Shown: positions 1 through 64,000 of the stretch, one piece after another
Layout of the letters: the number at the start of each line of letters is the position of its first letter
Position numbering within the stretch: position 1 is the stretch's first letter
Source of the DNA: Patescibacteria group bacterium
Lineage (GTDB): Bacteria; Patescibacteriota; Minisyncoccia; Phycocordibacterales; UBA9973
NCBI GenBank assembly: GCA_040390725.1
Contig: JAZJXT010000006.1
Location: forward strand, 64,367 to 128,366
Length of the DNA: 64,000 bases
Reading direction: 5' to 3'
Notes under the pieces: generated by a model
The model's input: the letters and a program-made list of their open reading frames with translations, nothing else
Databases searched by the model: none
What the model was told of the DNA's origin: nothing
Made by a program: the position numbers and the translations under genes

Positions 1-302
1 ACCGGCCTTCAATGCTTCTTCTGCTACTTCTGATTTATTAGTATCTACTGAAATTATTATTTTATTATTTTTTGCGCGCAGTTTTTTTATAACAGGCAAA
101 ATTCTTTTTATTTCTTCCTCAGCACTCACAGATAAAGACCCCGGCCGAGTAGACTCCCCTCCGACATCTACAATATCCGCTCCATTTTTTATCATCTCTT
201 CCGCTTGTTTTAAAGCATCTGAAACTTTTAAAAACTTTCCGCCATCAAAAAAAGAGTCTGGTGTAACATTTAATATGCCCATCACCAGACTCTTTTTCTT
301 TA
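1..302 (-). CDS. folP: dihydropteroate synthase, N-terminal part (gene runs off window start)
   Basis: Manual minus-strand translation from ATG at 302: MKIKKKSLVMGILNVTPDSFFDGGKF...DIVDVGGESTRPGS, the classic DHPS pterin-binding motifs; no stop before position 1. Confidence 0.7.
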
Positions 303-315
303 TTTTCATATTTTT

Positions 316-741
316 TTACTCAGTAACTGTTATACCAGCTGAACGTGCAGACCCTGCGATAATTCTGATCGCGCCTTCCATGTCTTTTGCATTCAAATCA
401 ACCATTTTCTTTTCCGCTATTTCTTGCGCTTGAGCTTTTGTGATTTTGCCAACTTTTGAAGAATTCGGCTTACCAGAACCTTTTTCCACACCCGCTGCTT
501 TTAATATCAAATCAGTAGCTGGAGGAGTTTTGACTACGAAATCATAAGAACGGTCTTCGTAAACAAAAACTTGCACGCCAACCTTTTCGCCCATCATTTT
601 AGAAGTCGCCGCGTTGAACTTGGTAACGAAATCACCAATGTTTATACCGGCTTGACCCAATGCAGGCCCAAGAGGAGGAGCTGGAGTCGCCCTTCCACCC
701 ATAATCTGAAGCTTTATTTTTTTTGTTATTTTCTTTGCCAT
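316..741 (-). CDS. rplK: 50S ribosomal protein L11
   Basis: 141 aa; [30 protein letters not shown] is the canonical L11 N-terminus; sits in a secE-nusG-rplK arrangement. Confidence 0.95.
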
Positions 742-768
742 ATATTTTTTGTATTTTTGTATACTATA

Positions 769-1314
769 TTAAATCTTTTTAACTTGCAAGAAGTCTAATT
801 CGACTGGTGTCTCGCGACCGAACATCGACACGAGCACTTTTATCTTTCCTCTTTCTTGATCAGTTGAGCTGACTTTACCTTCGAGGTCTTTAAATGGACC
901 ATCATTGATGCGAACTGTCTCGCCGATAGCCAGGTCAATATTGTGTTTTGCAGTACCGACATCCATTTTCTTGAATAAATAATCAACCTCTTCTTTTTTC
1001 AAAGGAACAGGGTTTACTCCTGCGCCGACGAAACCGGTTACTCGCGGAGTATTGCGGACAACATACCAAGAATCATCAGTCACAATCATATCCACCAACA
1101 CATAACCCGGATAAATCTTTTCTTCGACTTCCACTCTCTTGCCGGCTTTGATTTTTATCTTTTTCTCGACAGGTACTATGACATTAAAAATCTTGTCGTG
1201 CATTCCGAGTGAGTCAATACGCTGTTTCAAATTGCGAAGAACCGCATTTTCATATCCGGCATAAGTATGTATCGCGTACCAATTTCTAGCTCCTTGTGTT
1301 TCTTGTTTTGACAT
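769..1314 (-). CDS. nusG: transcription termination/antitermination factor NusG
   Basis: 181 aa; NGN domain start (WYAIHTYAGYENAV) and KOW-like C-terminus (GETVRINDGPFKDLEGKV); conserved position upstream of rplK. Confidence 0.9.
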   Translation of the reverse strand: MSKQETQGARNWYAIHTYAGYENAVLRNLKQRIDSLGMHDKIFNVIVPVEKKIKIKAGKRVEVEEKIYPGYVLVDMIVTDDSWYVVRNTPRVTGFVGAGVNPVPLKKEEVDYLFKKMDVGTAKHNIDLAIGETVRINDGPFKDLEGKVSSTDQERGKIKVLVSMFGRETPVELDFLQVKKI

Positions 1315-1324
1315 AATTTTTTAT

Positions 1325-1510
1325 TTAAAAAGAAATAATTTTTTCCAATCCCCTTGAGAAAAGAAAATCAAACAATCCTAAAAAGTAAGCAATTAAAACA
1401 GACACTGCCACGACGATAATAGTGTAAAAAATCGTCTGGCTCCTGGAAGGCCAAATAACATGCTTTAATTCTGCTTTCGTTTCTTTAAAATACTCGGTTA
1501 TTTTTGACAT
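1325..1510 (-). CDS. secE: preprotein translocase subunit SecE
   Basis: 61 aa single-TM protein immediately upstream of nusG; typical SecE size and position. Confidence 0.8.
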   Translation of the reverse strand: MSKITEYFKETKAELKHVIWPSRSQTIFYTIIVVAVSVLIAYFLGLFDFLFSRGLEKIISF

Positions 1511-1595
1511 AATCTTTTATATCCTTATTTTATAACATTTCTTCCCTAAATCCACTAGTGGATCGGGCGAACATTTGTATTTACAAATGTTTTAG

Positions 1596-1620
1596 CCTTA
1601 GAAAAAAGCCCCGCGAAGGG
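1596..1620 (-). terminator. rho-independent terminator downstream of the SIMPL gene
   Basis: On the minus strand a GC hairpin (GCCC-TTCGCG-GGGC) is followed by a T-run; located just 3' of the stop at 1658. Confidence 0.5.
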
Positions 1621-1657
1621 CTCCTTCCAATATACTCTTTTCGAGTCCAAAAGTCAA

Positions 1658-2476
1658 TTACCGTATCTCGTACGTGATAGTCACATCAGAAGTGATAGTA
1701 TTCTCCCCTTTTGGAATTTCAGATGGAACAGATGCACTGTCGGCAGACATCGTAGCTATGCCTTTCGCATACATAGGCATTGGGTAATTTCCATTTTCAT
1801 TGAATGAAGTTATTTTACCTAAACTGACACCGAGTTCTTTTGCGAGTTCTTCGGCTTTAGTTTTAGCATCACTAATTGCTTTTGTTCTTGCATCTATTTT
1901 TAAAGAATCTTCATCATCAATAGTAAAATTCGGCCCGGACATATTTGTCACACCAATTTTATTTATGCCATCTATAACCTTAGAAACATCATCGACTTTA
2001 CGGATTTTTACACTGACGCTTTGCGAAACTGTATATCCGATAATTTTTGATTCTGTATTCTGACAAGGAGGCATAATACCATTTGCAGGATAATACATCG
2101 GACAAGGAGCTGGATTGGAATATTTAGGATATGAATTATATCCTTCTGTTTTAATATCTTTTTGATCAACCCCGGAAGAAGCCAAGAAATCCAAAATATT
2201 TTTTGTCTTTGAATTTACTTCATCAGAAGATTCTTTTTGAGTACTCTTGCTGGATTCAATCGTAAAATAAATGCTTGCAATGTCAGGAACAGCTTTTACT
2301 TCACCATGACCGGAAAAAGACATCACTGTTGGTTCTTTATTTTCACCGAGCAAGCTAAAAGATTTTACTTCATAAAAAACTTTCACACCGAAATAAACAC
2401 AAAGTATCGCCATCAACACTAACCCTGCATTTTGTATCGCTTTATTTTCAAATATTTGCATATATTTTCCCGCCAA
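1658..2476 (-). CDS. SIMPL (DUF541) domain protein, membrane-anchored
   Basis: 272 aa; N-terminal TM helix; C-terminal region (GPNFTIDDEDSLKIDARTKAISDAKTKAEELAKELGVSLGKI) resembles the SIMPL/DUF541 family. Confidence 0.55.
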   Translation of the reverse strand: MAGKYMQIFENKAIQNAGLVLMAILCVYFGVKVFYEVKSFSLLGENKEPTVMSFSGHGEVKAVPDIASIYFTIESSKSTQKESSDEVNSKTKNILDFLASSGVDQKDIKTEGYNSYPKYSNPAPCPMYYPANGIMPPCQNTESKIIGYTVSQSVSVKIRKVDDVSKVIDGINKIGVTNMSGPNFTIDDEDSLKIDARTKAISDAKTKAEELAKELGVSLGKITSFNENGNYPMPMYAKGIATMSADSASVPSEIPKGENTITSDVTITYEIR

Positions 2477-2484
2477 GGCGGATA

Positions 2485-2970
2485 TTATTTAATTGCTAAA
2501 AGTTCAACTGTGAATGTCAAAGTTGCATTTGGAGGTATTACCGGAGGGTGTCCACTTGCTCCATAAGCAAAATCAGGTGCGATTTCTAATTTCCTCTGCT
2601 CACCGACTTTCATACCGACGATGCCTGTATCCCAACCTTTTATGACTTGCCCTGCACCGAGAATAAATGGAAATGGTTCTACGTGTTGGAATTTTGGATC
2701 AACGTTAGAATCAAAAGTCGAACCATCTGCCAATGTGCCTGTGTAATTCATAGCTACAGTATCACCGGATTTTGCTACCGCGCCTGTGCCTTCTTTTAGA
2801 ATTGTAATTTTTACTCCTTCGATTTGTTGTGTTTGCATGTTTGTATTTTGTTCAGCTTGGCTGACTACTTGCGCCGGAGCTGTTTGTTTTTTATTAATTG
2901 TAATATAAGCCAAAACTGCCACCACTAAAACTACTATCACTACTGAAACTATCGTCATATTATTTTTCAT
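2485..2970 (-). CDS. FKBP-type peptidyl-prolyl cis-trans isomerase, membrane-anchored
   Basis: 161 aa; N-terminal TM; FKBP signature GAGQVIKGWDTGIVGMKVGEQRKLEIAPDFAYG...ATLTFTVELL. Confidence 0.85.
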   Translation of the reverse strand: MKNNMTIVSVVIVVLVVAVLAYITINKKQTAPAQVVSQAEQNTNMQTQQIEGVKITILKEGTGAVAKSGDTVAMNYTGTLADGSTFDSNVDPKFQHVEPFPFILGAGQVIKGWDTGIVGMKVGEQRKLEIAPDFAYGASGHPPVIPPNATLTFTVELLAIK

Positions 2971-2979
2971 ATTATTTTC

Positions 2980-3007
2980 AGCCCTAAGCTGATCCGCCTT
3001 GGGCGGG
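2980..3007. repeat. palindromic intergenic element (copy 1 of 2), likely bidirectional terminator / REP-like
   Basis: agccctaagctgatccgccttgggcggg; a near-identical copy lies at 54822-54849; core ccgcc-NN-gggcgg is a perfect palindrome; sits between the murB stop and the FKBP start. Confidence 0.5.
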
Positions 3008-3024
3008 ATATTTATTTTTAATAC

Positions 3025-4080
3025 TTATATTATATTAACTTCCGGCACAATTTGCAAATTGAATTTTTCTTTAACAGAATCAATTATTTGATTTGCGAAA
3101 TTAATAATCTCCTCCCCCGTTGCTCCGCCGTAATTTATGAGGACAAGCGCTTGCTTTTCATGCACTCCGACATTGCCTACTTTTTTCCCTTTCCATCCGC
3201 ATTTTTCTACGAGCCAACCGGAATTTATTTTAATCTTTTCCCCTTCTTCAAAAAAAGATAAATCCGGATAAGTCGACAAAAGCTCAGCGAGCTTTTGTCG
3301 ACTAACATAAACATTCTTGAAAAAACTTCCGGCATTGCCAAGAACTTTTGTATTATAAGGCAACTTACTTCTACGTATTGCAGACACTGCAATACTCACA
3401 TCCTTGGAACTTTTCACTTCTATGTTATTTTCTTTTAAATAATTTTCCAGAATTTTGTAAGAAATATTTGGTTTTGAAATTTTACTTAATTTTATAGTTA
3501 TCGCCGTAATGAAATATTTTCCTTTAACTTTACTTTTGAAAATACTGTCTCGATAACCAAATTCACATTCCGCATTTTTAAAAACTTTTTTTTCTCCACT
3601 TTCTATGTCATAAGCTTCAATATCTTCTAAAGTATTTTTTAATTCCACTCCATAAGCGCCGATATTTTGCATCGGCGCTGCGCCAGCTGTGCCAGGAACC
3701 AATGCCAAATTCTCAATCCCCCACAAGCCTCGTTCCACCGTAAACTGTACAAGGTCATCCCATATTTCTCCGCCCATACATTTTATAAAAACACTTTCCG
3801 TATCCTCAGAAACAACTTCAATGCCTTTTAATTTATTTAAAATGACAATACCATCAAAATCTTTTGTAAAAAGTATATTACTACCTCCACCCAAAAATAA
3901 TTTTTGATTATTTTTAAATTCTGATAAATTAAAAAGCTCAGGCAAATCCTCCTCTCTCTCAAGAGTAACAAAATACTTTGCACGTGCATGCACGCCAAAA
4001 GTATTCAAATCTTTCAAGTCATAATCTTTAATTATTTCCATCCCGTTAGAAGTTATGCTAATTTTTTTATTATTTATCAT
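3025..4080 (-). CDS. murB: UDP-N-acetylenolpyruvoylglucosamine reductase MurB
   Basis: FAD-binding GGGSNILF motif and catalytic region GNAGSFFKN; the ORF extends to 4155 but MurB-like sequence starts near the internal Met, so start is placed at 4080 (4041 also possible). Confidence 0.85.
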   Translation of the reverse strand: MINNKKISITSNGMEIIKDYDLKDLNTFGVHARAKYFVTLEREEDLPELFNLSEFKNNQKLFLGGGSNILFTKDFDGIVILNKLKGIEVVSEDTESVFIKCMGGEIWDDLVQFTVERGLWGIENLALVPGTAGAAPMQNIGAYGVELKNTLEDIEAYDIESGEKKVFKNAECEFGYRDSIFKSKVKGKYFITAITIKLSKISKPNISYKILENYLKENNIEVKSSKDVSIAVSAIRRSKLPYNTKVLGNAGSFFKNVYVSRQKLAELLSTYPDLSFFEEGEKIKINSGWLVEKCGWKGKKVGNVGVHEKQALVLINYGGATGEEIINFANQIIDSVKEKFNLQIVPEVNII

Positions 4081-4211
4081 ATTATTTAACACCGTTAAAG
4101 AGACTTCTAACGGGATCCATATCTTCACTATACAAAAACTCCCCCATTTCCGCAATCATCAAAAATTGGCAAAAAATTAGCACAGCTTTTTATCGCTGTG
4201 CTTTTAATTAC

Positions 4212-4649
4212 TTAGGCTGTCTTTTCTGGCCTACCATCTGGGAAGAGGATGTTTTCTCTTCTAGTAACCATTTGATCGCTGGTAAACCCATGATACGGAT
4301 TTTCCTCCAGATGGAGAAAAAGTTCCTCAGCTAAAGTCTCTTCTCCGATTGTCATTTCCCTGGACTTAACCGGGGTAACTCCATCAGATTTTTTCCATGT
4401 GTGAATAGCATTTTCCCACTCTCCTTGATATGGCATTATACCACTGGGATGATTTGGGAATCTTGTTAATTCACCCTTAGTGACATGTCTTTCACCGCTA
4501 GGTTTCATGTAAAAAAAATCATTTTCTTGTTTACCATCCTTACCATTAAACACTGCGGTCCGACAAATAAACAAGTTGTTGCTTTGAGTGTCAATACACT
4601 TCCACGAAACTGTGGAGTTTTTTGATGAACTACTGCTAATTTCTGCCAT
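4212..4649 (-). CDS. hypothetical protein
   Basis: 145-aa ORF with compact coding look and no family recognised by eye. Confidence 0.4.
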   Translation of the reverse strand: MAEISSSSSKNSTVSWKCIDTQSNNLFICRTAVFNGKDGKQENDFFYMKPSGERHVTKGELTRFPNHPSGIMPYQGEWENAIHTWKKSDGVTPVKSREMTIGEETLAEELFLHLEENPYHGFTSDQMVTRRENILFPDGRPEKTA

Positions 4650-4734
4650 AATCTGAATATTTAAACGTGTTGAAATCCGTGTAAAGCATAGCAGTTACGT
4701 GCTTGTTTGTCAAGTATGTATACTAAGGCTTAAA

Positions 4735-5700
4735 ATGTATAATGTTTACATGCATATTTCAACCATTATCATCCCTGTCCGCCCACAACCAGATACTATT
4801 TTAGCTATCTACCTTTTGAAGCGTTTCGGCACAAAAAAATTCCCCGGAATAGAAAAAGCTATAATTACAATAGACAAATACGCTGGGTCTAAAGACAAAA
4901 CTTATGAAGAATACCTAAAAAATGGAGAACTTTTGGTAGATGTAGGCGGTGGCCCTTATAATCATCACCATACTAAAATCCATACTACAGCATCGATGCT
5001 CGTCGCGGAGGACTTGAGCATCAACAAGGATCCTTCTTTGAGCAAACTTTTAAAGTATGCGGAACGAGATGACAAATTCGGCCTCGGCACCATCTCCAAA
5101 GATCCACTCGATAAAACTTTCGGACTTTCAGGATTGATATATTCAATGAATAAACAATATCCGAATGACCCGAACAAAACTATAAATGCTACCATTGAAT
5201 TTTTTGAAGCACACTATTTAGAAGAAAAAAGTAGAATAGAAGAACTGCCAAAAATTTATAATGAATTAAAAAAAGAAGGAAAAGCAATAGAGGTAAAACT
5301 TACTTCATTAAAAGCTGTCCTCATAGAGTCCGACAATATCAGCATGCCAGGATATTTACGTGCCGGAGCCGGAGGCAGATACGACATAGTTGTGCAAAAA
5401 AGATCAACTGGCCATGTAAATATACTTTCTCGTTTGCAAAAAGATAAAAAAATTCCATTAGCACAACTCGCCGCAGTCCTGCGTGCAAATGAAATTTATG
5501 CGGAAACTGGAAAAGAAAGCAGTAAAAATTATGAAGAGCTTTCCGCTCCGGGCAGAATGAATGAAACGCCAAATTGGTATTATGACCCCGCTACTAACTC
5601 TATACAAAATGGCGGAGTAAACACCGACGCCACCGTCCCAACCAAAATCCCCTGGGAGCATTTCCCGGAAATTCTTCAAATGGCTTTTGGAGATAAATAA
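4735..5700 (+). CDS. hypothetical protein
   Basis: ORF 4699-5700 (333 aa); likely start at Met-13 (4735) or Met-18; divergent from the 4212-4649 gene; no family recognised. Confidence 0.45.
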   Translation: MYNVYMHISTIIIPVRPQPDTILAIYLLKRFGTKKFPGIEKAIITIDKYAGSKDKTYEEYLKNGELLVDVGGGPYNHHHTKIHTTASMLVAEDLSINKDPSLSKLLKYAERDDKFGLGTISKDPLDKTFGLSGLIYSMNKQYPNDPNKTINATIEFFEAHYLEEKSRIEELPKIYNELKKEGKAIEVKLTSLKAVLIESDNISMPGYLRAGAGGRYDIVVQKRSTGHVNILSRLQKDKKIPLAQLAAVLRANEIYAETGKESSKNYEELSAPGRMNETPNWYYDPATNSIQNGGVNTDATVPTKIPWEHFPEILQMAFGDK

Positions 5701-5741
5701 AACTATTTCTTTTCTTGATTTGGCATAGGATTCTAAAATTT

Positions 5742-7016
5742 TTATATCCAAAAAGAAACCATAGCAGAAATGCCGACTAGGGCCATGAGGAAAAAAGTTA
5801 TTTGGCCTATAATTTTAGTCAAAGGACGATTTTTATGTTCTCCCATTACTTTTTCATTTGAACTCAAGCCTAAAATAAGAAAAATAATAATAGGGGCAAC
5901 AAAGCCATTTAATACAGCTGAATAAATAAGTGCTTTGATAGGATCAAGGCCTATAAAATTCAGTAAAATACCTAAACCAACAGCAAGTATTATGACTCCA
6001 TAAAAAGCCATGGCTTCGCGCCATTTCCTGTAAAGACCTTCTCTCCAATCAAAATATTCCGATACAGCATACGACACTGAACCTGCGAGCACAGGTATGG
6101 CCAAAAGCCCGGTGCCTACTATGCCTATCGCAAAAAGAGTATAAGCGAAATTCCCGGCAAGAGGCTTTAATGCAAGTGCGGCATCGGATGCTGTAGTAAT
6201 ATTTGTAATACCATTTTTAAATAAAATAGCCCCGCAAGTGACAATAATAAAAAACATGACCGTATTTGAAAAAAACATCCCCGACCACACGTCGGTGCGC
6301 ATTTTTTTAATATCTTCTTTTATTTCAAGATCAGAAGAAATACCTTCGGTGATTTGCGGAGATAAATTATATTCTTCCACTTCTACAGAAGTCTGCCAGA
6401 AAAAAAGATATGGGGAAATAGTCGTTCCTAGAATAGCGCAAATTAAAATCAAATTATCTTTAGTAAAATGAAAACTCGGGATAACAGTATTTCTGAAAAC
6501 TTCCGCCCAATCCACAGACACTACAAGTGCGCAAAGAATATAAGCTAGGAGCACAAATGTTAAGTATTTTAAATATTTAGCATATGTTTTATAAGGAATA
6601 AAAATCTGCAAAGCGAGTGAAAGAATTGCAAAAAAAATCACGAGCAGGGCAAAATAAAATTTTGGAAAAAGCAATTGTGTGCCCTGAGCCATGGCACCCA
6701 AATCCGCACCGATATTAAAAACATTTGCAAAAAGTAAAAGTGCAGCACAAATAAAAAGAACCTTTTTGGAATAATATTTTTTTATATTAGTAGCGAGCCC
6801 GGTACCAGTGACGAGCCCGATACGCGCGCACATCTCCTGCACTACAGCCATCAAAGGGTATGTAAAAAGTGAAAGCCAAACAAATCCGAAACCAGTCGAT
6901 GCGCCCGCTTGCGAATATGTGGCGATGCCAGAAGGGTCATCGTCAGCAGCACCCGTGACTAGCCCGGGGCCTAAAACTTTCCAATAATTTTTTACTGTTT
7001 TAATTATTTTTTCCAT
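5742..7016 (-). CDS. NRAMP-family divalent metal (Mn2+/Fe2+) transporter, divergent
   Basis: 424 aa polytopic membrane protein; N-terminal GPGLVTGAADDDPSGIATYSQAGA resembles the NRAMP/MntH DPGN signature region. Confidence 0.55.
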   Translation of the reverse strand: MEKIIKTVKNYWKVLGPGLVTGAADDDPSGIATYSQAGASTGFGFVWLSLFTYPLMAVVQEMCARIGLVTGTGLATNIKKYYSKKVLFICAALLLFANVFNIGADLGAMAQGTQLLFPKFYFALLVIFFAILSLALQIFIPYKTYAKYLKYLTFVLLAYILCALVVSVDWAEVFRNTVIPSFHFTKDNLILICAILGTTISPYLFFWQTSVEVEEYNLSPQITEGISSDLEIKEDIKKMRTDVWSGMFFSNTVMFFIIVTCGAILFKNGITNITTASDAALALKPLAGNFAYTLFAIGIVGTGLLAIPVLAGSVSYAVSEYFDWREGLYRKWREAMAFYGVIILAVGLGILLNFIGLDPIKALIYSAVLNGFVAPIIIFLILGLSSNEKVMGEHKNRPLTKIIGQITFFLMALVGISAMVSFWI

Positions 7017-7799
7017 TTACTTCAAAGTTGCTGAGAAAATATTATACATTGGTATCACTTCTTTCGAAATAATTTTTGCTGAAAATGGCTCTGCCCAAGT
7101 AAAAGAAACATTTTGACTTTGATTTCTATCTAAAAGATCAATGGTGGTCGAACTAGCAGAAACAGCATTGCCGGAAACATCATATAAAATAACTACAACA
7201 TTCATATCAGGAATTCTAAATAAAGAATCATTTTTTATAACAGCGGACATCCCTGGACTAGTGTTTTCACCCTGAAGAGAGATCTGATCTACGGAAACTT
7301 TTACTTGATCTATTTTATCTTGCGAAACTTGCAACCAAGTCGGCATCTCAGTAAATTCAAAAGTAGTATAAACTGGAATAGAATTCCCTACATCTATGGC
7401 TGGCGCAAAAACAGCGAATTTGCCGGATGGTGGAACATAAGTATCCCCCTCGCGTGAGCCAATGTATAAATTGTCTTTATCCGCAAAACGAAATTTGTAA
7501 TGAAGTTTATTCACAACAGCATTTTGATTGTGATTTTCTAAATAAGCCACTGCATTGTAACGTCCGGGAACAACCCGAAAAGATTTACTCCAGAGAATAG
7601 AAATCTGATCTACCTGCAAAGTACAAGCTTTCAAGCAAGACCCCCCGCAATCTATCCCCGTCTCAGTGCCATTTTGTAAGCCATCCAAGCAAGTCGGCGC
7701 TTTGTTAAAATGCGGATAAATTATCAAAAAACCTAACATAGAAAAAAAGGCTATAACAATAACTAAATAAATAATCTGCCGTCTTAATGCCCAAGTCAT
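7017..7799 (-). CDS. membrane-anchored extracytoplasmic hypothetical protein
   Basis: 260 aa; N-terminal TM then a Cys-containing ectodomain (CLDGLQNGTETGIDCGGSC); stop abuts the NRAMP start. Confidence 0.45.
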   Translation of the reverse strand: MTWALRRQIIYLVIVIAFFSMLGFLIIYPHFNKAPTCLDGLQNGTETGIDCGGSCLKACTLQVDQISILWSKSFRVVPGRYNAVAYLENHNQNAVVNKLHYKFRFADKDNLYIGSREGDTYVPPSGKFAVFAPAIDVGNSIPVYTTFEFTEMPTWLQVSQDKIDQVKVSVDQISLQGENTSPGMSAVIKNDSLFRIPDMNVVVILYDVSGNAVSASSTTIDLLDRNQSQNVSFTWAEPFSAKIISKEVIPMYNIFSATLK

Positions 7800-7834
7800 A
7801 AGTTTATTATAACACTTTTTTTGATTAGTATTAT

Positions 7835-8629
7835 CTATGACAATAATACTCCCCCATCGACAACTATCTGCGAACCAGTCATATAACTGGAAAGATCAGA
7901 GGCGAGAAATAAAGCAACCTTGCCAATATCATCAGGGTCACCCATTCTTTTCATTGGAATTTTTTCAGAAAATTTTTTAACCATCTCTTCCATTTGCGAT
8001 GTCATCGTTTTGCCCGTGCCCGTACCAGGAGTAGCTATGCCACCCGGCGCGATAGTATTTACTTGTATATTATGCGGAGCGAGTTCCAAGGCTACATTTT
8101 TTGTAAAACCCCAAAGACCATGCTTTGATGCATCATAAACAGCAAGCCCGACAGAAGAAGGATGAACAGCATCTATCGAAGTGATGTTAATTATTTTTCC
8201 ACCCCTGCCTTGCTTTATCATTACTTCTGCCGTCATTTTAGTAAATAAAAATACACTTTCTAAATTTACTGCTAAAACTTTTTCAAATTGAGCAATATCC
8301 ATTTGCATTACTGGAATCATAGGATAAATACCCGCGTTATTTACCAATATGTCCACACCGCCATAAATTTTCATACTAAAATCAATAGCATTTTTTACAT
8401 CTACTTCTTTTGAAACATCAGCCTTTACAAAAGACGCTTTCCATCCATTCTTTTCCAGTTCTTTTGCTGAATTATTTCCAACTTCTTCATTTAAATCAAC
8501 AATGACTACATTTGCTCCGGCTTCAGCTAGACGATAAGCAATGCCAAAACCAATACCCATAGCACCACCAGTCACTATCGCTGTTTTTCCATTAAGGTAT
8601 ATAAGTTTTTCTAAAAGTATTTGTTTCAT
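7835..8629 (-). CDS. SDR-family NAD(P)-dependent oxidoreductase
   Basis: TGGAMGIGFGIAYRLAEAGANVVIVD Rossmann motif, NNAG, YDASKHG catalytic YxxxK. Confidence 0.85.
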   Translation of the reverse strand: MKQILLEKLIYLNGKTAIVTGGAMGIGFGIAYRLAEAGANVVIVDLNEEVGNNSAKELEKNGWKASFVKADVSKEVDVKNAIDFSMKIYGGVDILVNNAGIYPMIPVMQMDIAQFEKVLAVNLESVFLFTKMTAEVMIKQGRGGKIINITSIDAVHPSSVGLAVYDASKHGLWGFTKNVALELAPHNIQVNTIAPGGIATPGTGTGKTMTSQMEEMVKKFSEKIPMKRMGDPDDIGKVALFLASDLSSYMTGSQIVVDGGVLLS

Positions 8630-8655
8630 AAAATTATTTTTTTAAAATTTATAAT

Positions 8656-9930
8656 TTAATTCATTTTCATATTAATTTCTTTATTGTTATTATTTATTTG
8701 CGAGAAAATATCCGGATTTTTATCTCCTGAAACTTCAAGCGTTGCCCAAGCGCCTTTATTCATCCTCGCGAGAGCATGATCAACAAGTAAATATTTTCCA
8801 GGAACATTTACAGTAAATTCCACAATTGACGCTCCACCAGGCAAGACTTCTGTAGTCTGCACATTTTTCAAAATTGCCGAACCTGTACCTATCGCAGCTT
8901 CAGGATAAACTTTATCAAAAATTTCTCCTATGATATGAAAAGATGAAATAAGATTAACTCCCCCATTGCCGACATAAATGCGAATTTTGTCGCCGACTTT
9001 TGCTTGCAAACGAGGAACACTTTCTATCTTTCCATTAAAAACCACATAATTCGGATTACCAGCAAGCAATGCATCTGAATCAAAAGGTACAAGGCCTAGT
9101 TTGCCTATTTGCCCCGCAGTATAAAATTCTCCCTGCATTATATAAAATTCCTTATCGACTTTATCTAAAGCAATTTGTGAATCTTTCGGGTCTACCATTA
9201 TGAGTCCGTATTGCCCGTGAGAATTATGCGTGCTGACATTCGGCATTGCGCAATGATAAACATAAAGGCCAGAGTTCAATGCTTTCCATTTAAAAGTTTT
9301 TGTTTCTCCGGGAGCAACATCGGAAAGCATAGCGCCTCCACCTTGACCCGTCACCGCATGCAAATCAATATTATGGTGATGCAAACTCGACTTGTCATTT
9401 TCAAGAGTAATCTCCATTGTATCGCCTTCTCTGACTCGCAACATAGGACCGGGAACTTGTTTATTGTAAGTCCAATAATTCAAATAAATTCCAGGTGCAA
9501 TTTCGGAAATAACTTCTTGCGCTTTTAAATGTATTCTCACGATTCCGTCCGCATCAGGCTTTTGAGCTTCACTCGGCACAGAGTCAGGGCTTGCGGAAAT
9601 ATCAGCAACTTTTTCAAAATTATTTTTATGAATTAAAAAATCCAAAATTTTAGAAAATGGAATTGAAGGAGGAACCCCGCCCGGAGCGTCGGAATGCATA
9701 AATGCCGGCATTGCAAAATCCGGCGCATAAGTTCTGTTTGAAATAAGTCCGGCAAAAAACGCGATAACAAATAAAATTATCGGAACGTAAATACCTTTTT
9801 GTTTTACAACATTCCAAACTGCCGGCTTTTTTATTAAATAAATAAAAATTGACAAAACAGCTAAGGCACCGACTAGCGCCGAAATCATTTCAAAAATAAG
9901 ATATGTGAACATCTCTTTATTATACCTCAA
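8656..9930 (-). CDS. nirK: copper-containing nitrite reductase (NirK)-like, N-terminally membrane anchored
   Basis: HHHNIDLHAVTGQGGG and YVYHCAMPNVSTHNSHGQYGLIMV closely match the NirK type-1/type-2 Cu ligand motifs (HNxDFHAATGALGGG, YVYHCAPPGMVPWHVxSGMNGAIMV); about 110 aa of N-terminal TM segments. Confidence 0.75.
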   Translation of the reverse strand: MRYNKEMFTYLIFEMISALVGALAVLSIFIYLIKKPAVWNVVKQKGIYVPIILFVIAFFAGLISNRTYAPDFAMPAFMHSDAPGGVPPSIPFSKILDFLIHKNNFEKVADISASPDSVPSEAQKPDADGIVRIHLKAQEVISEIAPGIYLNYWTYNKQVPGPMLRVREGDTMEITLENDKSSLHHHNIDLHAVTGQGGGAMLSDVAPGETKTFKWKALNSGLYVYHCAMPNVSTHNSHGQYGLIMVDPKDSQIALDKVDKEFYIMQGEFYTAGQIGKLGLVPFDSDALLAGNPNYVVFNGKIESVPRLQAKVGDKIRIYVGNGGVNLISSFHIIGEIFDKVYPEAAIGTGSAILKNVQTTEVLPGGASIVEFTVNVPGKYLLVDHALARMNKGAWATLEVSGDKNPDIFSQINNNNKEINMKMN

Positions 9931-9940
9931 AAATTAGATT

Positions 9941-11530
9941 TTACTTAACACTATAAGTAAACATCATACCGTCTTCCATATGTTCAGCTATATGGCAATG
10001 CGCCATCCAATTCCCCGCATTTGATGCATCCAGTAAAATATCCACGTACTGCCCTGCCGGCACCAATACTGTATCTTTCCAAGCTAAGTTTTTTTCTTCG
10101 ATTCCATTTTTATCAATTACGAGAAACCTATTGCCGTGAAAATGCATAGGGTGTTGCATCGGGTGCGTAATATTTCCATCGTTTGAAATACGAATTTTTA
10201 CTTTATCATCTTTTTTGAAAACCCAATTTATATCCATATTTTCTTTTTTAGTTTCTTGGTCAATAATTTTCCAAGAAAAAAAATCAGTTCCTGTGTCGGA
10301 CATCATATTCATCATCTTGCTGTCATTGTCCCATTCAATACCATTATCCAAACCCATTACCTCGCCCATAGTTTCATTTTGCATCATTGTACCATCCGGC
10401 ATTTTATGTTGCCCGCTACTCATCATGTTGCCCATCGCCCCCCTCAGCCCTGATGTAAGCTCCAAATATTTATCCGGTGTTTTATTAAAGTAAAGTCGAA
10501 AAGAATCGATGCTGGAAATTGTTTCTGGATGTGAGCGGAGTTTTAGAAAAGTTTCTGAATAAGATTTATCAACATTTTTATCTGACACAATAATTTTCCC
10601 AAGACTATATATATTGTTCGGAGTTTTATTTTGCAATTCATAAGTGCCAGATTTATCAAAAAGAACTTCTACTATAGCGCGCTCTGAAGGGCCGAGAATT
10701 ACAGAGTCCACCCACGTATCATTTTCATAAGCACCATTATCAGCACCAACGAGTTTCATTTTTACTCCATTGATGCCGATATTAAAAGGACGCGCAGTGG
10801 AAGAATTAATAATATAAAAACGAGCGACACTGCCTTTATCAACATTCAAAGAATAATTTTCTTCACCATTCACAAGCATTACATTTCCATATCTACCCAT
10901 CATTATATGATCGGAAGATTTTTTATTAAATGGAACCACGCCATTTTTATCCATCAAAATATCATTCACAAACAAAGGCGCTTCCATATTAACTGAATCC
11001 CAGTAATTTATATTAGCTGGCTCTACAATATATGCTCCATATTGCCCGAGCGGTTGCGCATAATCCTCGCGAAAGTGCGGATGATACCAATATATTCCAA
11101 CATCTGGGAATTTTATTTTATAAACAAAACTTTCACCAGGCTTTATCGCATCTTGGTCAATACCTATCACGCCATCGTATTTATCTTCGAGGCGCACTCC
11201 GTGCGAATGTAGCGCAGTGTCTACATCAGTATTATTTTTAAAATTTATTGTAATCTCCGAACCTTGGGAAACTTTTATCGTCGGCCCAGGTATCATGCCA
11301 TTATATGCGAGCATTTTTGTCTCTTTGCCATTTACTATTTTTTTAACAATCTCCGCAGTCATATCATAGGTATCGCCATTCTTTAGCTCGACTGTCTGAC
11401 TAACCTTTGTGTCCGATAAATCATCCACATCTAGAGAAAAATATTCACTTTTTTTGTGAAATCCAAAATACAATAAAACACTAACAGCAACAATAATCAA
11501 AACTATAATTATTTTAAAATTTTTCTGCAT
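9941..11530 (-). CDS. multicopper oxidase
   Basis: Four Cu-binding motifs: HSHG, WYHPHF, HPMHFHG, HCHIAEHMEDGMM; N-terminal signal/TM. Confidence 0.8.
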   Translation of the reverse strand: MQKNFKIIIVLIIVAVSVLLYFGFHKKSEYFSLDVDDLSDTKVSQTVELKNGDTYDMTAEIVKKIVNGKETKMLAYNGMIPGPTIKVSQGSEITINFKNNTDVDTALHSHGVRLEDKYDGVIGIDQDAIKPGESFVYKIKFPDVGIYWYHPHFREDYAQPLGQYGAYIVEPANINYWDSVNMEAPLFVNDILMDKNGVVPFNKKSSDHIMMGRYGNVMLVNGEENYSLNVDKGSVARFYIINSSTARPFNIGINGVKMKLVGADNGAYENDTWVDSVILGPSERAIVEVLFDKSGTYELQNKTPNNIYSLGKIIVSDKNVDKSYSETFLKLRSHPETISSIDSFRLYFNKTPDKYLELTSGLRGAMGNMMSSGQHKMPDGTMMQNETMGEVMGLDNGIEWDNDSKMMNMMSDTGTDFFSWKIIDQETKKENMDINWVFKKDDKVKIRISNDGNITHPMQHPMHFHGNRFLVIDKNGIEEKNLAWKDTVLVPAGQYVDILLDASNAGNWMAHCHIAEHMEDGMMFTYSVK

Positions 11531-11550
11531 ATTTTTATTATACTACTAAA

Positions 11551-13587
11551 TTATAATTTAGCTCGTCGCAATAATATAGCATTAAATGCCACAATAATTG
11601 TAGAAAAAGACATAAATACCGCAGCGAGGACTGGTTGGAGTATTATTCCTTTCGATGCCAAGACTCCAGCTGCAAGAGGAATAGCCACGACGTTGTACCC
11701 TGTCGCCCAGAAAAGATTTTGAATCATTTTATTGTAGGTCAAACGAGATAAATTAAATATTTTTGGAATATCGCGCAAATCACTTTTTACTAAAATTATT
11801 CCCGCAGATTCTATCGCTACATTTGTACCAGCACCTATCGCTATACCTATGTCCGCTTGGGTAAGGGCCGGAGCGTCATTGATACCATCGCCCACCATAG
11901 CGACTTTCAAGCCACGACTCTGTAAATCTATTATTTTTTTAACTTTATCTTCCGGTAAAACTCGAGCAAAATATTCATCGAGGCCAATCTCATTCGCCAC
12001 GCGTTTTGCTGTCTCCTCACTGTCTCCGGTAATCATCGCGACACGCATGCCAAAAGTTTTTAGTTTTGCAATTACTTCTTTTGATTCCAAACGAACAGCG
12101 TCGGCTACTGCAATTTCTCCAATTTTTTCACCATTTTTCTCAACAACAATTTCATCCCCGCCATGAGTGCCGACAAAAATTATTTCACCATTAACTTTTG
12201 CTTCTGCTCCCCGACCGGGTATTCTTTTAAAATCAGTAGATGGTTTGACTTGAAGCATACGAATTTTTGCTTCTTCAACTATTGCCTTGGCTATCGGATG
12301 CTCAGAATTAACATTCACGGAAGCCGCAAGTATAAGTGCATCATCTGAAATTGCTGACGTAACTTTAAATTTCGCTTCAGTTAGCGTGCCTGTTTTATCA
12401 AATAAAACTATATTTATATTTCGCGCTGATTCGAGAGCTCGACGTTCTTTTACTAGTAAACCATTCCGCGCGGCGAGAGTCGTGGAAATAGATGCAACCA
12501 GTGGTACTGCGAGCCCGAGCGCATGAGGACAAGTGATGACAAGAACTGCGACGAGCCTTTCTGTCGCTGTCACTATTCCCCCACCGACAAAAATCCAAAT
12601 AGAAAATGTTAAAGCTCCTGCCACAATCGCAATGATAGTTAAATAAAAAGCTGCTCTATCGGAAAGCATTTGCAATCGTGATTTTGACGCTTGCGCATTA
12701 GCGACGAGCTTCATCACACCAGCAAGGAAAGTATCCTCACCTATTTTTTCAATTTCCACTTTCAAACTTCCATCACCATTTATAGAACCGGCGATAACAA
12801 ATGCGCCTACAGATTTTTCAACGGGACGGGATTCACCAGTGATCACTGATTCATTTAATTCTGATTGTCCTTCAATAATTTTTCCGTCAGCCGGTATTTT
12901 TGAACCTGGTTTTATTAAAACAATATCGCCGATTTTTAATTCACTTAATGAAATAATTTCGGTTTTATCACCACGAATAACTTCTGCTTGATCCGGCAAA
13001 AGTTTTGCAAGTTCTCGCAATGCACCTTGAGCGCCCTGCACAGACTTCATTTCAATATGATGCCCTAGAAGCATAATGGCTATCAATGATGCGAGCTCAA
13101 ATAAAAGATCATGACCCGTGCCGAATAAAATAGAAAAGAAACTATAAACATATGCCGAGGTTACGGCTATTGCGATAAGGGTCATCATGCCCGGCAGTTT
13201 CGCCCGCAATTCGCGATACGCACTGGTTAAAAAAATTAAACCGCAATAAAAAAATACAATACTACCTAAAATTAAAAGTAAATATTGCGAGCCGTAAAAA
13301 ACAGGTGCCTTTATATGAAAAAGCATATATGCCATTTCAGAATAAAAAAAGATTGGCACAGTCAAAACTAACGCAACCCAAAACTTCGTCAAAAATGACG
13401 AAGTTTTATGACCTGCATGCTTATCAAAATCCTGATTTTTCTCGTGTTCCTTGTGTCCTAAATCATTTTTTTTCTTCATCGGGACAAGATTCATCCCGCA
13501 TTCAGGGCACATCCCCGGCTTGTCAGATACAACCCTCGGATGCATTGGGCACGTGTATATTATGTTGTTTATATTATTTTGCATCAT
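11551..13587 (-). CDS. copA: heavy-metal (copper) translocating P1B-type ATPase, CopB-like with CPH motif
   Basis: DKTGTLT phosphorylation site, TGD, GDGINDAP, transmembrane CPH motif (ITCPHALGLAVP); N-terminal Cys-rich zinc-ribbon-like CPMHPRVVSDKPGMCPECGMNL. Confidence 0.9.
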   Translation of the reverse strand: MMQNNINNIIYTCPMHPRVVSDKPGMCPECGMNLVPMKKKNDLGHKEHEKNQDFDKHAGHKTSSFLTKFWVALVLTVPIFFYSEMAYMLFHIKAPVFYGSQYLLLILGSIVFFYCGLIFLTSAYRELRAKLPGMMTLIAIAVTSAYVYSFFSILFGTGHDLLFELASLIAIMLLGHHIEMKSVQGAQGALRELAKLLPDQAEVIRGDKTEIISLSELKIGDIVLIKPGSKIPADGKIIEGQSELNESVITGESRPVEKSVGAFVIAGSINGDGSLKVEIEKIGEDTFLAGVMKLVANAQASKSRLQMLSDRAAFYLTIIAIVAGALTFSIWIFVGGGIVTATERLVAVLVITCPHALGLAVPLVASISTTLAARNGLLVKERRALESARNINIVLFDKTGTLTEAKFKVTSAISDDALILAASVNVNSEHPIAKAIVEEAKIRMLQVKPSTDFKRIPGRGAEAKVNGEIIFVGTHGGDEIVVEKNGEKIGEIAVADAVRLESKEVIAKLKTFGMRVAMITGDSEETAKRVANEIGLDEYFARVLPEDKVKKIIDLQSRGLKVAMVGDGINDAPALTQADIGIAIGAGTNVAIESAGIILVKSDLRDIPKIFNLSRLTYNKMIQNLFWATGYNVVAIPLAAGVLASKGIILQPVLAAVFMSFSTIIVAFNAILLRRAKL

Positions 13588-13804
13588 GAGAACAAGAATT
13601 CATTTCTTCTTTCTTGTGAATTATACCATCAATGAAAAATCCTATACTAATTATTCCTGTTGCTATTGCATCGTTGAATAAATGCGCCTGATCCATACCT
13701 AGCAATGTTCCCTTTGTACTTTGTGTAATCCATGCACCGATTACGGAAAGCGTTGATAAAAGTAATGCGATGCGAGCGATTGTTATAGCGAATTTTGATT
13801 TCAT
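13574..13804 (-). CDS. small membrane/secreted hypothetical protein in the copper operon
   Basis: 76 aa with hydrophobic N-terminus, between csoR and the ATPase; overlaps the ATPase start by 14 nt (operon-style coupling). Confidence 0.3.
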   Translation of the reverse strand: MKSKFAITIARIALLLSTLSVIGAWITQSTKGTLLGMDQAHLFNDAIATGIISIGFFIDGIIHKKEEMNSCSHDAK

Positions 13805-13867
13805 ATATTTTATTTAAATGTTAATAATTAATAATAGAGAAAAAATTATTTATAAATTATTTATAAA

Positions 13868-14134
13868 TTATTTGCGTTTCAAGCGGTAAACTTTTAATAT
13901 TTCCTCTTTGGCTTTATTTTCTTTACCTTTTTTAATCTGGTCCACAGCGCAACAACTAAGATGATTCTCCATTAAAGCGTCTTCCACTCCAGAAAGAGCT
14001 TGTTTGACTGCCGAAGTTTGAGTAATGACATCTATGCAATATTTGTCATTTTCGACCATTTCCCGAATACCTCGAACTTGCCCCTCAATAATCTTGAGCC
14101 GTCTTTCCAACTTATTTTTAATATCTTTTCTCAT
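13868..14134 (-). CDS. csoR: CsoR/RcnR-family metal-sensing transcriptional repressor
   Basis: LERRLKIIEGQVRGIREMVENDKYCIDVITQTSAVKQALSGVEDALMENHLSCC carries the CsoR C-H-C metal-ligand pattern. The ORF caller extends to 14179, but that extension would cover the operator palindrome, so the start is placed at the Met at 14134. Confidence 0.8.
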   Translation of the reverse strand: MRKDIKNKLERRLKIIEGQVRGIREMVENDKYCIDVITQTSAVKQALSGVEDALMENHLSCCAVDQIKKGKENKAKEEILKVYRLKRK

Positions 14135-14146
14135 AATGGATAGTAT

Positions 14147-14163
14147 ATACCCCCAGGGGGTAT
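14147..14163. promoter_or_regulatory. candidate CsoR operator (perfect GC-rich inverted repeat)
   Basis: ATACCCCCAGGGGGTAT, a 17-bp perfect palindrome 13 bp upstream of the csoR start; resembles known CsoR boxes (TACCC...GGGTA type). Confidence 0.6.
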
Positions 14164-14243
14164 CTGTCAAGTAAAACAATAATGTCTACTATCCTTACAT
14201 ATGTAGACTTAGTAGACAAAAGAAATAATAATGATTAGTAATT

Positions 14244-14648
14244 TTAATTCACAACCCCTACCCCTTTCATCATAGGATGAATCTTGCAGTGATAACTATA
14301 CGTACCGGAATTTGCAAAAGTAAAACTAAAGGATTCACCCGGAGCGAGTGTCGGTGAATTTAAAAGATTATCAGAATCAGATGTGACTGTGTGTGGAACT
14401 GAATCATTATTCGTCCAAGTAACCTTTATGCCAGCTTTCACTGAAAGAGTAGCTGGATTAAATGCAAAATTTTTCATGCTTACTGATGCTGTTTTTGACT
14501 CTGGAACATTATTACTGACATTATTTACAGGAACGTTACTTTCCGGTGCAGGTGCCAAGGCTTTATTTGCATTATTTTTAAAAGCTAAATCATAAATTAC
14601 AAAACCAATTACTACTATTACCAAAACTATAATTATTTTTTTAGTCAT
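14244..14648 (-). CDS. cupredoxin (plastocyanin/pseudoazurin-like blue copper protein), membrane anchored
   Basis: 134 aa; N-terminal TM; type-1 Cu ligand pattern ...PHTV...YSYHCKIHPMMKG (H...C..H..M). Confidence 0.75.
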   Translation of the reverse strand: MTKKIIIVLVIVVIGFVIYDLAFKNNANKALAPAPESNVPVNNVSNNVPESKTASVSMKNFAFNPATLSVKAGIKVTWTNNDSVPHTVTSDSDNLLNSPTLAPGESFSFTFANSGTYSYHCKIHPMMKGVGVVN

Positions 14649-14671
14649 AAAATTTTAAATTATTAATAATT

Positions 14672-15073
14672 TTACTCGACACGAGCTAAACGCTCTTTTA
14701 TTTTTTCCAAAATATCTTTTAGGCTCCATTGAGACTTTACTAAATAGTATGCGGGCTCGTCTGTAGTAATTTGTTTCATTATTTTTTCTTCATCTGGCGT
14801 CAAATTAGTAAGCAATATAATGGGTACTTTTTTCCCATAATCATTAGATGCACGCAATTTATGCATCATCTCCATCCCATCCATTTTTGGCATTAAAATA
14901 TCCAGCAAAATAAGATCCGGCTTTTTTTCTATAGCCATCGCTAAACCCTGCTCCCCATCCATAGCTTCCAAAGCAATAAAACCTTCGTGCAATAAATTGT
15001 CGCGCAATGCCTCTAGTAGTATATGGTCATCCTCCACTATCAAAATTGTTTTTTGTTTTATATCATCTTCCAT
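14672..15073 (-). CDS. response regulator, receiver domain only
   Basis: 133 aa; LIVEDDHILLEALRDNL, DLILLDILMPKMDGMEM (phospho-acceptor Asp), no output domain. Confidence 0.85.
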   Translation of the reverse strand: MEDDIKQKTILIVEDDHILLEALRDNLLHEGFIALEAMDGEQGLAMAIEKKPDLILLDILMPKMDGMEMMHKLRASNDYGKKVPIILLTNLTPDEEKIMKQITTDEPAYYLVKSQWSLKDILEKIKERLARVE

Positions 15074-15080
15074 AAATTTA

Positions 15081-16763
15081 TTATAACATAGGTATTTTTA
15101 AATAAAATGTCGACCCTTTGCCTTCCTCAGAATCAAATGTTATTTCTGCGCCTATTTTTTTTGAAAGCATAAAAGAAACGTAAAGACCTATACCCATTCC
15201 CTCAGGCTTCACTTTCCCAGCATTTGATGCTCGATAGAATTTATCAAAAACATGTTTTGCTTCTTCTTTTGGTATACCTATACCATTATCTTTTACAAAA
15301 AACACGGCTGCACCTTTTTCTGTTTTAAAATCCAACACAACCTCCTGATCAGCCGGTGAATAAAAAATTGAATTTGATAAAAAATTAGTCAGAATACTTT
15401 TTACCACCTCCAAATCAGTTTTGACTGTAATTTTTTTACCGAAAACTGCATTATTTTTTAAAACAATATCATTTTTCTTAGCTACAGCCTCCACTAACAA
15501 AATAAGATCATCGTAAAAATTTAAAACATCAACCTCTTCTTCTTTGATGTTTGCAGTTGTACTATCTAAGCGAGTCACATTTAAAAGACTAACAACAAGC
15601 TTGATCATTTTTTCATTAGTCAAACTAATATTTTCCACATAAGATTTTTGTTTTTCATTTAGAGGCCCGAGCATGCCGTCTTGCAAAGTTTCAACTAGCC
15701 ATTTAGTACCGGAAAGCGGAGTGCGAAGCTCGTGTGAAGCCAATGATAAAAATTCCATCTGTGACTTTTTTAGCTCTTGTTCATATTTTAGTGATGCTTC
15801 GGAGGAGATCAGCCTTCTTGAAATATAAAAAGTAATAATGAGCAAAAGAGAAAATGCCACAAAAATAACACCGTAAACAACCAATATTGATTTGATAGTA
15901 TCTGCTTGCGCAACGAGAGACATGTTTGCCAAATTCCTTTTTATTTCAGAGATGCTAAAGATAGCCAAAAATACAAAAGGCGAAGCCAGAAGAAAAAAAA
16001 CAATAGCGCGAAGCGTCCCCTTTGGAGTAAATGAATAAAAAGGCTTTGAGGTTTCTGGAATTTTTTCAGAAATATTTTCCACATTTTTACTATTTTCTTT
16101 TTTAACATAAAAAGTAGCATAGAAAAATGGTAAGCCAAAAATACCAGCCGCAACTTTAAAAATAAAACCAAAAAGCATTGCTTGCGCTAATGCCGTGCCA
16201 GAAATAATGCCATAAAAAGCTATCGAAAAGAAAATTATACTATCAATGGCTTGACCTAATATGTTTGAAAAAATATCTCTTTGCCAAAGAGGAAGTTTTT
16301 CAGACTTTTGTGCCAACCGGCCATAAAACCAAATGTTAAACTTTTGAGCAAAAAAGTAAGCCGAGATGCTAGCTAGGAAAATTCTCGGGGCAAAAGTAAA
16401 AAGAGTATTAAGGGCTTGATTAACAGTAGCTGATGCCGACGAACCTATAAACTGCACAGTCAGCTGGCCCATCAATACGAAAAATACCGTAGCACCGAGT
16501 CCAACCCAAAAACTTTTCCTTCCCTCTTTTTCGCCATAATGCTCTATCAAGATATGCGCAGCTAAAAATACCGCAGCATAAAAAATATTACCCACGTTTG
16601 TGGTAATACCAAAAACAGAAACAAGCTTGGCGCCAAATACGCTTATCAAAATCAAGTTAATAGCAATAGAAGCATGGAGCCAACGCTTGCCTAAATTGAA
16701 ACAAATAAAAACGAAGCCAAAAGTAAGCAGGGCGGTAATCACAAAAATAAGCTCATTTATCAT
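15081..16763 (-). CDS. sensor histidine kinase with large polytopic N-terminal membrane domain
   Basis: H-box SLASHELRTPLSG, HATPase N/G boxes (VKDNGIGIP, GMGIGLYV); about 330 aa of N-terminal TM helices. Confidence 0.85.
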   Translation of the reverse strand: MINELIFVITALLTFGFVFICFNLGKRWLHASIAINLILISVFGAKLVSVFGITTNVGNIFYAAVFLAAHILIEHYGEKEGRKSFWVGLGATVFFVLMGQLTVQFIGSSASATVNQALNTLFTFAPRIFLASISAYFFAQKFNIWFYGRLAQKSEKLPLWQRDIFSNILGQAIDSIIFFSIAFYGIISGTALAQAMLFGFIFKVAAGIFGLPFFYATFYVKKENSKNVENISEKIPETSKPFYSFTPKGTLRAIVFFLLASPFVFLAIFSISEIKRNLANMSLVAQADTIKSILVVYGVIFVAFSLLLIITFYISRRLISSEASLKYEQELKKSQMEFLSLASHELRTPLSGTKWLVETLQDGMLGPLNEKQKSYVENISLTNEKMIKLVVSLLNVTRLDSTTANIKEEEVDVLNFYDDLILLVEAVAKKNDIVLKNNAVFGKKITVKTDLEVVKSILTNFLSNSIFYSPADQEVVLDFKTEKGAAVFFVKDNGIGIPKEEAKHVFDKFYRASNAGKVKPEGMGIGLYVSFMLSKKIGAEITFDSEEGKGSTFYLKIPML

Positions 16764-16943
16764 AAACTAATTATAGCAAATTTTAAGAAAAGACTATATT
16801 TTTTAAATTGGGGTCGCTTACTGGTCAAGTTCAGAACTGTTAATTGGTATAGTATATCACAAGACCTTCAGCTTAGTGGAATAAAAAACCTTGGAATATA
16901 CAAAAATAACTTAACCTATAAGTAACGCCCCCCCCCACCACCA

Positions 16944-18092
16944 CTATATTTGGGATATTTTATTTTCATAATGATAAATATCAACATCATACTTTCGTTT
17001 CTTAATAGTCTCATCCAAGCCTTTTGCTGTAGGATACAATAATCCACTAACATTTAAATATGGCGATATGTGCTCATTCATTACCCAACCTTTATTTCTA
17101 ATTCTTTTTAATTTTTTGGGCTGTAATTCGTGTACCATACCAATAAACCCCGCTACAAGTTCTGCATAGGCAGACATATGTTTTACCTCACCAAAGGATA
17201 TTAAATCCTTATTTGGAAGAAAAGTGTCAGTAGAATACTGACTTAAGTCTAAATCATTCAATATAGAAATATCACAACATATATTGGCACGGTATTTACT
17301 TTTTTCACTATATGATTTTGTAGCTACTCTTAACTGATGTCTTATTTGGCATTTTTTACCATCTTTTTCACAAATCACATAACTATATTTATTAGGTGCA
17401 CCTTTTGTTGTAAACTTCAGCTTAAAAATTTTCTTTTTCTTAAAAACTGGGCTAATGATTTGAATTACCCATCCTTTCTTTTCGTACCATTTTATAGTGG
17501 AAGCAAAAGTATAAGCTTCAAATACTTGATTAACTATATTCCCAAAAGAATTTAAGCGAGGTTTTTCACTTTCAAAAAACTTTCTTAGTTTTAATTTTGC
17601 TTCGGCTTGGTCAAATAAATAATTATATAAGCGTTCATCATTTCTTACTTCCTTATAATGGTCAATAATTTGAGAAAAATATTTAGTATTTGATAGTAAG
17701 GCTTTTACATCATCACTAAGTAAATGTAATAATTTTTCAGCAAGTTTATCTCCCAGAACAACATTTTTATTTCTCCCTGAAAATTCTGTTTTCCCTAACC
17801 TAAATTTATCAATATTAAGTTCTTTTAGAATATCTACTGTGTCCTTAGTGGCACTAGCCCCATCTGCTAACATTTTTCTTGTATAAAACAAAAAACATAA
17901 TACAGTAGCTTCTTCCGCTATAGTTTTCATCCTAGCAATCTTCTCTTTCTTCTCTTTTGAGCTATCAATTTTATTTAAAATCCTATTTATATACTCTGAA
18001 GGAAATAAATTTTGCCATACATACGAATACAAAGAACTATATCTCATAGATATATATCTGGGTGCACTTTTTATTACATCAGAAATATTCAT
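16944..18092 (-). CDS. hypothetical protein, possible PD-(D/E)xK-like nuclease C-terminal region
   Basis: 382 aa; C-terminal CCDISILNDLD...SFGEVKHMSAYAELVAGFIG resembles a D...E-x-K nuclease core; weak and by eye only. Confidence 0.4.
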   Translation of the reverse strand: MNISDVIKSAPRYISMRYSSLYSYVWQNLFPSEYINRILNKIDSSKEKKEKIARMKTIAEEATVLCFLFYTRKMLADGASATKDTVDILKELNIDKFRLGKTEFSGRNKNVVLGDKLAEKLLHLLSDDVKALLSNTKYFSQIIDHYKEVRNDERLYNYLFDQAEAKLKLRKFFESEKPRLNSFGNIVNQVFEAYTFASTIKWYEKKGWVIQIISPVFKKKKIFKLKFTTKGAPNKYSYVICEKDGKKCQIRHQLRVATKSYSEKSKYRANICCDISILNDLDLSQYSTDTFLPNKDLISFGEVKHMSAYAELVAGFIGMVHELQPKKLKRIRNKGWVMNEHISPYLNVSGLLYPTAKGLDETIKKRKYDVDIYHYENKISQI

Positions 18093-18107
18093 ATAAGTGA
18101 TAAATTT

Positions 18108-18974
18108 TTAAGCCCTTGGTGTTGTATGCCACATACTTTGTAATATTGGGTAACTTATTTTTACTTCTGCAACAAGTTTTTCATATTCTGATTGGAACTC
18201 ACCAACAAATACCTTTGTATTACAAAGCTCTACCATAAGCTGTGCCATTATGTACATAAACTGAACTATCCAAAAAACCTCATTGTTCGTAGCACCACTC
18301 ATTTGATTTGTAAAACTTGGATGTGTGTAATTTGAATGTGACCTGTAATATTTATTATAAAAAGTCGATGGGCTATCTTTTTTCCAAAGTGCCAAAGTTT
18401 TTGATGATTGTATCGTAAAATATGGTTGATTAAAGATTTGTTCGAATCTCGGAAATGAAAAACCGTTCCTTTCTAGAAAACCATTAGAAAAAGAATTTAT
18501 ATCAGAAGGAAATGAAATATCCTCAGAAGAAAGTACGCCTCCCATAAGTTTTAAAAATCTGTCATATTCGTCTTTTAACTCAGTGCTCTCTATTGCAACG
18601 AAACGGAACATGTCGCTAAAATATAAAAGGTATTTACCTATAAAAATACCTAATTGGGTCTTTTCATCTTGATTAACTAAATAGAGTAATTCACCATAAT
18701 TTTCCAAAAGAATCCTTGTAAGCGGTATATAAAATTGAAAGTTCTTTAAATCTTCTTCTGCTTCAACTTTTTTAATTAAAAATTCATATTGTTGCCAAAA
18801 ATTCTTTAAATACAAATAAATAGCCTCGTTTTTTAAAAACTGCTTTTGTTCGTCTAGGGTTGAAAGGTTTTCAAATTTTATTAAAAACCTTTCTTCAATT
18901 TTAGTAACTATTTTTTGACCAATAGATAAAGAAAATTTTAAAGCAACTAATTGTTCTTTTATTTGAATAACCAT
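18108..18974 (-). CDS. hypothetical protein, co-oriented partner of the 16944-18092 gene
   Basis: 288 aa; 15-bp spacing to the downstream gene suggests an operon; no recognisable family. Confidence 0.4.
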   Translation of the reverse strand: MVIQIKEQLVALKFSLSIGQKIVTKIEERFLIKFENLSTLDEQKQFLKNEAIYLYLKNFWQQYEFLIKKVEAEEDLKNFQFYIPLTRILLENYGELLYLVNQDEKTQLGIFIGKYLLYFSDMFRFVAIESTELKDEYDRFLKLMGGVLSSEDISFPSDINSFSNGFLERNGFSFPRFEQIFNQPYFTIQSSKTLALWKKDSPSTFYNKYYRSHSNYTHPSFTNQMSGATNNEVFWIVQFMYIMAQLMVELCNTKVFVGEFQSEYEKLVAEVKISYPILQSMWHTTPRA

Positions 18975-19496
18975 AATTATATTATTTATTTTGTAACTTC
19001 CTTATTATCTCATATACAAACCTGTTTTAGTTTATTTTTTCAGTATATAGCTTTAAGCTTACAGAATAAACATTAAAATGCAACATATTTCCTCTCCTAA
19101 AAATTAAAAAATCTTAATACCTACCTTACCATACCCCTAAAACACAAAACTCAATAAAATAAAGGTATTTTACGAACTAGCATGTTAAGAAAAGATAAGG
19201 TTGAAGGTTAGCATACCCAACAATTTTAGATGCTTATTAAATAAAGATTTGTAGAAAAAGGGATGCTAATATTTGCTAACCTTTTCATATTATTTTTAAT
19301 TTATCACTTACTTAGATTTTGTACAAGCAAAAGGGAAAATCCTAAAAATAAAAAAAGCACACTAAAAAACGACCAAATTTGAGCCTTATTTTACAAGGCT
19401 TATTTAGGACGATTTTCGACCTTTGGAGTTATAATGCGTTTTACGGCTCTTGGAATTTTAAAACTGAGAATCATGACCTAGCACTATAATTAGTGC

Positions 19497-19841
19497 TTAA
19501 AACCCATTATGTTTTAAACATTTATCGTATTGAATTTTTGTAGCTTCTTTCGTTTCTGTTTTTTCTGGTGATGGTGGTCTTACCGCTGTATCTTTTTCTA
19601 GCATATAACAACTAAATGAACTTAGGCGACCTTGGCTATCACTACATTCTCCATTACTTAGTTTTATTTTATTTATATCAGCTTGTTCTTTTGTTATACC
19701 AATATCAGCAGGGGTTACTTCTGTAAACCAAGAACAATTCTTTTTTATCATTACTGGACGTAATTGAAACCAATAAAAAAGGAATCCTAAAACCAATACT
19801 ACGATTATTACTATTTCTTTATTTTCTTTTATTTTTTTCAT
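19497..19841 (-). CDS. small secreted/membrane-anchored hypothetical protein
   Basis: 114 aa; N-terminal hydrophobic segment; a hairpin (agcactataattagtgct) lies immediately after the stop. Confidence 0.4.
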   Translation of the reverse strand: MKKIKENKEIVIIVVLVLGFLFYWFQLRPVMIKKNCSWFTEVTPADIGITKEQADINKIKLSNGECSDSQGRLSSFSCYMLEKDTAVRPPSPEKTETKEATKIQYDKCLKHNGF

Positions 19842-19847
19842 ATAATT

Positions 19848-20963
19848 TTATTTAAACCAATTAAAGATTTTTTGATACCATTTTATTTTTCTTACTGGTT
19901 CTGGGTTAACTGGAATTTCTAAAACAGGAGCTACTGAAGGCATATTAAGCGTCGTTATATCTTTTGGTGTAACAAGAAAGTTGCCTGTTGAATTTTTAGA
20001 TGGAATAGAAATCTTTTTAGGTGTGATTTGATTTTGTATTTTTAACTCTACAGGAGCTACTATTGGAATTTGTACGGGTGTTTTTACTTGTGTTGGGTCG
20101 TCAACTGTTAAATTAAATGAGGTACTTCCAATTTCAACATCCTTAACCACGACCCTAGCTTTTAAAATAAAGACACCAACCTTTTTAGGAGTTAGCTTTA
20201 AAGCAAAAGCACCATTGTTGCCGTTAAAGTTTAGAAAACTAAGTTCGATACTTTCTGGTAGGTCATAGAATCTAAGCACTGGGGTCTCCTCAATAGGAGT
20301 ATAATTTATGTTGGCAGAGTAAGAAGTATTTATCATCGCATTTGGTAAATAATAGGTAGAAATTTTTAATGGCTTAGTGCAAGGAGGATTATTATTATCT
20401 GAAGGTAGTGAACTATCCCAGACACTTCCCGAACCGTTATACTTAACACACAAAGCATTGAATCTTATTTGAATACTAGTCTCAGCTCTTTCTGTTTGCT
20501 GTCTAAGGGTATCTTCGTGTTCTTGTAAGCACTGGTTGCGAGAAGTTACCGTAGCATTAAAAAGTTCTATACTTCTACGACATGAATCTAATTTATCTTG
20601 TCCTAACGTTGAAGAAGTATCAAAAGAAGAACCGAGCAAGCCACTTCTAGCACTCATAGCTCTTTGTGTGGCTCTTTGAGCATCAACTTCTTGCTGAACT
20701 CTTGCATAGTCTGATTCAGTTGAGCAAGATAGACCATAAACAATTTGTGGGCAAGAATCGTAAGAGGTAGTACGACATTCGTCAGTATCAGAAAAATAAA
20801 CAGAACTATTTACCCATCCATCATTACATTGAACCTTACCAGTATATGTTGCCCCCACTGAACAGTTAACACCACCATGATATGAACAAGCCCCCGAAGT
20901 TGCGAACACTGAGATAGTTGGAATAATAAAACTAAACAAAACAAATAATATAATTTTTTTCAT
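19848..20963 (-). CDS. secreted Cys-containing hypothetical protein
   Basis: 371 aa; clear signal peptide (MKKIILFVLFSFIIPTISVFA); Cys-rich N-terminal part, Pro/Val-rich C-terminal part. Confidence 0.5.
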   Translation of the reverse strand: MKKIILFVLFSFIIPTISVFATSGACSYHGGVNCSVGATYTGKVQCNDGWVNSSVYFSDTDECRTTSYDSCPQIVYGLSCSTESDYARVQQEVDAQRATQRAMSARSGLLGSSFDTSSTLGQDKLDSCRRSIELFNATVTSRNQCLQEHEDTLRQQTERAETSIQIRFNALCVKYNGSGSVWDSSLPSDNNNPPCTKPLKISTYYLPNAMINTSYSANINYTPIEETPVLRFYDLPESIELSFLNFNGNNGAFALKLTPKKVGVFILKARVVVKDVEIGSTSFNLTVDDPTQVKTPVQIPIVAPVELKIQNQITPKKISIPSKNSTGNFLVTPKDITTLNMPSVAPVLEIPVNPEPVRKIKWYQKIFNWFK

Positions 20964-20988
20964 AAGATTTTTTTAATTGATAAACCTA

Positions 20989-21178
20989 GTGAGTGGGTAG
21001 CAAAAATCCCACTACCAGAGGTGAAGTCTTACGACTTCCATGCAAGTTTCCCTGCACGACGCACGATACGCACCCTGATAATGGGGTTTCTAGTATCGTG
21101 CAATTTTTTCACCATGCCTCTATTTCTAAAGGTTTAGGCTACTGATTAAGTTGTAAATAAAGGATAACATATTTGTAC
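20989..21178. ncRNA. structured GC-richer element 1 plus conserved 30-bp box (candidate ncRNA / replication-origin element)
   Basis: Nested hairpins (gaagtc-ttac-gacttc; gcacgatac-N23-gtatcgtgc followed by a T-run) at 20989-21110, then the box agttgtaaataaaGgataacatatttGtac at 21149-21178; a diverged second copy lies at 21440-21617. Confidence 0.35.
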
Positions 21179-21419
21179 TTTTCTTACTATGCTTACGTAT
21201 TTTTTCTTGAACTAAGAAGTGTAATTTTAATGCCGTAGAAAAGTAATATAAATATGGATTAGCGGTGACAAAATTGTATTCTGATTCAGTTATTTTTAAA
21301 ATTGTATTATCAACACAGTAAAAATATCTTTTCTTATGTTGAATAACTACTGCAACATATTGGAAAACTTCAACAACATTACTTTCAACAAGACTAATAT
21401 TTAATTTTGTTATTTCCAT
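21126..21419 (-). CDS. hypothetical small protein (doubtful ORF)
   Basis: 97-aa ORF that overlaps the repeat box; may be spurious. Confidence 0.2.
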   Translation of the reverse strand: MEITKLNISLVESNVVEVFQYVAVVIQHKKRYFYCVDNTILKITESEYNFVTANPYLYYFSTALKLHFLVQEKIRKHSKKSTNMLSFIYNLISSLNL

Positions 21420-21439
21420 AACTTTATTTAATTAATAAT

Positions 21440-21617
21440 AAAAAAACCCTTTCCGAATACGAAGAAAGAGTTTACGACTATATATCTTTCCCCGTATGGG
21501 GCTGAATTTAGCACCGTTGCCTTTTGGCTGGTTGCTGGTAGGTCATAGAGTCAGTACTCTCGCTACACTCTCGATAATTCCCTATTTAGTTGTAAATAAA
21601 TGATAACATATTTACAA
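21440..21617. ncRNA. structured element 2 plus conserved 30-bp box (second copy)
   Basis: Shares ttacgact and cc(c)gtatgggg hairpin features with element 1; box agttgtaaataaaTgataacatatttAcaa at 21588-21617, 439 bp from the first box. Confidence 0.3.
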
Positions 21618-21944
21618 TTCCCTAGCCACATTTGCCAATAGTTAAATATAAGTAAAATGTTGTTTAAATTGAGTTTTTTGTCCACATTTTAATAACATAT
21701 TTGCCCACTTTTTAATTTTGAGAGTTTTTTTAGTGTGCTATAATAAAAGCACAACTGACAAGAAATTGTCAAAAATATAGTAGATATAAATTATCTTTTT
21801 TCGTTATAGTTTTGAAGTAAGTTTTTTTCTGAAATAAAACCAAAAACGAATCACAAGAAACTTTCGCGGTCAGCGAAAAGGCTATTAAAAGTTGCAAATT
21901 TTACGAGAAGCACTGAAGCAAGATTTTTAAAATAAGAAAAATAA

Positions 21945-22505
21945 ATGAATGAATTAGAAAAAAAAGAAAAAGGAAAGGGTTGGTTTAGGGTAGAAAATAT
22001 CTTTATTGATAAGTACGCAGAAATAATTGGCTACACCGCTTCAATCATTTATATATGTATCAGAAGACACGAGTATTTAAACAAAAAAGTTGCTTTTCCG
22101 TCAGAAGAATTTATTGCAAAAAAACTTGGCATGAACACAAGGACAGTTATTAGACACCTAAAAATATTAAAAGCTCACAATTTAATAATCGTAAAAAAAT
22201 TAAAACACAATGGGAAGCACTATAATAATACATATTTATTGACTCCAGCAAATGAATGGTTGATTAAACCAGGAGAATTTACGCAATCCCCTTACGTGAC
22301 AAATAATACTCCTACACCTGACAAAAAAGACATAGACCAAGTGACAGAAAGTCACAGTAATAAGACTAATATAAAGAAGACTAATATAAAAAGTGATTCT
22401 TTAAAAGAATCAGGAGAAGATACAGAAAAAGTCTCTAGTAATTTCTTAAAAGCAATAAATGCACATAGAAAAAAACTTAATATTCAGCCTGCCATCCCCG
22501 CATGA
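21945..22505 (+). CDS. winged-helix DNA-binding protein, putative replication initiator/regulator of the integrated element
   Basis: 186 aa; N-terminal FPSEEFIAKKLGMNTRTVIRHLKILKAHNLI has a wHTH appearance similar to phage/plasmid replication initiator N-domains; Lys-rich tail. Confidence 0.45.
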   Translation: MNELEKKEKGKGWFRVENIFIDKYAEIIGYTASIIYICIRRHEYLNKKVAFPSEEFIAKKLGMNTRTVIRHLKILKAHNLIIVKKLKHNGKHYNNTYLLTPANEWLIKPGEFTQSPYVTNNTPTPDKKDIDQVTESHSNKTNIKKTNIKSDSLKESGEDTEKVSSNFLKAINAHRKKLNIQPAIPA

Positions 22506-22687
22506 GTACTTTAGCCGAAACATTACTAAACCTAAGTCCCGAAGAAAAACGCAACTTTGTTGGATTCTTTGAGCTACTTTTAAAGGTCGATAAAAGAGTG
22601 AACCCTCACCTGTACCCTATAAAATCTCTAGTGCTGAGTAACCCACTTTTGTGGCAAGATGCCGACTTGCAATGTAAAGTAGTGTAA
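22502..22687 (+). CDS. small hypothetical protein
   Basis: 61 aa; start overlaps the preceding stop (ATGA coupling). Confidence 0.3.
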   Translation: MSTLAETLLNLSPEEKRNFVGFFELLLKVDKRVNPHLYPIKSLVLSNPLLWQDADLQCKVV

Positions 22688-22705
22688 AGTATACTTAATT
22701 TATAT

Positions 22706-22882
22706 ATGAAAAATAAACCTTTCTACAAAGCAGAAGACCTCGCAAAAATGTTAGAAGTAAACATAATGACAATTTACCGTTACATAAAAGCAGGTCGCTT
22801 GAAAGCGTACAAAATCGGTCGTGATTTTAGAATTGATAAAAAAGAGTTTAATAAGTTTTTAGAAAAAGTTAAGACTAAATAA
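22706..22882 (+). CDS. excisionase-family HTH DNA-binding protein
   Basis: 58-aa ORF, below the track cutoff: MKNKPFYKAEDLAKMLEVNIMTIYRYIKAGRLKAYKIGRDFRIDKKEFNKFLEKVKTK, the typical excisionase/MerR-like HTH; ends 2 bp before the recombinase start. Confidence 0.65.
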   Translation: MKNKPFYKAEDLAKMLEVNIMTIYRYIKAGRLKAYKIGRDFRIDKKEFNKFLEKVKTK

Positions 22883-22884
22883 AT

Positions 22885-24399
22885 ATGAAAGCTATAATTC
22901 TTGCAAGAGTATCAACAGAAGAACAAAAAGAAGCGGGTAATTCCCTGCCTGCTCAAGTTGCTCGTATAGAAAGTTATTGTAAAAAAAATAACTTTACAGT
23001 TATTGACACCTATAGTTTCGATGAAAGTGCCTACAAAGAAAAACGAGACGAATTTGATAAAATTCTATCAAAGATAAACGAACAAAAGGAAAAAATTGCA
23101 ATTTGTTTTGATAAAGTTGATAGATTCTCTAGAAATGTTTTTGACCAGAGAGTATCAGCCCTATACGAATTAGCAATGAAAGATGAAGTAGAACTACACT
23201 TTGTCTCAGACAACTTAATTATCACTCCAAATATTTCCGCAACGGAGAAATTTCACTTTGGGATAAATTTAGGTCTTGCTAAATATTATTCTGATGCTAT
23301 TAGTGATAGCGTAAAGCGTACTTACGAAAAAATGAGAAGAAATGGTGTTTATCCAAGCAAGCCACCACTGGGATATGTTCGGTCAAAAGATGCTTATGGT
23401 AAAAGCACAATTATTCTCGACCTTGAACGCTCTCACATAGTTACTAAAATGTTTGAATTATATGCTACTGGAAACTACTCGATTGAAACTTTACGCCAAG
23501 AAGTAATAAAAATGGGATTAAAGAGTTACGGTGGTCTTCTTCCTCCAAAAAGTTGTATTGATAATATGATTAGAAATTCTTTTTATTATGGAATTGTTAC
23601 ATCAAAAAAATATCCTCCGTACGCACACAAATATCAAACTATAACCACTAAAGAAATTTTTGATAAATGCCAAGAAGTTAGAGAAAAAAAACGAACCAGC
23701 CGACCAAAATTTCTTTCGAAAGACTTTATTTTTAAAGGCTTACTTACTTGTAAAAATTGCAACTGCCTACTAACCCCAGAAATGCACCAGAAAAAAAGCG
23801 GGCTGGTTTTTATCTACTACTCTTGCAAAAACACAAAAGGAATATGTAAGCGTTTTTATATACCAGAAAAAAAATTACTAGAACCAATTATTAAAGACTT
23901 GGAACTTTTTGAAAAAATACCCGAAGAAGCACAAGAATATCTTGTAAAAGAATTAAGACAAGCAACAGAATCAGAAGTTGTCTTTCATAAAAACCAAGTC
24001 AGTCGCATAAGAGCCGAATACGACAGGGTTAAGCAGAGAGACGATAATCTGCTTGAAATCTTCTTAGACAAAAGTATTGATAAGGATACTTACGATAAAA
24101 AGCATCAAGAATATCAGGACAAACTCCAGCTTTTAGGTATTGAGAGCGAAGAACACACAAGAGCTGATTTTGATTATCAAACTACCGTTGCCACAATCTT
24201 TTCTATATCACGTAGAGCAAAAAGTATTTTTGAAAGTTCTGACGCTCACGAAAAAAGAGCATTTTTAAATTACTTAATTCAGAACCCGACTGTAAGTGAA
24301 AAAAACCTAGTATATACACTACGTTCTCCATATAATCTACTGCTAGAAATGACTGGTCGTCCTTCTTGGGGTGACTACTGGGAGTTGAACCCAGACTAA
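22885..24399 (+). CDS. large serine recombinase (integrase)
   Basis: 504 aa; resolvase/invertase N-terminal catalytic domain (AIILARVSTEEQKEAGNSLPAQ, catalytic Ser), recombinase domain and a zinc-ribbon (CKNCNC...CKNTKGIC); the 3' end overlaps tRNA-His. Confidence 0.9.
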   Translation: MKAIILARVSTEEQKEAGNSLPAQVARIESYCKKNNFTVIDTYSFDESAYKEKRDEFDKILSKINEQKEKIAICFDKVDRFSRNVFDQRVSALYELAMKDEVELHFVSDNLIITPNISATEKFHFGINLGLAKYYSDAISDSVKRTYEKMRRNGVYPSKPPLGYVRSKDAYGKSTIILDLERSHIVTKMFELYATGNYSIETLRQEVIKMGLKSYGGLLPPKSCIDNMIRNSFYYGIVTSKKYPPYAHKYQTITTKEIFDKCQEVREKKRTSRPKFLSKDFIFKGLLTCKNCNCLLTPEMHQKKSGLVFIYYSCKNTKGICKRFYIPEKKLLEPIIKDLELFEKIPEEAQEYLVKELRQATESEVVFHKNQVSRIRAEYDRVKQRDDNLLEIFLDKSIDKDTYDKKHQEYQDKLQLLGIESEEHTRADFDYQTTVATIFSISRRAKSIFESSDAHEKRAFLNYLIQNPTVSEKNLVYTLRSPYNLLLEMTGRPSWGDYWELNPD

Positions 24400-24441
24400 G
24401 AGCTCCACAAGCTCGTGTGCTACCGCTACACCATAGCCACC
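24367..24441 (-). tRNA. tRNA-His (GTG)
   Basis: Manual fold: G-1 paired with C73, acceptor GTGGCTA/TAGTCAC, D-arm with GG, anticodon loop TTGTGGA (anticodon GTG), T-arm CTGGG-TTCAACT-CCCAG, encoded CCA. Confidence 0.8.
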
Positions 24442-24488
24442 ATGTATATCTTACCTTTCAATAAGACTAGTTATTTATAGCATATAAG

Positions 24489-26795
24489 TTAACTTTTGAA
24501 AATATGTGCTGGGTGAACTGGTTTATTGTATAGATTTCTACGACGCATAAAATATTTTGCAATTTCATTGACACACATATAAATAACTAGAATTCCAAGC
24601 AGGGTCATGATTTCTGAAAACGAAAGTGGTTCAAATTTAAATACTTTTGCGAGTCCTCCCGTATAAACGAAAACAAAAGGCAAAATTGCTGAAACAAGAA
24701 TCCCTAATGCAAGAGGCACAGAAAGCGCAGGAGATTTAAATAATGAACGTGAAGAACGAATAGACAATACAAGGGCAAGCTCTGCTAAAACTGAAAGGAT
24801 AAACCAACCTGTTTGAAAACTCGCGACGTCATGACTTTTATATATTTGAAAATAAATAAAATCAAAGACACTCGATAACATTCCAAAAATAAAAACTCTT
24901 TTCATAATCTTGTTCGGCTCATAGTGTGGCACGTGTCGTAAAGCATAATCATCTATATTATCGGTAACGATGAGCATCAAAGGCAAATCTGTTAAAAGAT
25001 TATTTAAAAGAATTTGCACTGGTAACATTGGAAGTTCTTTATAAAAAAATGAAGCGACGAGAAGAGAGAAAAATGTGCCGGCATTACCGGAAAGCGTATA
25101 CATAATATATGTCAGGATATTCCTAAATGCTTTTCTTCCCATCGAAACACCGGTCAAAATCGGGCTCAAATCTTTTTCAAGTAAAATAACGTCAGCGGAT
25201 TCTTTGGCAATATCAGCTGCATTGTCCACTGCCATTCCTATGTCCGCGCGTTTTAATGCAAGCGCGTCATTTATGCCATCACCTAAAAATGCAACCGGAC
25301 CTAATTTAATATATCTATCTATTAATTCCAATTTATTTTCCGGCGTACATTTCGCAAACACAACAGCGCGACGAAGCTGTTTGTCGGAAAGATCTGCGAC
25401 TTTTACATCCTCAAAAGAAATAACATTATCTGAAGTTTTTATTAATCCCAATTCTTCAGCGACGTTTACGGCGACTGCCTTGGAATCCCCGGTTAAAATT
25501 TTCACACCTATACCACGCTCATGCGCGATGCGTAACGATTCTGAAGCGCTAGATTTGATAGGGTCATCAAAAGCAACATATCCGGAAAAATTCCATTCAC
25601 CTGCGCGCCCTTCAGCTATAGCAATAACTCTCATTCCCTTTTTTTCATATTCTAATGCGGACTTTTTTATTGATTCTTTTATGTTTTTACAAAGAGCAAA
25701 AACTTTTAAACTTTGTCCGCGGGCTACCTTGTCACCTCCTTCTAAAATATATGAAGAATAGCCGACACTACTTTTAAACGGTTCAAAACTTTTTATTTTT
25801 CTGGCGCTAGTTTTTATTTTCCCTATTGAAGAATTCAACGCATTATCAAATGCTTCATCCATCGGCGTCCTTTCGTATTCTCCTTCTGAAATAGCATTTG
25901 AGGCCTCCCAAAAATTATTTACATCATTCACAGTGGAAACTTTTAATTTATTTTCTGTTATTGTGCCTGTTTTATCTGTAAGTAAAAACTGTACAGAGCC
26001 AAGACCCTGGAGAGACGACAATCTTTTAACGATAACTTTATTTTTAGAAAGCAAAAGAGATTCACGAGTTAAAATCAAAGTAATAATGAGTGGAAGCATT
26101 TCCGGCACCACACCGACGAGCATCGCAATAGCAAAAATAAAAAATTGCACGAGCTCATATTTATGCATTACAAAAACAAGAAAGATCATCGCAATGAGCA
26201 ATGTGATAATAGAAATTATAAAAATATATTTCACGACTTTTTCCGTGAAGACTGCAAAACTACTATATTTTTTTACCGATTCCAATTTTGCTCTATATTT
26301 TGAAAGTGAAGATTGATCACCGAGAGCTATCACTCGCCCGACTATTTTCCCGCCCGCGACTATCGCTCCGGCGTAAAGTTTTTCACCCATATTTATTTCT
26401 TTCGGCTCTGTCTCACCTGTACGTACTGAATCATCAATAAAAGCACTTTCAGATTCTACAACTTCCACATCTACTGGTGCCACTGACCCTGCCACAAAAT
26501 GCACAATATCCCCGAGCACCAACTCACTCGCTAAAATTTGTACTAATTTTCCTTTTCGAAAAACATAAACTTTCGACTGCACAAGATGCAGTAATTTCTC
26601 TGATGCTTTTGATGCTTTGAATTCTTGGTAAAAACCCATCACAATATTTGCAAACATTATTGCGAAAATAATTATACCGTCATTTTTGTCTCCCAAATAA
26701 ATAGAAAGTATCCCGGAAATTGCAAGCAACACAAAAAACAACGAAGCCACCTGGCTCCACAAAACATTCAAAGCTAATTTAATATCTTCCTGCAC
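24489..26795 (-). CDS. cation-transporting P-type ATPase (MgtA-like PEMLP motif)
   Basis: 768 aa; DKTGTITEN, TGDSKAVA, GDGINDALALKRADIGMAV; M4 motif PEMLPLI. Confidence 0.85.
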   Translation of the reverse strand: MQEDIKLALNVLWSQVASLFFVLLAISGILSIYLGDKNDGIIIFAIMFANIVMGFYQEFKASKASEKLLHLVQSKVYVFRKGKLVQILASELVLGDIVHFVAGSVAPVDVEVVESESAFIDDSVRTGETEPKEINMGEKLYAGAIVAGGKIVGRVIALGDQSSLSKYRAKLESVKKYSSFAVFTEKVVKYIFIISIITLLIAMIFLVFVMHKYELVQFFIFAIAMLVGVVPEMLPLIITLILTRESLLLSKNKVIVKRLSSLQGLGSVQFLLTDKTGTITENKLKVSTVNDVNNFWEASNAISEGEYERTPMDEAFDNALNSSIGKIKTSARKIKSFEPFKSSVGYSSYILEGGDKVARGQSLKVFALCKNIKESIKKSALEYEKKGMRVIAIAEGRAGEWNFSGYVAFDDPIKSSASESLRIAHERGIGVKILTGDSKAVAVNVAEELGLIKTSDNVISFEDVKVADLSDKQLRRAVVFAKCTPENKLELIDRYIKLGPVAFLGDGINDALALKRADIGMAVDNAADIAKESADVILLEKDLSPILTGVSMGRKAFRNILTYIMYTLSGNAGTFFSLLVASFFYKELPMLPVQILLNNLLTDLPLMLIVTDNIDDYALRHVPHYEPNKIMKRVFIFGMLSSVFDFIYFQIYKSHDVASFQTGWFILSVLAELALVLSIRSSRSLFKSPALSVPLALGILVSAILPFVFVYTGGLAKVFKFEPLSFSEIMTLLGILVIYMCVNEIAKYFMRRRNLYNKPVHPAHIFKS

Positions 26796-26840
26796 ATATA
26801 TATGATAGCATATTAACTTTTAAAGTTTTATAATATAAAT

Positions 26841-28754
26841 ATGCCGAAACATCTAATACGCAAACTCCATAAGCATTTAAAGCATAAGTACCGCCAAAAA
26901 AGGATGCGCTGGATTCCTGAAACCAAACATGGAGAGCCTGTACCTATTTTTATTAGGATTGGTCTATTGATCTTTGGTTGGGGTCTTATATTATTACCTA
27001 TATTCTTAGGTATATGGCTTATCGGATCTTACGAAATAAAATACAGTTACAGATTTTACCCCGGTATTTTAGTAGGAGGTGAATCAGTCGGAGGCATGAC
27101 GTACGACGAAGCATTAAACCACTTCAAAGAAAAAGCCGATGAATTAAGAAAAGAAGGACTAAATCTAAGACTGGAAAGCTCAAAAGGAATACAGCAAATA
27201 AATATCCCTATGTTAGCTACTGGGCTCACCTCTGATAATTATACAGAATATTTTTCAATTGATAATTGGGAAGATAATTTACGACAAGCTTACCAATGGG
27301 GGCATGGAATCAATATACTCGATGACATAAGAGAGCAAAGCGTATTGATATTCGGAAACAAAAATTTCAACTTTCCAGCCACTACACAAAGAGAAGCTGT
27401 AAAATCCCTGCTCGACAATGAGATAAGTGGTTCCTTTGAGACAGGTATACCGGCAAAATTTTTATCAACAAAAAATGATATATCCATATCAGAAGAAAAA
27501 ACCGGAGAGATTATAAACAAAGAAGAAATAATAAATATTTTAGAAAATAAATTATCTTCATTTGATTCAGCTCCGGCTATTTTCAAAACAACCATAGATA
27601 TTCCAAAAGTTACAAAAGCTGACCTAGAACCATTTTTGGATTTTGCAAAAAGTTTTTCAAAAAATGGTAGTTTAGTATTTCAATATCAAAAACATGAATG
27701 GAAAATAAAGGGACCGAAAATTGCTAATTGGCTCACTATAAAAAAAGAAAATGGTAAAGAAAATAAAATAAATATAGAAAGAAGTATGGTGGAAAATTAT
27801 CTAGCAGATACCGTCGCTCAATTTATAGACAATCCCCCGCAAAATAGCCGTTTTGAAATGCGAAATGGAAAATTAGTCGAAATAACTGCGGGATTTTCAG
27901 GAAACATTATAAATGCAGATAAAGCTATGCAAGATATAGAAAATAAAATTTCCGAAGCAGAAATAAATATTAATAATACAAATAACACGATATATCTACC
28001 GATTGAGACAATACAAGTCGAACCGAAAGTCACAAAAGACACCATTGAAAAATATAAAATAAAAGATTTGGTCGGAAAAATACGCACCAATTTTACGGGT
28101 AGCACGGCCGGCCGTGAACATAATATAAAAATAGGAGTCTCTGCTGTGAATGGTGTACTCATCGCTCCGGGTGAAGAATTTTCAACTGTGTCCGCTATCG
28201 GCCCGGTAACTTCCAAAGAAGGTTATGTAAAAGAATTAGTAATCAAACAAGACAAAACAACTAAAGAGTATGGTGGAGGATTATGCCAAGTCGCCACTTC
28301 TATTTTTCGTTTGGCTCTAAATGCGGGACTGCCCGTCACCGAAAGGCAAAATCACCGTTTCGTCATCCATTACTATGAACCTGGACTCGATGCCACTATA
28401 TATGGACCCCATCCGGATTTTCGTTTTGTAAATGATACTGGGCACTATCTCCTATTGCAGGGCAGAGTGGAAAATAAAGAAGTCATAATGGAACTTTATG
28501 GACAAAAAGATGGGCGTTCTGTAAAAATCTCAAAACCGAATTTATATAATAAAATTCCGGCACCACCGACAAAATATATTCAAACAGCAGAGCTCCCTAT
28601 CGGTGAAACAAAGTGTTCCGAGACTCCGCATGACGGCGTCAGCGCCAGTGTTTTATATGATGTAAATTATCCAAATGGAATAACTAAAAGTAAAATTTTT
28701 AGAAGTGTGTATCAGCCTTGGCAAAAAGTCTGTCTTGTGGGTACGGCCTTATAA
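26841..28754 (+). CDS. VanW-family protein, membrane anchored
   Basis: 637 aa; N-terminal TM; C-terminal YGGGLCQVATSIFRLALNAGLPVTERQNHRF...YYEPGLDATIY matches the VanW domain. Confidence 0.6.
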   Translation: MPKHLIRKLHKHLKHKYRQKRMRWIPETKHGEPVPIFIRIGLLIFGWGLILLPIFLGIWLIGSYEIKYSYRFYPGILVGGESVGGMTYDEALNHFKEKADELRKEGLNLRLESSKGIQQINIPMLATGLTSDNYTEYFSIDNWEDNLRQAYQWGHGINILDDIREQSVLIFGNKNFNFPATTQREAVKSLLDNEISGSFETGIPAKFLSTKNDISISEEKTGEIINKEEIINILENKLSSFDSAPAIFKTTIDIPKVTKADLEPFLDFAKSFSKNGSLVFQYQKHEWKIKGPKIANWLTIKKENGKENKINIERSMVENYLADTVAQFIDNPPQNSRFEMRNGKLVEITAGFSGNIINADKAMQDIENKISEAEININNTNNTIYLPIETIQVEPKVTKDTIEKYKIKDLVGKIRTNFTGSTAGREHNIKIGVSAVNGVLIAPGEEFSTVSAIGPVTSKEGYVKELVIKQDKTTKEYGGGLCQVATSIFRLALNAGLPVTERQNHRFVIHYYEPGLDATIYGPHPDFRFVNDTGHYLLLQGRVENKEVIMELYGQKDGRSVKISKPNLYNKIPAPPTKYIQTAELPIGETKCSETPHDGVSASVLYDVNYPNGITKSKIFRSVYQPWQKVCLVGTAL

Positions 28755-29262
28755 CTATTATTTTTCTTTTCCAGCCGGACATAAATTGGGAGATGGAAAC
28801 TTTTCTAATGCCATCATGTTTACCAGGATCATTATAGTAAATTAAACTATCGTCAAAACCAGTAATGACAATGAGGTGCCCGAAGGAACTTTTCGGATCA
28901 AAACTTCTATGTATCGATGCTATGACCGGACCTTCTTTTACAATATTTTGAAATTGATTAAAGGCGTTTTCTTTGTTGTATTCTGATAAATCAAAAGTCA
29001 TACCTGTCATTCCATGCTTCACAGCCAGGCCAGCCAAGCCTTCATGGCTCCAGCCTACATTTTTTACATAAGCCCCGCTAGAAATTCCCTCCTTTAGCAC
29101 TTCATTTACCGAAGTTGTGTGCGGTTTATAATATTCCACTATCATTGCCACATCTGCCACTCCGCAACCTTTTTGCTTCCATTCCACAGACGAAATATCA
29201 GCGATTTGCGAATATAAAGGCACATTATATGGCATATTTGGCGGTGTCATTATTGGTATCAT
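28699..29262 (-). CDS. papain-like / C39-family cysteine peptidase domain protein
   Basis: 187 aa; KGCGVADVAMIVEYY (catalytic Cys) and GHLIVITGFDD (His) resemble C39-like peptidases. Confidence 0.5.
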   Translation of the reverse strand: MIPIMTPPNMPYNVPLYSQIADISSVEWKQKGCGVADVAMIVEYYKPHTTSVNEVLKEGISSGAYVKNVGWSHEGLAGLAVKHGMTGMTFDLSEYNKENAFNQFQNIVKEGPVIASIHRSFDPKSSFGHLIVITGFDDSLIYYNDPGKHDGIRKVSISQFMSGWKRKIIVIRPYPQDRLFAKADTHF

Positions 29263-29302
29263 ATACCCACAATGCTAACATATCTATGCTAAAAGTCAAT
29301 GT

Positions 29303-29385
29303 GCCCAGGACAGGACTCGAACCTGCACGCCCTTGCGGGCTTATCCACCTCAAGGATAAATGTCTACCAGTTTCAACACCTGGGC
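29303..29385 (-). tRNA. tRNA-Leu (GAG)
   Basis: Manual fold: acceptor GCCCAGG/CCTGGGC, anticodon stem TATCC/GGATA with loop TTGAGGT (anticodon GAG), long variable arm GCCCGCAAGGGCG, T-arm GCAGG-TTCGAGT-CCTGT. Confidence 0.8.
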
Positions 29386-29453
29386 ATTTTTTGAGTCTAG
29401 CACATTTTTACAAAATTAAAACCCCGTCTCCGGGGCTCTAACTTTTTTTGTTT

Positions 29454-29918
29454 TTATTCTTCTTTTTTAGTTTCTTCAACTTCTGCTTCCACTTCGTCTT
29501 GAGTAAGATTATTTGCAACAGAGCGGAGTTTTCGGCGGACGTCTTTGACGGCTTTTGTTCGCACATAATAGAGCTTGGACCTGCGAGCGCGAGCTTTCTT
29601 TGTAACTTCAATTTTATCAACTAATGGAGAAAATAATGGGAAAATTCTTTCTACTCCCACACCGGATGCTACTCTGCGGACAGTAAATGTCCCCCCGATT
29701 TCTGTACCGTGCTTCCTACCCAACACAATACCTTCAAAACCCTGCAAACGGTATTTCACAGTGCTCTTTTCACCCTTTTTAGTACCCTTTTTTTCTTCGG
29801 CGATTTTGGTCCAAACTCGCACTGTATCACCAGCGCTAAAATCTAGCTTCTTTCGAGCATCCATATCCACCGGACTAAGTTTTATATTGCCTATTTTGTT
29901 CCCTGTCATAATTAGCAC
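29454..29918 (-). CDS. rplS: 50S ribosomal protein L19 (with charged C-terminal extension)
   Basis: FSAGDTVRVWTKI...QGFEGIVLGRKHG...FTVRRVASGVGVERIFPLFSPLVDKIEVTKKA matches the L19 consensus. Confidence 0.9.
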   Translation of the reverse strand: MLIMTGNKIGNIKLSPVDMDARKKLDFSAGDTVRVWTKIAEEKKGTKKGEKSTVKYRLQGFEGIVLGRKHGTEIGGTFTVRRVASGVGVERIFPLFSPLVDKIEVTKKARARRSKLYYVRTKAVKDVRRKLRSVANNLTQDEVEAEVEETKKEE

Positions 29919-29956
29919 ACATTATCACAAAACTTTTTCAAAAGCAACTTACCTTT

Positions 29957-31705
29957 CTAATAAACCTCCTTTTGATAACACTGCTCACAGTAAATAATTT
30001 CTGGACGTTCTGGGGCATAACTTGTTTCAAATTCATTTGGGCAACTTGCCCCGCCTTGGCGTGGGATTCCGCTGTGGTCATGATTTTCTTTCTGACACAT
30101 ACACTGCCTGTGCCAGAGCTTAAATGGATTTCTGCGTTTTATTCTAGCAGCGTGGCGACAGTGAAAACATCTATGCGGAACTGGTATGTTCATTTTTTTA
30201 TAAAAAATTAATTCATTGGGAACAATTTTATAATTCCTCTCACAATCGATACACTTTAAAACTTGCTCTAAAATATCATCACCGACATCTGAAATAGCAT
30301 CCGGAATATTTTCCGGCAATAAAGTTTCTTTACCTGTCGTGCGCTGGGTATTGTCTTGCCACTTAAAACCTCTAGCTAATGCCTGTTCTTTCGTGAGTGG
30401 AAATTCTTCCATCGCTGATGTTTCATTATAACCAAACAAAGAAAGCTCAGCGGGATAAAATTCTCCGTAAGAATATTTGCATCCATTTTTATCAATATAT
30501 GGAATTTCTTCCATTTGTTTTTTTATCTTTTCAACCATTATAAAATAATCTTCTTTGGAGTATTGTTTATTTAAAATACAATAATTTCCTTTTTTCATTG
30601 AAACACAGCCAAATAAATTTTTAGAAGAATGACAATGTTGCGTATAATGCAACTCTTGGCTTTTCACAGAAAAAATTCCAAACAAATTTAACTGAGAATG
30701 ATCAACGGTCACACCGTCATAGCATTCCGTCATTTCACCGGCCGTTGATAAATCATAAGAATTGGTAGGTTTTGCGCAACCATCCATAAATCTGCAATTT
30801 TCAGGTTGTTGAGTGGAAAAAACATCTTTGGAATCTTTGCCATTAAAAATCAAATCCCCTGTGCAATTTTTACTTTGAATAATATAGGCATACCGACGAG
30901 GATAACTCAAAAGAAATTCTTTAAATTCTTTTTTAGCTCTTTCCGTGCCAGCATAAGTATCAAGTTTATATTCTGCTAAAATTTTTTCATAATCTTCTTT
31001 TGTGTATCTTTGATTTTTAAAACAATACTTTTCATTGCGAAGTCCTGTGCACATAAAACAATTCGTACAACCGCGACAATCATACATAAAAGATGAATCA
31101 ACACATGAAATACATAATTGCGCATATTTTAAACGATAAGAACTTTCACAATTAATACATTCATATAGCCATTCTGCTTTATCCATTATATACATGCAGT
31201 CCATCATGTCTTTTGCTCCATAAAGCATATAAGTGCTATACATTATGTTTTCAATTTGCCAAGAATAAAATACCATATAACAATTCTTTGCAAACCAGCA
31301 ATCGTGCGTCCATTGGCAATTTAAACTGGCAATGCCATCATCATTTACAGTGGCGACTTGAGGAACACGTTTTAGTAATTCAAGAAATTGTGTAAAAAAG
31401 GGTTTTGAAAAATCATAATCTTGCGCATAACTTTTTGGATCCCATTTATCTCCAAACCAACATTTATTGCAGTAAACAGTAATGCCTGAATCCGGAGAAT
31501 ATAAAGTAATGCCTGACTTATTACACAATGCACAAGGACGACTATAAAATGAAAGATTATTGCGCCAAGTAAAACGCCTTTGCATTCTGCATCTCGGACA
31601 AAAAGTCGGTGGAGGGACTTTTACCTTTTCATAAAAACCAAAATCATTCGGCTCGATAATAAAGTCGCTGTTACAGTTCTGACATGTTTTAGTTTCACTT
31701 TGCAT
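29957..31705 (-). CDS. large cytoplasmic Cys-rich protein with N- and C-terminal zinc-ribbon-like motifs (paralog 1 of 3); family not recognised
   Basis: 582 aa; N-term C-x2-C-x22-C-x2-C (CQNCNSDFIIEPNDFGFYEKVKVPPPTFCPRCR); C-term homologous ribbon (CIDCERNYKIVPNELIFYKKMNIPVPHRCFHCR); conserved core cluster C-x2-C-x7-DCRGC-x2-C-x2-C; tail NEFETSYAPERPEIIYCEQCYQKEVY identical in all three paralogs. Confidence 0.7.
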   Translation of the reverse strand: MQSETKTCQNCNSDFIIEPNDFGFYEKVKVPPPTFCPRCRMQRRFTWRNNLSFYSRPCALCNKSGITLYSPDSGITVYCNKCWFGDKWDPKSYAQDYDFSKPFFTQFLELLKRVPQVATVNDDGIASLNCQWTHDCWFAKNCYMVFYSWQIENIMYSTYMLYGAKDMMDCMYIMDKAEWLYECINCESSYRLKYAQLCISCVDSSFMYDCRGCTNCFMCTGLRNEKYCFKNQRYTKEDYEKILAEYKLDTYAGTERAKKEFKEFLLSYPRRYAYIIQSKNCTGDLIFNGKDSKDVFSTQQPENCRFMDGCAKPTNSYDLSTAGEMTECYDGVTVDHSQLNLFGIFSVKSQELHYTQHCHSSKNLFGCVSMKKGNYCILNKQYSKEDYFIMVEKIKKQMEEIPYIDKNGCKYSYGEFYPAELSLFGYNETSAMEEFPLTKEQALARGFKWQDNTQRTTGKETLLPENIPDAISDVGDDILEQVLKCIDCERNYKIVPNELIFYKKMNIPVPHRCFHCRHAARIKRRNPFKLWHRQCMCQKENHDHSGIPRQGGASCPNEFETSYAPERPEIIYCEQCYQKEVY

Positions 31706-31720
31706 AACCCCATTATATCA

Positions 31721-33415
31721 CTAATAAACCTCCTTCTGATAACACTGCTCGCAGTAAATAATCTCCGGGCGTTCGGGTGCATAACTTGTTTCAAATTCGT
31801 TTTTGCATCCATTATTCATACACTGCCTGTGCCAGAGTTCGCGTGGATTTCTTATCGCAAATCTTTCCTCCCTTCTGCAGGCCGGGCATTTTTGCGGAAT
31901 AGGCATTCCTGTTGCTCGATAAAAAGAAAGTTCGAGGTTTACTATACGAAAAGCGGTGGAACAATTCGGCGATATATTTACGGTACTATTATTTTGAGAA
32001 GAACACTTTATTATTTGTCCCAAAATATCGTCTGTTGTTTCATTTATGGTTTTAGGAATTTGCGCCGTTTCCATGGTAATTTGGTAATTTCTTTCAGGGC
32101 GGTCATACCAAGCATACCCCGCTTTTAATGCTTCGTCTTTTGAAAGTGGGAAGTAATCATAAGCCACAGACTCATTGTATGCAAATGGCGCTATTATTTT
32201 TGGATCAAAAAACTCTCCCCACTCGCCTGTTTTTTTCATATGCTCTATAATTTTTTCTTTGAGCACAAAATATTCTTCTTTTGAATATTTTTTATTTAAA
32301 ATACAATACTCCTTCTGACGCAAACCCATACAGCCAAAGCATTCCGACAAGGTATTGCACATATCACAATAATAAGAATCACTCATATGAAAAGAACTGC
32401 GAATTGAAATTGAATTTCTTATAAAGGCACACCCTTGAATTTGATATGATAGCTCATTGCTTAAAATTTCTGTTATATCACGGCAGTCTTCTGCTTCCCA
32501 TGCATCCTGCAAATAAGCAGTATCTTTATTTCTTCTGCAATTAAAACTTTCTTTTGTGTTGGCTGTATTCTCCAAATAATCTCCTGAAAAATTAACATTA
32601 TTTGACCCGTGATAATATTTTTTCGGCAAACTTAAAGAAAGTTTTTTTATTTCTTTTTTTGCCCACTCAATATTTTCATGATTCCATAAAAAACTTTTTA
32701 ATTTATTTTGATATTCTTCCGGGGAAAGCTGTTTATTAAACCAGCAATTACTTTTGTTTCGCAAATTTACGCACCCAAAACAATTATTGCATCCTCTACA
32801 ATCTTCGGAAAAATAACAAGAAACACAATTTGAGCAATCTTTTAAATAAGATGACTTGGAACATCTAGCGGAACTCATGCACTCATAAGAATATTCAAAT
32901 TTCTCAACCATATAACAATCGGAACAAAAATAACAATCCTCTTGATACCAATTTCCATACATGCATTTTTCACTACCGTTTGTAGCAGACACCATATAGC
33001 AATCTTTATTATTTTGTAGCTGATTTGAATATTCACAATTTTCATTATTTGATCCTACTAATGCCACATGTGGCACAACATCATGTAAGTCTTTAAATTG
33101 CTCAAAAAACGGACGGGAAAAATCAAAATCCCTGCCGAAAGTAGATGCTTCCCATTTATCGCTCCACCAGCATTCATGGCAATACACCGGAAAAATTACA
33201 TCATCTCGATATATTGAAATAATATTTTTTTTGCATAAATCGCAAGTCCTTTTATTTAAACTCCATTCATTTCTATTTAAAAGTCTTTTGATATAACGAC
33301 ACTCTGGGCAAAAAGTCGGTGGAGGGACTTTTACCTTTTCATAAAAACCAAAATCATTCGGCTCGATAACGAAATCTTTTTTACAGCTTTGGCAATTTCT
33401 GTTTTCACTTTGCAT
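31721..33415 (-). CDS. large cytoplasmic Cys-rich zinc-ribbon protein (paralog 2 of 3)
   Basis: 564 aa; same N-terminal and C-terminal motifs and identical 26-aa tail; divergent central region; 15-bp spacing to paralog 1. Confidence 0.7.
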   Translation of the reverse strand: MQSENRNCQSCKKDFVIEPNDFGFYEKVKVPPPTFCPECRYIKRLLNRNEWSLNKRTCDLCKKNIISIYRDDVIFPVYCHECWWSDKWEASTFGRDFDFSRPFFEQFKDLHDVVPHVALVGSNNENCEYSNQLQNNKDCYMVSATNGSEKCMYGNWYQEDCYFCSDCYMVEKFEYSYECMSSARCSKSSYLKDCSNCVSCYFSEDCRGCNNCFGCVNLRNKSNCWFNKQLSPEEYQNKLKSFLWNHENIEWAKKEIKKLSLSLPKKYYHGSNNVNFSGDYLENTANTKESFNCRRNKDTAYLQDAWEAEDCRDITEILSNELSYQIQGCAFIRNSISIRSSFHMSDSYYCDMCNTLSECFGCMGLRQKEYCILNKKYSKEEYFVLKEKIIEHMKKTGEWGEFFDPKIIAPFAYNESVAYDYFPLSKDEALKAGYAWYDRPERNYQITMETAQIPKTINETTDDILGQIIKCSSQNNSTVNISPNCSTAFRIVNLELSFYRATGMPIPQKCPACRREERFAIRNPRELWHRQCMNNGCKNEFETSYAPERPEIIYCEQCYQKEVY

Positions 33416-33430
33416 ATTTTTGTAAAAATT

Positions 33431-33646
33431 TTAAATATAAAAATCTCTATCGGAGATAGCGGATTGCCTGATAATTGAATGCATCGTTCCAACAGGAATT
33501 TCTTTTTTATTCGCCGGAACGATAACGGTCAGAACTTTTCTTTCATATTTTCTATATTTTATATGGCTTCCGTTTTGAGAAATAAAAATAAAACCGTTCT
33601 TTTCTAAAATTTTTACTACTTGCCTTGAAGAAAAAAGTTTAGGCAT
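33431..33646 (-). CDS. hicA: HicA-family mRNA interferase toxin
   Basis: 71 aa; SRQVVKILEKNGFIFISQNGSHIKYRK fits the HicA/YcfA pattern (KxxExxGxxxxRxxGSHxxY). Confidence 0.7.
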   Translation of the reverse strand: MPKLFSSRQVVKILEKNGFIFISQNGSHIKYRKYERKVLTVIVPANKKEIPVGTMHSIIRQSAISDRDFYI

Positions 33647-33857
33647 ATTTTAAATCCATAGAAAATATTTCCGGGCTTCTGACTTCTTGGAATTTTGGAG
33701 CTTTAACATCTTCAAAATAAAGATCAATGGCTTCGCTCAAGTTTTTCAATGCTTCTTTTTTAGTTTTTCCAAAACTTGAAACATCAACATTTAAACACTG
33801 AGAAACATAGTATTTTCCCTCTTTCCAAACTATATTTTTAAGATTAAAATTCTTCAT
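33639..33857 (-). CDS. hicB: HicB-family antitoxin
   Basis: 72 aa; overlaps hicA by 8 bp; EGKYYVSQCLNVDVSSFGKTKKEALKNLSEAIDLYFE matches the HicB N-domain consensus. Confidence 0.65.
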   Translation of the reverse strand: MKNFNLKNIVWKEGKYYVSQCLNVDVSSFGKTKKEALKNLSEAIDLYFEDVKAPKFQEVRSPEIFSMDLKYA

Positions 33858-33895
33858 ATATTAATAATACCAAAAATCTAAAAACAAGTAAATAT

Positions 33896-35596
33896 CTAAT
33901 AAACCTCTTTCTGATAACACTGCTCACAATATATAATTTCTGGTCTTTCGGGCGCATAACTGGTTTCAAATTCATTTTGACATTTGCTTTGATGTTCATG
34001 ATTTTCTTTTTCACACATACACTGCCTGTGCCAAAGTTTATTTGGTCCACGATTTTTTACTCGTCTTGTATGCCTGCATTCGGGACAATTCCTAGGAATT
34101 GGTATTTCCATTCTTTTATAAAAAGAAAGTTCATCCACAATGATACGATAATTTTTATTGCATTCTACGCAAATAAAAACTTCTTTACCAACATCAAAAT
34201 CCGCCGACAAATCTTTTATTCCATCTGGAAAATTTTTCCAATCCACCGTCTCTTTGCCATAAGTCCCCCGCGGAGTATCTTCCCATTTAAAACCTTTTTC
34301 CAAAGCTTGTTCTTTTGTTAATGGAAATTGTTCCATAACACAAGCTTCATTGTAACCAAAACACGAAAGACTAGCTGGGAAAAAATCTCCGTATTCTCCT
34401 TTTTCTTTCATCTGATTTACTATTTTTTCTTTTAAAATTTTATATTCCTCCGGAGAATATTGTTTATTTAAAATACAATATTTTTTCTGACGCATGCCAA
34501 TGCAACCGAAAAGTTCTTGCGAACCCAGACAGTGAAAAGAATATTCCGCAAATGAAGTCCCCCATGTGAGCAAAGTAACAATATTATTCGAAGCTTCTTG
34601 CCCTGAATTCACACATTGATAATTATTAGTAGAAACACGCCCGACTGTATCGCAATCCATATTGTCTTTTGCATTTCTCCAAGCATGCACGCAATATCTG
34701 CAATCTTCTGCTTCATAAGAGTGAAAACAGTGGTGATTATTTTTAACATTAGTCATATAATTTCCGGTAGAATTTACAACATTAAAAACTTCAGCGAATT
34801 TTCTAGGCTTGTCTTTTATAAAATTTTGAAATTCTTTTTTAAAATTTTCTACGCCGGAAAAAGTATCGAGACGAAAAGATTTTAATTTATTTTCATAATC
34901 TTCTTTGGAATATTTTACATTAAAAATACAATGTGATTGCTGGCGTAAATTGATACAACCTAGGCAACTCGTACATCCACGACAATCAAGTAAAAAAGAA
35001 CTATCTATGCAACTATGACATCCTTTTGAAAAACGAAGGTTGTTACAATCAAAACAATCATCAACTTCGTAAGACAATTCAACTTTATTTGTAAAAGCGC
35101 AATCCACTAATTCTTTTGAAAGCTGAATCCAATAACAATTTGTGCAATTTTCATTATTAGAACTTTCAACAATCATATAACAATTTTTATTGTCGGCAGA
35201 AATATTTATATATTCTGAATTTACGCTGCGCACGTGCATCAACCCGATTCTCGGCACAACATTCCAAAGTTCTTCAAATTGTTCTAAAAAAGTTCTATTC
35301 AAATCATATTCTTTTGCATAGTCCTCTCCTCCCCAGCCATCGGCATTCCAACAATCATTACACCATACAGTGTAAGGTTTGTTCGGACTATACATTGAGA
35401 CTTTATCTTTTTTGCATTTATCACAAGCTCTTTTATAAAAAGTTCTTTCATTTCTAAAAGACAATCGCAACTGCGCTCTGCATTCCGGACAAATTTTTGG
35501 CGGAAGCACACCCATTTTTTCATAAAATCCAAAATCATTCGGCTCGATGACAAAATCTTTTTTACAATTTTGGCATACCTTGTTTTCAGCTTGCAT
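33896..35596 (-). CDS. large cytoplasmic Cys-rich zinc-ribbon protein (paralog 3 of 3)
   Basis: 566 aa; same architecture and identical C-terminal tail; starts 5 bp after the rluA stop. Confidence 0.7.
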   Translation of the reverse strand: MQAENKVCQNCKKDFVIEPNDFGFYEKMGVLPPKICPECRAQLRLSFRNERTFYKRACDKCKKDKVSMYSPNKPYTVWCNDCWNADGWGGEDYAKEYDLNRTFLEQFEELWNVVPRIGLMHVRSVNSEYINISADNKNCYMIVESSNNENCTNCYWIQLSKELVDCAFTNKVELSYEVDDCFDCNNLRFSKGCHSCIDSSFLLDCRGCTSCLGCINLRQQSHCIFNVKYSKEDYENKLKSFRLDTFSGVENFKKEFQNFIKDKPRKFAEVFNVVNSTGNYMTNVKNNHHCFHSYEAEDCRYCVHAWRNAKDNMDCDTVGRVSTNNYQCVNSGQEASNNIVTLLTWGTSFAEYSFHCLGSQELFGCIGMRQKKYCILNKQYSPEEYKILKEKIVNQMKEKGEYGDFFPASLSCFGYNEACVMEQFPLTKEQALEKGFKWEDTPRGTYGKETVDWKNFPDGIKDLSADFDVGKEVFICVECNKNYRIIVDELSFYKRMEIPIPRNCPECRHTRRVKNRGPNKLWHRQCMCEKENHEHQSKCQNEFETSYAPERPEIIYCEQCYQKEVY

Positions 35597-35600
35597 AAAA

Positions 35601-36338
35601 TTATTTTATTAAACTTTTAAACTCCTTCGGCAAAGGTGATTCGATTTTTATTATTTTATTTTTTAGGTTTTTGAATTCTATAACGCGAGCATGAAGAGCT
35701 AAACGTGCAATGCCTTTCGGGCAAGGACCTTTCGGGTCATACAAAAAATCACAAGCGACAGGGTGATTTATAAATTTCATATGAACGCGTATCTGATGCG
35801 TGCGACCGGTTTTTGGATTTATTTCTAGGAAACTAAATTTTACCCCCTCTCCTTTATAAGGAGAGGGTTGGGGTGAGGTGAATCTTTTCAAAACTTTATA
35901 TTCTGTAACTGCCTCGCGAAGTTCCCCCCTAGCTCCACGCCCAGCGAGGCGTCGACGGAAATCAGATGGACTTCTCCCGATTGGTTTATTTATTATGTCA
36001 CGATCTTTTTTTACAAAACCGGAAACGATAGCATTGTAAGTTTTCTTCACTTCCCTTTTTTGAAATTGTTCTTTCAAGAATTCATGAGCTTTTTGGTTTT
36101 TTGCTAAAAGTAAAACTCCAGAAGTATCTTTGTCTAATCTATGCACCACACCCGAACGCTTTATTTCTACGCCTTCATATATTGCAGGCTCACCGACATC
36201 TTTCGATTTTGGATAATTTTTCGCAAACCAATCCGAAATAGTCTTTTCTTTGCTTCTACCGTCAGGGTGCACTGAAATACCTGAAGGCTTATCTATGGCC
36301 ACTATGTCTTTATCTTCATACAAGACCTTTATTTTCAT
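35601..36338 (-). CDS. RluA-family pseudouridine synthase
   Basis: HRLDKDTSGVLLLAKN catalytic Asp motif; 245 aa. Confidence 0.85.
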   Translation of the reverse strand: MKIKVLYEDKDIVAIDKPSGISVHPDGRSKEKTISDWFAKNYPKSKDVGEPAIYEGVEIKRSGVVHRLDKDTSGVLLLAKNQKAHEFLKEQFQKREVKKTYNAIVSGFVKKDRDIINKPIGRSPSDFRRRLAGRGARGELREAVTEYKVLKRFTSPQPSPYKGEGVKFSFLEINPKTGRTHQIRVHMKFINHPVACDFLYDPKGPCPKGIARLALHARVIEFKNLKNKIIKIESPLPKEFKSLIK

Positions 36339-36474
36339 AATTTTAGGATTATAACATAAATATTTATGAATATTTGACTATTTAATATGTATTTATGATA
36401 TAATAAATCTATTAAAAAGTTATTATTAAATTAATCTGCCCCGAAAAACTTTTTTAAGTTGGGGTAAAAAAATT

Positions 36475-37806
36475 ATGAAAAAAATATTTAGTTTTAGTTT
36501 GGGTTTTCTAGTAGTGTTAGGACTTTTAGTTTGTACTAATTTCGCATCAGCGCAAAATACTACAAACCAAGCTCCTTTCTTTGATCAATATACAGTACAA
36601 GATGTTTGGTTTGATTCTGCAGTCGCTGCAAATGTTGATTTCCAAATACCGTCTGCATACACTGGCGCGGACAAAGTCACTCCAGTGAATGTAACTTGTG
36701 ATCACACATCAGGTGCACTTTTTCAGCCAGGTAGAACTGTAGTTACTTGTACAGCAACAAACAATGACAAAACTGCAGAAGCATTCCTAAGAGTTTGGGT
36801 GCGAACAGGAACAACACCAATAATTAACCTTACTTATACTTCCCCTAGCCAAATAATAGACGGAAGAGGCGGACTTGAGGTGACAGAAACATCAAGCGGC
36901 TCAGGAATTGCTGTAAATTACACCTACGATCTTAATTTAAAAGATTACTCTGGAAACAACAGCGTAAAAGCTGACTCTATTTCTTGTACTCCAGCATCAG
37001 GAAGTGTCTTCTTTTCAGGTATTACCCCGATAACCTGTACTGCAAATAAATCAGCCCAATCTAGTGGTGCTCAAATAATCATTCAAGAACAATCCGGAGT
37101 CGTAGTAGTACATGCAGCATCAGGTGGAACTCCAAGTACAGGAAATTGTTCTGATGGGATAATGAATGGAGATGAAACTGGGGCTGATACTGGCGGTAGA
37201 TGTGGAAGCCCAAGCAGTAACACTTGCCCTTCAGGATACACAGGCACATACCCTAATTGTACAGCTCCTAGTAACAACAGTCATGTAGTTGTATATGGTG
37301 CAAGTGGTTATTCTGCAATACCACTTTACAATAACAACACAAATACTGTTTGCCCTGGACAATCAATGACCATAGCTCCAAATGGAACAGTTAGATGTGT
37401 AACTATTGTAGCAGTGGCAAAATCTTGCGCAGTTGGACAATTATTCAATACAACGAATGGTTTACCTTGTTCAGGTTTAACTAACACTTTAAATAATACT
37501 ACATTATCTTTAAAAGTATTCGTATTCCAGAAAAAAGTTGGCAAGCTTGCAATCGGTACTACTGCGAAGGCATATGCGCAAGAAGTTCTAGTATTACAAC
37601 AATGGTTAAATATTCACGGTTTCATTCTAGCAACAACAGGTGCTGGATCACCGGGCCACGAAACAACAGTTTACGCAGTCAGAACTAAAAATGCAGTGAT
37701 GGCATTCCAAAGGGCTAACCCACCACTCAACGTAGATGGAATATTCGGACCATTAACAATGGGAGTAATAAATAAAATTCTAGCAAAAGAAGGCGGACTT
37801 CAATAA
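36475..37806 (+). CDS. secreted protein with C-terminal peptidoglycan-binding domain
   Basis: Signal peptide; Thr/Ser/Cys-rich repeats; C-terminal QQWLNIHGF...AVMAFQRANPPLNVDGIFGPLT is PG_binding_1-like. Confidence 0.6.
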   Translation: MKKIFSFSLGFLVVLGLLVCTNFASAQNTTNQAPFFDQYTVQDVWFDSAVAANVDFQIPSAYTGADKVTPVNVTCDHTSGALFQPGRTVVTCTATNNDKTAEAFLRVWVRTGTTPIINLTYTSPSQIIDGRGGLEVTETSSGSGIAVNYTYDLNLKDYSGNNSVKADSISCTPASGSVFFSGITPITCTANKSAQSSGAQIIIQEQSGVVVVHAASGGTPSTGNCSDGIMNGDETGADTGGRCGSPSSNTCPSGYTGTYPNCTAPSNNSHVVVYGASGYSAIPLYNNNTNTVCPGQSMTIAPNGTVRCVTIVAVAKSCAVGQLFNTTNGLPCSGLTNTLNNTTLSLKVFVFQKKVGKLAIGTTAKAYAQEVLVLQQWLNIHGFILATTGAGSPGHETTVYAVRTKNAVMAFQRANPPLNVDGIFGPLTMGVINKILAKEGGLQ

Positions 37807-37812
37807 ATAATA

Positions 37813-39051
37813 ATGGCACTTTTTGACGATAAAAAAAAAGATAAAGACCCATTGAAAGACCTCGATGGAGCAGATGATCAGACTTCAATCATAAAATTGG
37901 TTGATGGGCTTATTGAAAGTGCCCAGAAAAATAATGCTTCAGATATTCACCTCGACCCGCAAGAAGATGGTATATTGGTGCGCATGCGCATAGACGGAAT
38001 TTTACAAGATCTTTATCATGTCCCAAAATCCATCCACTCAGAAGTAGTTTCACGTCTTAAAATCTTGACTGGCTTACGTACTGATGAACACCAGATGGCG
38101 CAAGATGGCAGATTTCGACATATTTTCAAAGATAATACTTTTGTGGATATACGTGTCTCTGTCTCGCCGACTTATCACGGAGAAAATGTAGTTCTTCGTT
38201 TACTTTCTGATAAATCACAAAATTACACACTCGATAGTTTGGGTTTTTCGGAAGCAGACCAAGAAAAAATAAAAACTGCTATCAAAAAACCAAACGGAAT
38301 GGTGCTGGCTACAGGTCCGACAGGATCAGGAAAAACAACTACGCTTTATACATTGATAAAAATGTTAAATTCTAAAGAAATTTCCGTACTAACTATCGAA
38401 GACCCTATCGAATACGCTATCGAAAACGTAGAACAAATACAGGTAAATCCTCACGCAGGACTCACCTTTGCAAACGGCCTCCGCACAATTTTGCGACAAG
38501 ACCCAAACATAATAATGGTAGGAGAAATCCGTGACCCGGAGACTGCAACTATCGCCGTCAACACCGCCCTTACCGGTACATTATTATTGTCTTCCCTTCA
38601 CACCAATGACGCTGCGACGACGATGCCGAGACTTTTGGAAATGGGTATCGAGCCATACCTCGTAGCCTCTACTATGAACATTGCTATCGCTCAACGTCTC
38701 GTACGAAAAATCTGTGAGCATTGTAAAAAAGAAAAAAAACTTACAAAAGCAATAGTGGAAAGCCTTTCTCATGTTCAGCTTTCCACCCCGCTCAAAGCCG
38801 GAGAAGTATTTTTTGCGGGAGCAGGTTGCACTAAATGCACCGGCAGTGGATACGCAGGCAGAATCGGCATCAATGAAGTGTTGGTGGTTGACCAAGAAGT
38901 CCGCGATGCTATCTTGGCCCGAGTGCCATCCGGAGAAATAAAAAAAATAGCTATGAAAAATGGCATGACTAGCATGATAGAAGACGGCTTCAATAAAGCT
39001 CGAGCAGGACAAACAACTATCGAAGAAGTCTTGCGAGTCGTTAACGAATAA
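37813..39051 (+). CDS. pilB: type IV pilus assembly ATPase, GspE/PilB family
   Basis: Walker A GPTGSGKTTTLYT, Asp/His boxes, tetra-Cys motif (CEHCKK...CTKCTGSGY) typical of PilB/GspE; short N-terminus. Confidence 0.85.
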   Translation: MALFDDKKKDKDPLKDLDGADDQTSIIKLVDGLIESAQKNNASDIHLDPQEDGILVRMRIDGILQDLYHVPKSIHSEVVSRLKILTGLRTDEHQMAQDGRFRHIFKDNTFVDIRVSVSPTYHGENVVLRLLSDKSQNYTLDSLGFSEADQEKIKTAIKKPNGMVLATGPTGSGKTTTLYTLIKMLNSKEISVLTIEDPIEYAIENVEQIQVNPHAGLTFANGLRTILRQDPNIIMVGEIRDPETATIAVNTALTGTLLLSSLHTNDAATTMPRLLEMGIEPYLVASTMNIAIAQRLVRKICEHCKKEKKLTKAIVESLSHVQLSTPLKAGEVFFAGAGCTKCTGSGYAGRIGINEVLVVDQEVRDAILARVPSGEIKKIAMKNGMTSMIEDGFNKARAGQTTIEEVLRVVNE

Positions 39052-39056
39052 AAATT

Positions 39057-40175
39057 ATGGAAAAAAAAGTAAAAAGTAAAATAATGCAAATTGCTGAAAG
39101 CATATCGAACTGGCTGGAAAATATTTCTTCGCCTTCATTTTCTACAGGCGACAGAGTATTTTTTGCCAAAAGACTTTCTTTTTTGGTTGGATCAGGTCTT
39201 CCTATCTTGGAAAGTTTGCGAATGCTCTCAGAGCAAACCAGATCACGCGGACAAAAGAAAGTTTTTGAAAACGTGATGAGAAACGTGGCAAACGGTGAAG
39301 AGCTTTCAAAAAGCTTAAACCGCTTCCCTAATATTTTCGGCAAATTTGCCATCAATATAATAAGAGTGGGAGAAACTGCCGGCACATTGAATCAAAATTT
39401 AGATTACCTCGCCGAAGAATTAAAAAAAAGACAATTACTTCGCAGAAAAATGGCCAGCACTTTGGTGTATCCTATATTTATCACCGGAGCGACTTTGGCC
39501 ATCACGGCTTTTTTAGTGCTTTATCTTTTCCCGAAAATCATGCCGGTATTTCTGAGTATGAAAATAGCATTACCCTTTTCGACTCGTGTCGTGATGGGTC
39601 TCTCAAACTTTTTACTTCATCACGGCATCAGCTTAATTGTCGGCATCATCGTCATAGTGACGGCTTTAATTGTCACACTTAAATCAAGTGAAAAACTTAA
39701 TTTTTTATTTGACCAATTTTTACTGCGCATGCCTGTCATCGGCAACATAATAAAAGAATACAATATCGCAAATGCCGGCAGAACTCTGGGCTTATTACTA
39801 AAAAGTGGAGTGCAGTTAAATGTTGCCCTTTCTATCACTGCTACAACCACCGAAAATCTAGTCTATAAAAAAGAATGGTACACAATGGAACAAGATACTA
39901 ATCGCGGAGAAAATATTTCCGAGCACTTAAAACATTCTCCAAAACTTTTCTCTGAAATTTTTGGACAAATGATTTCTGTTGGAGAAAAAAGTGGAAATTT
40001 ATCGGACTCATTGATTTACCTTTCTGAGTTTTATGAAAATGAAGTAGATGAATTCTCTAAAGAACTTTCTAGCTTGGTCGAACCAATCTTGATGGTGTTT
40101 ATGGGAGTCATCATCGGATTTATCGCTATCTCCATCATCACGCCGATTTATGATATCACTCAACACTTGCATTAA
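39057..40175 (+). CDS. pilC: type IV pilus inner-membrane platform protein, PilC/GspF family
   Basis: 372 aa; two GspF-like repeats and 3 TM segments; immediately downstream of pilB. Confidence 0.8.
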   Translation: MEKKVKSKIMQIAESISNWLENISSPSFSTGDRVFFAKRLSFLVGSGLPILESLRMLSEQTRSRGQKKVFENVMRNVANGEELSKSLNRFPNIFGKFAINIIRVGETAGTLNQNLDYLAEELKKRQLLRRKMASTLVYPIFITGATLAITAFLVLYLFPKIMPVFLSMKIALPFSTRVVMGLSNFLLHHGISLIVGIIVIVTALIVTLKSSEKLNFLFDQFLLRMPVIGNIIKEYNIANAGRTLGLLLKSGVQLNVALSITATTTENLVYKKEWYTMEQDTNRGENISEHLKHSPKLFSEIFGQMISVGEKSGNLSDSLIYLSEFYENEVDEFSKELSSLVEPILMVFMGVIIGFIAISIITPIYDITQHLH

Positions 40176-40244
40176 AAAAGAAGAGCCTTTTGTCGAAAAA
40201 AATATTCCAACAAAAGGCTCAACAGAGATCAAAATAACTAACTA

Positions 40245-40688
40245 CTAAATAAAATATGGATTTAAATGCCTGGCTAGGAATTCATTGCCTAGCCAGTGCC
40301 AAGCGAGTAGAAAATTTTTACAATTCTCTTCTTCGTCTTCTTGTACCCAAAGACAGGGTACGTAAAGGTTGCCATCGTCATGCATGGATACTGACTTCCA
40401 TGCATATAAAATTTTGTCTCCAAAGAGCTGTAGGAATATATCAGTTCCCTTTTCTTTGATAGCCAAAAGATCTTGTAAGTTTAAACATTTTTTTAGAGCA
40501 TCTATTTTTTTTAACTCTTTAAAAATTGTTTTTCCTTTTACGATCCTGTTTTTATTGTACCAAAAGCCCAGCAAAGACAAATCGTATGTTTCTGGCCCTG
40601 AACATTCCAGCTCTGGGTGTCTAAGCTCTCTTATAAAAAATATATAATCAGGCTTAGTGGAACGGTTAATACTTACGATAAAATTCAT
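40245..40688 (-). CDS. hypothetical protein
   Basis: 147-aa ORF; no recognisable family. Confidence 0.35.
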   Translation of the reverse strand: MNFIVSINRSTKPDYIFFIRELRHPELECSGPETYDLSLLGFWYNKNRIVKGKTIFKELKKIDALKKCLNLQDLLAIKEKGTDIFLQLFGDKILYAWKSVSMHDDGNLYVPCLWVQEDEEENCKNFLLAWHWLGNEFLARHLNPYFI

Positions 40689-40840
40689 AACTTTCGAGTT
40701 AAACTAGACCGAAATTGGTCATAGCTAGAAAATACCCTGTAAGCAAAAGAGGATCTTTTAGCTATAACCAAAATTTTGCAAGTTAAAAATCAAAGGACAA
40801 AAGGGTGCTTCTATAAAAAGACTAATATATATATAGCCGC

Positions 40841-40925
40841 TTGTCAAATTTTCTTGCGGCGCATTCACTAGCTTGGACGGAATGTAATTTAGTAAAAAAA
40901 AATAAAAAAGTGATATAATAAAAAG
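40841..40925 (+). promoter_or_regulatory. conserved promoter/5'UTR cassette, copy A (upstream of the MazF-like gene)
   Basis: ttgtcaaa-N23-cttggacg-gaatgtaatttagtaaaaaaaaataaaaaagTGaTATAATaaa; copy B at 44974-45061 is about 90% identical over the 3' 55 bp; contains an extended -10 (TGnTATAAT). Confidence 0.5.
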
Positions 40926-41339
40926 ATGGAAAAAGACTTTGACAATTGGAATACTCAAAAAAAATTAGTCGAGATAAATAACCGTGAGGTATTCGGCTAT
41001 CCGCGTGAAGTGTGGTGGTGTTCTTTTGGAGTTAATGTTGGCGCCGAAGTTGACGGAAAAAATGAAAATTTTGAACGACCTGTTATAATTATGAGAGTTT
41101 ACAATAAAGAAACTATGCTGGTGTTGCCGACAACAGGAAGAGAAAAGAGGGACAATTACCATATTTCAGTAGAAGTAAATAGTGTAAATGCAAGAACTGG
41201 AGAACATTTCAAGAAAACAGTGTATGTAAAATTAACTCAAGCACGAGTAATAAGCAACAAAAGATTATTAAGAAAAGTTGATGTTATTGGTGAAAAAGAA
41301 TTTGAAATTATTAAAAGTGCTTTTAGAAAATTTACCTAA
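40926..41339 (+). CDS. PemK/MazF-like endoribonuclease toxin (solitary)
   Basis: 137 aa; REVWWCSFGVNVGAEVDGKNENFERPVIIMRV...MLVLPTTGREKR parallels the Kid/MazF motif (GEIWWVDFGxxVGSEQxxRRPVLVVS...VVPLTS). Confidence 0.5.
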   Translation: MEKDFDNWNTQKKLVEINNREVFGYPREVWWCSFGVNVGAEVDGKNENFERPVIIMRVYNKETMLVLPTTGREKRDNYHISVEVNSVNARTGEHFKKTVYVKLTQARVISNKRLLRKVDVIGEKEFEIIKSAFRKFT

Positions 41340-41345
41340 AACATC

Positions 41346-41371
41346 GATACCCCGCATTTCTGCGGGGTATC
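41346..41371. promoter_or_regulatory. GC-rich inverted repeat, terminator hairpin or second CsoR-box-like site
   Basis: GATACCCCGCA-tttc-TGCGGGGTATC (11-bp arms) between the MazF-like stop and the pilin start; shares ATACCCC...GGGGTAT arms with the csoR operator at 14147-14163. Confidence 0.4.
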
Positions 41372-41418
41372 TCGGAGGCCGAAGCCCTAATACATTAAGT
41401 ATATCAAACCACAAACAT

Positions 41419-41895
41419 ATGTCAAATAAAAAAATAAAAAACAAAAAAGGAGGATTTACTTTGATTGAAACCGTAATAGTCCTGGGTGTCATTACAATCG
41501 CAGCGGGGACTTTGATGTTCGTTGATTTGACGAGTTATAATGCTAGCCAATTTCAATCTGCAACAAATAATTTAATTTCTGTTTTACAAACAGCTCGAGC
41601 AAGTTCATTAAACAATGTAGACCAATCCGCGCACGGCGTGGCTATATTCCCTATCGACCACCCGACGAGCTATGTTATTTTTGAAGGTTCAAGTTATTCC
41701 GCAAGATATGCGCCAAAAGACGAAATAATTGATTCCGGTTATGCTGTTGATCTAGGAAATGGTTCCTTAAAAGAAATTGTTTTTGACCAACTAAGCGGAG
41801 ACGTAGATGCAAATGGAAGTATTGTTCTGATAGACCACGTCAGAAAATTAAGTTTCACTATTTCAGTAAACTACGAAGGTAGAATTAGTTGGTAG
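41419..41895 (+). CDS. type IV pilin-like protein (prepilin N-terminus)
   Basis: MSNKKIKNKKGGFTLIETVIVLGVITIAAG carries a prepilin peptidase site (G/FTLIE); the ORF caller's 41278 start is upstream of the palindrome, so start is placed at the Met at 41419. Confidence 0.75.
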   Translation: MSNKKIKNKKGGFTLIETVIVLGVITIAAGTLMFVDLTSYNASQFQSATNNLISVLQTARASSLNNVDQSAHGVAIFPIDHPTSYVIFEGSSYSARYAPKDEIIDSGYAVDLGNGSLKEIVFDQLSGDVDANGSIVLIDHVRKLSFTISVNYEGRISW

Positions 41896-41899
41896 AAAG

Positions 41900-42853
41900 T
41901 TACTTACTTTTTCTGACTAAATTCATTTCATATCTTTGTACCGCGTCAAGTGAAGTTTTCCAATTTCTTCCCTCCTTTACACCTGCAATTTTCCCTGTAC
42001 GAACAAGAAGCCCTAAATACTCCGCATCATATTTTGTTTGTGGAGCAATTTTTGATAAAGATAATAAAGTATTTTCTTTGGTAGAATTTTTTATCGCCTT
42101 TATATATAAATCCAGAGAACGCTCCACTGCCTGAGAAATAAAAAATACAAGATCATCAATTTGACCATTATCCGCTTTTTGCAAAGCTTTGTAATATTTT
42201 ATTCTGTCATTTTTAAGTATGACAACAATCGGATAACCTTCTTTCATTAAAAGAATATTTAAAAGGAGCCTGCTTGCTCGCCCGTTGCCATCACCAAAAG
42301 GATGAATATGGACAAAACGATGTTTAAATTCTGTCGCCAAAGTAATAATATCCGAAGTATCTTTATTTTTTCTGTACCAATTCATTAAATCTCTCATTTG
42401 GTGCGGCACATCAAATGCGGGTGTTGGCATATGCTTGCTTCCGGCAATTCGCACATCATATGTTCGATAAGACCCGGCGTCTACACCGTCAATATTTTGC
42501 ACGATCAGATTATGTAAATTTCTTATAAGCATCTCAGAAAGTGGGATATTTTTTTTACTATCAACCACATCATATAAATAGTCTATGGCTTTTGCTTGAT
42601 TTTTAACCTCCAAATGATCTTTGAGCGGTTTGCCTTTTATGGTAATGCCTTGTTGTAATACGAGCATCGTTTCTCGCAATGTAAGAGTATTCCCCTCTAT
42701 TGCATTTGAATTATAATTCATTTCAATAGAAAATTGTTCACGAAGTTTTTTAACCAAATACGGCGGAAAAGGACGCGCTTTTTTTAGCACAGTTAATTTT
42801 TCAGCTATTCTTTTTAAAATAAGTGTATTTTTCATAAATACCATATTATCCAT
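41900..42853 (-). CDS. Fic/DOC-family protein (AMPylation/filamentation domain)
   Basis: Fic motif HPFGDGNGRASRLL; 317 aa. Confidence 0.85.
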   Translation of the reverse strand: MDNMVFMKNTLILKRIAEKLTVLKKARPFPPYLVKKLREQFSIEMNYNSNAIEGNTLTLRETMLVLQQGITIKGKPLKDHLEVKNQAKAIDYLYDVVDSKKNIPLSEMLIRNLHNLIVQNIDGVDAGSYRTYDVRIAGSKHMPTPAFDVPHQMRDLMNWYRKNKDTSDIITLATEFKHRFVHIHPFGDGNGRASRLLLNILLMKEGYPIVVILKNDRIKYYKALQKADNGQIDDLVFFISQAVERSLDLYIKAIKNSTKENTLLSLSKIAPQTKYDAEYLGLLVRTGKIAGVKEGRNWKTSLDAVQRYEMNLVRKSK

Positions 42854-42976
42854 TAATATCGGATAACTTCATTTAGTATACTATCCGATATTAAGAAAAG
42901 CAAGTAAAAAACTATAAAGCATACCCCCGAACTAAATTGTAATGAATTTTTAGCGCAGGGATGTTATAATAAATGT

Positions 42977-44506
42977 GTGAAAAAAGGTTTTGAAATAAAA
43001 AATAAAAACGTAGCTTGCCCCGCGAAGCTGAAGCGTAGTGGGGGTTTTAGCACTCTCGAGATTATGATTTCTTTTGCCGTGATGGCGGTGGTTTTAACCG
43101 GCGTGGTCTTGGCGAATTTCGGTGCGCAGTATTGGACTATCGCTTCGCAGACTTCCAATGAGGCACTTTATAAAGCAAAAATAAATTTAGAGACTTTAAA
43201 ATCAACTGCCAAACAAAACTTTTTTAATGCTGTCTCTTCTCCTTCTACTCCTGACAATGATACATCGTGTCAGAGCGGAGGGCTTTGTTATAATTTAGAA
43301 AATGCTATTACGGATATTTCTTCTTGCGTAAAATACGCGCAGGTCAATGTGGCCTGGCAAGTTCCCCGCTACCCGCAAATGAAAACTTCCCTTTTTACTT
43401 ATTTAACAAATCCTTCCGAGACAGTGGCACAAGGCGGAGATTGCTTGCTGGCTTGGTTTTCAGAAAATTGGTTGAATCCGAACTATATACATCAATACAG
43501 TATGACAGGAACTCCAACATCGCTCGATACATTAAATGGAACTTCATATATAGGAGAAAGTACTGCGCCGTATTTTGAGGCAACTGATTCAAACGGACCC
43601 ATTTCTTTTAATAATGGATTTACCGGAAGCGCACCTATCAATGCGATAGATGTCGCTCGCGATGAATCAACAGGTAGAACTTATGCGTACGCCGCAGCTT
43701 CCGACCCGACAGAATTGGAAACAATAGATATCACAGACCCGACAAATCCCGCTTTCGTTCCAGGAGGTTCTTATAGTCCACTCGACCCTATCACCAACCA
43801 ACCAATTTTTACAGATGCTGATTCCGGCTGGCGCATAGCATACTACGGACAAAAAATTTACATAGTAACTAAATCAACTTCTCCTCAACTTCATATTTTT
43901 GATGTGAGCAATCCTCTCAGCCCGCAAGAAATAGGCACTGGCACTGCTCTCACCGGGGCTCCAAAAGTTTACGGTATAATAGTGCGCGACCAACAATCAA
44001 GCAACAGCTCATGCCCAAACAATCTTTGTCGTTTTATTTATTTGGCTGAAGAAGGCGGAACAGTAGAGATATTAAATGCCAGTCCTGCAAACAATAGCGT
44101 CACAAGTGTTGCGACGATAAATTTGCCGAATGCTTGCGGAGACGCTCGCTCATTAGCATTACTAGGCAATGTTCTATATGTAGGAGGTATGGGCACTAGT
44201 TGCAATAATTTATTTGCGCTAAATATTGCTGATCCATACACAAGTGTGCCTATCTTGTCTTCCAAGATAGTCGGAAACAATATCGTAAATATAAAAGCCA
44301 CTGCGCCATTTCTATTTTTAGAAACTACTAATTCCATAACTCCGCCAGACTCCGGACTCGACCTAGACGGTGGTCAAGCATACCTCACCAATAACAATAA
44401 TTCTGATTTACAAATCTGGAATTCTGACACAACAAACATGACAAAACTTTCAAGTGTAAATATTTCCGGCGGAACTAATTTTCAAGTAATTTATAGTTCA
44501 AATTAA
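42977..44506 (+). CDS. large pilin-like / pseudopilin protein with beta-rich C-terminal domain
   Basis: N-terminal KRSGGFSTLEIMISFAVMAVVLTGVVLA prepilin-type motif followed by about 480 aa of Asn/Thr/Ser-rich sequence. Confidence 0.6.
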   Translation: MKKGFEIKNKNVACPAKLKRSGGFSTLEIMISFAVMAVVLTGVVLANFGAQYWTIASQTSNEALYKAKINLETLKSTAKQNFFNAVSSPSTPDNDTSCQSGGLCYNLENAITDISSCVKYAQVNVAWQVPRYPQMKTSLFTYLTNPSETVAQGGDCLLAWFSENWLNPNYIHQYSMTGTPTSLDTLNGTSYIGESTAPYFEATDSNGPISFNNGFTGSAPINAIDVARDESTGRTYAYAAASDPTELETIDITDPTNPAFVPGGSYSPLDPITNQPIFTDADSGWRIAYYGQKIYIVTKSTSPQLHIFDVSNPLSPQEIGTGTALTGAPKVYGIIVRDQQSSNSSCPNNLCRFIYLAEEGGTVEILNASPANNSVTSVATINLPNACGDARSLALLGNVLYVGGMGTSCNNLFALNIADPYTSVPILSSKIVGNNIVNIKATAPFLFLETTNSITPPDSGLDLDGGQAYLTNNNNSDLQIWNSDTTNMTKLSSVNISGGTNFQVIYSSN

Positions 44507-44564
44507 AATTGACAAAAATAAAAGCCAGAATAATTATCCTGGCTTTTTAAAATCTAATACTCCA

Positions 44565-44906
44565 CTACTCTGCCTTTTCAAAAAGATCAAAAGAAGTCAT
44601 AAAGGAGCAAGAAGAACCGTCCCCCTTAACATTCAAGCTAAAACCCAAATAATATTCTTCACTATCGGACCAAGGAGAAACCATAAGTATTTCTTTTCTT
44701 GAACTTTTTGTTTTTGGGTCAATAAGAGTTGCAACAAGATACTGGTCCTTATTAGGCTTTAAAACAGGTCGTTCTTTAAACTCAAGGAAAAGAACATCCT
44801 CTCCCTTAAAATCAATACAATGATAAAAAGAATCTGCTAAGCCTGGAACCAAAACATTTTGATTCATTGGAACACTAAAGCGTATTCCTATTATTTTTAC
44901 TTTCAT
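44565..44906 (-). CDS. hypothetical protein
   Basis: 113-aa ORF; no family recognised. Confidence 0.35.
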   Translation of the reverse strand: MKVKIIGIRFSVPMNQNVLVPGLADSFYHCIDFKGEDVLFLEFKERPVLKPNKDQYLVATLIDPKTKSSRKEILMVSPWSDSEEYYLGFSLNVKGDGSSCSFMTSFDLFEKAE

Positions 44907-44973
44907 AAACTTAAAATTTAATTACATGATTCAAACAACTTTTACTAAATTTAGTATATATACATATCGGTAT

Positions 44974-45061
44974 TTGTCAAACCCAACGTATTGGTTCAAT
45001 AACTTGGACGAAGTATAATTTAGTAAAGAAAAAAATAAAAAAATGATATAATAAATACCTT
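44974..45061 (+). promoter_or_regulatory. conserved promoter/5'UTR cassette, copy B (upstream of the NYN gene)
   Basis: ttgtcaaa-N21-cttggacg-aagtataatttagtaaagaaaaaaataaaaaaaTGaTATAATaaa; see copy A at 40841-40925. Confidence 0.5.
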
Positions 45062-45766
45062 ATGGAAATTTCTCAAGAAATTTTAAATAAATTTATAGTC
45101 AGGGAAGACTATTTGGAGTGGGTTAATAAAGAGACGTCCATAATTGTTTATTTAGATTTGACCAATATGTTTCATTGGCAAGATGTTTTAGGTTGGAAAT
45201 TTAGAATTGAGGATGTCATAGGACAGCTTTTTAGTTTCCGAAACATAAAGGAAGTAAAAGTTTATTACGGATTAAACGGAAGAGATATAAATAACTCCGA
45301 AGCGTTTCATAATCGAATAAAAAAGTCCGGTGCTATTCTTAAAACCAAGCCTATGAAATTTATTCAAAAGAATATAAATCAAGGTATGTTTTTTCAGCGT
45401 CGCACACTCACTTTGTTTGATGACGGGGTAAAGGGTAAAATTAACGAACTTATAAATGAATTAAATAAATCAGAAATAATTATTGAAGAACCAAAATGTA
45501 ATTTCGATGTTGAGATGGCAATGGATATGTTAGATGATGCGGATAAGGTGACGGCAGTTATTCTTTTTTCAGGAGATTCAGACATGCGAGAACCATTGGA
45601 AAGATTAAAAGTAAAAGGTAAAAATATCGGCATAGTGGGTGTGCGTGGAAAGGTCGCCAATGAATTACATGTCATTAAAAATAAATATCTTGATTTCGGT
45701 AAGTTTTATACCGGCAAAAGAGTCTATATAAAAAGCGAAAATCCCGCTTTTGGCGGGACCGCGTGA
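45062..45766 (+). CDS. NYN-domain (LabA-like PIN-related) protein
   Basis: IIVYLDLTNMFH...DVEMAMDMLDDADKVTAVILFSGDSDMREPLERLKVKGKNIGIVG matches the NYN/DUF88 pattern of acidic residues. Confidence 0.6.
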   Translation: MEISQEILNKFIVREDYLEWVNKETSIIVYLDLTNMFHWQDVLGWKFRIEDVIGQLFSFRNIKEVKVYYGLNGRDINNSEAFHNRIKKSGAILKTKPMKFIQKNINQGMFFQRRTLTLFDDGVKGKINELINELNKSEIIIEEPKCNFDVEMAMDMLDDADKVTAVILFSGDSDMREPLERLKVKGKNIGIVGVRGKVANELHVIKNKYLDFGKFYTGKRVYIKSENPAFGGTA

Positions 45767-45862
45767 TTAGTAGGATTACTCCTACATTTGGTAGTATAGC
45801 AAAAAAACGTAAAAAGTCAAAAGTTATCCACAAGTGATATAATAAAGGTATAAAAAATTAAA

Positions 45863-46327
45863 ATGAAAAAAAATAACAGACACAATAGAGGTTTTACATT
45901 AATGGAAACGATTATTTATATCGCGCTTTTTGGATTGTTGATGACTGGCACAGTTATCGCAGCTTATAATTTATTGGATAGCGGAGCACGAAATGAAAAA
46001 GCTGTTTCTGTCCAAGAAGAAGGCACATTTTTAAATAGAAAAATAAATTGGGCATTGTTAGGGGCGACAGCCATGGCTACTCCAGACGAAAGTACTCTTT
46101 CTATAACTCGACCAGACTTGGGTGCAAATAATCCTGTTGTTATCCATGAAAATGGTGCAGACATAACTATGACGCGAGGAACCGGTCCCACTACTACATT
46201 AAATAGCGGAGCTTACCCTGTCACCAATATGACATTTCTCATTGGACACTCCGGCAATGCGACTTCTGTCACTGTCACCTACAATGTAGAAAGCACACCA
46301 TTTATTTTTAAATCATATTTACGTTAA
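45863..46327 (+). CDS. type IV pilin-like protein
   Basis: NRHNRGFTLMETIIYIALFGLLMTG prepilin motif; 154 aa; preceded by the partial cassette -10 (agtgatataataaa). Confidence 0.75.
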   Translation: MKKNNRHNRGFTLMETIIYIALFGLLMTGTVIAAYNLLDSGARNEKAVSVQEEGTFLNRKINWALLGATAMATPDESTLSITRPDLGANNPVVIHENGADITMTRGTGPTTTLNSGAYPVTNMTFLIGHSGNATSVTVTYNVESTPFIFKSYLR

Positions 46328-46366
46328 AATGTAGTAAAATATACTAAAGCATTTTAAAAAAAATTA

Positions 46367-48532
46367 ATGCAAAATTTTAGAAAACAAAAGAATAAAAAAA
46401 ACCAGCAAGGATTCATCGCGCTCTTGGCCACAGTCATCATCGGACTTACTCTTTTATCTATGGTCGCGCGTGAAGGTTATGCCGGATGGCACGCGCGTTT
46501 TAATGTCTTGGGAACAGAATCAAAAGAACAAGCGACAGCCCTAGCAGACGGATGTATTGATGAAGCTTTGCTTTCACTCTTGGGTGGTTTCCCTTATCAA
46601 GCCGGCACGACTATTGCTTCACCGATTGGTGACTGTAAAATTTTCCCGATAGACACGGCTACTTCCGGCTATGCTACTTTAAAAGCGCAATCACAAGTAA
46701 ATGATTCATATTCAAATATCTCTGTGGCAATAAATACAAATGACGTTCACTTGGGCTCTATTCCTTCCAATCCAAACTCCGGTACTTTAATAATTCAAAC
46801 ATTGATGGGTAGCGGCGTCAGCACAAAAAATCCCAGCGATTTTACGATGCGCGTATCAGGAATTTCTCCTTCCAAAACTTCTTTTGCCGGATCGGCTGCA
46901 GGCATAGTGGTATATGTATCACCAGGATCCTATAGCATTACCGAAGATGCACTTTCCGGATACAAAGAAAATGGCACAATTGACTGTGCGGGCACAGTCA
47001 GCGGAGGAGACATAAAATCCTGCACTTTTACAAATACTCCCGTCACCACAACTTTCACTCTAGTCGCAAACGTTACAAATAAATATAATGGTTCCTTAAA
47101 ACCTTCCAACTTTCCTCTTTTAATTGATGGCACTCAAGTTGTTTTAGGAAAAGCAAACACTGTCACCACTGGCGCTCACACTGCAAGCATCAGCCAAAGT
47201 TTTCTTACTCAATACAAATACAATGCTTCGACTTGGGGGTATGATTGTGCCAAAACAACATATCCAGATGGGACAAAAGGAACAGTCACTTTAAATACCG
47301 GAGACAACCTGACTTGCGTAGTAAATATTTATGACAACCCCCCGCCGGCACCTGTCTGTGCCAACACAATGATAATGATAGACCGCACCGGCAGTATGGC
47401 TACTATTAATGGCAGTCTTGTGGACTTGCAAAATGCCGGAGTGGCTGCAAGTAGCCTAAAGGATCTTTATGCTTCAGTTAATCCAAACCTTCCAAGACCA
47501 TACCTGGGTATCGGTTCAAATGGTGGACTCGGAATAATAGATAGTTCAACAGCTTCTGTACCAAATAATTCCCCTGCAGGTATAAGAGGATTTTTAACCA
47601 CTACTTATGGCGACCTAGCCAACGCTATAAGTGAAATGGTAAAAGATACCAGCTGCAACAACTCCGGAGGCTCAGGAGGAGATGGTTGCACTAATCTTAG
47701 TTCGGCTATAAATGTGGCTGCAAGTGAACTAAATAATCCTGTATTGGGACCAGGTATCCTTTCCGCAAATGGCAAAGCCAAACAAAAAGTTTTAATTTTA
47801 CTTTCTGATGGTTACACCACGATACCTACCGGAAATTCTACAGAAGAAACTGTTTTTCTTTCTCCAACTAGTAATACAAATGATTCTACCGGTACCAACT
47901 TTGTTAATCCAACAAATGCTTATACAAATACTGATGCCGGAGCATCAGCTTCCGGTGTAATGGGTTCAGGAAATACCAGACAACGATATTCTAATTTTAA
48001 TTTATCTTATCCGACAGACGCTACAAGTCTTTCCGGGATAGAAGTGGATGTAGATGCGAGAGCAGTGAGTACGACTAGCTCTGTGACTACAAACCCGAAT
48101 GGCCTCGGCAATTTTACTACTTGGTCAGTGACCGGCACATCAAATAAAACTACAGCTGTCTCTGATGCTAGTAATGCAACTTTTGTAAATAAAACTTTCA
48201 GCGCGCAAACTTTCTCTGTGGCTGGTGCCGGTGTCCCATCAGATGCAAGTATTATTTCCGTCACTGTAAATGTAGTCGCTGCAGAAAATAATGGCGATGC
48301 GAGCATTCAAATGATGGAAGAAAATGGCTCAGCGCAAGCACTAGAAGGCACAGTTCATAATTTGGCAAATACATTTACGACTTATAGCTGGACCACTACG
48401 ACGAATGCATCCGGCGGAGCTTGGACAGCATCAGAAGTAAATAATTGGACGAATAAATTCGGAGTTTATCAATCCAGCGCCGGAGGTGTAGCATTGGTTT
48501 CAAAATTATACGTAACCGTCAACTACCATTAA
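46367..48532 (+). CDS. pilin-like protein with von Willebrand factor A domain (pilus-associated adhesin)
   Basis: N-terminal QQGFIALLATVIIGLTLL pilin-like hydrophobic segment; vWA MIDAS motif MIMIDRTGSM...LLSDG; C-terminal domain shared with the giant protein (EVNNWTNKFGVYQS). Confidence 0.65.
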   Translation: MQNFRKQKNKKNQQGFIALLATVIIGLTLLSMVAREGYAGWHARFNVLGTESKEQATALADGCIDEALLSLLGGFPYQAGTTIASPIGDCKIFPIDTATSGYATLKAQSQVNDSYSNISVAINTNDVHLGSIPSNPNSGTLIIQTLMGSGVSTKNPSDFTMRVSGISPSKTSFAGSAAGIVVYVSPGSYSITEDALSGYKENGTIDCAGTVSGGDIKSCTFTNTPVTTTFTLVANVTNKYNGSLKPSNFPLLIDGTQVVLGKANTVTTGAHTASISQSFLTQYKYNASTWGYDCAKTTYPDGTKGTVTLNTGDNLTCVVNIYDNPPPAPVCANTMIMIDRTGSMATINGSLVDLQNAGVAASSLKDLYASVNPNLPRPYLGIGSNGGLGIIDSSTASVPNNSPAGIRGFLTTTYGDLANAISEMVKDTSCNNSGGSGGDGCTNLSSAINVAASELNNPVLGPGILSANGKAKQKVLILLSDGYTTIPTGNSTEETVFLSPTSNTNDSTGTNFVNPTNAYTNTDAGASASGVMGSGNTRQRYSNFNLSYPTDATSLSGIEVDVDARAVSTTSSVTTNPNGLGNFTTWSVTGTSNKTTAVSDASNATFVNKTFSAQTFSVAGAGVPSDASIISVTVNVVAAENNGDASIQMMEENGSAQALEGTVHNLANTFTTYSWTTTTNASGGAWTASEVNNWTNKFGVYQSSAGGVALVSKLYVTVNYH

Positions 48533-48539
48533 AATTAAA

Positions 48540-51500
48540 ATGAAATTATTTAAAAAATTAAATTTAATATCACATATTACAATTCTAATAATATTAGGAT
48601 TTGGCTTAATTTCATTTTCTCAAAATGCTTTAGCATCAGCTACTGTGACTGCAGGATTAGGTGGGTCTACAATATCAGCTGATACTAATATCACAAACGG
48701 CACATCGGCAACTTGGACAAATATTTCTACTACTAATCCTACCATAACAGAAGGTTCTTTCGGTGATATTGGATTAGGCACAATTATTTTAAACGCTCCA
48801 AGCGGTTTTCAATTTAATACAACAAGCTCTGTAACGGCAACCGTAACAACAAATGGTAATTGTAGTTCCGGAACTTCAGTAAAATTAAATAGTTCTTTAT
48901 CTCAGACCGTTACTCCGGCAACAGGTACAATCACAATAAATGTGTCACAAGTTTCAAGTGGTTCTGGAAGTGCTTGTAAAAGTATTATTACTTACACAGG
49001 AATAAAAGTCCGCCCATCAACCGGCACTCCGCTCGCATCCGGCAACATTACTAAAAGTTCTTCTTCAACTTCTACAATATCCGGTGTCACAAACGGCTCG
49101 ACAAATTTTGGAACTCTTACTGAATCTGCCGGAGCAGTTTCCGCAGTTTCTGTTTCTCCTGCAAGCCCGACTGTTGCTTCCGGATCAACTCAACAATTCA
49201 CTGCGACTGCCACTGACACTTATGGAAATACATTATCAGGACAAACTTTTACTTGGTCTATAACTAGTGGCCCAGGCAGTATAAATTCAAGCGGACTTTT
49301 TTCTGCTACAACAGCAGGAACTTCTACGGTAAAAGCTTTGGACGGCGCAACTGTTTTCGGAACTGCTACCATTACAACGACTACTGCTCCTGATTTAACT
49401 GCTGGAGCAACCAGCCCGACGACTAGCACCGCAGGTGCAACACAAACTTTCAGTTCTACAATTTCAAACTCCGGTACAGCTTCTACCGGAGCTGGCTTTA
49501 CAACTCTCTTTCAAAAAGCAAATGACTCTATCGGTACTGGAGCAGTTGATGTCGGAACATATGCAAATACCACAATCACCGCAGGTGGAACACAGACTGC
49601 AACTCTTTCGTATGTTTTACCAAATACTGTAGGCACTATATATATGCGAGCTTGCGCTGACAAAAGCTCAATGGCGGACACTGGAACAATTACAGAATCA
49701 AATTCCGGAGGGACAGGAGAAAGTAATAACTGCGGAGCTTGGACGGCGGTCACTTTAACAGCCGGAACTTTAGATCACTTTGCTTTTTCAAATGTCGGCA
49801 CTCAAGTTGCCGGTACGCCTTTCAATGTTACTATAACAGCACAAGATGTAAACAATAATACAGTGACAAGTTATACAGGCTCTACTGCTAAAGTAAATTT
49901 CACGGTTACTAGTGGAACAATTTCACCGACGCAATCCAGCACGTTTACTTCCGGAGTACTTACCAATCAATCCATTACTTTAACCGGCACAAACTCTGCT
50001 ATGATCATAACTGCGACGGATAACGGAGGTACAGGAAAAACTGGAACTTCAAATTCGTTTACAGTAAATGCTGGAGCAGTTTCTGCCATCACAGTATCTC
50101 CCTCTTCAGCCTCATTCACAGCTGGCTCTTCATCTACTCAACAATTTACAGCAACAGCAAAAGATGCAAATAATAATACAAGATCAGGAGATAGTTTTAC
50201 TTGGTCAATAACTGCTGGTGGAGGAAGTATTACTTCGGGAGGAGTTTACACGTCAGGAAATACTGCAGGGAATTTTACTGTAACAGCTACTGACGGAGCA
50301 GTTTCTGGAACTGCTACTGTGACAATCACAGCCGGCGCAGTCGCAAACGTTACCGTCTCCCCCGCAAGTGCGACTGTTACTGCCGGTTCTACTCAACAAT
50401 TTACCGCGACAGCCAGAGACTCCGGTGGAAATACCGTCTCAGGACAAACTTTTACTTGGTCAGTCAGTGGAGGACTGGGCACAATAAGTTCAACTGGTTT
50501 ATACACAGCCAAAACTGCCGGAACATTTACAGTCACAGCTACAGATAATTCTATTTCCGGAAATGCTTCAGTAACTGTAAATGCTGGAACATTTACTAAA
50601 TTGCAAATACTTCTTCCTGGAGAGACAGCTTCCGCGGGAAGTTCTACGGGAAAAACTGGGACACCTTCTGCTCAAACTGCAGGCGTTTCATTTTCAGTCA
50701 TAGTAAATGGAGTTGATGCAAACTGGAATGTTGTAAGTTCTGCAATAGATACCGTAAGTATTACTTCTACAGATGGTAGTGCAACACTACCGGTAACGTC
50801 TGCATTAATAGGAGGCACAAAAACTTTTTCTGTAACACTAAATACAGTCGGAACAAAAACAATTACCGCGAGTGATACTGTATCCCACAGTGGTATCACT
50901 GCAAACACTTCACCATCAATAACTGTAAATGCCGGAGTAGTCGCTACAGTAACCGTCTCCCCTGCATCAACATCTGTCACACAGGGCTCAATAACAACAA
51001 CTCAATTCACCGCTACATCAAAAGATTCTGCAGGTAATACAATTTCTGGAGACACTATAAATTGGTCAGTGAGTACAAATGGAGGTTCGATTACTTCTGG
51101 AGGACTTTACACACCCAGCACCACTGCAGGCTCGTACACAATTACAGCTACTGACGGATCTGTTTCCGGAACTGCAACTGCGACAATAAATGCAGCACCT
51201 GATTTAACAATCGGCGCAATAAATCCAACTTCAGTAAATGCAGGGTCTGCTCAAACTTACACTGCAACAATCACAAACCTGGGAGGTGGTTCCACTGGAG
51301 CAACATTTACAACTCTCTTCCAAAGCGCAACTGATGCAAATGGAACAGGAGCTGTAGACTTAGGCACTGATGCCGATGCAATTTTATCCGGAGGCGGAAC
51401 ACAAGCAACAACATTTTCATATACAAATAATACTGCAGGAACTTTCTATATGCGTGCTTGCGCTGATAAAAGTTCCGCTGGAAATGCAGGTGTAATTTCA

Positions 51501-54149
51501 GAATGGAATTCCGGAGGAACAGGTGAATTAAATAACTGCGGGGCATGGACTGCTATCACAGTCAATGCTGGAGCATTTAGTAAACTACAATTACTAGTCC
51601 CAGGTGAAACTGCAAATCCTGGTAGTGCAACTGGAAAAACTGGAACCCCAACAACAGAAACTGCCGGCATACCTTTTAACGTGACAGTTAATGCAGTGGA
51701 TGCAAACTGGAATGTTGTCAGTTCAACACATACAATAAAAATAACTTCGAGCGATGGTGCAGCTACTCTGCCTGTAAACTCTGCATTAATTTCCGGAACA
51801 AAAAATTTCACTATTACTTTAAATACTTACACCAGTAAAACTTGGACAATCACTGCGACAGACGTGACTGATGGCACAAAAACTGCAAACACTTCCCCAG
51901 GCATAAGTATAAACCGCGGACTTGATCACTTTTCTTTCGCAACTATCGCAGACCAAACGACCGGCGTATCTTTCCCGATTACAATCACAGCAAAAGATTC
52001 TCAAAATAATACTGTCACTGGATTTGCCGGCAGTGTAAATTTAACCACCAATGATACTTCTATCACTCCGACTGTGTCTGGAATATTTTCAAGTGGAGTA
52101 GCTACTGTTTCTGCGGTGACATTAACAGGCACAGGAGCTTCAAAAACAATCACTGCCACAGATGCAGCCGGAACAGGCATAGTGGGAACTTCAAATACTT
52201 TCAGAGTTTACTATCCTGTCACTTCCACATCCCCTCTTTCACCGACGACAACAGGTAATTTAAATAGTTGGTATCTTTCCGGTTCAGCTCCGACAAAACA
52301 ATCCGCACTAGCAGACATTGACGATACGACTTTTATTTCTTTCGGACCGGACGCGCAAACTTTCACAATGACAAATAGCACAATACCACCAGGAGCAAAT
52401 ATCCTCGGTGTAACACTAAATGTCACCGCAGCAAAACCAACAGGAGGCGCGACTACAAGCATGCAAATGATCGCAGAAAATGGCACAGGCGCAAATCAAC
52501 AAATCATAGACGGCACAGTGCGAACACTTACAAAGACTTTCACCAATTACAGCTGGAACATACCGACGATGCCGGATGGATCACCTTGGACATTAGCGGA
52601 AGTAAATAATTGGACGACAAAATTCGGAATCCTAAAATCAAATTTCACCGGCACAGCAGAGGTCAGCAAAGTCTGGGTATCAGTCGCCTACTCTACTACT
52701 TCATCCACGCCGAGCTGTAAATTGGGAGTGGATCTTTCTGGAGATGGAGGATTGACTTGGGGAAATGAACAAACAACCGCGTCCCTTTCCACCACTAATC
52801 AGACTTATGTCTTAGGTGGAAGTGGAGATACTTGGGGCAATGGTTCTGGATGGAATGCCACAAACCTTGCAAATGGAAAATTTATAGCCAGAGTCCACGC
52901 GGTAAATTATGGAAATAGTTGTTCGAGCACTGATGTTGATTACTTAGATTGGATTCGACTAAAAGCAACTTTCAAAGTAGACATAGCGAGACAGCTAGCT
53001 TTACAGGCAGCCGATGCGGCAAAAAAAGCCACGACTACTCCGATAGATATATTTAGTATTTATTTTGATTCCAGTAAATTCGCAAATGGAAATGGACTGA
53101 CAAATGCAAATCTTTTAGCGTCTATCGCTTCCGGAAGTACTCCAAACGTTCCTTACCAAAATGGTTCAGCAAATAATATTGCAGGAGTAATATCCGACTC
53201 AGACATTGCTGTGCCCCTTGTCTCTGCTGTGTCTCCTAGTGAATGGACAAATCCGGACAATGCTCTCACCAGTGCCTCATATGCCACTAGTAGTACGGGT
53301 CAACAACAAGGTTATACAGGCTTTGGTTTTAATGTTCCGCCCGTAGCGACTATTACAGGAATAGAAGCAGATATGTCAGCATTCAATACAAATGGTGGTG
53401 ACATTAAAGCAGAAATTTCAACAGACGGGGGAACAACTTATACTAATACTTCTGCCTTGCCAGGATACGCAACTGCGACTCTGACCGGTACGGCAAAAAG
53501 TGTATCAATAGGAGGAACAGGAAAACTTTGGGGAAGAAATAATTGGATCTCAAGTGATTTCAATACAGGCAACGTAGTTCTTAAACTTATAAATGATGCA
53601 TCAGGTGGAACAATTTCAGTCAATCAAATAAAAATAAAAGTTTATTATACCGTTGACTCAGCAAATGCTGATGGTGACAATTTCTTCATTGCTCCAAATT
53701 CGAGTAACATTACAGATATTTTCAATTTCATAGGAGAACAAGTTTGCCCTGCCCTGCTTTACACAGCTCAAGCTCCCCCTCCAACCACTGCTACAATTAC
53801 TACAATAGTTCGCACTATTAATTCAAATTCCGGCACTAAACAATCCAGTAATTTTTCTGTAAATGTAAATCCAACTTCACAATCAACGACTACTTTCTCA
53901 GGGTCTGATACCCCGGGCACAAGTACTGTTATAAATCCAGACACTTATACTGTCTCAGAAAGCCCAATGACTGGGTACACCGAAAGCTTTGGCGCAGGTT
54001 GCATAGCTGATGGCACTACAGATTACCCTACCCTAATCGCCGGAGAAACTCGTGTATGTATTATTACCAATAACGACATTCCTGCCCCACCCCCTCCTCC
54101 AAACCTCAACATCATCCCATCTACCTGGCAGGAAATACCGACCCAATAG
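48540..54149 (+). CDS. giant secreted adhesin with many bacterial Ig-like (Big_2-type) repeats
   Basis: 1869 aa; signal/TM N-terminus; repeated V(S/T)VSPASxTVxAGSTQQFTATAxDxxGNTxSGQTFTWS modules; Ser/Thr/Gly-rich; C-terminal region homologous to the 46367 gene C-terminus. Confidence 0.75.
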   Translation: MKLFKKLNLISHITILIILGFGLISFSQNALASATVTAGLGGSTISADTNITNGTSATWTNISTTNPTITEGSFGDIGLGTIILNAPSGFQFNTTSSVTATVTTNGNCSSGTSVKLNSSLSQTVTPATGTITINVSQVSSGSGSACKSIITYTGIKVRPSTGTPLASGNITKSSSSTSTISGVTNGSTNFGTLTESAGAVSAVSVSPASPTVASGSTQQFTATATDTYGNTLSGQTFTWSITSGPGSINSSGLFSATTAGTSTVKALDGATVFGTATITTTTAPDLTAGATSPTTSTAGATQTFSSTISNSGTASTGAGFTTLFQKANDSIGTGAVDVGTYANTTITAGGTQTATLSYVLPNTVGTIYMRACADKSSMADTGTITESNSGGTGESNNCGAWTAVTLTAGTLDHFAFSNVGTQVAGTPFNVTITAQDVNNNTVTSYTGSTAKVNFTVTSGTISPTQSSTFTSGVLTNQSITLTGTNSAMIITATDNGGTGKTGTSNSFTVNAGAVSAITVSPSSASFTAGSSSTQQFTATAKDANNNTRSGDSFTWSITAGGGSITSGGVYTSGNTAGNFTVTATDGAVSGTATVTITAGAVANVTVSPASATVTAGSTQQFTATARDSGGNTVSGQTFTWSVSGGLGTISSTGLYTAKTAGTFTVTATDNSISGNASVTVNAGTFTKLQILLPGETASAGSSTGKTGTPSAQTAGVSFSVIVNGVDANWNVVSSAIDTVSITSTDGSATLPVTSALIGGTKTFSVTLNTVGTKTITASDTVSHSGITANTSPSITVNAGVVATVTVSPASTSVTQGSITTTQFTATSKDSAGNTISGDTINWSVSTNGGSITSGGLYTPSTTAGSYTITATDGSVSGTATATINAAPDLTIGAINPTSVNAGSAQTYTATITNLGGGSTGATFTTLFQSATDANGTGAVDLGTDADAILSGGGTQATTFSYTNNTAGTFYMRACADKSSAGNAGVISEWNSGGTGELNNCGAWTAITVNAGAFSKLQLLVPGETANPGSATGKTGTPTTETAGIPFNVTVNAVDANWNVVSSTHTIKITSSDGAATLPVNSALISGTKNFTITLNTYTSKTWTITATDVTDGTKTANTSPGISINRGLDHFSFATIADQTTGVSFPITITAKDSQNNTVTGFAGSVNLTTNDTSITPTVSGIFSSGVATVSAVTLTGTGASKTITATDAAGTGIVGTSNTFRVYYPVTSTSPLSPTTTGNLNSWYLSGSAPTKQSALADIDDTTFISFGPDAQTFTMTNSTIPPGANILGVTLNVTAAKPTGGATTSMQMIAENGTGANQQIIDGTVRTLTKTFTNYSWNIPTMPDGSPWTLAEVNNWTTKFGILKSNFTGTAEVSKVWVSVAYSTTSSTPSCKLGVDLSGDGGLTWGNEQTTASLSTTNQTYVLGGSGDTWGNGSGWNATNLANGKFIARVHAVNYGNSCSSTDVDYLDWIRLKATFKVDIARQLALQAADAAKKATTTPIDIFSIYFDSSKFANGNGLTNANLLASIASGSTPNVPYQNGSANNIAGVISDSDIAVPLVSAVSPSEWTNPDNALTSASYATSSTGQQQGYTGFGFNVPPVATITGIEADMSAFNTNGGDIKAEISTDGGTTYTNTSALPGYATATLTGTAKSVSIGGTGKLWGRNNWISSDFNTGNVVLKLINDASGGTISVNQIKIKVYYTVDSANADGDNFFIAPNSSNITDIFNFIGEQVCPALLYTAQAPPPTTATITTIVRTINSNSGTKQSSNFSVNVNPTSQSTTTFSGSDTPGTSTVINPDTYTVSESPMTGYTESFGAGCIADGTTDYPTLIAGETRVCIITNNDIPAPPPPPNLNIIPSTWQEIPTQ

Positions 54150-54229
54150 ACAAAAGTAAATAAAGAGTAATCCACAGCTTGCACTTATAAACTTGCATTA
54201 TAATTTACTTTGCGAGATAATATATAGAT

Positions 54230-54763
54230 ATGAAAAAAAGTAGAATCAATAGCACTCAAGGATTTACATTAATTGAAATCTTGATCGTCATCGGCATCAT
54301 CGCTGTTTTAGCATCGATAGTTATCGTAGCTATTAACCCTGCAAAACAATTTGCTCAAGCACGCAACACTCAAAGACAATCAAACGTCGAAACTATTTTA
54401 AATGCCATCGGTCAACGCATCGCCGACAACAAAGGAACATTTGATGGAGATTTTACTGTAGGCGCTACTCCCTATCACTGTCCGGTTCTTAGTTCTGGAA
54501 ATACTTACAATATCACTACTACAAACACCTCCACTGTTGTAGCAGAAAGTTTTAGTCCTACTGTTGTTTTAGGTACGGTAGGGTTAGGGTGTCTGACTCC
54601 TACATATGTTTCTACTTTCCCTGAAGATCCAGTAACTGCTTCTGGCATCAATACCGGCTATACCCTCGGAGTAGACAGCATCAATCGCATAACTATCTGC
54701 GCCCCTGCAGCCGCAAATGAAAATTCCGTCCCAAGCCCAGCAGCTATTTGTCTAACTAGATAA
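54230..54763 (+). CDS. type IV pilin (major pilin candidate)
   Basis: MKKSRINSTQGFTLIEILIVIGIIAVLASIVIVAINPAKQFAQARNTQRQSNVETI is the classical class III signal peptide and N-terminal alpha-helix. Confidence 0.85.
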   Translation: MKKSRINSTQGFTLIEILIVIGIIAVLASIVIVAINPAKQFAQARNTQRQSNVETILNAIGQRIADNKGTFDGDFTVGATPYHCPVLSSGNTYNITTTNTSTVVAESFSPTVVLGTVGLGCLTPTYVSTFPEDPVTASGINTGYTLGVDSINRITICAPAAANENSVPSPAAICLTR

Positions 54764-54821
54764 GATTGAAAAATTCTTAGAAATAATATATACTTCGCAA
54801 GTAGTTTTTTATGCGCGGTTT

Positions 54822-54849
54822 CAGCCCAAGGCTGATCCGCCTAGGGCGG
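54822..54849. repeat. palindromic intergenic element (copy 2 of 2)
   Basis: agcccaaggctgatccgcctagggcgga, 25/28 identical to 2980-3007; lies after the pilin stop and before tRNA-Val. Confidence 0.5.
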
Positions 54850-54870
54850 AAGCTCTTTTGTATATATAAT

Positions 54871-54946
54871 GCGCGGTTAGCTCAGTTGGTAGAGCAACCC
54901 GTTTACACCGGGAAGGTCGCAGGTTCGAGTCCTGCACCGCGCACCA
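54871..54946 (+). tRNA. tRNA-Val (TAC)
   Basis: GCGCGGTTAGCTCAGTTGGTAGAGCA...anticodon loop TTTACAC...GGTTCGAGTCC...ACCGCGCACCA; canonical cloverleaf with encoded CCA. Confidence 0.85.
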
Positions 54947-54957
54947 GCCAATAAAAT

Positions 54958-55029
54958 GCCCCTGTAGTTAAATGGATATAACTACGGACTTCTAAGCCGT
55001 TATTCGAGGTTCGATTCCTCGCGGGGGCA
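54958..55029 (+). tRNA. tRNA-Arg (TCT)
   Basis: GCCCCTGTAGTTAAATGGATATAACT...anticodon loop CTTCTAA...GGTTCGATTCC...CGGGGGCA; no encoded CCA. Confidence 0.75.
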
Positions 55030-55083
55030 CAAAACAATTCTTGTTGGCAACATGTTGGTAACTTTTTAGCTAAATTTTTACTC

Positions 55084-56244
55084 TTAATGACTATGATGAA
55101 AGTGACTCAAAGCATTTTCTTCCTTTTTTAATTCTTCTTTAGATAAATTTAATTTCTCTTTTTTGATAAGCATATAAACTGACAAAAGAGTAACAATAGG
55201 CACAGCCAAGACTAAGCCAATACTGCCTATCAAAGCTCGAATTATTTCCGTAGAAAATATTTCTCTATTTACAATCATCGATATATTTACCGGCGGAGTT
55301 GAAAAAAGTAAAAGTAAAGGCAATGATGCGCCAACATAAGCGATAGCCAAGGTATTTACCAAGGCGCCTATGTGCTCTCTGCCCATTCGCATCGCTCTTT
55401 TAAAAATTGTTATTCTTGGAATATGCGGAGCTATTTTATGAAGTTCTTCCACAGAAATAGCTTGCCCTATCGCCACATCATATAAAATACCTAAAAGACC
55501 AATCATAATCCCACCAATTAGTATGCCCACCAAATCAATACTTCCGCGAGAATTTAAATTTAAGTAAACAGCTTCTTCGCTAGCATAACCACTAAATTCC
55601 GAAACATGCACGGCGACATAAGCCATAATTCCAGTCACAATAACTGTGCCTATCATTCCAATAACGGCGGCAGAAGTAGTTTTATTAAATCCGTGAGTGA
55701 CATAAGAACCTAAAACAATAATTAATGAAGACACGCCTATGCTTACTAAAATCGGAGAATAGCCGTGCAAAATACTCGGCAAGAGAACATACATAATCAA
55801 CACAAAACTTCCCGCTAAACTAATAAGTCCGCGAACTCCTTGCACTCCTCCGACCAGTAAAACTAGTACGATAAATAATGCGACAAAAAAATAAATTACT
55901 GGCAATCTGTCCACATCTTCAACACTAAAAAAATCTTGTCCCGTATCGGCTGAAACAGTGTAATTGAGAAAAAACACATCACCTGTTTTGAGTTGAATAA
56001 AATCATTTTTAAAGGTAACCTCTTCTCCCTTTTTATCTCCCTCTAAAATAACAGCATCTACTGTTTGAGTTTTAGTCTTTACATCATAAATAGGAATATT
56101 ACTGACATCACTACCCTTTATATCTACAACCTTAGCTTTAATAATAGAAATTTGGTCAGGAACAATTTCCGCCGCGCGCGAAAAAGCTGGAACAAAAATA
56201 CCAAAAACAAGCACAATAACAAAAAAATATTTTACAAAACGCAT
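55084..56244 (-). CDS. YibE/F-like polytopic membrane protein
   Basis: 386 aa; signal/TM, a periplasmic domain of about 100 aa, then 6-8 TM helices; resembles the YibE/F family architecture; by eye only. Confidence 0.4.
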   Translation of the reverse strand: MRFVKYFFVIVLVFGIFVPAFSRAAEIVPDQISIIKAKVVDIKGSDVSNIPIYDVKTKTQTVDAVILEGDKKGEEVTFKNDFIQLKTGDVFFLNYTVSADTGQDFFSVEDVDRLPVIYFFVALFIVLVLLVGGVQGVRGLISLAGSFVLIMYVLLPSILHGYSPILVSIGVSSLIIVLGSYVTHGFNKTTSAAVIGMIGTVIVTGIMAYVAVHVSEFSGYASEEAVYLNLNSRGSIDLVGILIGGIMIGLLGILYDVAIGQAISVEELHKIAPHIPRITIFKRAMRMGREHIGALVNTLAIAYVGASLPLLLLFSTPPVNISMIVNREIFSTEIIRALIGSIGLVLAVPIVTLLSVYMLIKKEKLNLSKEELKKEENALSHFHHSH

Positions 56245-56322
56245 TACTTAATCTTACCATAGATTTAAAAGTTATTCACATTTCTAGTTGCAAATGATTT
56301 GCATTTAGTATAAAGTGAATTT

Positions 56323-57252
56323 ATGAATAAAAAAATAATAATTGGTTTTGTGTTGGGAATAATATTTATCGGAATTTTAACTTTAGTTATTAAAAATAAG
56401 CATTCTGCCCTCTCTGTTTCTTCAGATAAAATTCAAGTCAGTACAAGCTTTTATCCGCTTTACTTTTTCACCAGTGAAATAGGCGCAGATAAAGCTAATG
56501 TCTCAAACATCACCCCTGCCGGCGGAGAACCGCATGATTACGAGCCGACTCCGAATGACATTGCCTCTATTGAAAACAGCAATCTTTTGATATTAAACGG
56601 CGGAGGATTGGAAGCTTGGGGAGGAGATGTAAAGAAAAATTTAGAAACTGGAAATAACAAAACCGTCATCGTTACAGCCGGAGAAAACCTGACAAATCAA
56701 ACAGTTCTAGAAGACGGAAAGACAATTACCGACCCGCATGTCTGGCTCGCCCCTACCCTCGCTAGCATTATGGTAGATAAAATTTTAGCAGGATTCATAC
56801 AAGCCGACGCAGTAAATAAAAATTATTACGAAACAAATGCGGAAAAATTAAAAATGGAACTTTCTGCTCTTGATACGGAATACAAAAATGGCTTGGTAAA
56901 TTGTATTTCAAAAAATATAGTTACTTCACACTCAGCTTTTGGTTATCTTTCAACTGTTTACAATCTTCATCAAGTGCCAATTTCAGGACTTTCCCCTGAT
57001 TCTGAACCCTCCCCAAAGCAAATTGCAGATGTCGCAGACTTTGCAAAAAAGAACAATGTAAAGTATATTTTCTTTGAGAGTCTCGTCAGCCCGAAACTTT
57101 CTGAAACAGTCGCGCGTGAAATCGGAGCGCAAACCTTAGTGCTCGACCCCATTGAAGGCATCTCCCCTGAAAACATAAGTAAGGGAGAAAATTATTTCAC
57201 AGTTATGCGAGAGAATTTAAAAAATTTAGAAATAGCATTGGAATGTAAATAG
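56323..57252 (+). CDS. znuA: metal (zinc/manganese) ABC transporter substrate-binding protein, TroA/ZnuA family
   Basis: 309 aa; TM-anchored; DPHVWLAP motif; followed by ATPase and permease genes and zur. Confidence 0.8.
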   Translation: MNKKIIIGFVLGIIFIGILTLVIKNKHSALSVSSDKIQVSTSFYPLYFFTSEIGADKANVSNITPAGGEPHDYEPTPNDIASIENSNLLILNGGGLEAWGGDVKKNLETGNNKTVIVTAGENLTNQTVLEDGKTITDPHVWLAPTLASIMVDKILAGFIQADAVNKNYYETNAEKLKMELSALDTEYKNGLVNCISKNIVTSHSAFGYLSTVYNLHQVPISGLSPDSEPSPKQIADVADFAKKNNVKYIFFESLVSPKLSETVAREIGAQTLVLDPIEGISPENISKGENYFTVMRENLKNLEIALECK

Positions 57253-57261
57253 TTAAAATAA

Positions 57262-58047
57262 ATGCAAGTAAATCACGAAAAAAACATAATCGAAGTAAAA
57301 AATATTTCTTTCTCGTATGGAAAAGAAAAGGTTCTTGAGAATATCAGCTTCGATGTTCACCAAGGCGATTATCTCGGTGTTATCGGTCCAAATGGAGCGG
57401 GAAAAACTACTTTGTTAAAAATAATGCTCGGGCTATTAAAACCGGAAAACGGAGAAATAAATATTTTCGGTGTTCCCCTTTCAGAATTTAAAGACTGGCA
57501 TAAAATAGGTTACGTACCCCAAAAAGCTACAAGCTTCGATGTGAATTTCCCTGTGACTGTTTACGATGTAGCGATGATGGGACGATACGGTCGTTGTTTT
57601 TGCTGTAGAATAAATGCAAATGATAAAAAAATAGTCCGAGAGAAACTGGAACAAGTCGGAATGTGGGAACACCGCGATAAACTTATTGGTGACCTTTCCG
57701 GCGGACAACAACAAAGAGTATTTATCGCGCGCGCATTATCCACAGAACCTGAAATAATTTTCCTCGATGAACCTACAACTGGAGTCGACCAAAAAATGCA
57801 AGAAGAATTTTATACACTCCTACGCGAGCTCAACCGCGATAATGGACTCACTCTTGTTTTAATTTCCCACGATATAAAAACTGTCACCGAAGAGGCAATG
57901 CACATAGCCTGCATCGACCGCACATTAGTGTGCCATATGAGCCCGCAAGAGTATTTAAAAGAAAGCTTAAAAGATATTCAGCCGAAAGATATTTTTGGAC
58001 AGAAAGTAAAAATAATTACTCCTCACAAGCATAATCACGATCATTAA
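57262..58047 (+). CDS. znuC: metal ABC transporter ATP-binding protein
   Basis: Walker A GPNGAGKTTLLK, signature LSGGQQQRV, Walker B LDEPTTGVD. Confidence 0.85.
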   Translation: MQVNHEKNIIEVKNISFSYGKEKVLENISFDVHQGDYLGVIGPNGAGKTTLLKIMLGLLKPENGEINIFGVPLSEFKDWHKIGYVPQKATSFDVNFPVTVYDVAMMGRYGRCFCCRINANDKKIVREKLEQVGMWEHRDKLIGDLSGGQQQRVFIARALSTEPEIIFLDEPTTGVDQKMQEEFYTLLRELNRDNGLTLVLISHDIKTVTEEAMHIACIDRTLVCHMSPQEYLKESLKDIQPKDIFGQKVKIITPHKHNHDH

Positions 58048-58051
58048 ATTT

Positions 58052-58846
58052 ATGTCATTATTTCATTACACATTCATAATACACGGACTCGAGGCAGGAA
58101 TAATTGTCGCTATCATAGCACCATTGATAGGTATATTCTTAGTATTAAAAAGATATTCTTTGATTGCGGACACTCTATCTCATGTATCACTCGCGGGCAT
58201 AGCCATCGGGCTTTTAACAGGGATATCTCCAATAATAACTAGCCTAGGCGCGACAATCCTCGCATCGTTTGGAGTGGAAAAATTACGAAATTCCAAAAAA
58301 GTATATGGAGAATCTGCTTTGTCTCTTTTTCTTTCAGGCAGTTTGGCGCTTGCAATTGTTTTACTTTCCCTAGCTCACGGATTTAATACAAATTTATTTA
58401 ATTACCTTTTCGGCAGTATTGTCACAGTAACAACACAAGATGTATATGCTATTTTTGGATTAGCTCTCGTCGTCATAATCACCTTATCTTTATTTTACAA
58501 AGAATTGCTTTATGTCACTTTCGATGAAGACTCGGCGCAAGTTTCCGGCATCAACACTCGCCGAATGAATATCTTACTAATTATACTCTCTGCTCTTGTC
58601 GTGTCCCTGGCTATTCCCATAGTCGGAGTGCTGCTTATCAGCGCTTTGATAGTGGTGCCGGCAGTTTCCGCTCTACAATTCCGAACAAATTTTTTACAGA
58701 CTATTTTATACGCGGAAATAATTTCTATACTTTCGGTAATTGCCGGAATTATACTTTCATTTTATTTAAACATATCCGCCGGGGGTGCTATCGTGCTTTT
58801 AATGCTTGCAGTATTTTTTACAATTTACATTTTGAAAAATAAATAA
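58052..58846 (+). CDS. znuB: metal ABC transporter permease
   Basis: 264 aa polytopic membrane protein with ZnuB/TroC-like topology, in operon with znuAC. Confidence 0.8.
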   Translation: MSLFHYTFIIHGLEAGIIVAIIAPLIGIFLVLKRYSLIADTLSHVSLAGIAIGLLTGISPIITSLGATILASFGVEKLRNSKKVYGESALSLFLSGSLALAIVLLSLAHGFNTNLFNYLFGSIVTVTTQDVYAIFGLALVVIITLSLFYKELLYVTFDEDSAQVSGINTRRMNILLIILSALVVSLAIPIVGVLLISALIVVPAVSALQFRTNFLQTILYAEIISILSVIAGIILSFYLNISAGGAIVLLMLAVFFTIYILKNK

Positions 58847-58853
58847 TAAAAAT

Positions 58854-59285
58854 ATGAAAGAAAATAAAATACAAATAAATTTTAAAAAAATATTAAATAA
58901 TGCAGGACTAAAAAACACCCTGCCAAGACTCACCGTGCTGAAAATACTTTCAGAGACAAAACATCCAAAAACAACAAAAGATATATTTAATAAACTTAAG
59001 AAAAATGATATCGACTTAGTTACTTTATACAGAACACTATCTTCTTTTGAAGAAAAGAAAATTATAAAAAGAGTGGATTTACAAAAAGATGCTGTGTATT
59101 ACGAATTAAATACCGACCACCATCATCACATTATATGCACTAATTGCGATAAGGTGGCAGATTTTGTAGATGAAAACCACGAGAAACTTATCACTAAAGC
59201 CTTAGCGCAAGTTAAAAACTTCAAGTCAATAACCAGTCACTCTTTCGACCTATTCGGTATTTGCAATTCTTGCTCAGCAAAGTAA
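58854..59285 (+). CDS. zur: Fur-family transcriptional regulator (Zur-like)
   Basis: 143 aa; DNA-binding helix LPRLTVLKIL; metal sites HHHHIICTNCDKV and CNSC; downstream of znuABC. Confidence 0.8.
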   Translation: MKENKIQINFKKILNNAGLKNTLPRLTVLKILSETKHPKTTKDIFNKLKKNDIDLVTLYRTLSSFEEKKIIKRVDLQKDAVYYELNTDHHHHIICTNCDKVADFVDENHEKLITKALAQVKNFKSITSHSFDLFGICNSCSAK

Positions 59286-59545
59286 AAATATGTGAATTTA
59301 TTTTAATCCTAACTCGCTCGAAATCAATAAAGTGTGAGGCAAGACCTCGCACAAATCTTTTGGTGGGACTGGCAAATGACTGGAACAAATACCCATAAAA
59401 TGATAAAATCATTTTATGAATCGAGATTTGCCACAAAATTGAGAAATCTTATAACAAAATACCCAGACAAAATATTTTACTTAGATATAAATGACTGGAA
59501 AATGCGTATTAAGCAAATTGTTCTTTAAAAAATTAACAAAAGGAA

Positions 59546-59575
59546 AACGCCGTACAGGCCGGCGTTTTCTAAGGA
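59546..59575 (+). terminator. rho-independent terminator
   Basis: AACGCCG-tacaggc-CGGCGTT followed by TTCT. Confidence 0.55.
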
Positions 59576-59739
59576 CACTATTAGTATAGCAAGAGGGTAT
59601 TTTTTGTCAAATTTTTTAAATTCGGGAAAAGCTTATAAAATAAGGATTTTATAAGCTCATGACTTACCGAAAGTTGGTATACTTTATTTTAAAAAAACTA
59701 ATTTGCCCATATTTTGTATTTTTTATATAATTAAAATAT

Positions 59740-60762
59740 ATGGATTTACTTATAAACATATACGGTACGAAAGTTAGTTGCACAAAAGAACGCATTGTAT
59801 TATCTTTTCCAAAAACCAAAGGCATCTCAAGAAAAAAGGAAGAATATCCTATTAGACAAATTGAAAAAATAATTATTATTCGCGCTTCTTCTATCACAAT
59901 GCATGCCGTAAAGTTAGCGCTAGACAATGACGTTGATATATCTTTTTTGGGAAGATTCGGCAAACCGATAGGAAGATTTTTATCGAGCGAGCCGAAAGGT
60001 TTGGCTTCAATACGAAGAGCTCAACTTGAAGTTGCGATTTCTCCTGAACAATCCTTTGATTTCGCAAAATTATTCATAAAAATAAAATGTGAAAACCAAA
60101 TAGCTCAAATGTATAATTGGGCTGGAAAATATGGAAAAAATCTTACAAATGAAATAGGACAAGCAAAAGCGATGCTGGACAACATAGATGGCATTCCGGC
60201 GGGCAAAAAAGACAGAGACCAACTCCGAGGAATAGAAGGACGAATAGCCACACGTTATTTTTCAGCTTTAAGAAAATTTTTTATTTTCCCTGGAAGGAAA
60301 CCGCAAGGCAAAGACAAATTTAATAATGCCGTAAATTATGGATATGGATTTATATATAACGAAATAGAAAAAGCATGCTTTGATGCTGGACTTGATCCGA
60401 GTGTCGGACTTCTTCATGCTGAAGGATACAGTAAATCTTCTTTGGTATATGATCTAATTGAAGAATTTAGGGTGCCTGCTGTTGATTCTGTAATATTCCC
60501 TCTTTTTATGGAACTAAAAATTGACCGCCAAAAATGTTTTGAAAGAGTTAGTAAATATGAATACAGACTTTCCACTGAAGGAAAATCCGTGATAGCTTCT
60601 GCTGTGCTTACTCGGTTAAATGAAAAATTTTTATGGAAAGGTAAAAATTTATTTCTAAAAGATATCATCAAAGAACAATCTCGCTCCATTGCTCGCGCTT
60701 TTTTAGGAAAAGAAATATACACTCCTTTCAAATTTAAACCATTATATTCGCCACTAAGATGA
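59740..60762 (+). CDS. cas1: CRISPR-associated endonuclease Cas1
   Basis: 340 aa; catalytic E-H-E(D) triad in the canonical contexts LRGIEGRIATRYF, NAVNYGYGFIYNEI...GLDPSVGLLHAEGYSKSSLVYDLIEEFRVPAVD. Confidence 0.8.
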   Translation: MDLLINIYGTKVSCTKERIVLSFPKTKGISRKKEEYPIRQIEKIIIIRASSITMHAVKLALDNDVDISFLGRFGKPIGRFLSSEPKGLASIRRAQLEVAISPEQSFDFAKLFIKIKCENQIAQMYNWAGKYGKNLTNEIGQAKAMLDNIDGIPAGKKDRDQLRGIEGRIATRYFSALRKFFIFPGRKPQGKDKFNNAVNYGYGFIYNEIEKACFDAGLDPSVGLLHAEGYSKSSLVYDLIEEFRVPAVDSVIFPLFMELKIDRQKCFERVSKYEYRLSTEGKSVIASAVLTRLNEKFLWKGKNLFLKDIIKEQSRSIARAFLGKEIYTPFKFKPLYSPLR

Positions 60763-61055
60763 ACAATATTTCTTCTGCAACTCTTATAAGCTGGGAAACT
60801 CGCAACATGAAAAAACATATTAAGGCAATAAGCTATTGTAAAGATTATGGACTGCACCCAATTCTTGGCAATCTTTTTATTGGTAAACTATTAGTAAAAG
60901 AGAGGAAAACAATCCTTACTAATTTAAAAAAAATCTTTACTAAAAAAACTGATAAGGTCTTTTCAGGTGTATTTTGTGAATCATGTTTTAATAACCTTGA
61001 ACAACCCATAAAAAATACAGTTCCTATTTTACCGGCCTTTAAAATAATAAGCTAA
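60759..61055 (+). CDS. cas2: CRISPR-associated protein Cas2 (probable)
   Basis: 98 aa; overlaps cas1 by 4 bp (ATGA); Cas2-like spacing of hydrophobic residues and CxxYG (ISYCKDYG); weaker call than cas1. Confidence 0.55.
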   Translation: MNNISSATLISWETRNMKKHIKAISYCKDYGLHPILGNLFIGKLLVKERKTILTNLKKIFTKKTDKVFSGVFCESCFNNLEQPIKNTVPILPAFKIIS

Positions 61056-61242
61056 ATTAGAAAATTATTTTATTTGACAAAATCTACTAAAGTGGAAAAT
61101 AACCTATTATTTCCTGGCTCTTCACTAACCGTGTCGCAAAAAGGATATTGTGTAACCTTACGACGTCTCACCTTACAATATCCGAGACCACAAGGGGGCA
61201 CAAAACCATAAAAGCGGCGACGAGAAATTATTTGTGACTAAA

Positions 61243-61560
61243 TTAAATAGATGGATCTAAGATAGTCGAAGGGTTGCTTAAAATATTTGCTGAGTTTTTT
61301 TCACGCATAGAGAACATGTCCAGAATTTTTTGAATACGTTTTGAGTTGAGCATATCTTTTGAAGCTTGAGTATTTGCGACATCTGCATTTATATCTTTAT
61401 TATTTTGAATAAAAAGATAAAACCCAAAAGAAAATGATGCTATAAATATGGCTAGTAATATATACAAGGCCAAGCGCCAGTTTTGACTCGGGCTTATCTT
61501 GCTCCACCTGCTGTGAGAGAATTTATTTTTTGTTTTAAATAGTTTTATTTTTATATTCAT
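61243..61560 (-). CDS. membrane-anchored hypothetical protein at end of pilMNO operon (PilP-like position)
   Basis: 105 aa with single TM; immediately downstream of pilO. Confidence 0.35.
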   Translation of the reverse strand: MNIKIKLFKTKNKFSHSRWSKISPSQNWRLALYILLAIFIASFSFGFYLFIQNNKDINADVANTQASKDMLNSKRIQKILDMFSMREKNSANILSNPSTILDPSI

Positions 61561-61575
61561 ATATTTTTTATTATT

Positions 61576-62121
61576 TTATTTATTTAAAAAAGATATAAGG
61601 GTTACTTTTAAGTTCATAGACCATATTGTACCTCTGGACAATTTTGCTTCCGCATCTGACAAGACCTTTTTCTGCAAATCTAAAAAAGAAAAATCGAATT
61701 CATATGGGGAATTTTCTAAAAGAGCTATCAATTTATGCAAAGATATAAAACTCCCTTCTGCTTTGATTTGTACTTCTAGTCCGGTGCCGTCTTTGCTCAA
61801 ATCAACAGAAGAAAATTCTGCATTAGCGCCGGCTTTTTTGGCTAATGCTTGCAATGTATCTAAAAATGGCACAGGGTCTGAACTATCAGCAAAATGTCCC
61901 GCCAATAAATCTCGCTCATCTTTGATAGCTTTTGCTTCGGAATTCAAAGCACTGATCTTTGCGCGACTATTGTATTCATCTTGTGTTTGCTGATTTAATA
62001 AAATCAAATCTGCATTCTTTGCATTTAAATTGTTAAAAATATAAAAGAACGCTCCTAATGCAATAGCTATAAAAAATACTGCGAGAAATATTTGAAATAT
62101 AATGTTGTTTGGTTTTTTCAT
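61576..62121 (-). CDS. pilO: type IV pilus assembly protein PilO-like
   Basis: 181 aa; N-terminal TM plus coiled-coil; position after pilN. Confidence 0.55.
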   Translation of the reverse strand: MKKPNNIIFQIFLAVFFIAIALGAFFYIFNNLNAKNADLILLNQQTQDEYNSRAKISALNSEAKAIKDERDLLAGHFADSSDPVPFLDTLQALAKKAGANAEFSSVDLSKDGTGLEVQIKAEGSFISLHKLIALLENSPYEFDFSFLDLQKKVLSDAEAKLSRGTIWSMNLKVTLISFLNK

Positions 62122-62122
62122 A

Positions 62123-62662
62123 TTATTTGGCTGTTAAATTTAAATCAAAATTAATATTTTCACCTTTAACAAAATTAGAAATAGGCAGGTCAACACTAGA
62201 AAAATCAGGGTCAGCTTCGAGCATCTGCCTAAACAACAAGAGTCGCTCTCTATTGGGTGCTACGCCGTTTAATTTTATATTTTTTACTCCATCTTTTTTC
62301 TCATAATTAATATCTGTTATTTTTATATCGGGCATTTTTCTAGATATAATTTCATCCACAACTTTATCCAAAATTGAGAAATTATTTTTTTCCGCATTTT
62401 CAATCAAAGAGATTTTCATATTTATGTCTTTGATTGCGCCCATGGTCTCTTTGTCCGGCACCGATACCGGTAAATTTTTCAAACTTTCCAGTTTTGCAGA
62501 TGCGAAATTTTCACCCACAGAAGACATGAAATACGAAGGCAATAATGCAAATAAAGCCATCAAAAAACAAGCCCCTGCTATGTATAAATAAAACACAAAC
62601 ATCCGCACGTGATATTTCGATGCAATGTTTTTCTTTTCTTCAACTGGTAATAAATTAATCAT
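62123..62662 (-). CDS. pilN: type IV pilus assembly protein PilN
   Basis: 179 aa; MINLLPVEEKK...single TM, the typical PilN N-terminus; overlaps the pilM stop. Confidence 0.65.
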   Translation of the reverse strand: MINLLPVEEKKNIASKYHVRMFVFYLYIAGACFLMALFALLPSYFMSSVGENFASAKLESLKNLPVSVPDKETMGAIKDINMKISLIENAEKNNFSILDKVVDEIISRKMPDIKITDINYEKKDGVKNIKLNGVAPNRERLLLFRQMLEADPDFSSVDLPISNFVKGENINFDLNLTAK

Positions 62663-63737
62663 ATTTTAAATCCGCCAAAGCGAGCCCTATCGCCGTAGCA
62701 TAACCCATTGATTCTTCAAATGATATCTCGGGTATATAATCTGCTGGAAGAGCAACATTACTCCACACATCCGCCAATTCAACCTTTTGATGCATACCTA
62801 TGGAAAGATACTCAGAAAATCCAGCCAAATTCGCACCCCTTCCGCATAAAATTATTTTTTTAATAGGAGGCCTTTCTTTCCCGTCTTCCCCCCTGGTGGT
62901 GTGCCAATATATAAAGTGTTTATTTATTTCATCACGCAAAATAGAAACACCATTTAAAAGAGTTGAAAATACTTCTTGATTTTCAGTATTGCGTGTAAGC
63001 CCGTATTTTATTTTCATTTTTTCCGCCTCGGTAAAAGTAACTTTAAAATTCTTTTCAATTAATTTAGTCAACATTTCTCCACCGGTATCGAGAGTCGAAG
63101 TAAAAACAACTATCCCCCTACTTATTATGGCTATACCGGTACGATTATTACCACAATCCAAGATCATGTATGCATCCATGTCACCCTCCTTTACTACAGC
63201 ACGAGCCAGTGCCTGCGCTTCAAGCTCGAAAGACGGCACCACCAACCCGCAATCTTTAAAAATATATAAATAACTTTCTATGACTGATTTTTGAATCGCC
63301 GCGACTTCAACTTCAAAATTTTGTTCGTCTTCTTGCAATAACTCATAATCAAAAACAACTTCTGCTGGTGGTATAGGCACATACTCTTCCAGAGAGAGCT
63401 CGATCATCTCACGGATATTCCCCGCCCCCTCTCTTGGTACTTTTAATTTAAAAAGATATATTTGTTCTTCCGGCAAAGAAACCCTAACAGAGCTGATACC
63501 TTCTTCTTTGGAAAGCGACAAAAGAATATCTTTCAAATGTTTCGGTTCAGCTATTTTGCCTGATTCGATAATACCTGATGGAATACTTCTTTCCCCGAAA
63601 CGTCCCAAACGCACACCATCACGCGTCTCTAAAAATTCCAAAAATTTAATTGATACATCAGAAATATCAAGCCCGAAAGAAGGCTTGGAAAGATATTTCG
63701 GTGTAGGGAAAAATTTATTATGCATCTTATGCGACAT
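62655..63737 (-). CDS. pilM: type IV pilus assembly protein PilM (actin-like ATPase fold)
   Basis: FGLDISDVSIKFLEF start typical of PilM; about 360 aa; the ORF extends to 63779, but start is placed at an internal Met (63737) to avoid overlap with the upstream gene. Confidence 0.7.
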   Translation of the reverse strand: MSHKMHNKFFPTPKYLSKPSFGLDISDVSIKFLEFLETRDGVRLGRFGERSIPSGIIESGKIAEPKHLKDILLSLSKEEGISSVRVSLPEEQIYLFKLKVPREGAGNIREMIELSLEEYVPIPPAEVVFDYELLQEDEQNFEVEVAAIQKSVIESYLYIFKDCGLVVPSFELEAQALARAVVKEGDMDAYMILDCGNNRTGIAIISRGIVVFTSTLDTGGEMLTKLIEKNFKVTFTEAEKMKIKYGLTRNTENQEVFSTLLNGVSILRDEINKHFIYWHTTRGEDGKERPPIKKIILCGRGANLAGFSEYLSIGMHQKVELADVWSNVALPADYIPEISFEESMGYATAIGLALADLKYD

Positions 63738-63744
63738 GTATATA

Positions 63745-64000
63745 TTATACCTTATTTCTCCTAAAAAATGCCAGGACAAGCGGGGTAAAGGAAATAATTA
63801 TCATTAAAAGAATTATTGGCAAAATATATTGATCTATATTATTAAAACGAGTACCCAAAAAATACCCTGACAATGTCATTATGCCCGTCCAAAAAAATCC
63901 ACCAAAAATATTATAAAAAAAGAAAGTTTTATATTCCATATTGCCTGCTCCTGCAAAAATAGGTGCAAAAGTACGCACTATCGGCACGAAGCGCGCCAAG
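63745..64000 (-). CDS. DedA/SNARE-associated family membrane protein, C-terminal part (gene continues beyond window end)
   Basis: RFVPIVRTFAPIFAGAGNMEYKTFFFYNIFGGFFWTG matches the conserved DedA C-terminal region; no upstream boundary within the window. Confidence 0.5.
   Translation of the reverse strand, partial: LARFVPIVRTFAPIFAGAGNMEYKTFFFYNIFGGFFWTGIMTLSGYFLGTRFNNIDQYILPIILLMIIISFTPLVLAFFRRNKV

Follow-up and report, generated by a model that had tools for sequence, protein, structure and literature searches.

The window, i.e. the whole 64,000-nucleotide stretch of a metagenome-assembled contig (MAG) analysed here, contains three tandem minus-strand paralogs, P1, P2 and P3, that encode ~570-residue Cys-rich proteins with similar ends and dissimilar middles, and it raises the question of whether that similarity reflects exchange of DNA between the genes or selection on their products. 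The original prediction described a 61-bp stretch that is 100% identical between P1 and P2, 3' ends that are ~85-90% identical in all three copies, and far more diverged cores. Each of these observations is borne out: the two 61-nt strings are identical, with a mismatch at the very next base on either side, the last 81 coding nucleotides are 85-88% identical in all three pairs, and the cores share 35-43% amino acid and about 50-56% nucleotide identity with each other. Coordinates are listed in Table 1.

Table 1. Window positions of the three paralogs and of the segments compared between them.
Feature	Position	Strand	Description	Basis
P1	29957..31705	(-)	582 aa; canonical member of the Paceibacteria-wide Cys-rich family; four zinc ribbons	ORF and translation
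P1 3' end	29957..30040	(-)	aa 556-582 and TAG; second knuckle of the fourth zinc ribbon, NEFETSYAPERPEIIYCEQCYQKEVY	
61-nt tract, P1 copy	31599..31659	(-)	gene nt 47-107; codons 17-35 and parts of 16 and 36	
P2-P1 spacer	31706..31720	(-)	15 nt, TGATATAATGGGGTT	
P2	31721..33415	(-)	564 aa; divergent class; core 35% aa identity to P1	
P2 3' end	31721..31804	(-)	same 26 residues; synonymous differences from P1 at 8/26 codons	
61-nt tract, P2 copy (putative converted patch)	33309..33369	(-)	gene nt 47-107, same offset as in P1	
P3	33896..35596	(-)	566 aa; third class; core 43% to P1, 39% to P2	
P3 3' end	33896..33979	(-)	same 26 residues; synonymous differences at 8-10/26 codons	
Homologous segment, P3	35490..35550	(-)		codon alignments

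P1 matches 'hypothetical protein V4439_04230 [Patescibacteria group bacterium]' at 100%; this protein is from an NCBI MAG, with locus tags V4439_04230/04235. An extended -10-like sequence (TGATATAAT) lies in the P2-P1 spacer, 6 nt ahead of the P1 ATG. The best homologs of P1 are 60-76% identical over their full length; the closest known homologs are only 75-77% identical, and a search of 5.8 billion proteins found no relative closer than 77%. The contig with the closest P1 ortholog (P0002) also carries three paralogs. The P2 core is 78% identical in amino acids and 72% in nucleotides to a gene of another genome (L025_4856), compared with 35% and 50% to P1, and the ten closest P2 orthologs are 69-77% identical. 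Core identity of P3 reaches 71% with L026_14441 and 65-66% with L027_8249 and L020_2969, and the P1 core is 65% identical to genes in other genomes. With cores closer to genes of other genomes than to each other, the paralog classes are older than speciation. The same comparison rules out recent whole-gene duplication followed by fast core divergence, since every core is more similar to orthologs in other genomes.

These genes belong to a family of ~575-residue proteins found across the Paceibacteria/CPR, where 1-9 ancient paralogs stand in tandem on one strand. Each protein has four CxxC...CxxC zinc ribbons, defined by invariant Cys quartets, two on the N-terminal and two on the C-terminal side of a duplicated and poorly conserved Cys-rich core. 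Pfam, NCBIfam and PADLOC provide no family assignment for P1, and scans with these and with PHROGs gave nothing stronger than weak matches to zf_Tbcl/LIM and to a single PHROG of unknown function. The zf_Tbcl (PF13451) matches are to the N-terminal CxxC-x24-CxxC module (E 0.005-0.04), with scores of 14.5 bits for P1, 17.3 bits for P3 and none for P2, below the gathering threshold of 24 bits; one homolog cluster has a precomputed PF13451 match. An AF2 model of P1 (pLDDT 82.9, pTM 0.86) has no fold match in the PDB; neither Foldseek (PDB and BFVD) nor a sequence-profile search of the PDB yielded matches beyond zinc-ribbon size, those from Foldseek being to a ~43-residue 'putative zinc-ribbon domain'. 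Our literature search found nothing specific on this family or on gene conversion in CPR.

Conservation along the protein, measured in 20-residue bins over 177 homologs, peaks at aa 21-40 (0.83) and aa 561-580 (0.78). Constraint is strongest in the ribbons, so that a comparison of any two members gives constant ends and a variable middle, and the homolog alignments have shown this layout to be the product of family-wide purifying selection on the terminal zinc ribbons. The suggestion that it represents concerted evolution is not supported in its general form, as at matched core identity the mean identity of the N- and C-terminal segments is equal for within-genome and between-genome pairs. A within-genome excess is confined to the tails of the distributions, and 14 of the 25 columns where it is strongest are variable terminal positions (aa 2-23 and 556-582).

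The 3' ends are 85-88% identical because their last 26 residues are identical. The same codon is used at 16-18 of the 26 positions where 13.7 are expected, much as in the core, and long C-terminal nucleotide runs are not in excess. With synonymous sites near background there has been no recent conversion at this end, and the identity of the 26 residues comes mainly from constraint. A 109-nt repeat family extending beyond the stop codon is 79-82% identical; similarity among P1, P2 and P3 stops at their shared TAG, and homogenisation of the 3' ends at the DNA level was rejected for lack of similarity past it. All three window copies carry the otherwise rare CEQCYQKEVY tail together with N20, and near-identical C-termini are enriched within genomes (12/252 pairs, compared with 35/1871 between genomes). 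The genome-specific sharing of Q575, K579 and Y582 suggests either older conversion that has since been blurred at synonymous sites or parallel selection.

One reading gives these shared ends a function of their own. The terminal ribbons would serve all paralogs of a genome as a common, genome-specific interface for docking or assembly, and the diverged Cys-rich cores would be specificity modules, with selection keeping the ends matched among the paralogs of one genome and gene conversion supplying the matching. Ends that act as a dock would explain the shared tail and N20, the excess at terminal columns and the enrichment of near-identical C-termini, and the family would then be a CPR-specific 'constant-dock / variable-core' array. 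We consider this reading doubtful.

The 61-nt tract differs from the 3' ends in being identical down to the nucleotide. As the genes are on the minus strand it corresponds to gene nt 47-107, which encode IEPNDFGFYEKVKVPPPTF; in the first zinc ribbon this segment separates one CxxC knuckle (C8/C11) from the other (C36/C39). The window contains just these two occurrences with up to 3 mismatches allowed, and none is expected by chance. Nucleotide identity between P1 and P2 is 70% over nt 1-46, 100% over nt 47-107 and 33% over nt 108-167, and the sequences upstream of the two genes are unrelated, such that the patch is bounded on both sides and does not reflect a single crossover or a hybrid gene. 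The P3 segment differs from P1 and P2 at only 2 positions in its first 33 nt, including the genome-specific AAT codon for N20 among its matches; the remainder is P3-class, and the same-codon excess of P3 in this segment is not significant on its own.

Pure functional constraint, with identical residues encoded under strongly AT-biased codon usage and no exchange of DNA, is the alternative that had been offered for both ends. It accounts for the 3' ends, and the tract does fall in the most conserved bin of the family and uses many preferred codons (AAT, GAT, TTT, TAT, GAA). It is refuted as a reading of the tract by codon choice: the same codon is used at 19 of 20 identical residues where 10 are expected, under the codon usage of the window itself 19 identical residues would all share their codons with a probability of 3.9e-7, and in 5000 simulations that redraw the codons of the whole gene pair the longest run averages 17 nt and never exceeds 50, with 61 nt reached in 0/5000. 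The copies also share rare codons (ATC 0.15, GAG 0.20, AAG 0.14, GTC 0.17) at positions where synonymous sites vary freely among the 177 homologs, GC3-matched between-genome pairs with the same residues hardly ever contain runs of at least 30 nt (see below), and the P2 tract has residues foreign to its class. The 61-nt run is beyond what amino acid constraint and codon bias produce, and constraint as its sole cause is improbable.

The residues within the tract bear on the direction of transfer. The P1-class residues G23, K29 and P32 are present in the P2 tract, and each is absent from all ten of the closest P2 orthologs; the residues typical of the P2 class are L/S23, non-K29 and A/V32. By nucleotide identity the P2 tract is nearest to P1 (100%), with the P1-class genes from other genomes next (88-90%), compared with only 68% to the ortholog nearest to the P2 core, L025_4856; directly past the tract, P2 reverts to P2-class sequence (YIKRLxNRNEW). 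The segment is thus closer to a paralog while the rest of P2 is closer to an ortholog, the pattern by which gene conversion is recognised. These class-typical residues point to a probable P1-type donor and P2 recipient. The closest P1 orthologs themselves divide into KVKVPPPTF-like and KIGVPAPTF-like versions, and the tract was not found in the tandem loci with close P2 orthologs (L085, L086). Because N20 is commoner in the P2 class (6/10) than in the P1 class (1/11), the history of the tract may be mosaic, with more than a single event or direction involved.

Similar tracts are present in other genomes. N-terminal runs of at least 30 nt occur in 8/77 adjacent, 4/175 non-adjacent and 3/1871 GC3-matched between-genome pairs (adjacent versus between-genome, Fisher odds ratio 72, p=6e-10), and are distributed over 7 of 36 genomes. 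In codon-usage simulations 10 of the 252 within-genome pairs have P<=0.001, where 0.25 would be expected; each of the six strongest pairs consists of immediate neighbours and has its run at the N-terminus. The other tracts are 65, 51, 44, 41, 38, 35 and 32 nt long and differ in sequence and boundaries; all lie within gene nt 13-107 except the shortest (L074), which is at nt 115-146 in one copy and nt 70-101 in the other. They are independent events between adjacent paralogs in other Paceibacteria genomes, which makes conversion a recurrent low-rate property of these arrays. As the ends show no average within-genome excess, conversion is sporadic and does not amount to sustained concerted evolution.

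We therefore prefer, with a probability of roughly 0.8, an explanation in two parts, in which recent short-patch gene conversion from a P1-type donor into P2 is superimposed on family-wide purifying selection. One copy has almost certainly pasted the 61-base stretch into the other by gene conversion. In this interlocus event P2, the adjacent upstream paralog 1710 nt away in direct orientation, would have received 61 nt or more of a first zinc ribbon of P1 type, with its flanks left untouched. The mechanism would be homologous recombination or template switching, presumably seeded in the only segment where the diverged paralogs retain enough nucleotide similarity, with heteroduplex extension stopped by the divergence that flanks it. 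The conversion signature proposed originally thus stands for the tract, with its synonymous identity, sharp bounds, P1-class residues and nucleotide neighbours, and fails for the 3' ends, where codon use is near background.

The identity could alternatively have been created in the computer, by bubble-popping or mis-mapped reads that homogenised similar paralog segments during assembly or polishing of the contig. The window does come from a metagenome-assembled genome, and assemblers can merge paths at exact repeats of about k-mer length. Just downstream of the tract identity is 33%, and with flanks so divergent any read across the tract would have a single mapping position; bubble merging by assembler defaults would still require at least ~95% prior similarity. 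Tracts of comparable kind but other sequence are also found in seven other MAGs from unrelated studies, preferentially in adjacent genes, and an artefact is very improbable.

Cassette-type variation had also been proposed; in such a programmed system the constant ends would serve as recombination sites by which variable cores are shuffled between an expression site and donors. The constant-variable-constant layout and the direct repeats in tandem speak for it, as does a serine recombinase encoded 5.5 kb away. Against it, this recombinase is placed next to tRNA-His, as an integrase would be, the cores are stable ancient classes with orthologs of 65-78% identity in distant Paceibacteria genomes, P1, P2 and P3 are all complete ORFs with their own starts, and a six-frame profile (HMM) search of the 64 kb found nothing else at E<0.2 and no truncated or silent copies. 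With core orthologs elsewhere and no silent cassettes in the window, and with the converted DNA being the constant part and not the variable core, a cassette system is not supported and is scarcely credible. A diversity-generating retroelement target, which calls for a TR/VR repeat pair with adenine-specific mismatches, was rejected, as the two copies of this N-terminal repeat match at 100% over a length of only 61 nt; no reverse transcriptase was found among ten neighbouring proteins scanned. Equally hard to credit is a nucleotide-level element in the 5' part of the coding sequence, such as an RNA structure, an sRNA or antisense target or an internal signal, kept identical by selection in co-expressed neighbours, for which the recurrence of tracts at the same gene region in several genomes might speak, since folding z-scores (-1.5, -0.2 and -0.8) are not significant, tract sequences and boundaries differ between genomes, synonymous sites vary across the family, and P3 is without the identity.

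Short-patch conversion between P1 and P2 would show that reduced CPR genomes undergo homologous exchange and that this exchange acts on a very large gene family, and it has practical consequences. Phylogenies and ortholog assignments can be misled by the terminal segments of these genes, and the array could readily contract or expand through identical in-frame direct repeats that lie 1.7 kb from each other. The family has more than 6000 homologs of P1 and up to nine tandem copies per locus and is still unnamed; its four zinc ribbons and duplicated Cys-rich core make it a reasonable structural and functional target for CPR biology.

Cassette-based antigenic variation is known from Neisseria pilE/pilS and Borrelia vlsE, which resemble this locus in that variable middles lie between constant flanks and the DNA is exchanged by gene conversion. 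Here there are no silent cassettes and no expression-site asymmetry, the cores are conserved across genomes, the products are cytoplasmic-looking zinc proteins, and it is the constant part that is converted. Homogenisation of tufA/tufB and of rRNA operons is the classic concerted evolution of bacterial paralogs. The locus shares with interlocus conversion and concerted evolution a segment closer between paralogs than to orthologs, homogenised synonymous sites, recurrence in independent lineages, and the favouring of exchange by proximity; it differs from long-lasting whole-gene concerted evolution in that the paralogs are very old (35-43% aa), exchange is limited to a 32-65-nt patch in the single most conserved module, and it is sporadic, without an average within-genome excess. 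Recurrent interlocus gene conversion in prokaryotes has been catalogued by Wang & Chen 2018 (PMC6053082). TLR1/TLR6 (PMC2077338) and the HMA4 tandem paralogues (bioRxiv 10.1101/2025.10.29.685298) are described as diverging in mosaic fashion by short-tract conversion limited by similarity; these too are tandem genes in which conversion is restricted to conserved stretches while other parts diverge, although they are eukaryotic and have longer tracts, and the present genes belong to a family of unknown function in reduced CPR genomes. At the protein level the nearest likeness is to the zf_Tbcl treble-clef/zinc-ribbon, which weakly matches the N-terminal module, whereas the full-length 575-residue architecture is without a Pfam, NCBIfam, PADLOC or PDB counterpart. 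Short-patch conversion among old tandem paralogs is textbook evolution, so no new mechanism is involved; what is seen here is a familiar type of event in a CPR gene family that is new and uncharacterised.

P1 and P2, two of three tandem cysteine-rich paralogs (P1, P2 and P3), share near their 5' ends a 61-nt tract that is almost certainly the product of interlocus gene conversion, a known process. The two strings are identical, as claimed in the original prediction, with the match stopping at the next base on either side, and no third copy is present in the window, even at up to three mismatches. The tract spans nt 47-107 of both genes, corresponding to codons 17-35 (IEPNDFGFYEKVKVPPPTF) together with parts of codons 16 and 36, and P1/P2 nucleotide identity passes from 70% (nt 1-46) to 100% (nt 47-107) and then to 33% (nt 108-167). 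Because identity drops on both sides, this is a patch with two boundaries and not a single-crossover hybrid gene. The overall description in the original prediction is also accurate, with 85-88% identity at the 3' ends and cores that share 35-43% protein identity.

Strict functional constraint, in which identical residues and codon bias alone would produce the tract, fails at this location, and the 61-nt run exceeds constraint. Under the codon usage of the window, 19 identical residues would all have identical codons with a probability of 3.9e-7, and when the codons of both genes were redrawn (n=5000) the mean longest run was 17 nt and none was above 50. The two copies have rare codons in common (ATC 0.15, GAG 0.20, AAG 0.14, GTC 0.17), and at aa 17-36 the same codon is used at 19 of 20 identical residues with 10 expected, compared with 4/8 (aa 1-16) and 1/10 (aa 37-60) outside the tract. 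Residues in P2 that are foreign to its class, and the rarity of comparable runs between genomes (see below), also argue against constraint.

The P1, P2 and P3 cores are closer to those of other genomes (78% for P2 with gene L025_4856, 71% for P3 with L026_14441, and 65% for P1 with loci L007 and L001) than to each other (35-43%), and they represent ancient paralog classes. None of ten P2-class orthologs from a second database search (69-77% identical) has G23, K29 or P32, which are common to P2 and P1 in the window, and the P2-class signature YIKRLxNRNEW returns at aa 41, a few residues past the tract end. The nearest nucleotide neighbors of the P2 tract are P1 (100%) followed by P1-class genes of other genomes (88-90%), whereas L025_4856 is just 68% identical in the tract. 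This incongruence between tract and core points to a P1-type donor and P2 as the probable recipient. N20, shared in the tract, is found more often in P2-class than in P1-class genes, and P3 differs from P1 and P2 at only two positions in the initial 33 nt; this region may thus have undergone more than one event.

Similar tracts recur in other genomes. When the longest aligned run was compared with a locus-specific codon-usage simulation for 252 within-genome pairs, 10 had runs at P<=0.001 (0.25 expected) and 23 at P<=0.01, and in each of the six top-ranked pairs the genes are direct neighbors and the run lies in the N-terminal ribbon. Runs of at least 30 nt in the first 50 codons are present in 8/77 adjacent, 4/175 non-adjacent within-genome and 3/1871 GC3-matched between-genome pairs (Fisher odds ratio 72, p=6e-10), and seven of the 36 genomes that have adjacent pairs are affected. 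Determined without alignment, the longest common substrings measure 65 nt (L037), 51 (L073), 44 and 41 (L076), 38 (L027), 35 (L051) and 32 (L074). Sequence and boundaries differ in each, and all lie within gene nt 13-107 except the shortest (L074, nt 115-146 in one copy and 70-101 in the other); they are independent events at one hotspot. The hotspot is the segment in which diverged paralogs retain their highest nucleotide similarity, and similarity-dependent exchange, a mechanism that we infer, would fit this location. It is unlikely that assembly or polishing created the tract, given that flanks this divergent would not permit mis-mapping and that comparable tracts are found in seven other MAGs.

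Across 177 full-length family members, mean majority frequency is highest in two 20-residue bins, aa 21-40 (0.83) and aa 561-580 (0.78), and core bins drop to 0.29-0.5. Constant ends with a variable middle are therefore seen whichever members and genomes are compared, and reflect purifying selection on the zinc ribbons at the termini. When core divergence is matched, N- and C-segment identities within and between genomes are equal on average (e.g. 0.681/0.676 and 0.617/0.616), and there is no sustained concerted evolution of the family.

Gene conversion was originally predicted for the 3' ends too, where the similarity holds over the last 81 coding nt in all three pairs and ends at a common TAG stop codon, but evidence of nucleotide exchange is absent. 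Constraint accounts for these ends: P1-P3 all finish with the same 26 residues (NEFETSYAPERPEIIYCEQCYQKEVY), and these together with codon bias give the observed identity. Same-codon counts are 16-18/26 with 13.7 expected (P 0.05-0.2), close to the cores, which also show a slight excess, and long C-terminal runs show no within-genome enrichment. A protein-level signal remains, in that Q575 is common to all three copies and found in 0/10 P2-class and 1/11 P1-class orthologs, with K579 and Y582 likewise shared class-rare states. C-segment identity of at least 0.9 occurs in 12/252 within-genome and 35/1871 GC3-matched between-genome pairs (odds ratio 2.6, p=0.009), and when alignment columns are ranked by within-genome excess, 14 of the top 25 fall in aa 2-23 or 556-582. 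These states could derive from older conversion blurred at silent sites or from parallel selection on a shared interface.

A cassette-variation system, also proposed originally, is contradicted by cores that are conserved in other genomes, by three complete genes, and by a six-frame profile scan of the window that found no truncated or fragment copies. An embedded RNA element has no support, with folding z-scores of -1.5, -0.2 and -0.8 and synonymous sites that vary family-wide. A DGR is excluded by the perfect tract identity and its N-terminal position.

Homologs of P1 number more than 6000, the best being 60-76% identical across their full length, and are assigned to Paceibacterota, Nomurabacteria, Minisyncoccia and other Patescibacteria groups. 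The family has no Pfam, NCBIfam or PADLOC match, only sub-threshold zf_Tbcl/LIM matches; a PDB sequence-profile search gave no match, and Foldseek found no PDB relative, only ~43-residue zinc-ribbon matches among viral models. In the alignments, invariant Cys quartets make up four CxxC...CxxC zinc ribbons, two in the N-terminal and two in the C-terminal part; numbering in the structure model and in alignments A1 and A2, which omit M1, is one lower than in full-length P1. The AlphaFold2 model (pLDDT 82.9, pTM 0.86) is confident in the terminal thirds and weaker at Cys-rich stretches ~120-230 and ~270-380, which by eye look like an internal duplication, each closing with ...YC(F/I)xNKQY(S/T)KE(D/E)Y. 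A 38-nt repeat family (mostly 79-89% identical, at least two copies per gene) corresponds to this duplicated motif and is evidence of internal protein duplication. In 80 genome loci fetched by family profile the genes form same-strand arrays of one to nine copies. L004, L025, L028, L073, L074, L076 and L078 have 6-9 full-length same-strand paralogs in ~20 kb, a large share of such small Paceibacteria genomes. Array neighbors vary, with RuvX/tRNA-binding/PilM genes in some and ribosomal or T4SS-coupling genes in others; a TrwB/T4SS coupling-protein homolog beside one array (L086 3969-6176) bears a zf_Tbcl_2 (PF23477) zinc ribbon, and a similar small zinc module is therefore present in other CPR proteins.

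Coordinates of P1-P3 and other features in the window (zinc ribbons in full-length P1 residues)
Feature	Position	Strand	Details
P1	29957-31705	minus	582 aa
P2	31721-33415	minus	564 aa
P3	33896-35596	minus	566 aa
61-nt tract	31599-31659 (P1); 33309-33369 (P2)		
Zinc ribbons 1, 2	C8/C11/C36/C39; C58/C61/C79/C82		N-terminal
Zinc ribbons 3, 4	C485/C488/C513/C516; C535/C555/C573/C576		C-terminal
38-nt repeats	30545-30582, 30989-31026, 32270-32307, 34442-34479, 34895-34932		weaker sixth: 30818-30855 (68%)
HicA toxin gene	33431-33646	minus	Pfam HicA_toxin E=2.4e-17
HicB-like gene	33639-33857	minus	72 aa, upstream of and overlapping HicA; weak DUF7387 match
TGATATAAT	31712-31720	minus	immediately upstream of ORF start
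TGATATAAT	36396-36404, 40911-40919, 45044-45052, 45835-45843	plus	each immediately upstream of ORF start
HTH/DnaD_N-like gene	21945-22505		precedes serine recombinase
Large serine recombinase	22885-24399		Resolvase + Recombinase + Zn_ribbon_recom domains
tRNA-His	24367-24440	opposite to recombinase	abuts recombinase gene
1869-aa ORF	48540-54149	plus	several diverged internal direct repeats

The P1-P3 genes are separated by 15 nt (P2-P1) and by a 480-nt P3-P2 gap containing the HicA and HicB-like genes, a pair (33431-33857) that breaks an otherwise tight array. The neighbors are ordinary cellular genes (ribosomal protein L19, tRNA-Leu, C39 peptidase, VanW, P-type ATPase, RluA-type pseudouridine synthase, and type II/IV secretion ATPase and platform proteins). 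P1 and P2 each have a 100% match among the 'hypothetical protein' entries of a Patescibacteria MAG in NCBI, on a contig of 130 kb. An extended -10-like motif, TGATATAAT, occurs five times in the window (1.25 expected) and lies 6 nt before the ATG of both P1 and the gene at 40926. This position would imply transcripts with little or no leader and, for P1, a promoter of its own inside the 15-nt spacer. The segment at 21945-24440 resembles the boundary of an integrated element, and a recombinase similar to that of the window is found near the family gene in L001. The 1869-aa ORF, with repeats of 210 nt at 49128/50331 (71%), 167 nt at 50574/51558 (72%) and 39-44-nt families, probably encodes a large repeat-domain protein.

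We found no paper on this protein family or on gene conversion in CPR, and the interest of the tract rests mainly on its recurrence across genomes and on the unexplored gene family. Recurrent concerted evolution in prokaryotes is reviewed in PMC6053082; the events described here differ in being sporadic micro-patches, and the tandem paralogs involved are very old and belong to a CPR family that is uncharacterised.

Follow-up and report, generated by a model that had tools for sequence, protein, structure and literature searches.

Results

Two nuclease genes behind one promoter segment

In a type IV pilus/competence operon of this Patescibacteria genome, two genes for RNase-fold proteins have near-identical DNA in front of them, which raises the question of whether that DNA is a mobile element, a common regulatory site or the trace of a duplication. 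We analyzed the locus within a contiguous stretch of 64 kb (hereafter, the window). The first gene (40926..41339, plus strand) encodes a MazF/PemK-like RNase of 137 aa (PF02452, 47.1 bits; cut-off 23.1), and the second (45062..45766, plus strand) encodes a 234-aa nuclease with a PIN-like NYN domain (PF01936, 57.6 bits; cut-off 24.2). Both are flanked by genes with a prepilin N_methyl motif, in agreement with a previous sequence-only reading that had placed two RNase-fold genes between pilin genes. The MazF family profile reaches the solved structures of MazF (4OF1/4MZM) and EndoA (1NE8) with E~1e-4, aligning ERPV with vRPV as well as the pITS Thr. A total of 236 MazF-like homologues were found, the named ones almost all from Patescibacteria, and NYN homologues are 76-82% identical across many classes of this phylum.

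Local alignment of the two upstream regions delimited a segment present as copy T1 (40864..40922, plus strand) and copy T2 (44995..45055, plus strand), identical in 53 of 61 columns with one 2-nt gap. The alignment score is 81, compared with 21.2 +/- 3.3 (maximum 34) in 500 shuffles, and blastn gives E=4.5e-16. Each copy joins a 47-nt core to an extended -10 box (TGATATAATAAA at 40911-40922 in T1; 45044-45055 in T2). When the -10 box is excluded, the upstream 60 nt of the pair still score 60; among the promoter pairs formed by all 15 TGNTATAAT sites of the window, the next-best pair scores 29 and the median is 13. A search of the 64-kb window, part of a contig of at least 130 kb, for further copies, using a 25-nt core (CTTGGACG..AATTTAGTAAA) at up to 3 mismatches, recovered T1 and T2 only, with 0 expected. 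The near-identity claimed by the sequence-only reading is thus borne out, on a smaller scale: of the roughly 90 bp it described as shared, only about 60 bp are strongly so, since the upstream 'ttgtcaaa/tatatata' block scores 21 and unrelated pairs reach 23. That block is better read as a putative minus-strand -35/-10 pair, TTGACA-N16-TATACT.

The last 12 nt of the segment, TGATATAATAAA, are the generic extended -10 of this genome, with 13 sites in the window at up to one mismatch vs 2.0 expected, and the same box natively precedes the gene for a 509-aa pilin-like protein (p509) in a related genome. It contains a sigma-70 extended -10 of the form TGnTATAAT (TGATATAAT at 40911-40919 and 45044-45052). 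The ATG follows the -10 box by 6 nt in the MazF-like gene and by 9 nt in the NYN gene, the same leaderless spacing as in other genes here. The segment therefore has the appearance of a promoter region, as had been proposed, and the 5'UTR once included in it falls away, because starts this close to the -10 predict essentially leaderless mRNAs. A supposed partial third copy before the next pilin gene (45863-46327) consists of the box at 45835..45846 (plus strand), and it is generic because TGATATAATAAA is the genome-wide extended -10.

The 47-nt core occupies positions -15 to -63 relative to the plus-strand start and lies upstream of a minus-strand -35 in both copies, so that it sits between two divergent promoters each time. 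It contains no match to a -35, and T1 and T2 differ by 2 bp in the spacing between core and -10. The core may be a factor-binding site rather than part of a core promoter.

The promoter copies lie in separate accessory blocks

In the nearest relative (L113; PilC 87% identical), pilC, a pilin gene and p509 are contiguous. By blastn against the window, homology to this relative ends at 40179 and restarts at 41427. On this alignment, the intervening 1247 bp (40180..41426) are an insertion relative to the nearest relative, because the latter has the three genes side by side; the comparison covers pilC-pilin-p509, and the relative's contig ends before the junction of p509 with the next pilin gene. 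The block contains a terminator hairpin (stems 40183-40193 and 40210-40220), a divergent 147-aa ORF (p147; 40245..40688, minus strand), T1, the MazF-like gene and a predicted small-RNA gene (sRNA-M). Its junctions show only a 7-nt A-rich repeat. For p147, no match was found in Pfam, NCBIfam or PADLOC. Beyond the block lies a 158-aa prepilin gene (41419..41895, plus strand) with an N_methyl motif, an ancestral operon gene whose ortholog in the relative stands directly 3' of pilC; now severed from pilC, it is probably transcribed by read-through from T1. A second insertion (~41899-42961), which carries a Fic-domain gene (41900..42853, minus strand), is also absent from the relative and is followed by p509 (42977-44506). 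T2 belongs to another accessory block, together with a divergent 113-aa orphan ORF (p113; 44565..44906, minus strand) with a predicted minus-strand promoter at 44980..44953. We found no relatives of p113 among 1.84 billion representative proteins and no relation between p147 and p113.

T1 and T2 are 4.1 kb apart with ancestral operon genes between them, and the 60-bp segment is the sole significant similarity of the two accessory blocks in blastn. The 47-nt core had 0 matches in three public collections (genome, metagenome and viral) and was not found at about 80 MazF-like and NYN loci of other genomes. Upstream DNA is unrelated right up to the ATG in the 130 nt examined at 34 NYN orthologues and in the 120 nt examined at 35 MazF-like homologues. 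Because the core is absent from those loci and collections, the shared segment is, as judged from these comparisons, a lineage-specific duplication that belongs to neither gene family. No long copy was found 3' of either module, where only 12-15 nt of the generic -10 occur, and no inverted repeats bound the segment; with two copies in 64 kb and none in the three collections, it does not fit a MITE-like repeat, for which many dispersed copies with terminal inverted repeats and target-site duplications would be expected. The suggestion of a mobile or duplicated unit therefore survives in its second half: the segment is discrete and duplicated, and of mobility there is no sign, with just two copies, a lack of terminal repeats, empty collection searches and its absence upstream of the 34 NYN and 35 MazF-like homologues.

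Each nuclease gene adjoins a predicted convergent small-RNA gene

No MazE/PemI-like antitoxin gene was detected beside the MazF-like gene, either here or in about 35 homologous loci. No plus-strand ORF of at least 40 aa lies wholly inside 40689-40925, the nearest one (40369-40647) ending before this region. There is also no sign of a conserved protein antitoxin, given that p147 and p113 have no Pfam match and the upstream regions of the 35 MazF-like homologues are unrelated. At the 3' end of each nuclease gene, the opposite strand instead bears a sigma-70 promoter, a pair of hairpins that covary and are capped by GNRA or UUCG loops, and a terminator. The MazF-like gene, earlier described as solitary, and equally the NYN gene thus appear to be accompanied by a conserved convergent sRNA gene.

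The predicted sRNA-M (41336..41393, minus strand) comprises a cUUCGg hairpin, a CCGAGA linker, an 11-bp GNRA-capped hairpin and a U-run; its 3' terminus lies immediately next to the stop codon of the MazF-like gene, and the RNA is complementary to the read-through 3' region of that gene. It folds at -27.1 kcal/mol (z=-4.1) and is matched by covariance model R1 at 83 bits, with no other match in the window. In the alignment of MazF 3' RNAs, 99% of the cells form pairs and compensatory changes occur at 8 of 10 stem pairs, compared with at most 53% pairing when the partner is slid as a control. Model R1 matched 31 sites, all convergent to an adjacent MazF-like gene where one was checked. The sRNA-M promoter (41398..41425, minus strand; TTGACA-N16-TATACT with a TG extension, 11/12 matches) is conserved in position in about 30 MazF loci. 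On the plus strand, its -35 and a flanking T read ATGTCAA (41419-41425), of which the ATG starts the next pilin gene.

The predicted sRNA-N (45730..45787, minus strand) consists of a hairpin with a GNRA cap, a linker of invariant sequence (CUAAUCACGCGG) and a terminator hairpin that has a U-run; it covers the final ~37 nt of the NYN coding sequence. The element is conserved in 43 distinct loci, 35 of which have GNRA loops; its fold reaches -23.1 kcal/mol (z=-4.8), and in the alignment of NYN 3' RNAs 98.8% of cells are paired, with compensatory changes at 5 of 6 pairs of hairpin B. It is kept where the ORF stops short of it (L005, L025, L032 and L039) and in Omnitrophota homologues. The promoter of sRNA-N (45793..45820, minus strand; TTGACT-N16-TATACT with a TG extension) has a counterpart in the same register at 40 of 42 loci, and the TG recurs in 36 of 42. 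Just past its -35 lies a DnaA-box-like site, TTATCCACA (45824..45832, plus strand), which recurs at 32 of 42 NYN loci, compared with 2.6% of random windows.

Several features assign both RNAs to the minus strand. G-U pairs outnumber A-C mismatches by 19:0 and 10:1 in the two RNAs, and the GNRA and UUCG loops read correctly on that strand only. Within 40200-46400, the top three sigma-70 matches and the top two terminator matches all fall on the minus strand; two of these three promoters and both terminators belong to the convergent units. No Rfam covariance model matched at E<=1 in 38000-48000. Each convergent sRNA is probably the antidote of the predicted toxin that it faces.

The same modules in other genomes

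The identity of NYN proteins remains at 76-82% across classes while that of PilC falls to 61% or less, which argues that the nuclease modules are horizontally mobile. Module arrays or shared flanks were seen in L058 and L002, and the two modules co-occur in 6 further loci. NYN modules lie between local direct repeats at 6 of 31 loci, and MazF modules at 4 of 32 (z>=17; L002, L058, L078 and L106), with a weaker fifth case for MazF in L060 (z 6.8). These are direct repeats of local sequence, 32-150 bp long, that often include the local promoter; at L005 the repeated sequence is the promoter. At L005, L034 and L058, the promoter or 5' end of the target gene has been taken over by the inserted module, and a copy restores the target.

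Discussion

Origin of the duplicated segment

We consider it somewhat likelier than its negation, with a probability of roughly 55%, that a promoter of about 60 bp was copied when the modules were installed and now drives two RNase toxins, each restrained by an sRNA. Each copy would consist of the lineage-specific 47-nt core joined to the organism's standard extended -10, placed immediately before a toxin module that lacks a promoter of its own and is horizontally mobile, MazF-like in one case and NYN in the other. RNA polymerase with the housekeeping sigma factor would use TGATATAAT and start at or 2-3 nt before the ATG, yielding leaderless toxin mRNAs of similar strength from T1 and T2, and T1 transcripts would probably continue into the pilin gene that insertion 1 cut off from pilC. 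Each toxin would be held in check by its own sRNA of ~57 nt, transcribed from a convergent promoter close to consensus; this RNA is antisense to the 3' end of the toxin transcript and may also, or instead, bind the RNase. The second copy may have arisen by duplication or recombination during module installation; this step is argued by analogy with other genomes because T1 and T2, at 4.1 kb from each other, flank no single module.

Other origins of the resemblance have to be weighed against this one. That it reflects nothing but generic AT-rich promoter composition is highly improbable: 12 of the 60 nt are indeed the generic -10 and about 15 nt form an A-run, but the score of the non-generic core by itself is double that of the next-best promoter pair, and the 25-nt core, which contains GC, matches only its two sites against none expected. 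Such similarity, named beforehand as the refuting finding, is contradicted by the shuffles, the promoter-pair scores and the core search alike. A better, though still unlikely, candidate is that the core is the binding region of one transcription factor and that selection maintains co-regulation of both toxins, possibly of p147 and p113 and perhaps of the pilus genes, duplication being only the route by which it came there. The position of the core between divergent promoters in both copies, its 87% identity amid unrelated surroundings and the lack of a -35 match would suit such a site, and the 2-bp indel speaks against a spacing-critical core-promoter role. However, no clear dyad or direct-repeat symmetry is kept in both copies, no regulator gene is adjacent, the half-site TTTAGTA occurs near chance across the window (15 vs 8.4 expected), and two copies are too few for a test of selection.

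Less probable again is that a larger composite cassette (terminator hairpin, minus-strand ORF, promoter, toxin and sRNA) was imported or transposed twice as a whole, the segment being its mobile-element backbone. The order of parts and the size (~1.25-1.3 kb) do agree between the two accessory blocks, each of which opens with a bidirectional terminator hairpin (40183-40220 and 44520-44547) and closes with an sRNA promoter, and block 1 is absent from the relative. Yet they share nothing beyond the 60 bp: p147 shows no relation to p113, itself an orphan, neither terminal inverted repeats nor a recombinase were found, the core is missing from every collection, and block 1 is bounded only by the short A-rich repeat. 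Copying of a promoter at installation is therefore the reading we retain.

Relation to known toxin-antitoxin systems

In type I systems such as txpA/RatA and bsrG/SR4 of Bacillus subtilis and par/Fst of Enterococcus, a convergent antisense RNA overlaps the 3' end of the toxin gene, and the toxins are small (<60 aa) hydrophobic peptides. The predicted RNAs would resemble these in being short, structured, terminator-ended and convergent, with a strong promoter and complementarity to the toxin transcript at its 3' end; the modules also lack a protein antitoxin and have a patchy, horizontally mobile distribution. The toxins here, in contrast, are nucleases of 137 and 234 aa, and the sRNAs are far more conserved than pure antisense pairing needs (invariant CACGCGG and CCGAGA linkers). 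With the type III systems ToxIN, CptIN and TenpIN (PMC3401426, PMC5086642), the modules share an endoribonuclease of Kid/MazF-like fold and a structured non-coding RNA that diversifies with the toxin subfamily, the neutralisation being predicted here. In type III systems the antitoxin consists of tandem repeats that precede the toxin gene on its own strand and are processed by the toxin (PMC3401426, PMC5086642), whereas no tandem RNA repeats were found at these toxin modules, the RNA being single-copy, downstream and on the opposite strand, and the toxin family is PF02452 (or NYN) rather than ToxN. The MazF-like protein belongs to the same Pfam family as the type II MazEF/PemIK toxins, with the RPV and Thr motifs aligned by the profile, but no MazE/PemI-like gene is adjacent and the upstream DNA is unrelated in every locus. 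Finally, insertion-duplication of the Campbell type would also leave the same promoter before an inserted gene and another gene; the copies in the window, however, front two different inserted genes instead of flanking one insert, the repeats measure between 7 and 150 bp, and there is no evident recombinase.

We tentatively suggest, at somewhat less than even odds, that the MazF-like and NYN nucleases of Patescibacteria (the NYN family also in Omnitrophota) form an undescribed TA-like class that combines a full-size RNase with a single convergent structured sRNA and no protein antitoxin, the sRNA promoter of the NYN modules having a DnaA-box-like site beside it. Such modules would be promoterless mobile units that land at promoters or gene 5' ends, often those of genes for pilins or secreted proteins, and duplicate sequence there. 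They could even supply the interrupted gene with its start codon (ATGTCAA), and the shared segment would be a footprint of installation.

Taken alone, the shared segment is a small curiosity: two inserted genes with copies of one promoter before them. The larger finding is that two widespread 'orphan' nuclease families of ultra-small Patescibacteria, a group in which, to our knowledge, almost no regulatory RNA is known, each appear to travel with a conserved, strongly covarying small-RNA gene. Should the RNAs prove to be antitoxins, PemK/MazF and NYN would count among the toxin families under RNA control, the absence of MazE partners would be explained, and the phylum would gain testable sRNAs. 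The locus would also show how such modules colonise operons, here one for type IV pilus/competence functions, by capturing and duplicating host promoters.

Duplicated promoter segment upstream of two nuclease genes

Pfam searches confirmed the two RNase-fold genes named by the sequence-only reading, encoding a PemK/MazF-like protein (40926-41339) and an NYN-domain protein (45062-45766), and also recognized nearby prepilin genes (41419-41895 and 45863-46327), the gene for the pilin-like LVIVD protein p509 (42977-44506), and a minus-strand Fic gene (41900-42853). The MazF-like family profile gives only a weak match to solved MazF/EndoA structures (E~1e-4), in which the RPV and Thr motifs line up, and single-sequence PDB searches returned no match. 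Downstream of the pilins, 48540-54149 encodes a 1869-aa surface protein with internal repeats of ~250-950 nt (families D2, D5, D6, D8, and D10). The region 29900-35600 contains three paralogous units in tandem, each ~1.7-2.2 kb long (repeat families D1, D3, D4, D7, D9, and D11; 60-87% identical to the reference copy). From the Pfam marks of a Logan contig that overlaps the window, ~59740-60762 (plus strand) was identified as a Cas1 homologue and 62655-63779 (minus strand) as PilM-like, so that a CRISPR-Cas locus may be located near the right end of the window.

Alignment of the regions upstream of the two nuclease genes (40500-46400 read) revealed a duplicated promoter segment with sharp boundaries, one copy preceding the MazF-like gene (T1, 40864-40922) and the other the NYN gene (T2, 44995-45055). 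Over 61 aligned columns, with a single 2-nt gap, 53 positions are identical, and the Smith-Waterman score is 81, compared with 21.2 +/- 3.3 (maximum 34) for shuffled sequences. The segment ends 3 nt before the MazF-like start codon and 6 nt before that of the NYN gene, which is leaderless spacing. Its final 12 nt, TGATATAATAAA, occur at 13 sites in the window at ≤1 mismatch (2.0 expected), usually 6 nt 5' of a start codon; they are the extended -10 box of this organism on leaderless genes and are not specific to T1 and T2. With the box excluded, the 60 nt upstream of the T1 and T2 sites still score 60, whereas the next-best pair among 15 TGNTATAAT sites scores 29 (median 13), and a 25-nt GC-containing core matches only T1 and T2 within the window, so the similarity goes beyond generic promoter features. 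The distal "ttgtcaaa / tatatata" likeness scores 21 against a background maximum of 23 and can be attributed to promoter elements of the minus strand (TTGACA-N16-TATACT at 44980..44953); an extension of the homology to ~125 bp with TTGTCAAA was likewise rejected, as it shows no excess over background. Given these bounds, the generic box near the ATG, and the background-level distal part, the shared unit is ~60 bp long and has no 5'UTR. The duplicated regulatory unit proposed from sequence is therefore real as a duplication, but its extent had been overestimated at ~90 bp, and the presumed partial third copy at 45835 is an instance of the generic box.

Outside this genome, the 47-nt core has no match in genome_contigs, metagenome_contigs, or viral_contigs, collections from which the source genome is absent. 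The 130 nt upstream of 34 NYN loci are unrelated to the segment and to one another, the upstream regions of 35 MazF-like loci are likewise unrelated to it and to each other, and when T1 and T2 were compared by blastn with all fetched loci, only A-runs and -10 boxes matched. Since upstream sequences are unrelated across both sets of loci, the segment lies outside the conserved unit of either family and, judged by these comparisons, is lineage-specific.

Conserved convergent small-RNA genes predicted at the 3' ends of both genes

A blind scan of 40200-46400 placed the top three promoters (44980..44953, 41425..41398, and 45820..45793) and the top two terminators (41371..41346 and 45760..45740) all on the minus strand. 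The 3' layout of the MazF-like genes consists of hairpin A, a CTCGGA linker, hairpin B, and a minus-strand promoter, and is retained in loci with protein identity as low as ~30%; the promoter reads TATAnCA...GTCAA on the plus strand, that is, TTGAC-N16-18-TGnTATA on the minus strand. In 43 distinct NYN loci the layout is AGCGAAAATCCCGC-loop-GCGGGACCGCGTGATTAGTAGG-loop-CCTACA, followed by a minus-strand promoter of the same kind.

Both elements show strong covariation. In the MazF RNA 99.1% of cells are paired, with compensatory changes in 8 of the 10 pairs of hairpin A, while slid partners gave at most 53% pairing and shuffles never reached the observed value; in the NYN RNA 98.8% of cells are paired and five of six hairpin B pairs are compensatory. 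G-U outnumber A-C cells by 19:0 and 10:1 in the two RNAs, the loops are GNRA (35/43) or UUCG only when read on the minus strand, and U-runs lie 3' of the hairpins on that strand only, which together point to it as the RNA strand. The NYN element is not conserved as coding sequence, because it is kept even in four loci (L005, L025, L032, and L039) where the ORF stops short of it. Of the two window RNAs, both of which fold as predicted, the MazF-associated one (41336-41393) has an energy of -27.1 kcal/mol (z -4.1) and the NYN-associated one (45730-45787) an energy of -23.1 kcal/mol (z -4.8). The MazF hairpins were defined by subfamily alignment, manual structure, and a covariance model, as MAFFT with RNAalifold across subfamilies misaligned and missed them. 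Within the window this model matches once (41336-41393 on the minus strand, 83 bits). Elsewhere it matches 31 sites, likewise on the minus strand, and every site whose context was inspected lies directly after a MazF-like gene; some loci have two or more sites. Neither Rfam nor literature searches returned, respectively, a match for the window RNAs or a description of MazF-like or NYN modules with small RNAs. A phage origin was not upheld, both RNA motifs having no match in viral_contigs.

The MazF-like toxin had been described as solitary, and indeed neither flank of the toxin genes shows a conserved protein partner; but a convergent RNA gene is conserved at its 3' end, so that the toxin most plausibly has an RNA partner. 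Two divergent ORFs, p147 (40245-40688, no family match) and p113 (113 aa, 44565-44906, minus strand; near-consensus promoter, bidirectional terminator at 44520-44547), were considered as cognate protein antitoxins and rejected: they are mutually unrelated, have no Pfam, NCBIfam, or PADLOC matches, and are missing from all fetched loci. Their single-sequence structure models (pLDDT 38 and 50, respectively) were unusable. Searched against 1.84 billion representative proteins, p113 matched no relative; it would be either an orphan gene or no gene at all.

NYN homologues are widespread, the best 120 clusters being 76-82% identical, and 54 genomic loci are distributed across Giovannoni-, Uhr-, Falkow-, Nealson-, Lipton-, Wolfe-, Vogel- and Gribaldobacteria. 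NYN homologues with an Omnitrophota or Planctomycetales label (L042-L044, L048, and L054; 52-59% identity) keep a hairpin-CCGCGTG-hairpin with covarying stems and the minus-strand promoter 3' of the NYN gene, so the pairing of NYN gene and small RNA reaches beyond Patescibacteria. Just past the -35 of the NYN small-RNA promoter lies a DnaA-box-like 9-mer (TTATCCACA or TGTGGATAA, ≤1 mismatch; 45824-45832 in the window), present in 32 of 42 NYN loci (L002-L051; 16 forward and 16 reverse) versus 2.6% of random 70-nt windows. It was also seen 3' of some MazF modules (L056, L058, and L061).

Insertions in the pilus operon

A PilC search found one close relative (87% identity; next ≤61%), whose 3.4-kb contig L113 carries pilB, pilC, and orthologs of the 41419 pilin and p509 contiguously. 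Homology with the window ends at 40179 and restarts at 41427; the stretch in between, 40180-41426, is therefore inserted sequence that contains a terminator hairpin, p147, T1, and the MazF-like gene with its small-RNA gene. The Fic gene (~41899-42961), also absent from L113, constitutes a second insertion. T1 and T2 as direct repeats bounding a single 4-kb insert were rejected, because the intervening 158-aa prepilin gene (41419-41895) and p509 are ancestral operon genes; the two copies are the sole similarity between the two accessory blocks. The Fic block immediately abuts the -10 of the p509 promoter, and a perfect 10-bp inverted repeat (ATATCGGATA ... TATCCGATAT, 42856-42865 / 42883-42892, 17-nt spacer) directly upstream of the Fic start may be an operator.

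In L113 the start of the pilin gene and the end of pilC overlap. The window retains a 33-codon remnant of that start (ATG at 40150; 40150-40251), which likewise overlaps the pilC end. The window pilin now starts at ATGTCAA (41419-41425), which on the opposite strand is the -35 (TTGACA) of the predicted MazF small-RNA promoter plus a flanking T. In many other loci, too, an ORF starting with ATGTCAA lies behind a MazF module, and in L075 this ORF is another prepilin. From these sequences, the start codon of the decapitated pilin gene is supplied by the putative promoter's -35. NYN and MazF-like proteins are far better conserved between lineages than PilC and their neighbour genes differ everywhere, which argues for horizontal mobility.

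Module arrays and the origin of the duplicated segment

MazF-like and NYN modules co-occur in several loci (L058, L002, L061, and L090-93), and L058 (a 2.1-kb contig from Logan SRR22388118) and L002 (4001-5450) contain tandem arrays in which each module has its own convergent small RNA. In L058 a truncated signal-peptide/LamG-like ORF and a TGTTACAATA -10 precede both a MazF-like and an NYN gene, the homology stopping just past the -10; in L002 each module is followed by a ~60-bp repeat of the upstream GIY-YIG gene's 3' end. Direct repeats of local sequence (32-150 bp, roughly 80-94% identical) flank 6 of 31 NYN and 4 of 32 MazF modules (z≥17); a fifth MazF module, in L060, has a weaker match (z 6.8). 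In L005 the repeated sequence is the downstream gene's promoter; in L034 it is, judged by translated sequence, the 5' end of an hsdS-like gene. Module installation thus often duplicates a local promoter or 5' region, after which the module would use one duplicate and the host gene retain the other.

The best-supported origin of T1 and T2 is a promoter copied during module installation, to which we give a probability of roughly 55%, since the segment fits this duplication habit, albeit imperfectly: its copies precede two modules in separate blocks 4.1 kb apart, and neither module has a long copy 3' of it. Two alternatives deserve weight: a conserved regulator site, which is less probable, and the backbone of a composite cassette, less probable still; the three are not mutually exclusive.

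Proposed mechanism

Transcription from TGATATAAT would begin at the ATG or close to it. Transcripts from T1 probably continue into the pilin gene, because no plus-strand terminator lies downstream of the MazF-like gene and one now lies behind pilC. The toxins would be under small-RNA control, either by antisense pairing at the toxin 3' end, the logic shared with type I toxin-antitoxin systems, or by RNA binding to the toxin protein, as in type III systems. The latter is suggested by the near-invariant CCGAGA and CACGCGG linkers, which exceed purely antisense needs.

By itself, the duplicated segment is a modest lineage-specific feature, and its value lies in having pointed to two toxin-small RNA families. 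These are two nuclease toxin families of Patescibacteria with conserved convergent small-RNA partners, which appear to be mobile modules that capture promoters, here within a pilus operon.

Follow-up and report, generated by a model that had tools for sequence, protein, structure and literature searches.

Organization of the locus

We analyzed a 64-kb window, meaning the whole stretch of DNA under study, which is part of a 130-kb contig; all window-wide results are limited to those 64 kb. Within it we found a compact module in which a putative promoter precedes cas1 and a divergent cas2, and these genes are followed by a conserved leader and by a 37-nt repeat in a single copy. The features of the module and its surroundings are as follows.

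58854-59285: Fur-family gene
59703..59731, + strand: promoter-like site (TTGCCC, 17 nt, TATAAT) just 5' of the cas1 ATG, called by consensus scan only, with a putative function
59740..60762, + strand: cas1, 340 aa; its product is identical to MES2023890.1 in NCBI, from a Patescibacteria group bacterium MAG, and is matched by Pfam, NCBIfam, and PADLOC models
60759..61055, + strand: divergent cas2, 98 aa, overlapping cas1 by 4 nt (ATGA) and translationally coupled to it
61056..61119, + strand: leader, with a conserved block at 61074-61119
61120..61156, + strand: single 37-nt CRISPR-type repeat, CTTCACTAACCGTGTCGCAAAAAGGATATTGTGTAAC, the sole match in the 64 kb, where chance would give 0.02
61157..61242, no strand assigned: trailer, running from the repeat to the stop codon of a convergent 105-aa gene; a second repeat is absent

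The neighbors named in the original prediction were borne out, both for the Fur-family gene and for the convergent PilM and PilN-like genes beyond the module. A TTGACA...TATGAT/TATAAT promoter was found at the position matching the cas1 promoter-like site in three relatives (L017, L014, and L156). Rfam searches returned no matches in the module flanks. A NYN nuclease was considered as an accessory gene, with a remnant 5' of the window cas1 and a full gene 5' in L016; it was absent in all other loci and was therefore rejected. It was also noted that positions 61175-61183 of the trailer match, in inverted orientation and at all 9 nt, the repeat core at 61143-61151, which may be a chance occurrence.

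The identity of Cas1 is unambiguous. It matched PF01867 (E = 2.2e-60), TIGR00287 over its full length (E = 3.4e-66), and Cas1b as the best PADLOC model (E = 3.6e-68), and the catalytic residues E166, H226, D238, and E241 were invariant in an alignment of 44 sequences. A clear Cas1 with a catalytic triad had been called from the DNA, and these profile searches uphold the call. The best PDB match of the Cas1 family profile was the A. fulgidus Cas1 (4n06; E = 1.1e-54, 189 bits), with the casposase 6opm scoring below it (E = 1.4e-37, 133 bits).

The second ORF, at which NCBI annotates an 82-aa 'hypothetical protein V4439_04370', scored 20.2 bits against Pfam PF09827, under the 23.8-bit cut-off, and matched PADLOC Cas2_II with E = 3.1e-7. 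When the profile of its 19-member family was compared with canonical Cas2 sequences by hhalign, the probability was 98.1% (E = 1.3e-13), and the top five PDB matches of the family profile were all Cas2. Judged by these sequence comparisons, the 98-aa ORF is a real though divergent Cas2, weak by single models and confirmed by profile comparison, in agreement with the overlapping probable Cas2 first proposed. Its beta1 strand reads WET in place of the usual YDI (the beta1 Asp position). Both genes are under purifying selection, with dN/dS of about 0.05-0.15 for cas1 (0.08 against relatives 82-83% identical) and about 0.1-0.3 for cas2 (0.15-0.18 against the two closest relatives).

The conserved leader block opens with TTGACA (61074-61079), includes AAAGTGGAAAATAA, and closes with GGCT directly 5' of the repeat. 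It was found to be conserved by alignment with L082, L086, L002, and L003, and a GGCT or AGCT junction precedes the first repeat in most loci. The leader may function as a promoter; the consensus scan made no promoter call there. The family repeat has a hairpin that is kept in 88% of cells (60 distinct repeats), and the outer stem of the window repeat is degenerate. No short-spacer array was detected across the 64-kb window by three search methods. The original prediction of no array in the flanks or window thus stands for the 64 kb as a whole, but the approximately 190 bp 3' of cas2 do hold a leader and one 37-nt repeat. The window copy is best read as an empty array with zero inserts.

The module across related genomes

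The family was found to be mainly patescibacterial. Of 32 related genome loci, 30 have the repeat or a degenerate form of it 3' of cas2 and on its strand, and the count becomes 31 with L007, where the contig ends at the repeat start just after cas2; L032 is the only related locus without a repeat. Leader and repeat remain conserved in relatives whose Cas1 identity falls as low as 48%. When the ORFs of 33 loci were clustered, cas1 and cas2 were the sole broadly shared families, and no effector, Cas6, integrase, transposase, polymerase, or tyrosine recombinase was conserved within 10 kb of the loci. Because no other gene family is common to more than a few loci, Cas1-Cas2 is the only constant partner of the repeat. 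Non-CRISPR roles of Cas1 have been proposed, and with an effector absent the pair could have a purpose in which the repeat plays no part, for example DNA repair or a toxin-antitoxin-like function; however, leader and repeat accompany the gene pair family-wide and in every genomic context, and we regard such a role as very improbable.

Other repeat placements were also recorded in the family. Some repeats are remote from cas genes and from further repeats, by 10 kb in L110, and L099, L139, and L152 have a leader and repeat but no cas genes.

A normal array within 10 kb was found in none of the 32 relatives, whereas the same k-mer scan finds arrays by cas1 in most of the longer distant-relative loci. 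This bears on whether the module is an ordinary orphan, belonging to a canonical CRISPR-Cas system that is present or was recently lost, with its array and effector outside the window and the single repeat as the remnant of a collapsed array. Such an account would accommodate the degenerate outer stem, the view of only 64 kb of the contig, the closest relatives (82-83% identical), which likewise have a single and more diverged repeat, and the decayed copies within the family (cas1 frameshifted or truncated in L027, L028, L030, L031, and L033). It is at odds with the strong purifying selection on both genes, the retention of leader and repeat in distant relatives, the scarcity of other shared gene families, and the array counts given above, and we consider it improbable.

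The original prediction had offered a choice between an orphan or degenerate CRISPR locus whose array is distal and a Cas1-Cas2 pair serving a non-CRISPR role. The dN/dS values, the invariant residues, and the module's own leader and repeat speak against the term degenerate. The second option comes nearer to the family pattern because no relative carries a normal array within 10 kb and many carry kilobase inserts between copies of the same repeat. The module is CRISPR-derived and still uses its leader and repeat, though apparently not for canonical short-spacer immunity.

Kilobase inserts between repeats

In 14 related genome loci we found 2 to 8 repeat copies, all on the cas strand and downstream of cas2. 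The copies are 100% identical within a locus, with the exception of one L008 copy that is 1 nt off, and their sequences differ between genomes. Such identity is expected of the copying of one template repeat and is unlike integron attC sites. Between the repeats lie inserts that number 39 after removal of redundancy; their lengths run from 140 to 4242 bp, with a median near 1.4 kb, and none is of normal spacer size. Assembly errors do not explain the arrays, which are present in genomes assembled from long reads, one of them a complete 876-kb chromosome (L017). Inferences about inserts are drawn for the window from relatives 48-66% identical, the window itself having one repeat.

The inserts consist of ordinary cellular DNA in which some genes are truncated where they meet the repeat. 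In L016, a FAD_binding_3 gene is cut (profile positions 1-220 of 349; 244 aa against 350-371 aa in full-length homologues) and adjoins a TrwB fragment across the repeat, while L017 has a kinase without its N-lobe at the repeat. With genes cut at the repeat and unrelated genes on either side, the inserts are independent fragments. Insert ORFs lie in mixed orientation (62 on the cas strand, 46 opposite), and one insert carries an apparently complete dnaX gene. No PAM-like or shared terminal motif was present at the ends of the 39 inserts. Insert GC resembles that of the host, so that capture of foreign DNA was not demonstrated by GC, and few PHROG matches pointed to phage origin. For one truncated insert gene, homologues were found, the closest of which carried no organism names.

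One metagenome has one repeat variant in the leader-proximal copies and a different variant in the two downstream copies of a second contig, a distribution that matches addition at the leader end. Among 113 loci compared all against all, no strain pairs differed by exactly one insert and one repeat, and no integration event was observed directly.

An alternative is that another agent made the inserts, be it a phage, an insertion sequence, or an unlinked recombinase for which the repeat serves as attachment site. Prophage integration is reported to place large DNA between CRISPR repeats (bioRxiv 10.1101/2020.10.09.333658), and integrons typically carry cassettes of kilobase size between structured sites. 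Against this, the surroundings of the arrays conserve no integrase, transposase, or other gene family, the inserts reach down to 140 bp and have no common ends, and they bear ordinary truncated cellular genes and rarely phage families. The repeat core had no match in 2.9 million viral contigs, and the within-locus identity of the repeats departs from integron cassettes, which bring their own differing attC. We find this alternative quite unlikely.

Comparison with known systems

Two components of canonical CRISPR-Cas systems are present in the window, namely a Cas1 integrase with the catalytic Glu/His/Asp-Glu residues and an adjoining, though divergent, cas2. Canonical arrays have at least 2 repeats with spacers of about 25-70 nt, in contrast to the one repeat of the window and the intervals of 140-4242 bp in its relatives. 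Canonical systems also have an effector and a crRNA processing enzyme; none occurred among the 15 larger window ORFs scanned, which agrees with the earlier statement that no interference genes lie nearby, and no family besides cas1 and cas2 was common to more than a few of the 32 relatives within 10 kb.

The nearest canonical relatives appear to be type III-A loci of Methanomicrobia. A sister Cas1 clade lies in type III-A loci with normal arrays and repeat ends of the form C[CT]TGCA...TGCAAC, and the nearest array-bearing relative that was typed (Methanospirillum stamsii NZ_CP176366.1, L040) is type III-A with a homologous repeat. Both it and the window have Cas1 and Cas2, and the Cas2 motifs CKDYGL and CxSC are common to the window and to Cas2 of Methanomicrobia and Micrarchaeota. 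Its 37-nt repeat (CTTGCA...TGCAAC) resembles the family consensus (CCTGCA...TGCAAC), with an A-rich center and the same orientation to cas1. However, the window Cas1 has Cas1b as its best PADLOC model, Cas1 identity to the window family is only about 31-35%, and the type III-A loci have Cas10/Csm2-5, Cas6, CARF proteins, and 36-41-nt spacers, while no effector or Cas6 lies near the family loci.

Casposons (PMC4046053, PMC5137440) resemble the family in linking a Cas1-family integrase to kilobase-scale insertion with target duplication, in a leader-like requirement beside the target, and in an association with tRNA gene ends. They differ in having a family-B polymerase, which the family loci do not conserve, and a casposase-clade Cas1 without Cas2; here Cas2 is present and Cas1 is nearer to CRISPR Cas1 than to the M. 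mazei casposase. Casposons also insert the element itself, whereas the family inserts are arbitrary DNA.

The cas1-cas2-leader-repeat unit could nevertheless be a self-mobilising, casposon-like transposon that has kept Cas2, with the repeat as its target or end and the inserts as by-products. A 1505-bp unit occurs at four places in one genome with 99.7-100% identity and unrelated flanks, one copy being 5'-truncated, and the closest relatives of the window module are located in other gene neighborhoods. Four loci have a tRNA gene on the cas1 strand whose end lies 58-68 nt 5' of cas1; the tRNA differs in identity between them, and in 3 of these 4 the cas1 promoter begins no more than about 6 nt from where the tRNA ends. 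Pieces of the cas locus adjoin repeats in L028 and L106/L120; in L105, only the 3' end of cas2 and the leader remain ahead of the repeat, and the breakpoint lacks a repeat. On the other hand, the terminal inverted repeats and target-site duplications of casposons were not found at the ends of the 1505-bp unit, a polymerase or other transposon gene is absent, the Cas1 profile favors CRISPR Cas1 (4n06) over the casposase (6opm), and the nearest tRNA in the window is 4.7 kb off, with none adjacent to the module. This reading, which partly overlaps with the one preferred below, is possible but on balance doubtful.

Integrons share with the family an integrase-gene platform, an outward promoter-like leader, a growing row of kilobase segments, and short hairpin-forming sites. 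They differ in their IntI tyrosine recombinase, of which none is conserved near the family arrays, and in their cassette-specific attC, where the family sites are identical within an array. Integron cassettes are tidy, mostly complete, co-oriented promoterless ORFs, whereas the family inserts are random fragments in either orientation with some truncated genes. The window locus, as NCBI annotation or CRISPR finders would see it, resembles the orphan cas1-cas2 pairs of CRISPR surveys, which have neither an effector nor a recognisable array; it differs in that the pair is under selection, has a leader and repeat, and belongs to a coherent family with long-insert arrays.

Proposed explanation and significance

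We consider that the module is probably a complete, maintained, effector-less adaptation module, that is, an adaptation-only CRISPR derivative placing long fragments at the leader-proximal repeat. According to this explanation, the family's adaptation module and repeat would come from type III-A-like systems, and the long-insert family looks derived rather than ancestral. Cas1-Cas2 would make the inserts, acting as a leader-directed integrase for long double-stranded DNA at the leader-proximal repeat, with substrates of 0.14 to more than 4 kb, of any sequence and mostly self- or kin-like cellular DNA. The ends would be joined in a staggered manner at the two borders of the repeat, and repair of the gaps would then yield the duplicated repeat. 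This would be the chemistry of spacer acquisition, but without the length ruler of about 35 bp and without an interference stage. Addition would be polarised to the leader end, the leader may drive transcription, and the cell may draw some benefit. The window copy would have kept no insert, and the whole cas1-cas2-leader-repeat unit may behave like an element that is mobile or often seeded anew. In canonical systems the Cas1-Cas2 complex measures the length of the prespacer, and it counts against the explanation that no feature here shows how kilobase substrates would be accepted. Also weighing against it are the repeats remote from cas genes, the insert with the apparently complete dnaX gene, the host-like GC of the inserts, and the single repeat of the window and its closest relatives.

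Cas1-Cas2 is known for inserting spacers of about 30-40 bp, and casposases, its transposon relatives, insert whole elements. To our knowledge, Patescibacteria mostly lack CRISPR immunity. No description of Cas1-Cas2 arrays with kilobase inserts was found in the literature searched, which is not proof of novelty; these results suggest an undescribed CRISPR offshoot that stores long DNA fragments in place of short spacers. The family at present escapes notice in databases, since neither NCBI annotation nor standard CRISPR finders pick up the repeat, the arrays, or Cas2.

We give roughly even chances to a broader proposal, in which a Cas1-Cas2 clade that has shed interference and the length ruler became a stand-alone site-specific integrase, archiving kilobase fragments between CRISPR repeats and re-seeding at sites such as tRNA gene ends. 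It would be a natural cross between CRISPR adaptation, casposons, and integrons, and would occur chiefly in ultra-small Patescibacteria. A Cas1-Cas2 pair able to put arbitrary kilobase DNA at a fixed leader-repeat site would represent a new biological use of the CRISPR adaptation machinery and would mean that the spacer-length ruler can be lost, which bears on the origin of CRISPR from casposons. It could also provide a compact enzyme (340 + 98 aa) for site-specific insertion or recording of long DNA, and it would give the 'orphan' cas1-cas2 genes of Patescibacteria a concrete role.

A Cas1-Cas2 module with a leader and one repeat

We examined the region downstream of the cas1-cas2 pair and found that it carries two conserved elements, a leader block and one CRISPR-type repeat, both recognized in an alignment with the closest relatives.

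Features of the locus in the window
59740-60762, + strand: cas1, 340 aa, full-length Cas1
60759-61055, + strand: cas2, 98 aa, ATGA overlap with cas1
61074-61119: conserved leader block (TTGACA ... AAAGTGGAAAATAA ... GGCT)
61120-61156, + strand: repeat, 37 nt (CTTCACTAACCGTGTCGCAAAAAGGATATTGTGTAAC), beginning 64 nt past the cas2 stop

The Cas1 call of the original prediction was borne out by matches to Pfam PF01867 (E=2.2e-60), the entire TIGR00287 model (E=3.4e-66) and PADLOC Cas1b (E=3.6e-68), with E166, H226, D238 and E241 invariant across the window protein and 43 homologues. The protein is identical to MES2023890.1, deposited on a 130,035-bp contig of a 'Patescibacteria group bacterium' MAG, and the top solved structure for the family profile was A. 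fulgidus Cas1 (4n06, E=1.1e-54), with the M. mazei casposase 6opm ranked below it (E=1.4e-37). The overlapping ORF, proposed as a probable Cas2, is a weak match when taken alone (Pfam, 20.2 bits vs a 23.8-bit cut-off; PADLOC Cas2_II, E=3.1e-7) and is annotated by NCBI as an 82-aa hypothetical protein. The proposal held at the family level, where a 19-member profile matched 13 canonical Cas2 proteins encoded beside more distant Cas1 relatives (hhalign probability 98.1%, E=1.3e-13) and its top five PDB matches were all Cas2. CKDYGL and a C-terminal CxSC motif are common to the window Cas2 and those of Micrarchaeota and Methanomicrobia, and beta1 reads 'WET' in place of the usual 'YDI'. Both genes are under purifying selection, with dN/dS values (0.05-0.15 for cas1, 0.1-0.3 for cas2) that are approximate because dS is saturated.

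As had been reported, no repeat-spacer array was found in the 64-kb window by three methods, and no Cas effector was detected among the 15 larger ORFs scanned with Pfam and PADLOC. The roughly 190 bp 3' of cas2 likewise lack an array, but they are not featureless, since the leader and the repeat lie within 187 bp. The degenerate core pattern of the repeat has its sole window match at 61120-61156 (0.02 expected by chance). GGCT or AGCT recurs across the family immediately 5' of the first repeat and resembles a leader-anchoring sequence. The leader TTGACA, which was not called by a promoter consensus scan, may act as a promoter. A perfect 9-nt inverted copy of the repeat core (61143-61151, GGATATTGT; 61175-61183, ACAATATCC), which may be due to chance, was observed 23 nt downstream; the local fold is not unusual (z = -1.0).

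The neighbors were also as described, with a Fur-family gene upstream, accompanied by znuA, an ABC ATPase and a permease-like gene, and a convergent pilM/pilN-like operon downstream. No tRNA gene adjoins the window cas1, and its upstream side holds an apparent terminator hairpin and an NYN-domain gene remnant. The remnant (59421-59516, +) comprises the C-terminal ~32 residues of an NYN-domain (PIN-like nuclease) protein. L016, a related genome locus, has a full NYN gene (206 aa) about 1.1 kb upstream of its cas1, and the remnant matches the end of that gene at 56% identity; no other locus shows this association. The hairpin (59543-59569), set between the zur region and cas1, is strong and GC-rich, has T/A runs on both sides and resembles a terminator acting in both directions; a further hairpin lies at 59332-59352.

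Elsewhere in the AT-rich window (GC about 32-44%), a LOOT RNA (RF03000, 77 bits; 21023-21140, -) lies near a SAM-I riboswitch on the same strand (RF00162, 57 bits; 21479-21580, -). Consecutive ORFs of 566, 564 and 582 aa at 29957-35596 (-) gave no Pfam or PADLOC match. The GC maximum (about 0.42-0.44) spans 46367-54149 (+), encoding a 721-aa SpaA-like-domain protein and then an 1869-aa protein with Big_2 and CARDB domains, both probably surface proteins.

Distribution of the family

Searching one genome per species yielded 32 related loci (L002-L033) with Cas1 39-66% identical to that of the window, all except L032 at 48% or more, and 48 more distant loci (30-35%) from Micrarchaeota, Methanomicrobia, Chloroflexota and Bacillota. 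By their database labels, the close relatives are mostly Patescibacteria lineages, together with some Microflora Danica MAGs labelled otherwise. A k-mer scan found no ordinary arrays in L002-L033; its positive control was the longer distant loci, most of which gave arrays at 1-2 kb from cas1. Only cas1 and cas2 were broadly shared when ORFs of 33 loci were clustered, and the closest relatives (82-83% identical) have gene neighborhoods entirely unlike that of the window.

Of the 32 related loci, 27 carry the window repeat's 25-nt core (up to 6 mismatches) on the cas strand just 3' of cas2 or cas1; the core was found in none of the 48 distant ones. Among the other five, L014, L019 and L029 have a degenerate copy, the L007 contig stops at the repeat start, and the repeat is missing in L032 alone, the 39% outlier. 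Scanning metagenome contigs with the core pattern added 78 loci, several with 2-4 copies; in viral contigs the pattern had no match.

Repeats separated by kilobase inserts

All statements on inserts rest on the relatives rather than on the window. The locus-specific 37-mer recurs in 14 loci, on the cas strand every time, and copies within a locus are exactly alike except for one L008 copy that is 1 nt off. A second, independent repeat tool confirmed the recurrence.

Repeat copies in four related loci
L016: six copies, spacing 1075-2910 bp
L017: eight copies, spacing 177-4044 bp
L028: six copies
L004: four copies

Because L017 belongs to a complete 876-kb long-read chromosome, assembly artefacts are unlikely. 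The 39 non-redundant intervals measure 140-4242 bp (median about 1.4 kb), with none of normal spacer size and no common motif found at their ends; one extra interval of 8.3 kb holds cas1-cas2 itself.

The inserts code for ordinary cellular proteins in both orientations (62 ORFs lie on the cas strand and 46 on the other), including isochorismatase, short-chain dehydrogenase, ATP-grasp enzyme, CDP-alcohol phosphatidyltransferase, polyprenyl synthase, GntR regulator, methyltransferase and CoiA. Some are truncated at the repeat. An FAD monooxygenase in L016 ends at profile position 220 of 349 (244 aa vs 350-371 aa in full-length homologues), with an unrelated TrwB fragment (positions 214-287 of 387) across the same repeat, and a protein kinase in L017 lacks its N-lobe. 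Genes cut at the repeat between unrelated flanks indicate that the segments are independent fragments and that the repeats were not inserted into one native stretch of DNA. In L006, an apparently full-length dnaX (clamp-loader; 13377-14975, -) was seen in an inter-repeat segment, its start abutting the repeat.

Insert GC is similar to host GC, and phage-family matches are rare. A REP-like palindrome family (TCCACGACGGGG...CGTCGTGGACA), the host's own dispersed element, occurs in L004 at 9901-9933 and in five more copies, with those at 12405 and 13701 located within inserts; a 1505-bp multi-copy cas unit has one such palindrome as its left end. Given the host-like GC, the host palindrome in the L004 inserts and the few phage matches, the insert DNA resembles self or kin DNA, not viral DNA.

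Origin of the repeat

In the nearest canonical relatives the arrays are ordinary, with spacers of 36-41 nt. The array repeat of Methanospirillum stamsii, whose locus is type III-A (Cas10, Csm2-5, Cas6 and CARF proteins), is CTTGCATAAGGGTTCCATAAAAAACAAGGACTGCAAC (37 nt), and the family consensus is CCTGCACAnnnnTGTCGCAAAAAGGAnATTGTGCAAC; the two share their length, similar C[CT]TGCA 5' and TGCAAC 3' ends and an A-rich center. This likeness marks the family repeat as a true derivative of a CRISPR repeat; the long inserts look like a derived trait. A two-stem hairpin is retained in 88% of cells across 60 distinct repeats, with modest covariation and numerous G-U pairs on the cas strand, and may thus act as RNA or in single-stranded form. 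In the window copy, the outer stem is degenerate.

Possible mobility and remnants of the unit

The cas1-cas2-leader-repeat block also appears to move. In one genome, a 1505-bp unit occupies four places with unrelated flanks (99.7-100% identical, one copy 5'-truncated). It begins about 70 bp before cas1 and stops exactly where the first repeat ends; neither end showed inverted repeats or target duplications. Same-strand tRNA genes of four different identities end 58-68 nt upstream of cas1 in four loci (L086, 365-436; L017, 9849-9923; L014, 9857-9928; L156, 275-348), and in three of them no more than about 6 nt separate the end of the tRNA gene from the start of the cas1 promoter. By a rough estimate from tRNA gene density, this adjacency is far above chance, and the position is reminiscent of integrative elements and casposons. 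Separately, L013 has a tRNA gene 179 nt upstream of cas1, and in L019 a second copy of the tRNA-Ile 3' end lies about 170 nt downstream and resembles an attachment-site scar.

The family further includes decayed copies and orphan leader-repeat remnants. Cas-locus pieces adjoin repeats in L028 and L106/L120. In L105, all that is left ahead of the repeat is the leader and the 3' end of cas2, which looks more like the product of deletion. Family repeats with no cas1 in 4.7-10 kb upstream were observed (oriented positions: L099, 7101; L139, 4702; L152, 4821; L110, 10011); the first three keep the leader-end GGCT or AGCT, and the 10 kb upstream in L110 contain neither cas1 nor a second repeat. One common solitary repeat, with a decaying 5' half, variable left flank and no cas1, was seen in high-GC soil metagenome contigs (L087, L089, L093, L095, L109, L116, L126, L130, L134, L143, L153, L164). 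Ahead of it lies a conserved stretch of ~650 bp with an uncharacterized 86-aa ORF, and behind it a conserved flank with a 401-aa ORF, which we take, judging by its sequence alone, to be phosphofructokinase-like.

Proposed mechanism and role

We propose that Cas1-Cas2 would recognize the leader-repeat junction and attach a long DNA fragment by both of its 3' ends, one at each border of the first repeat, which subsequent repair would duplicate. This mechanism fits repeats that are alike inside a locus yet diverged between genomes, an array start that is always at the leader, and Cas1-Cas2 as the repeat's sole constant partner. It also fits the block-wise variants of one metagenome, where position 7 is T in cas-proximal copies of L154 (1432, 1652) and upstream copies of L096 (648, 2623), and C in the two downstream L096 repeats (3083, 4161).

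There is less support for an integron-like expression platform or for long-RNA immunity, since insert orientation is random, some inserted genes are truncated and the inserts are not virus-like. Most likely, the family represents a semi-selfish, adaptation-only element that now and then duplicates or captures genes.
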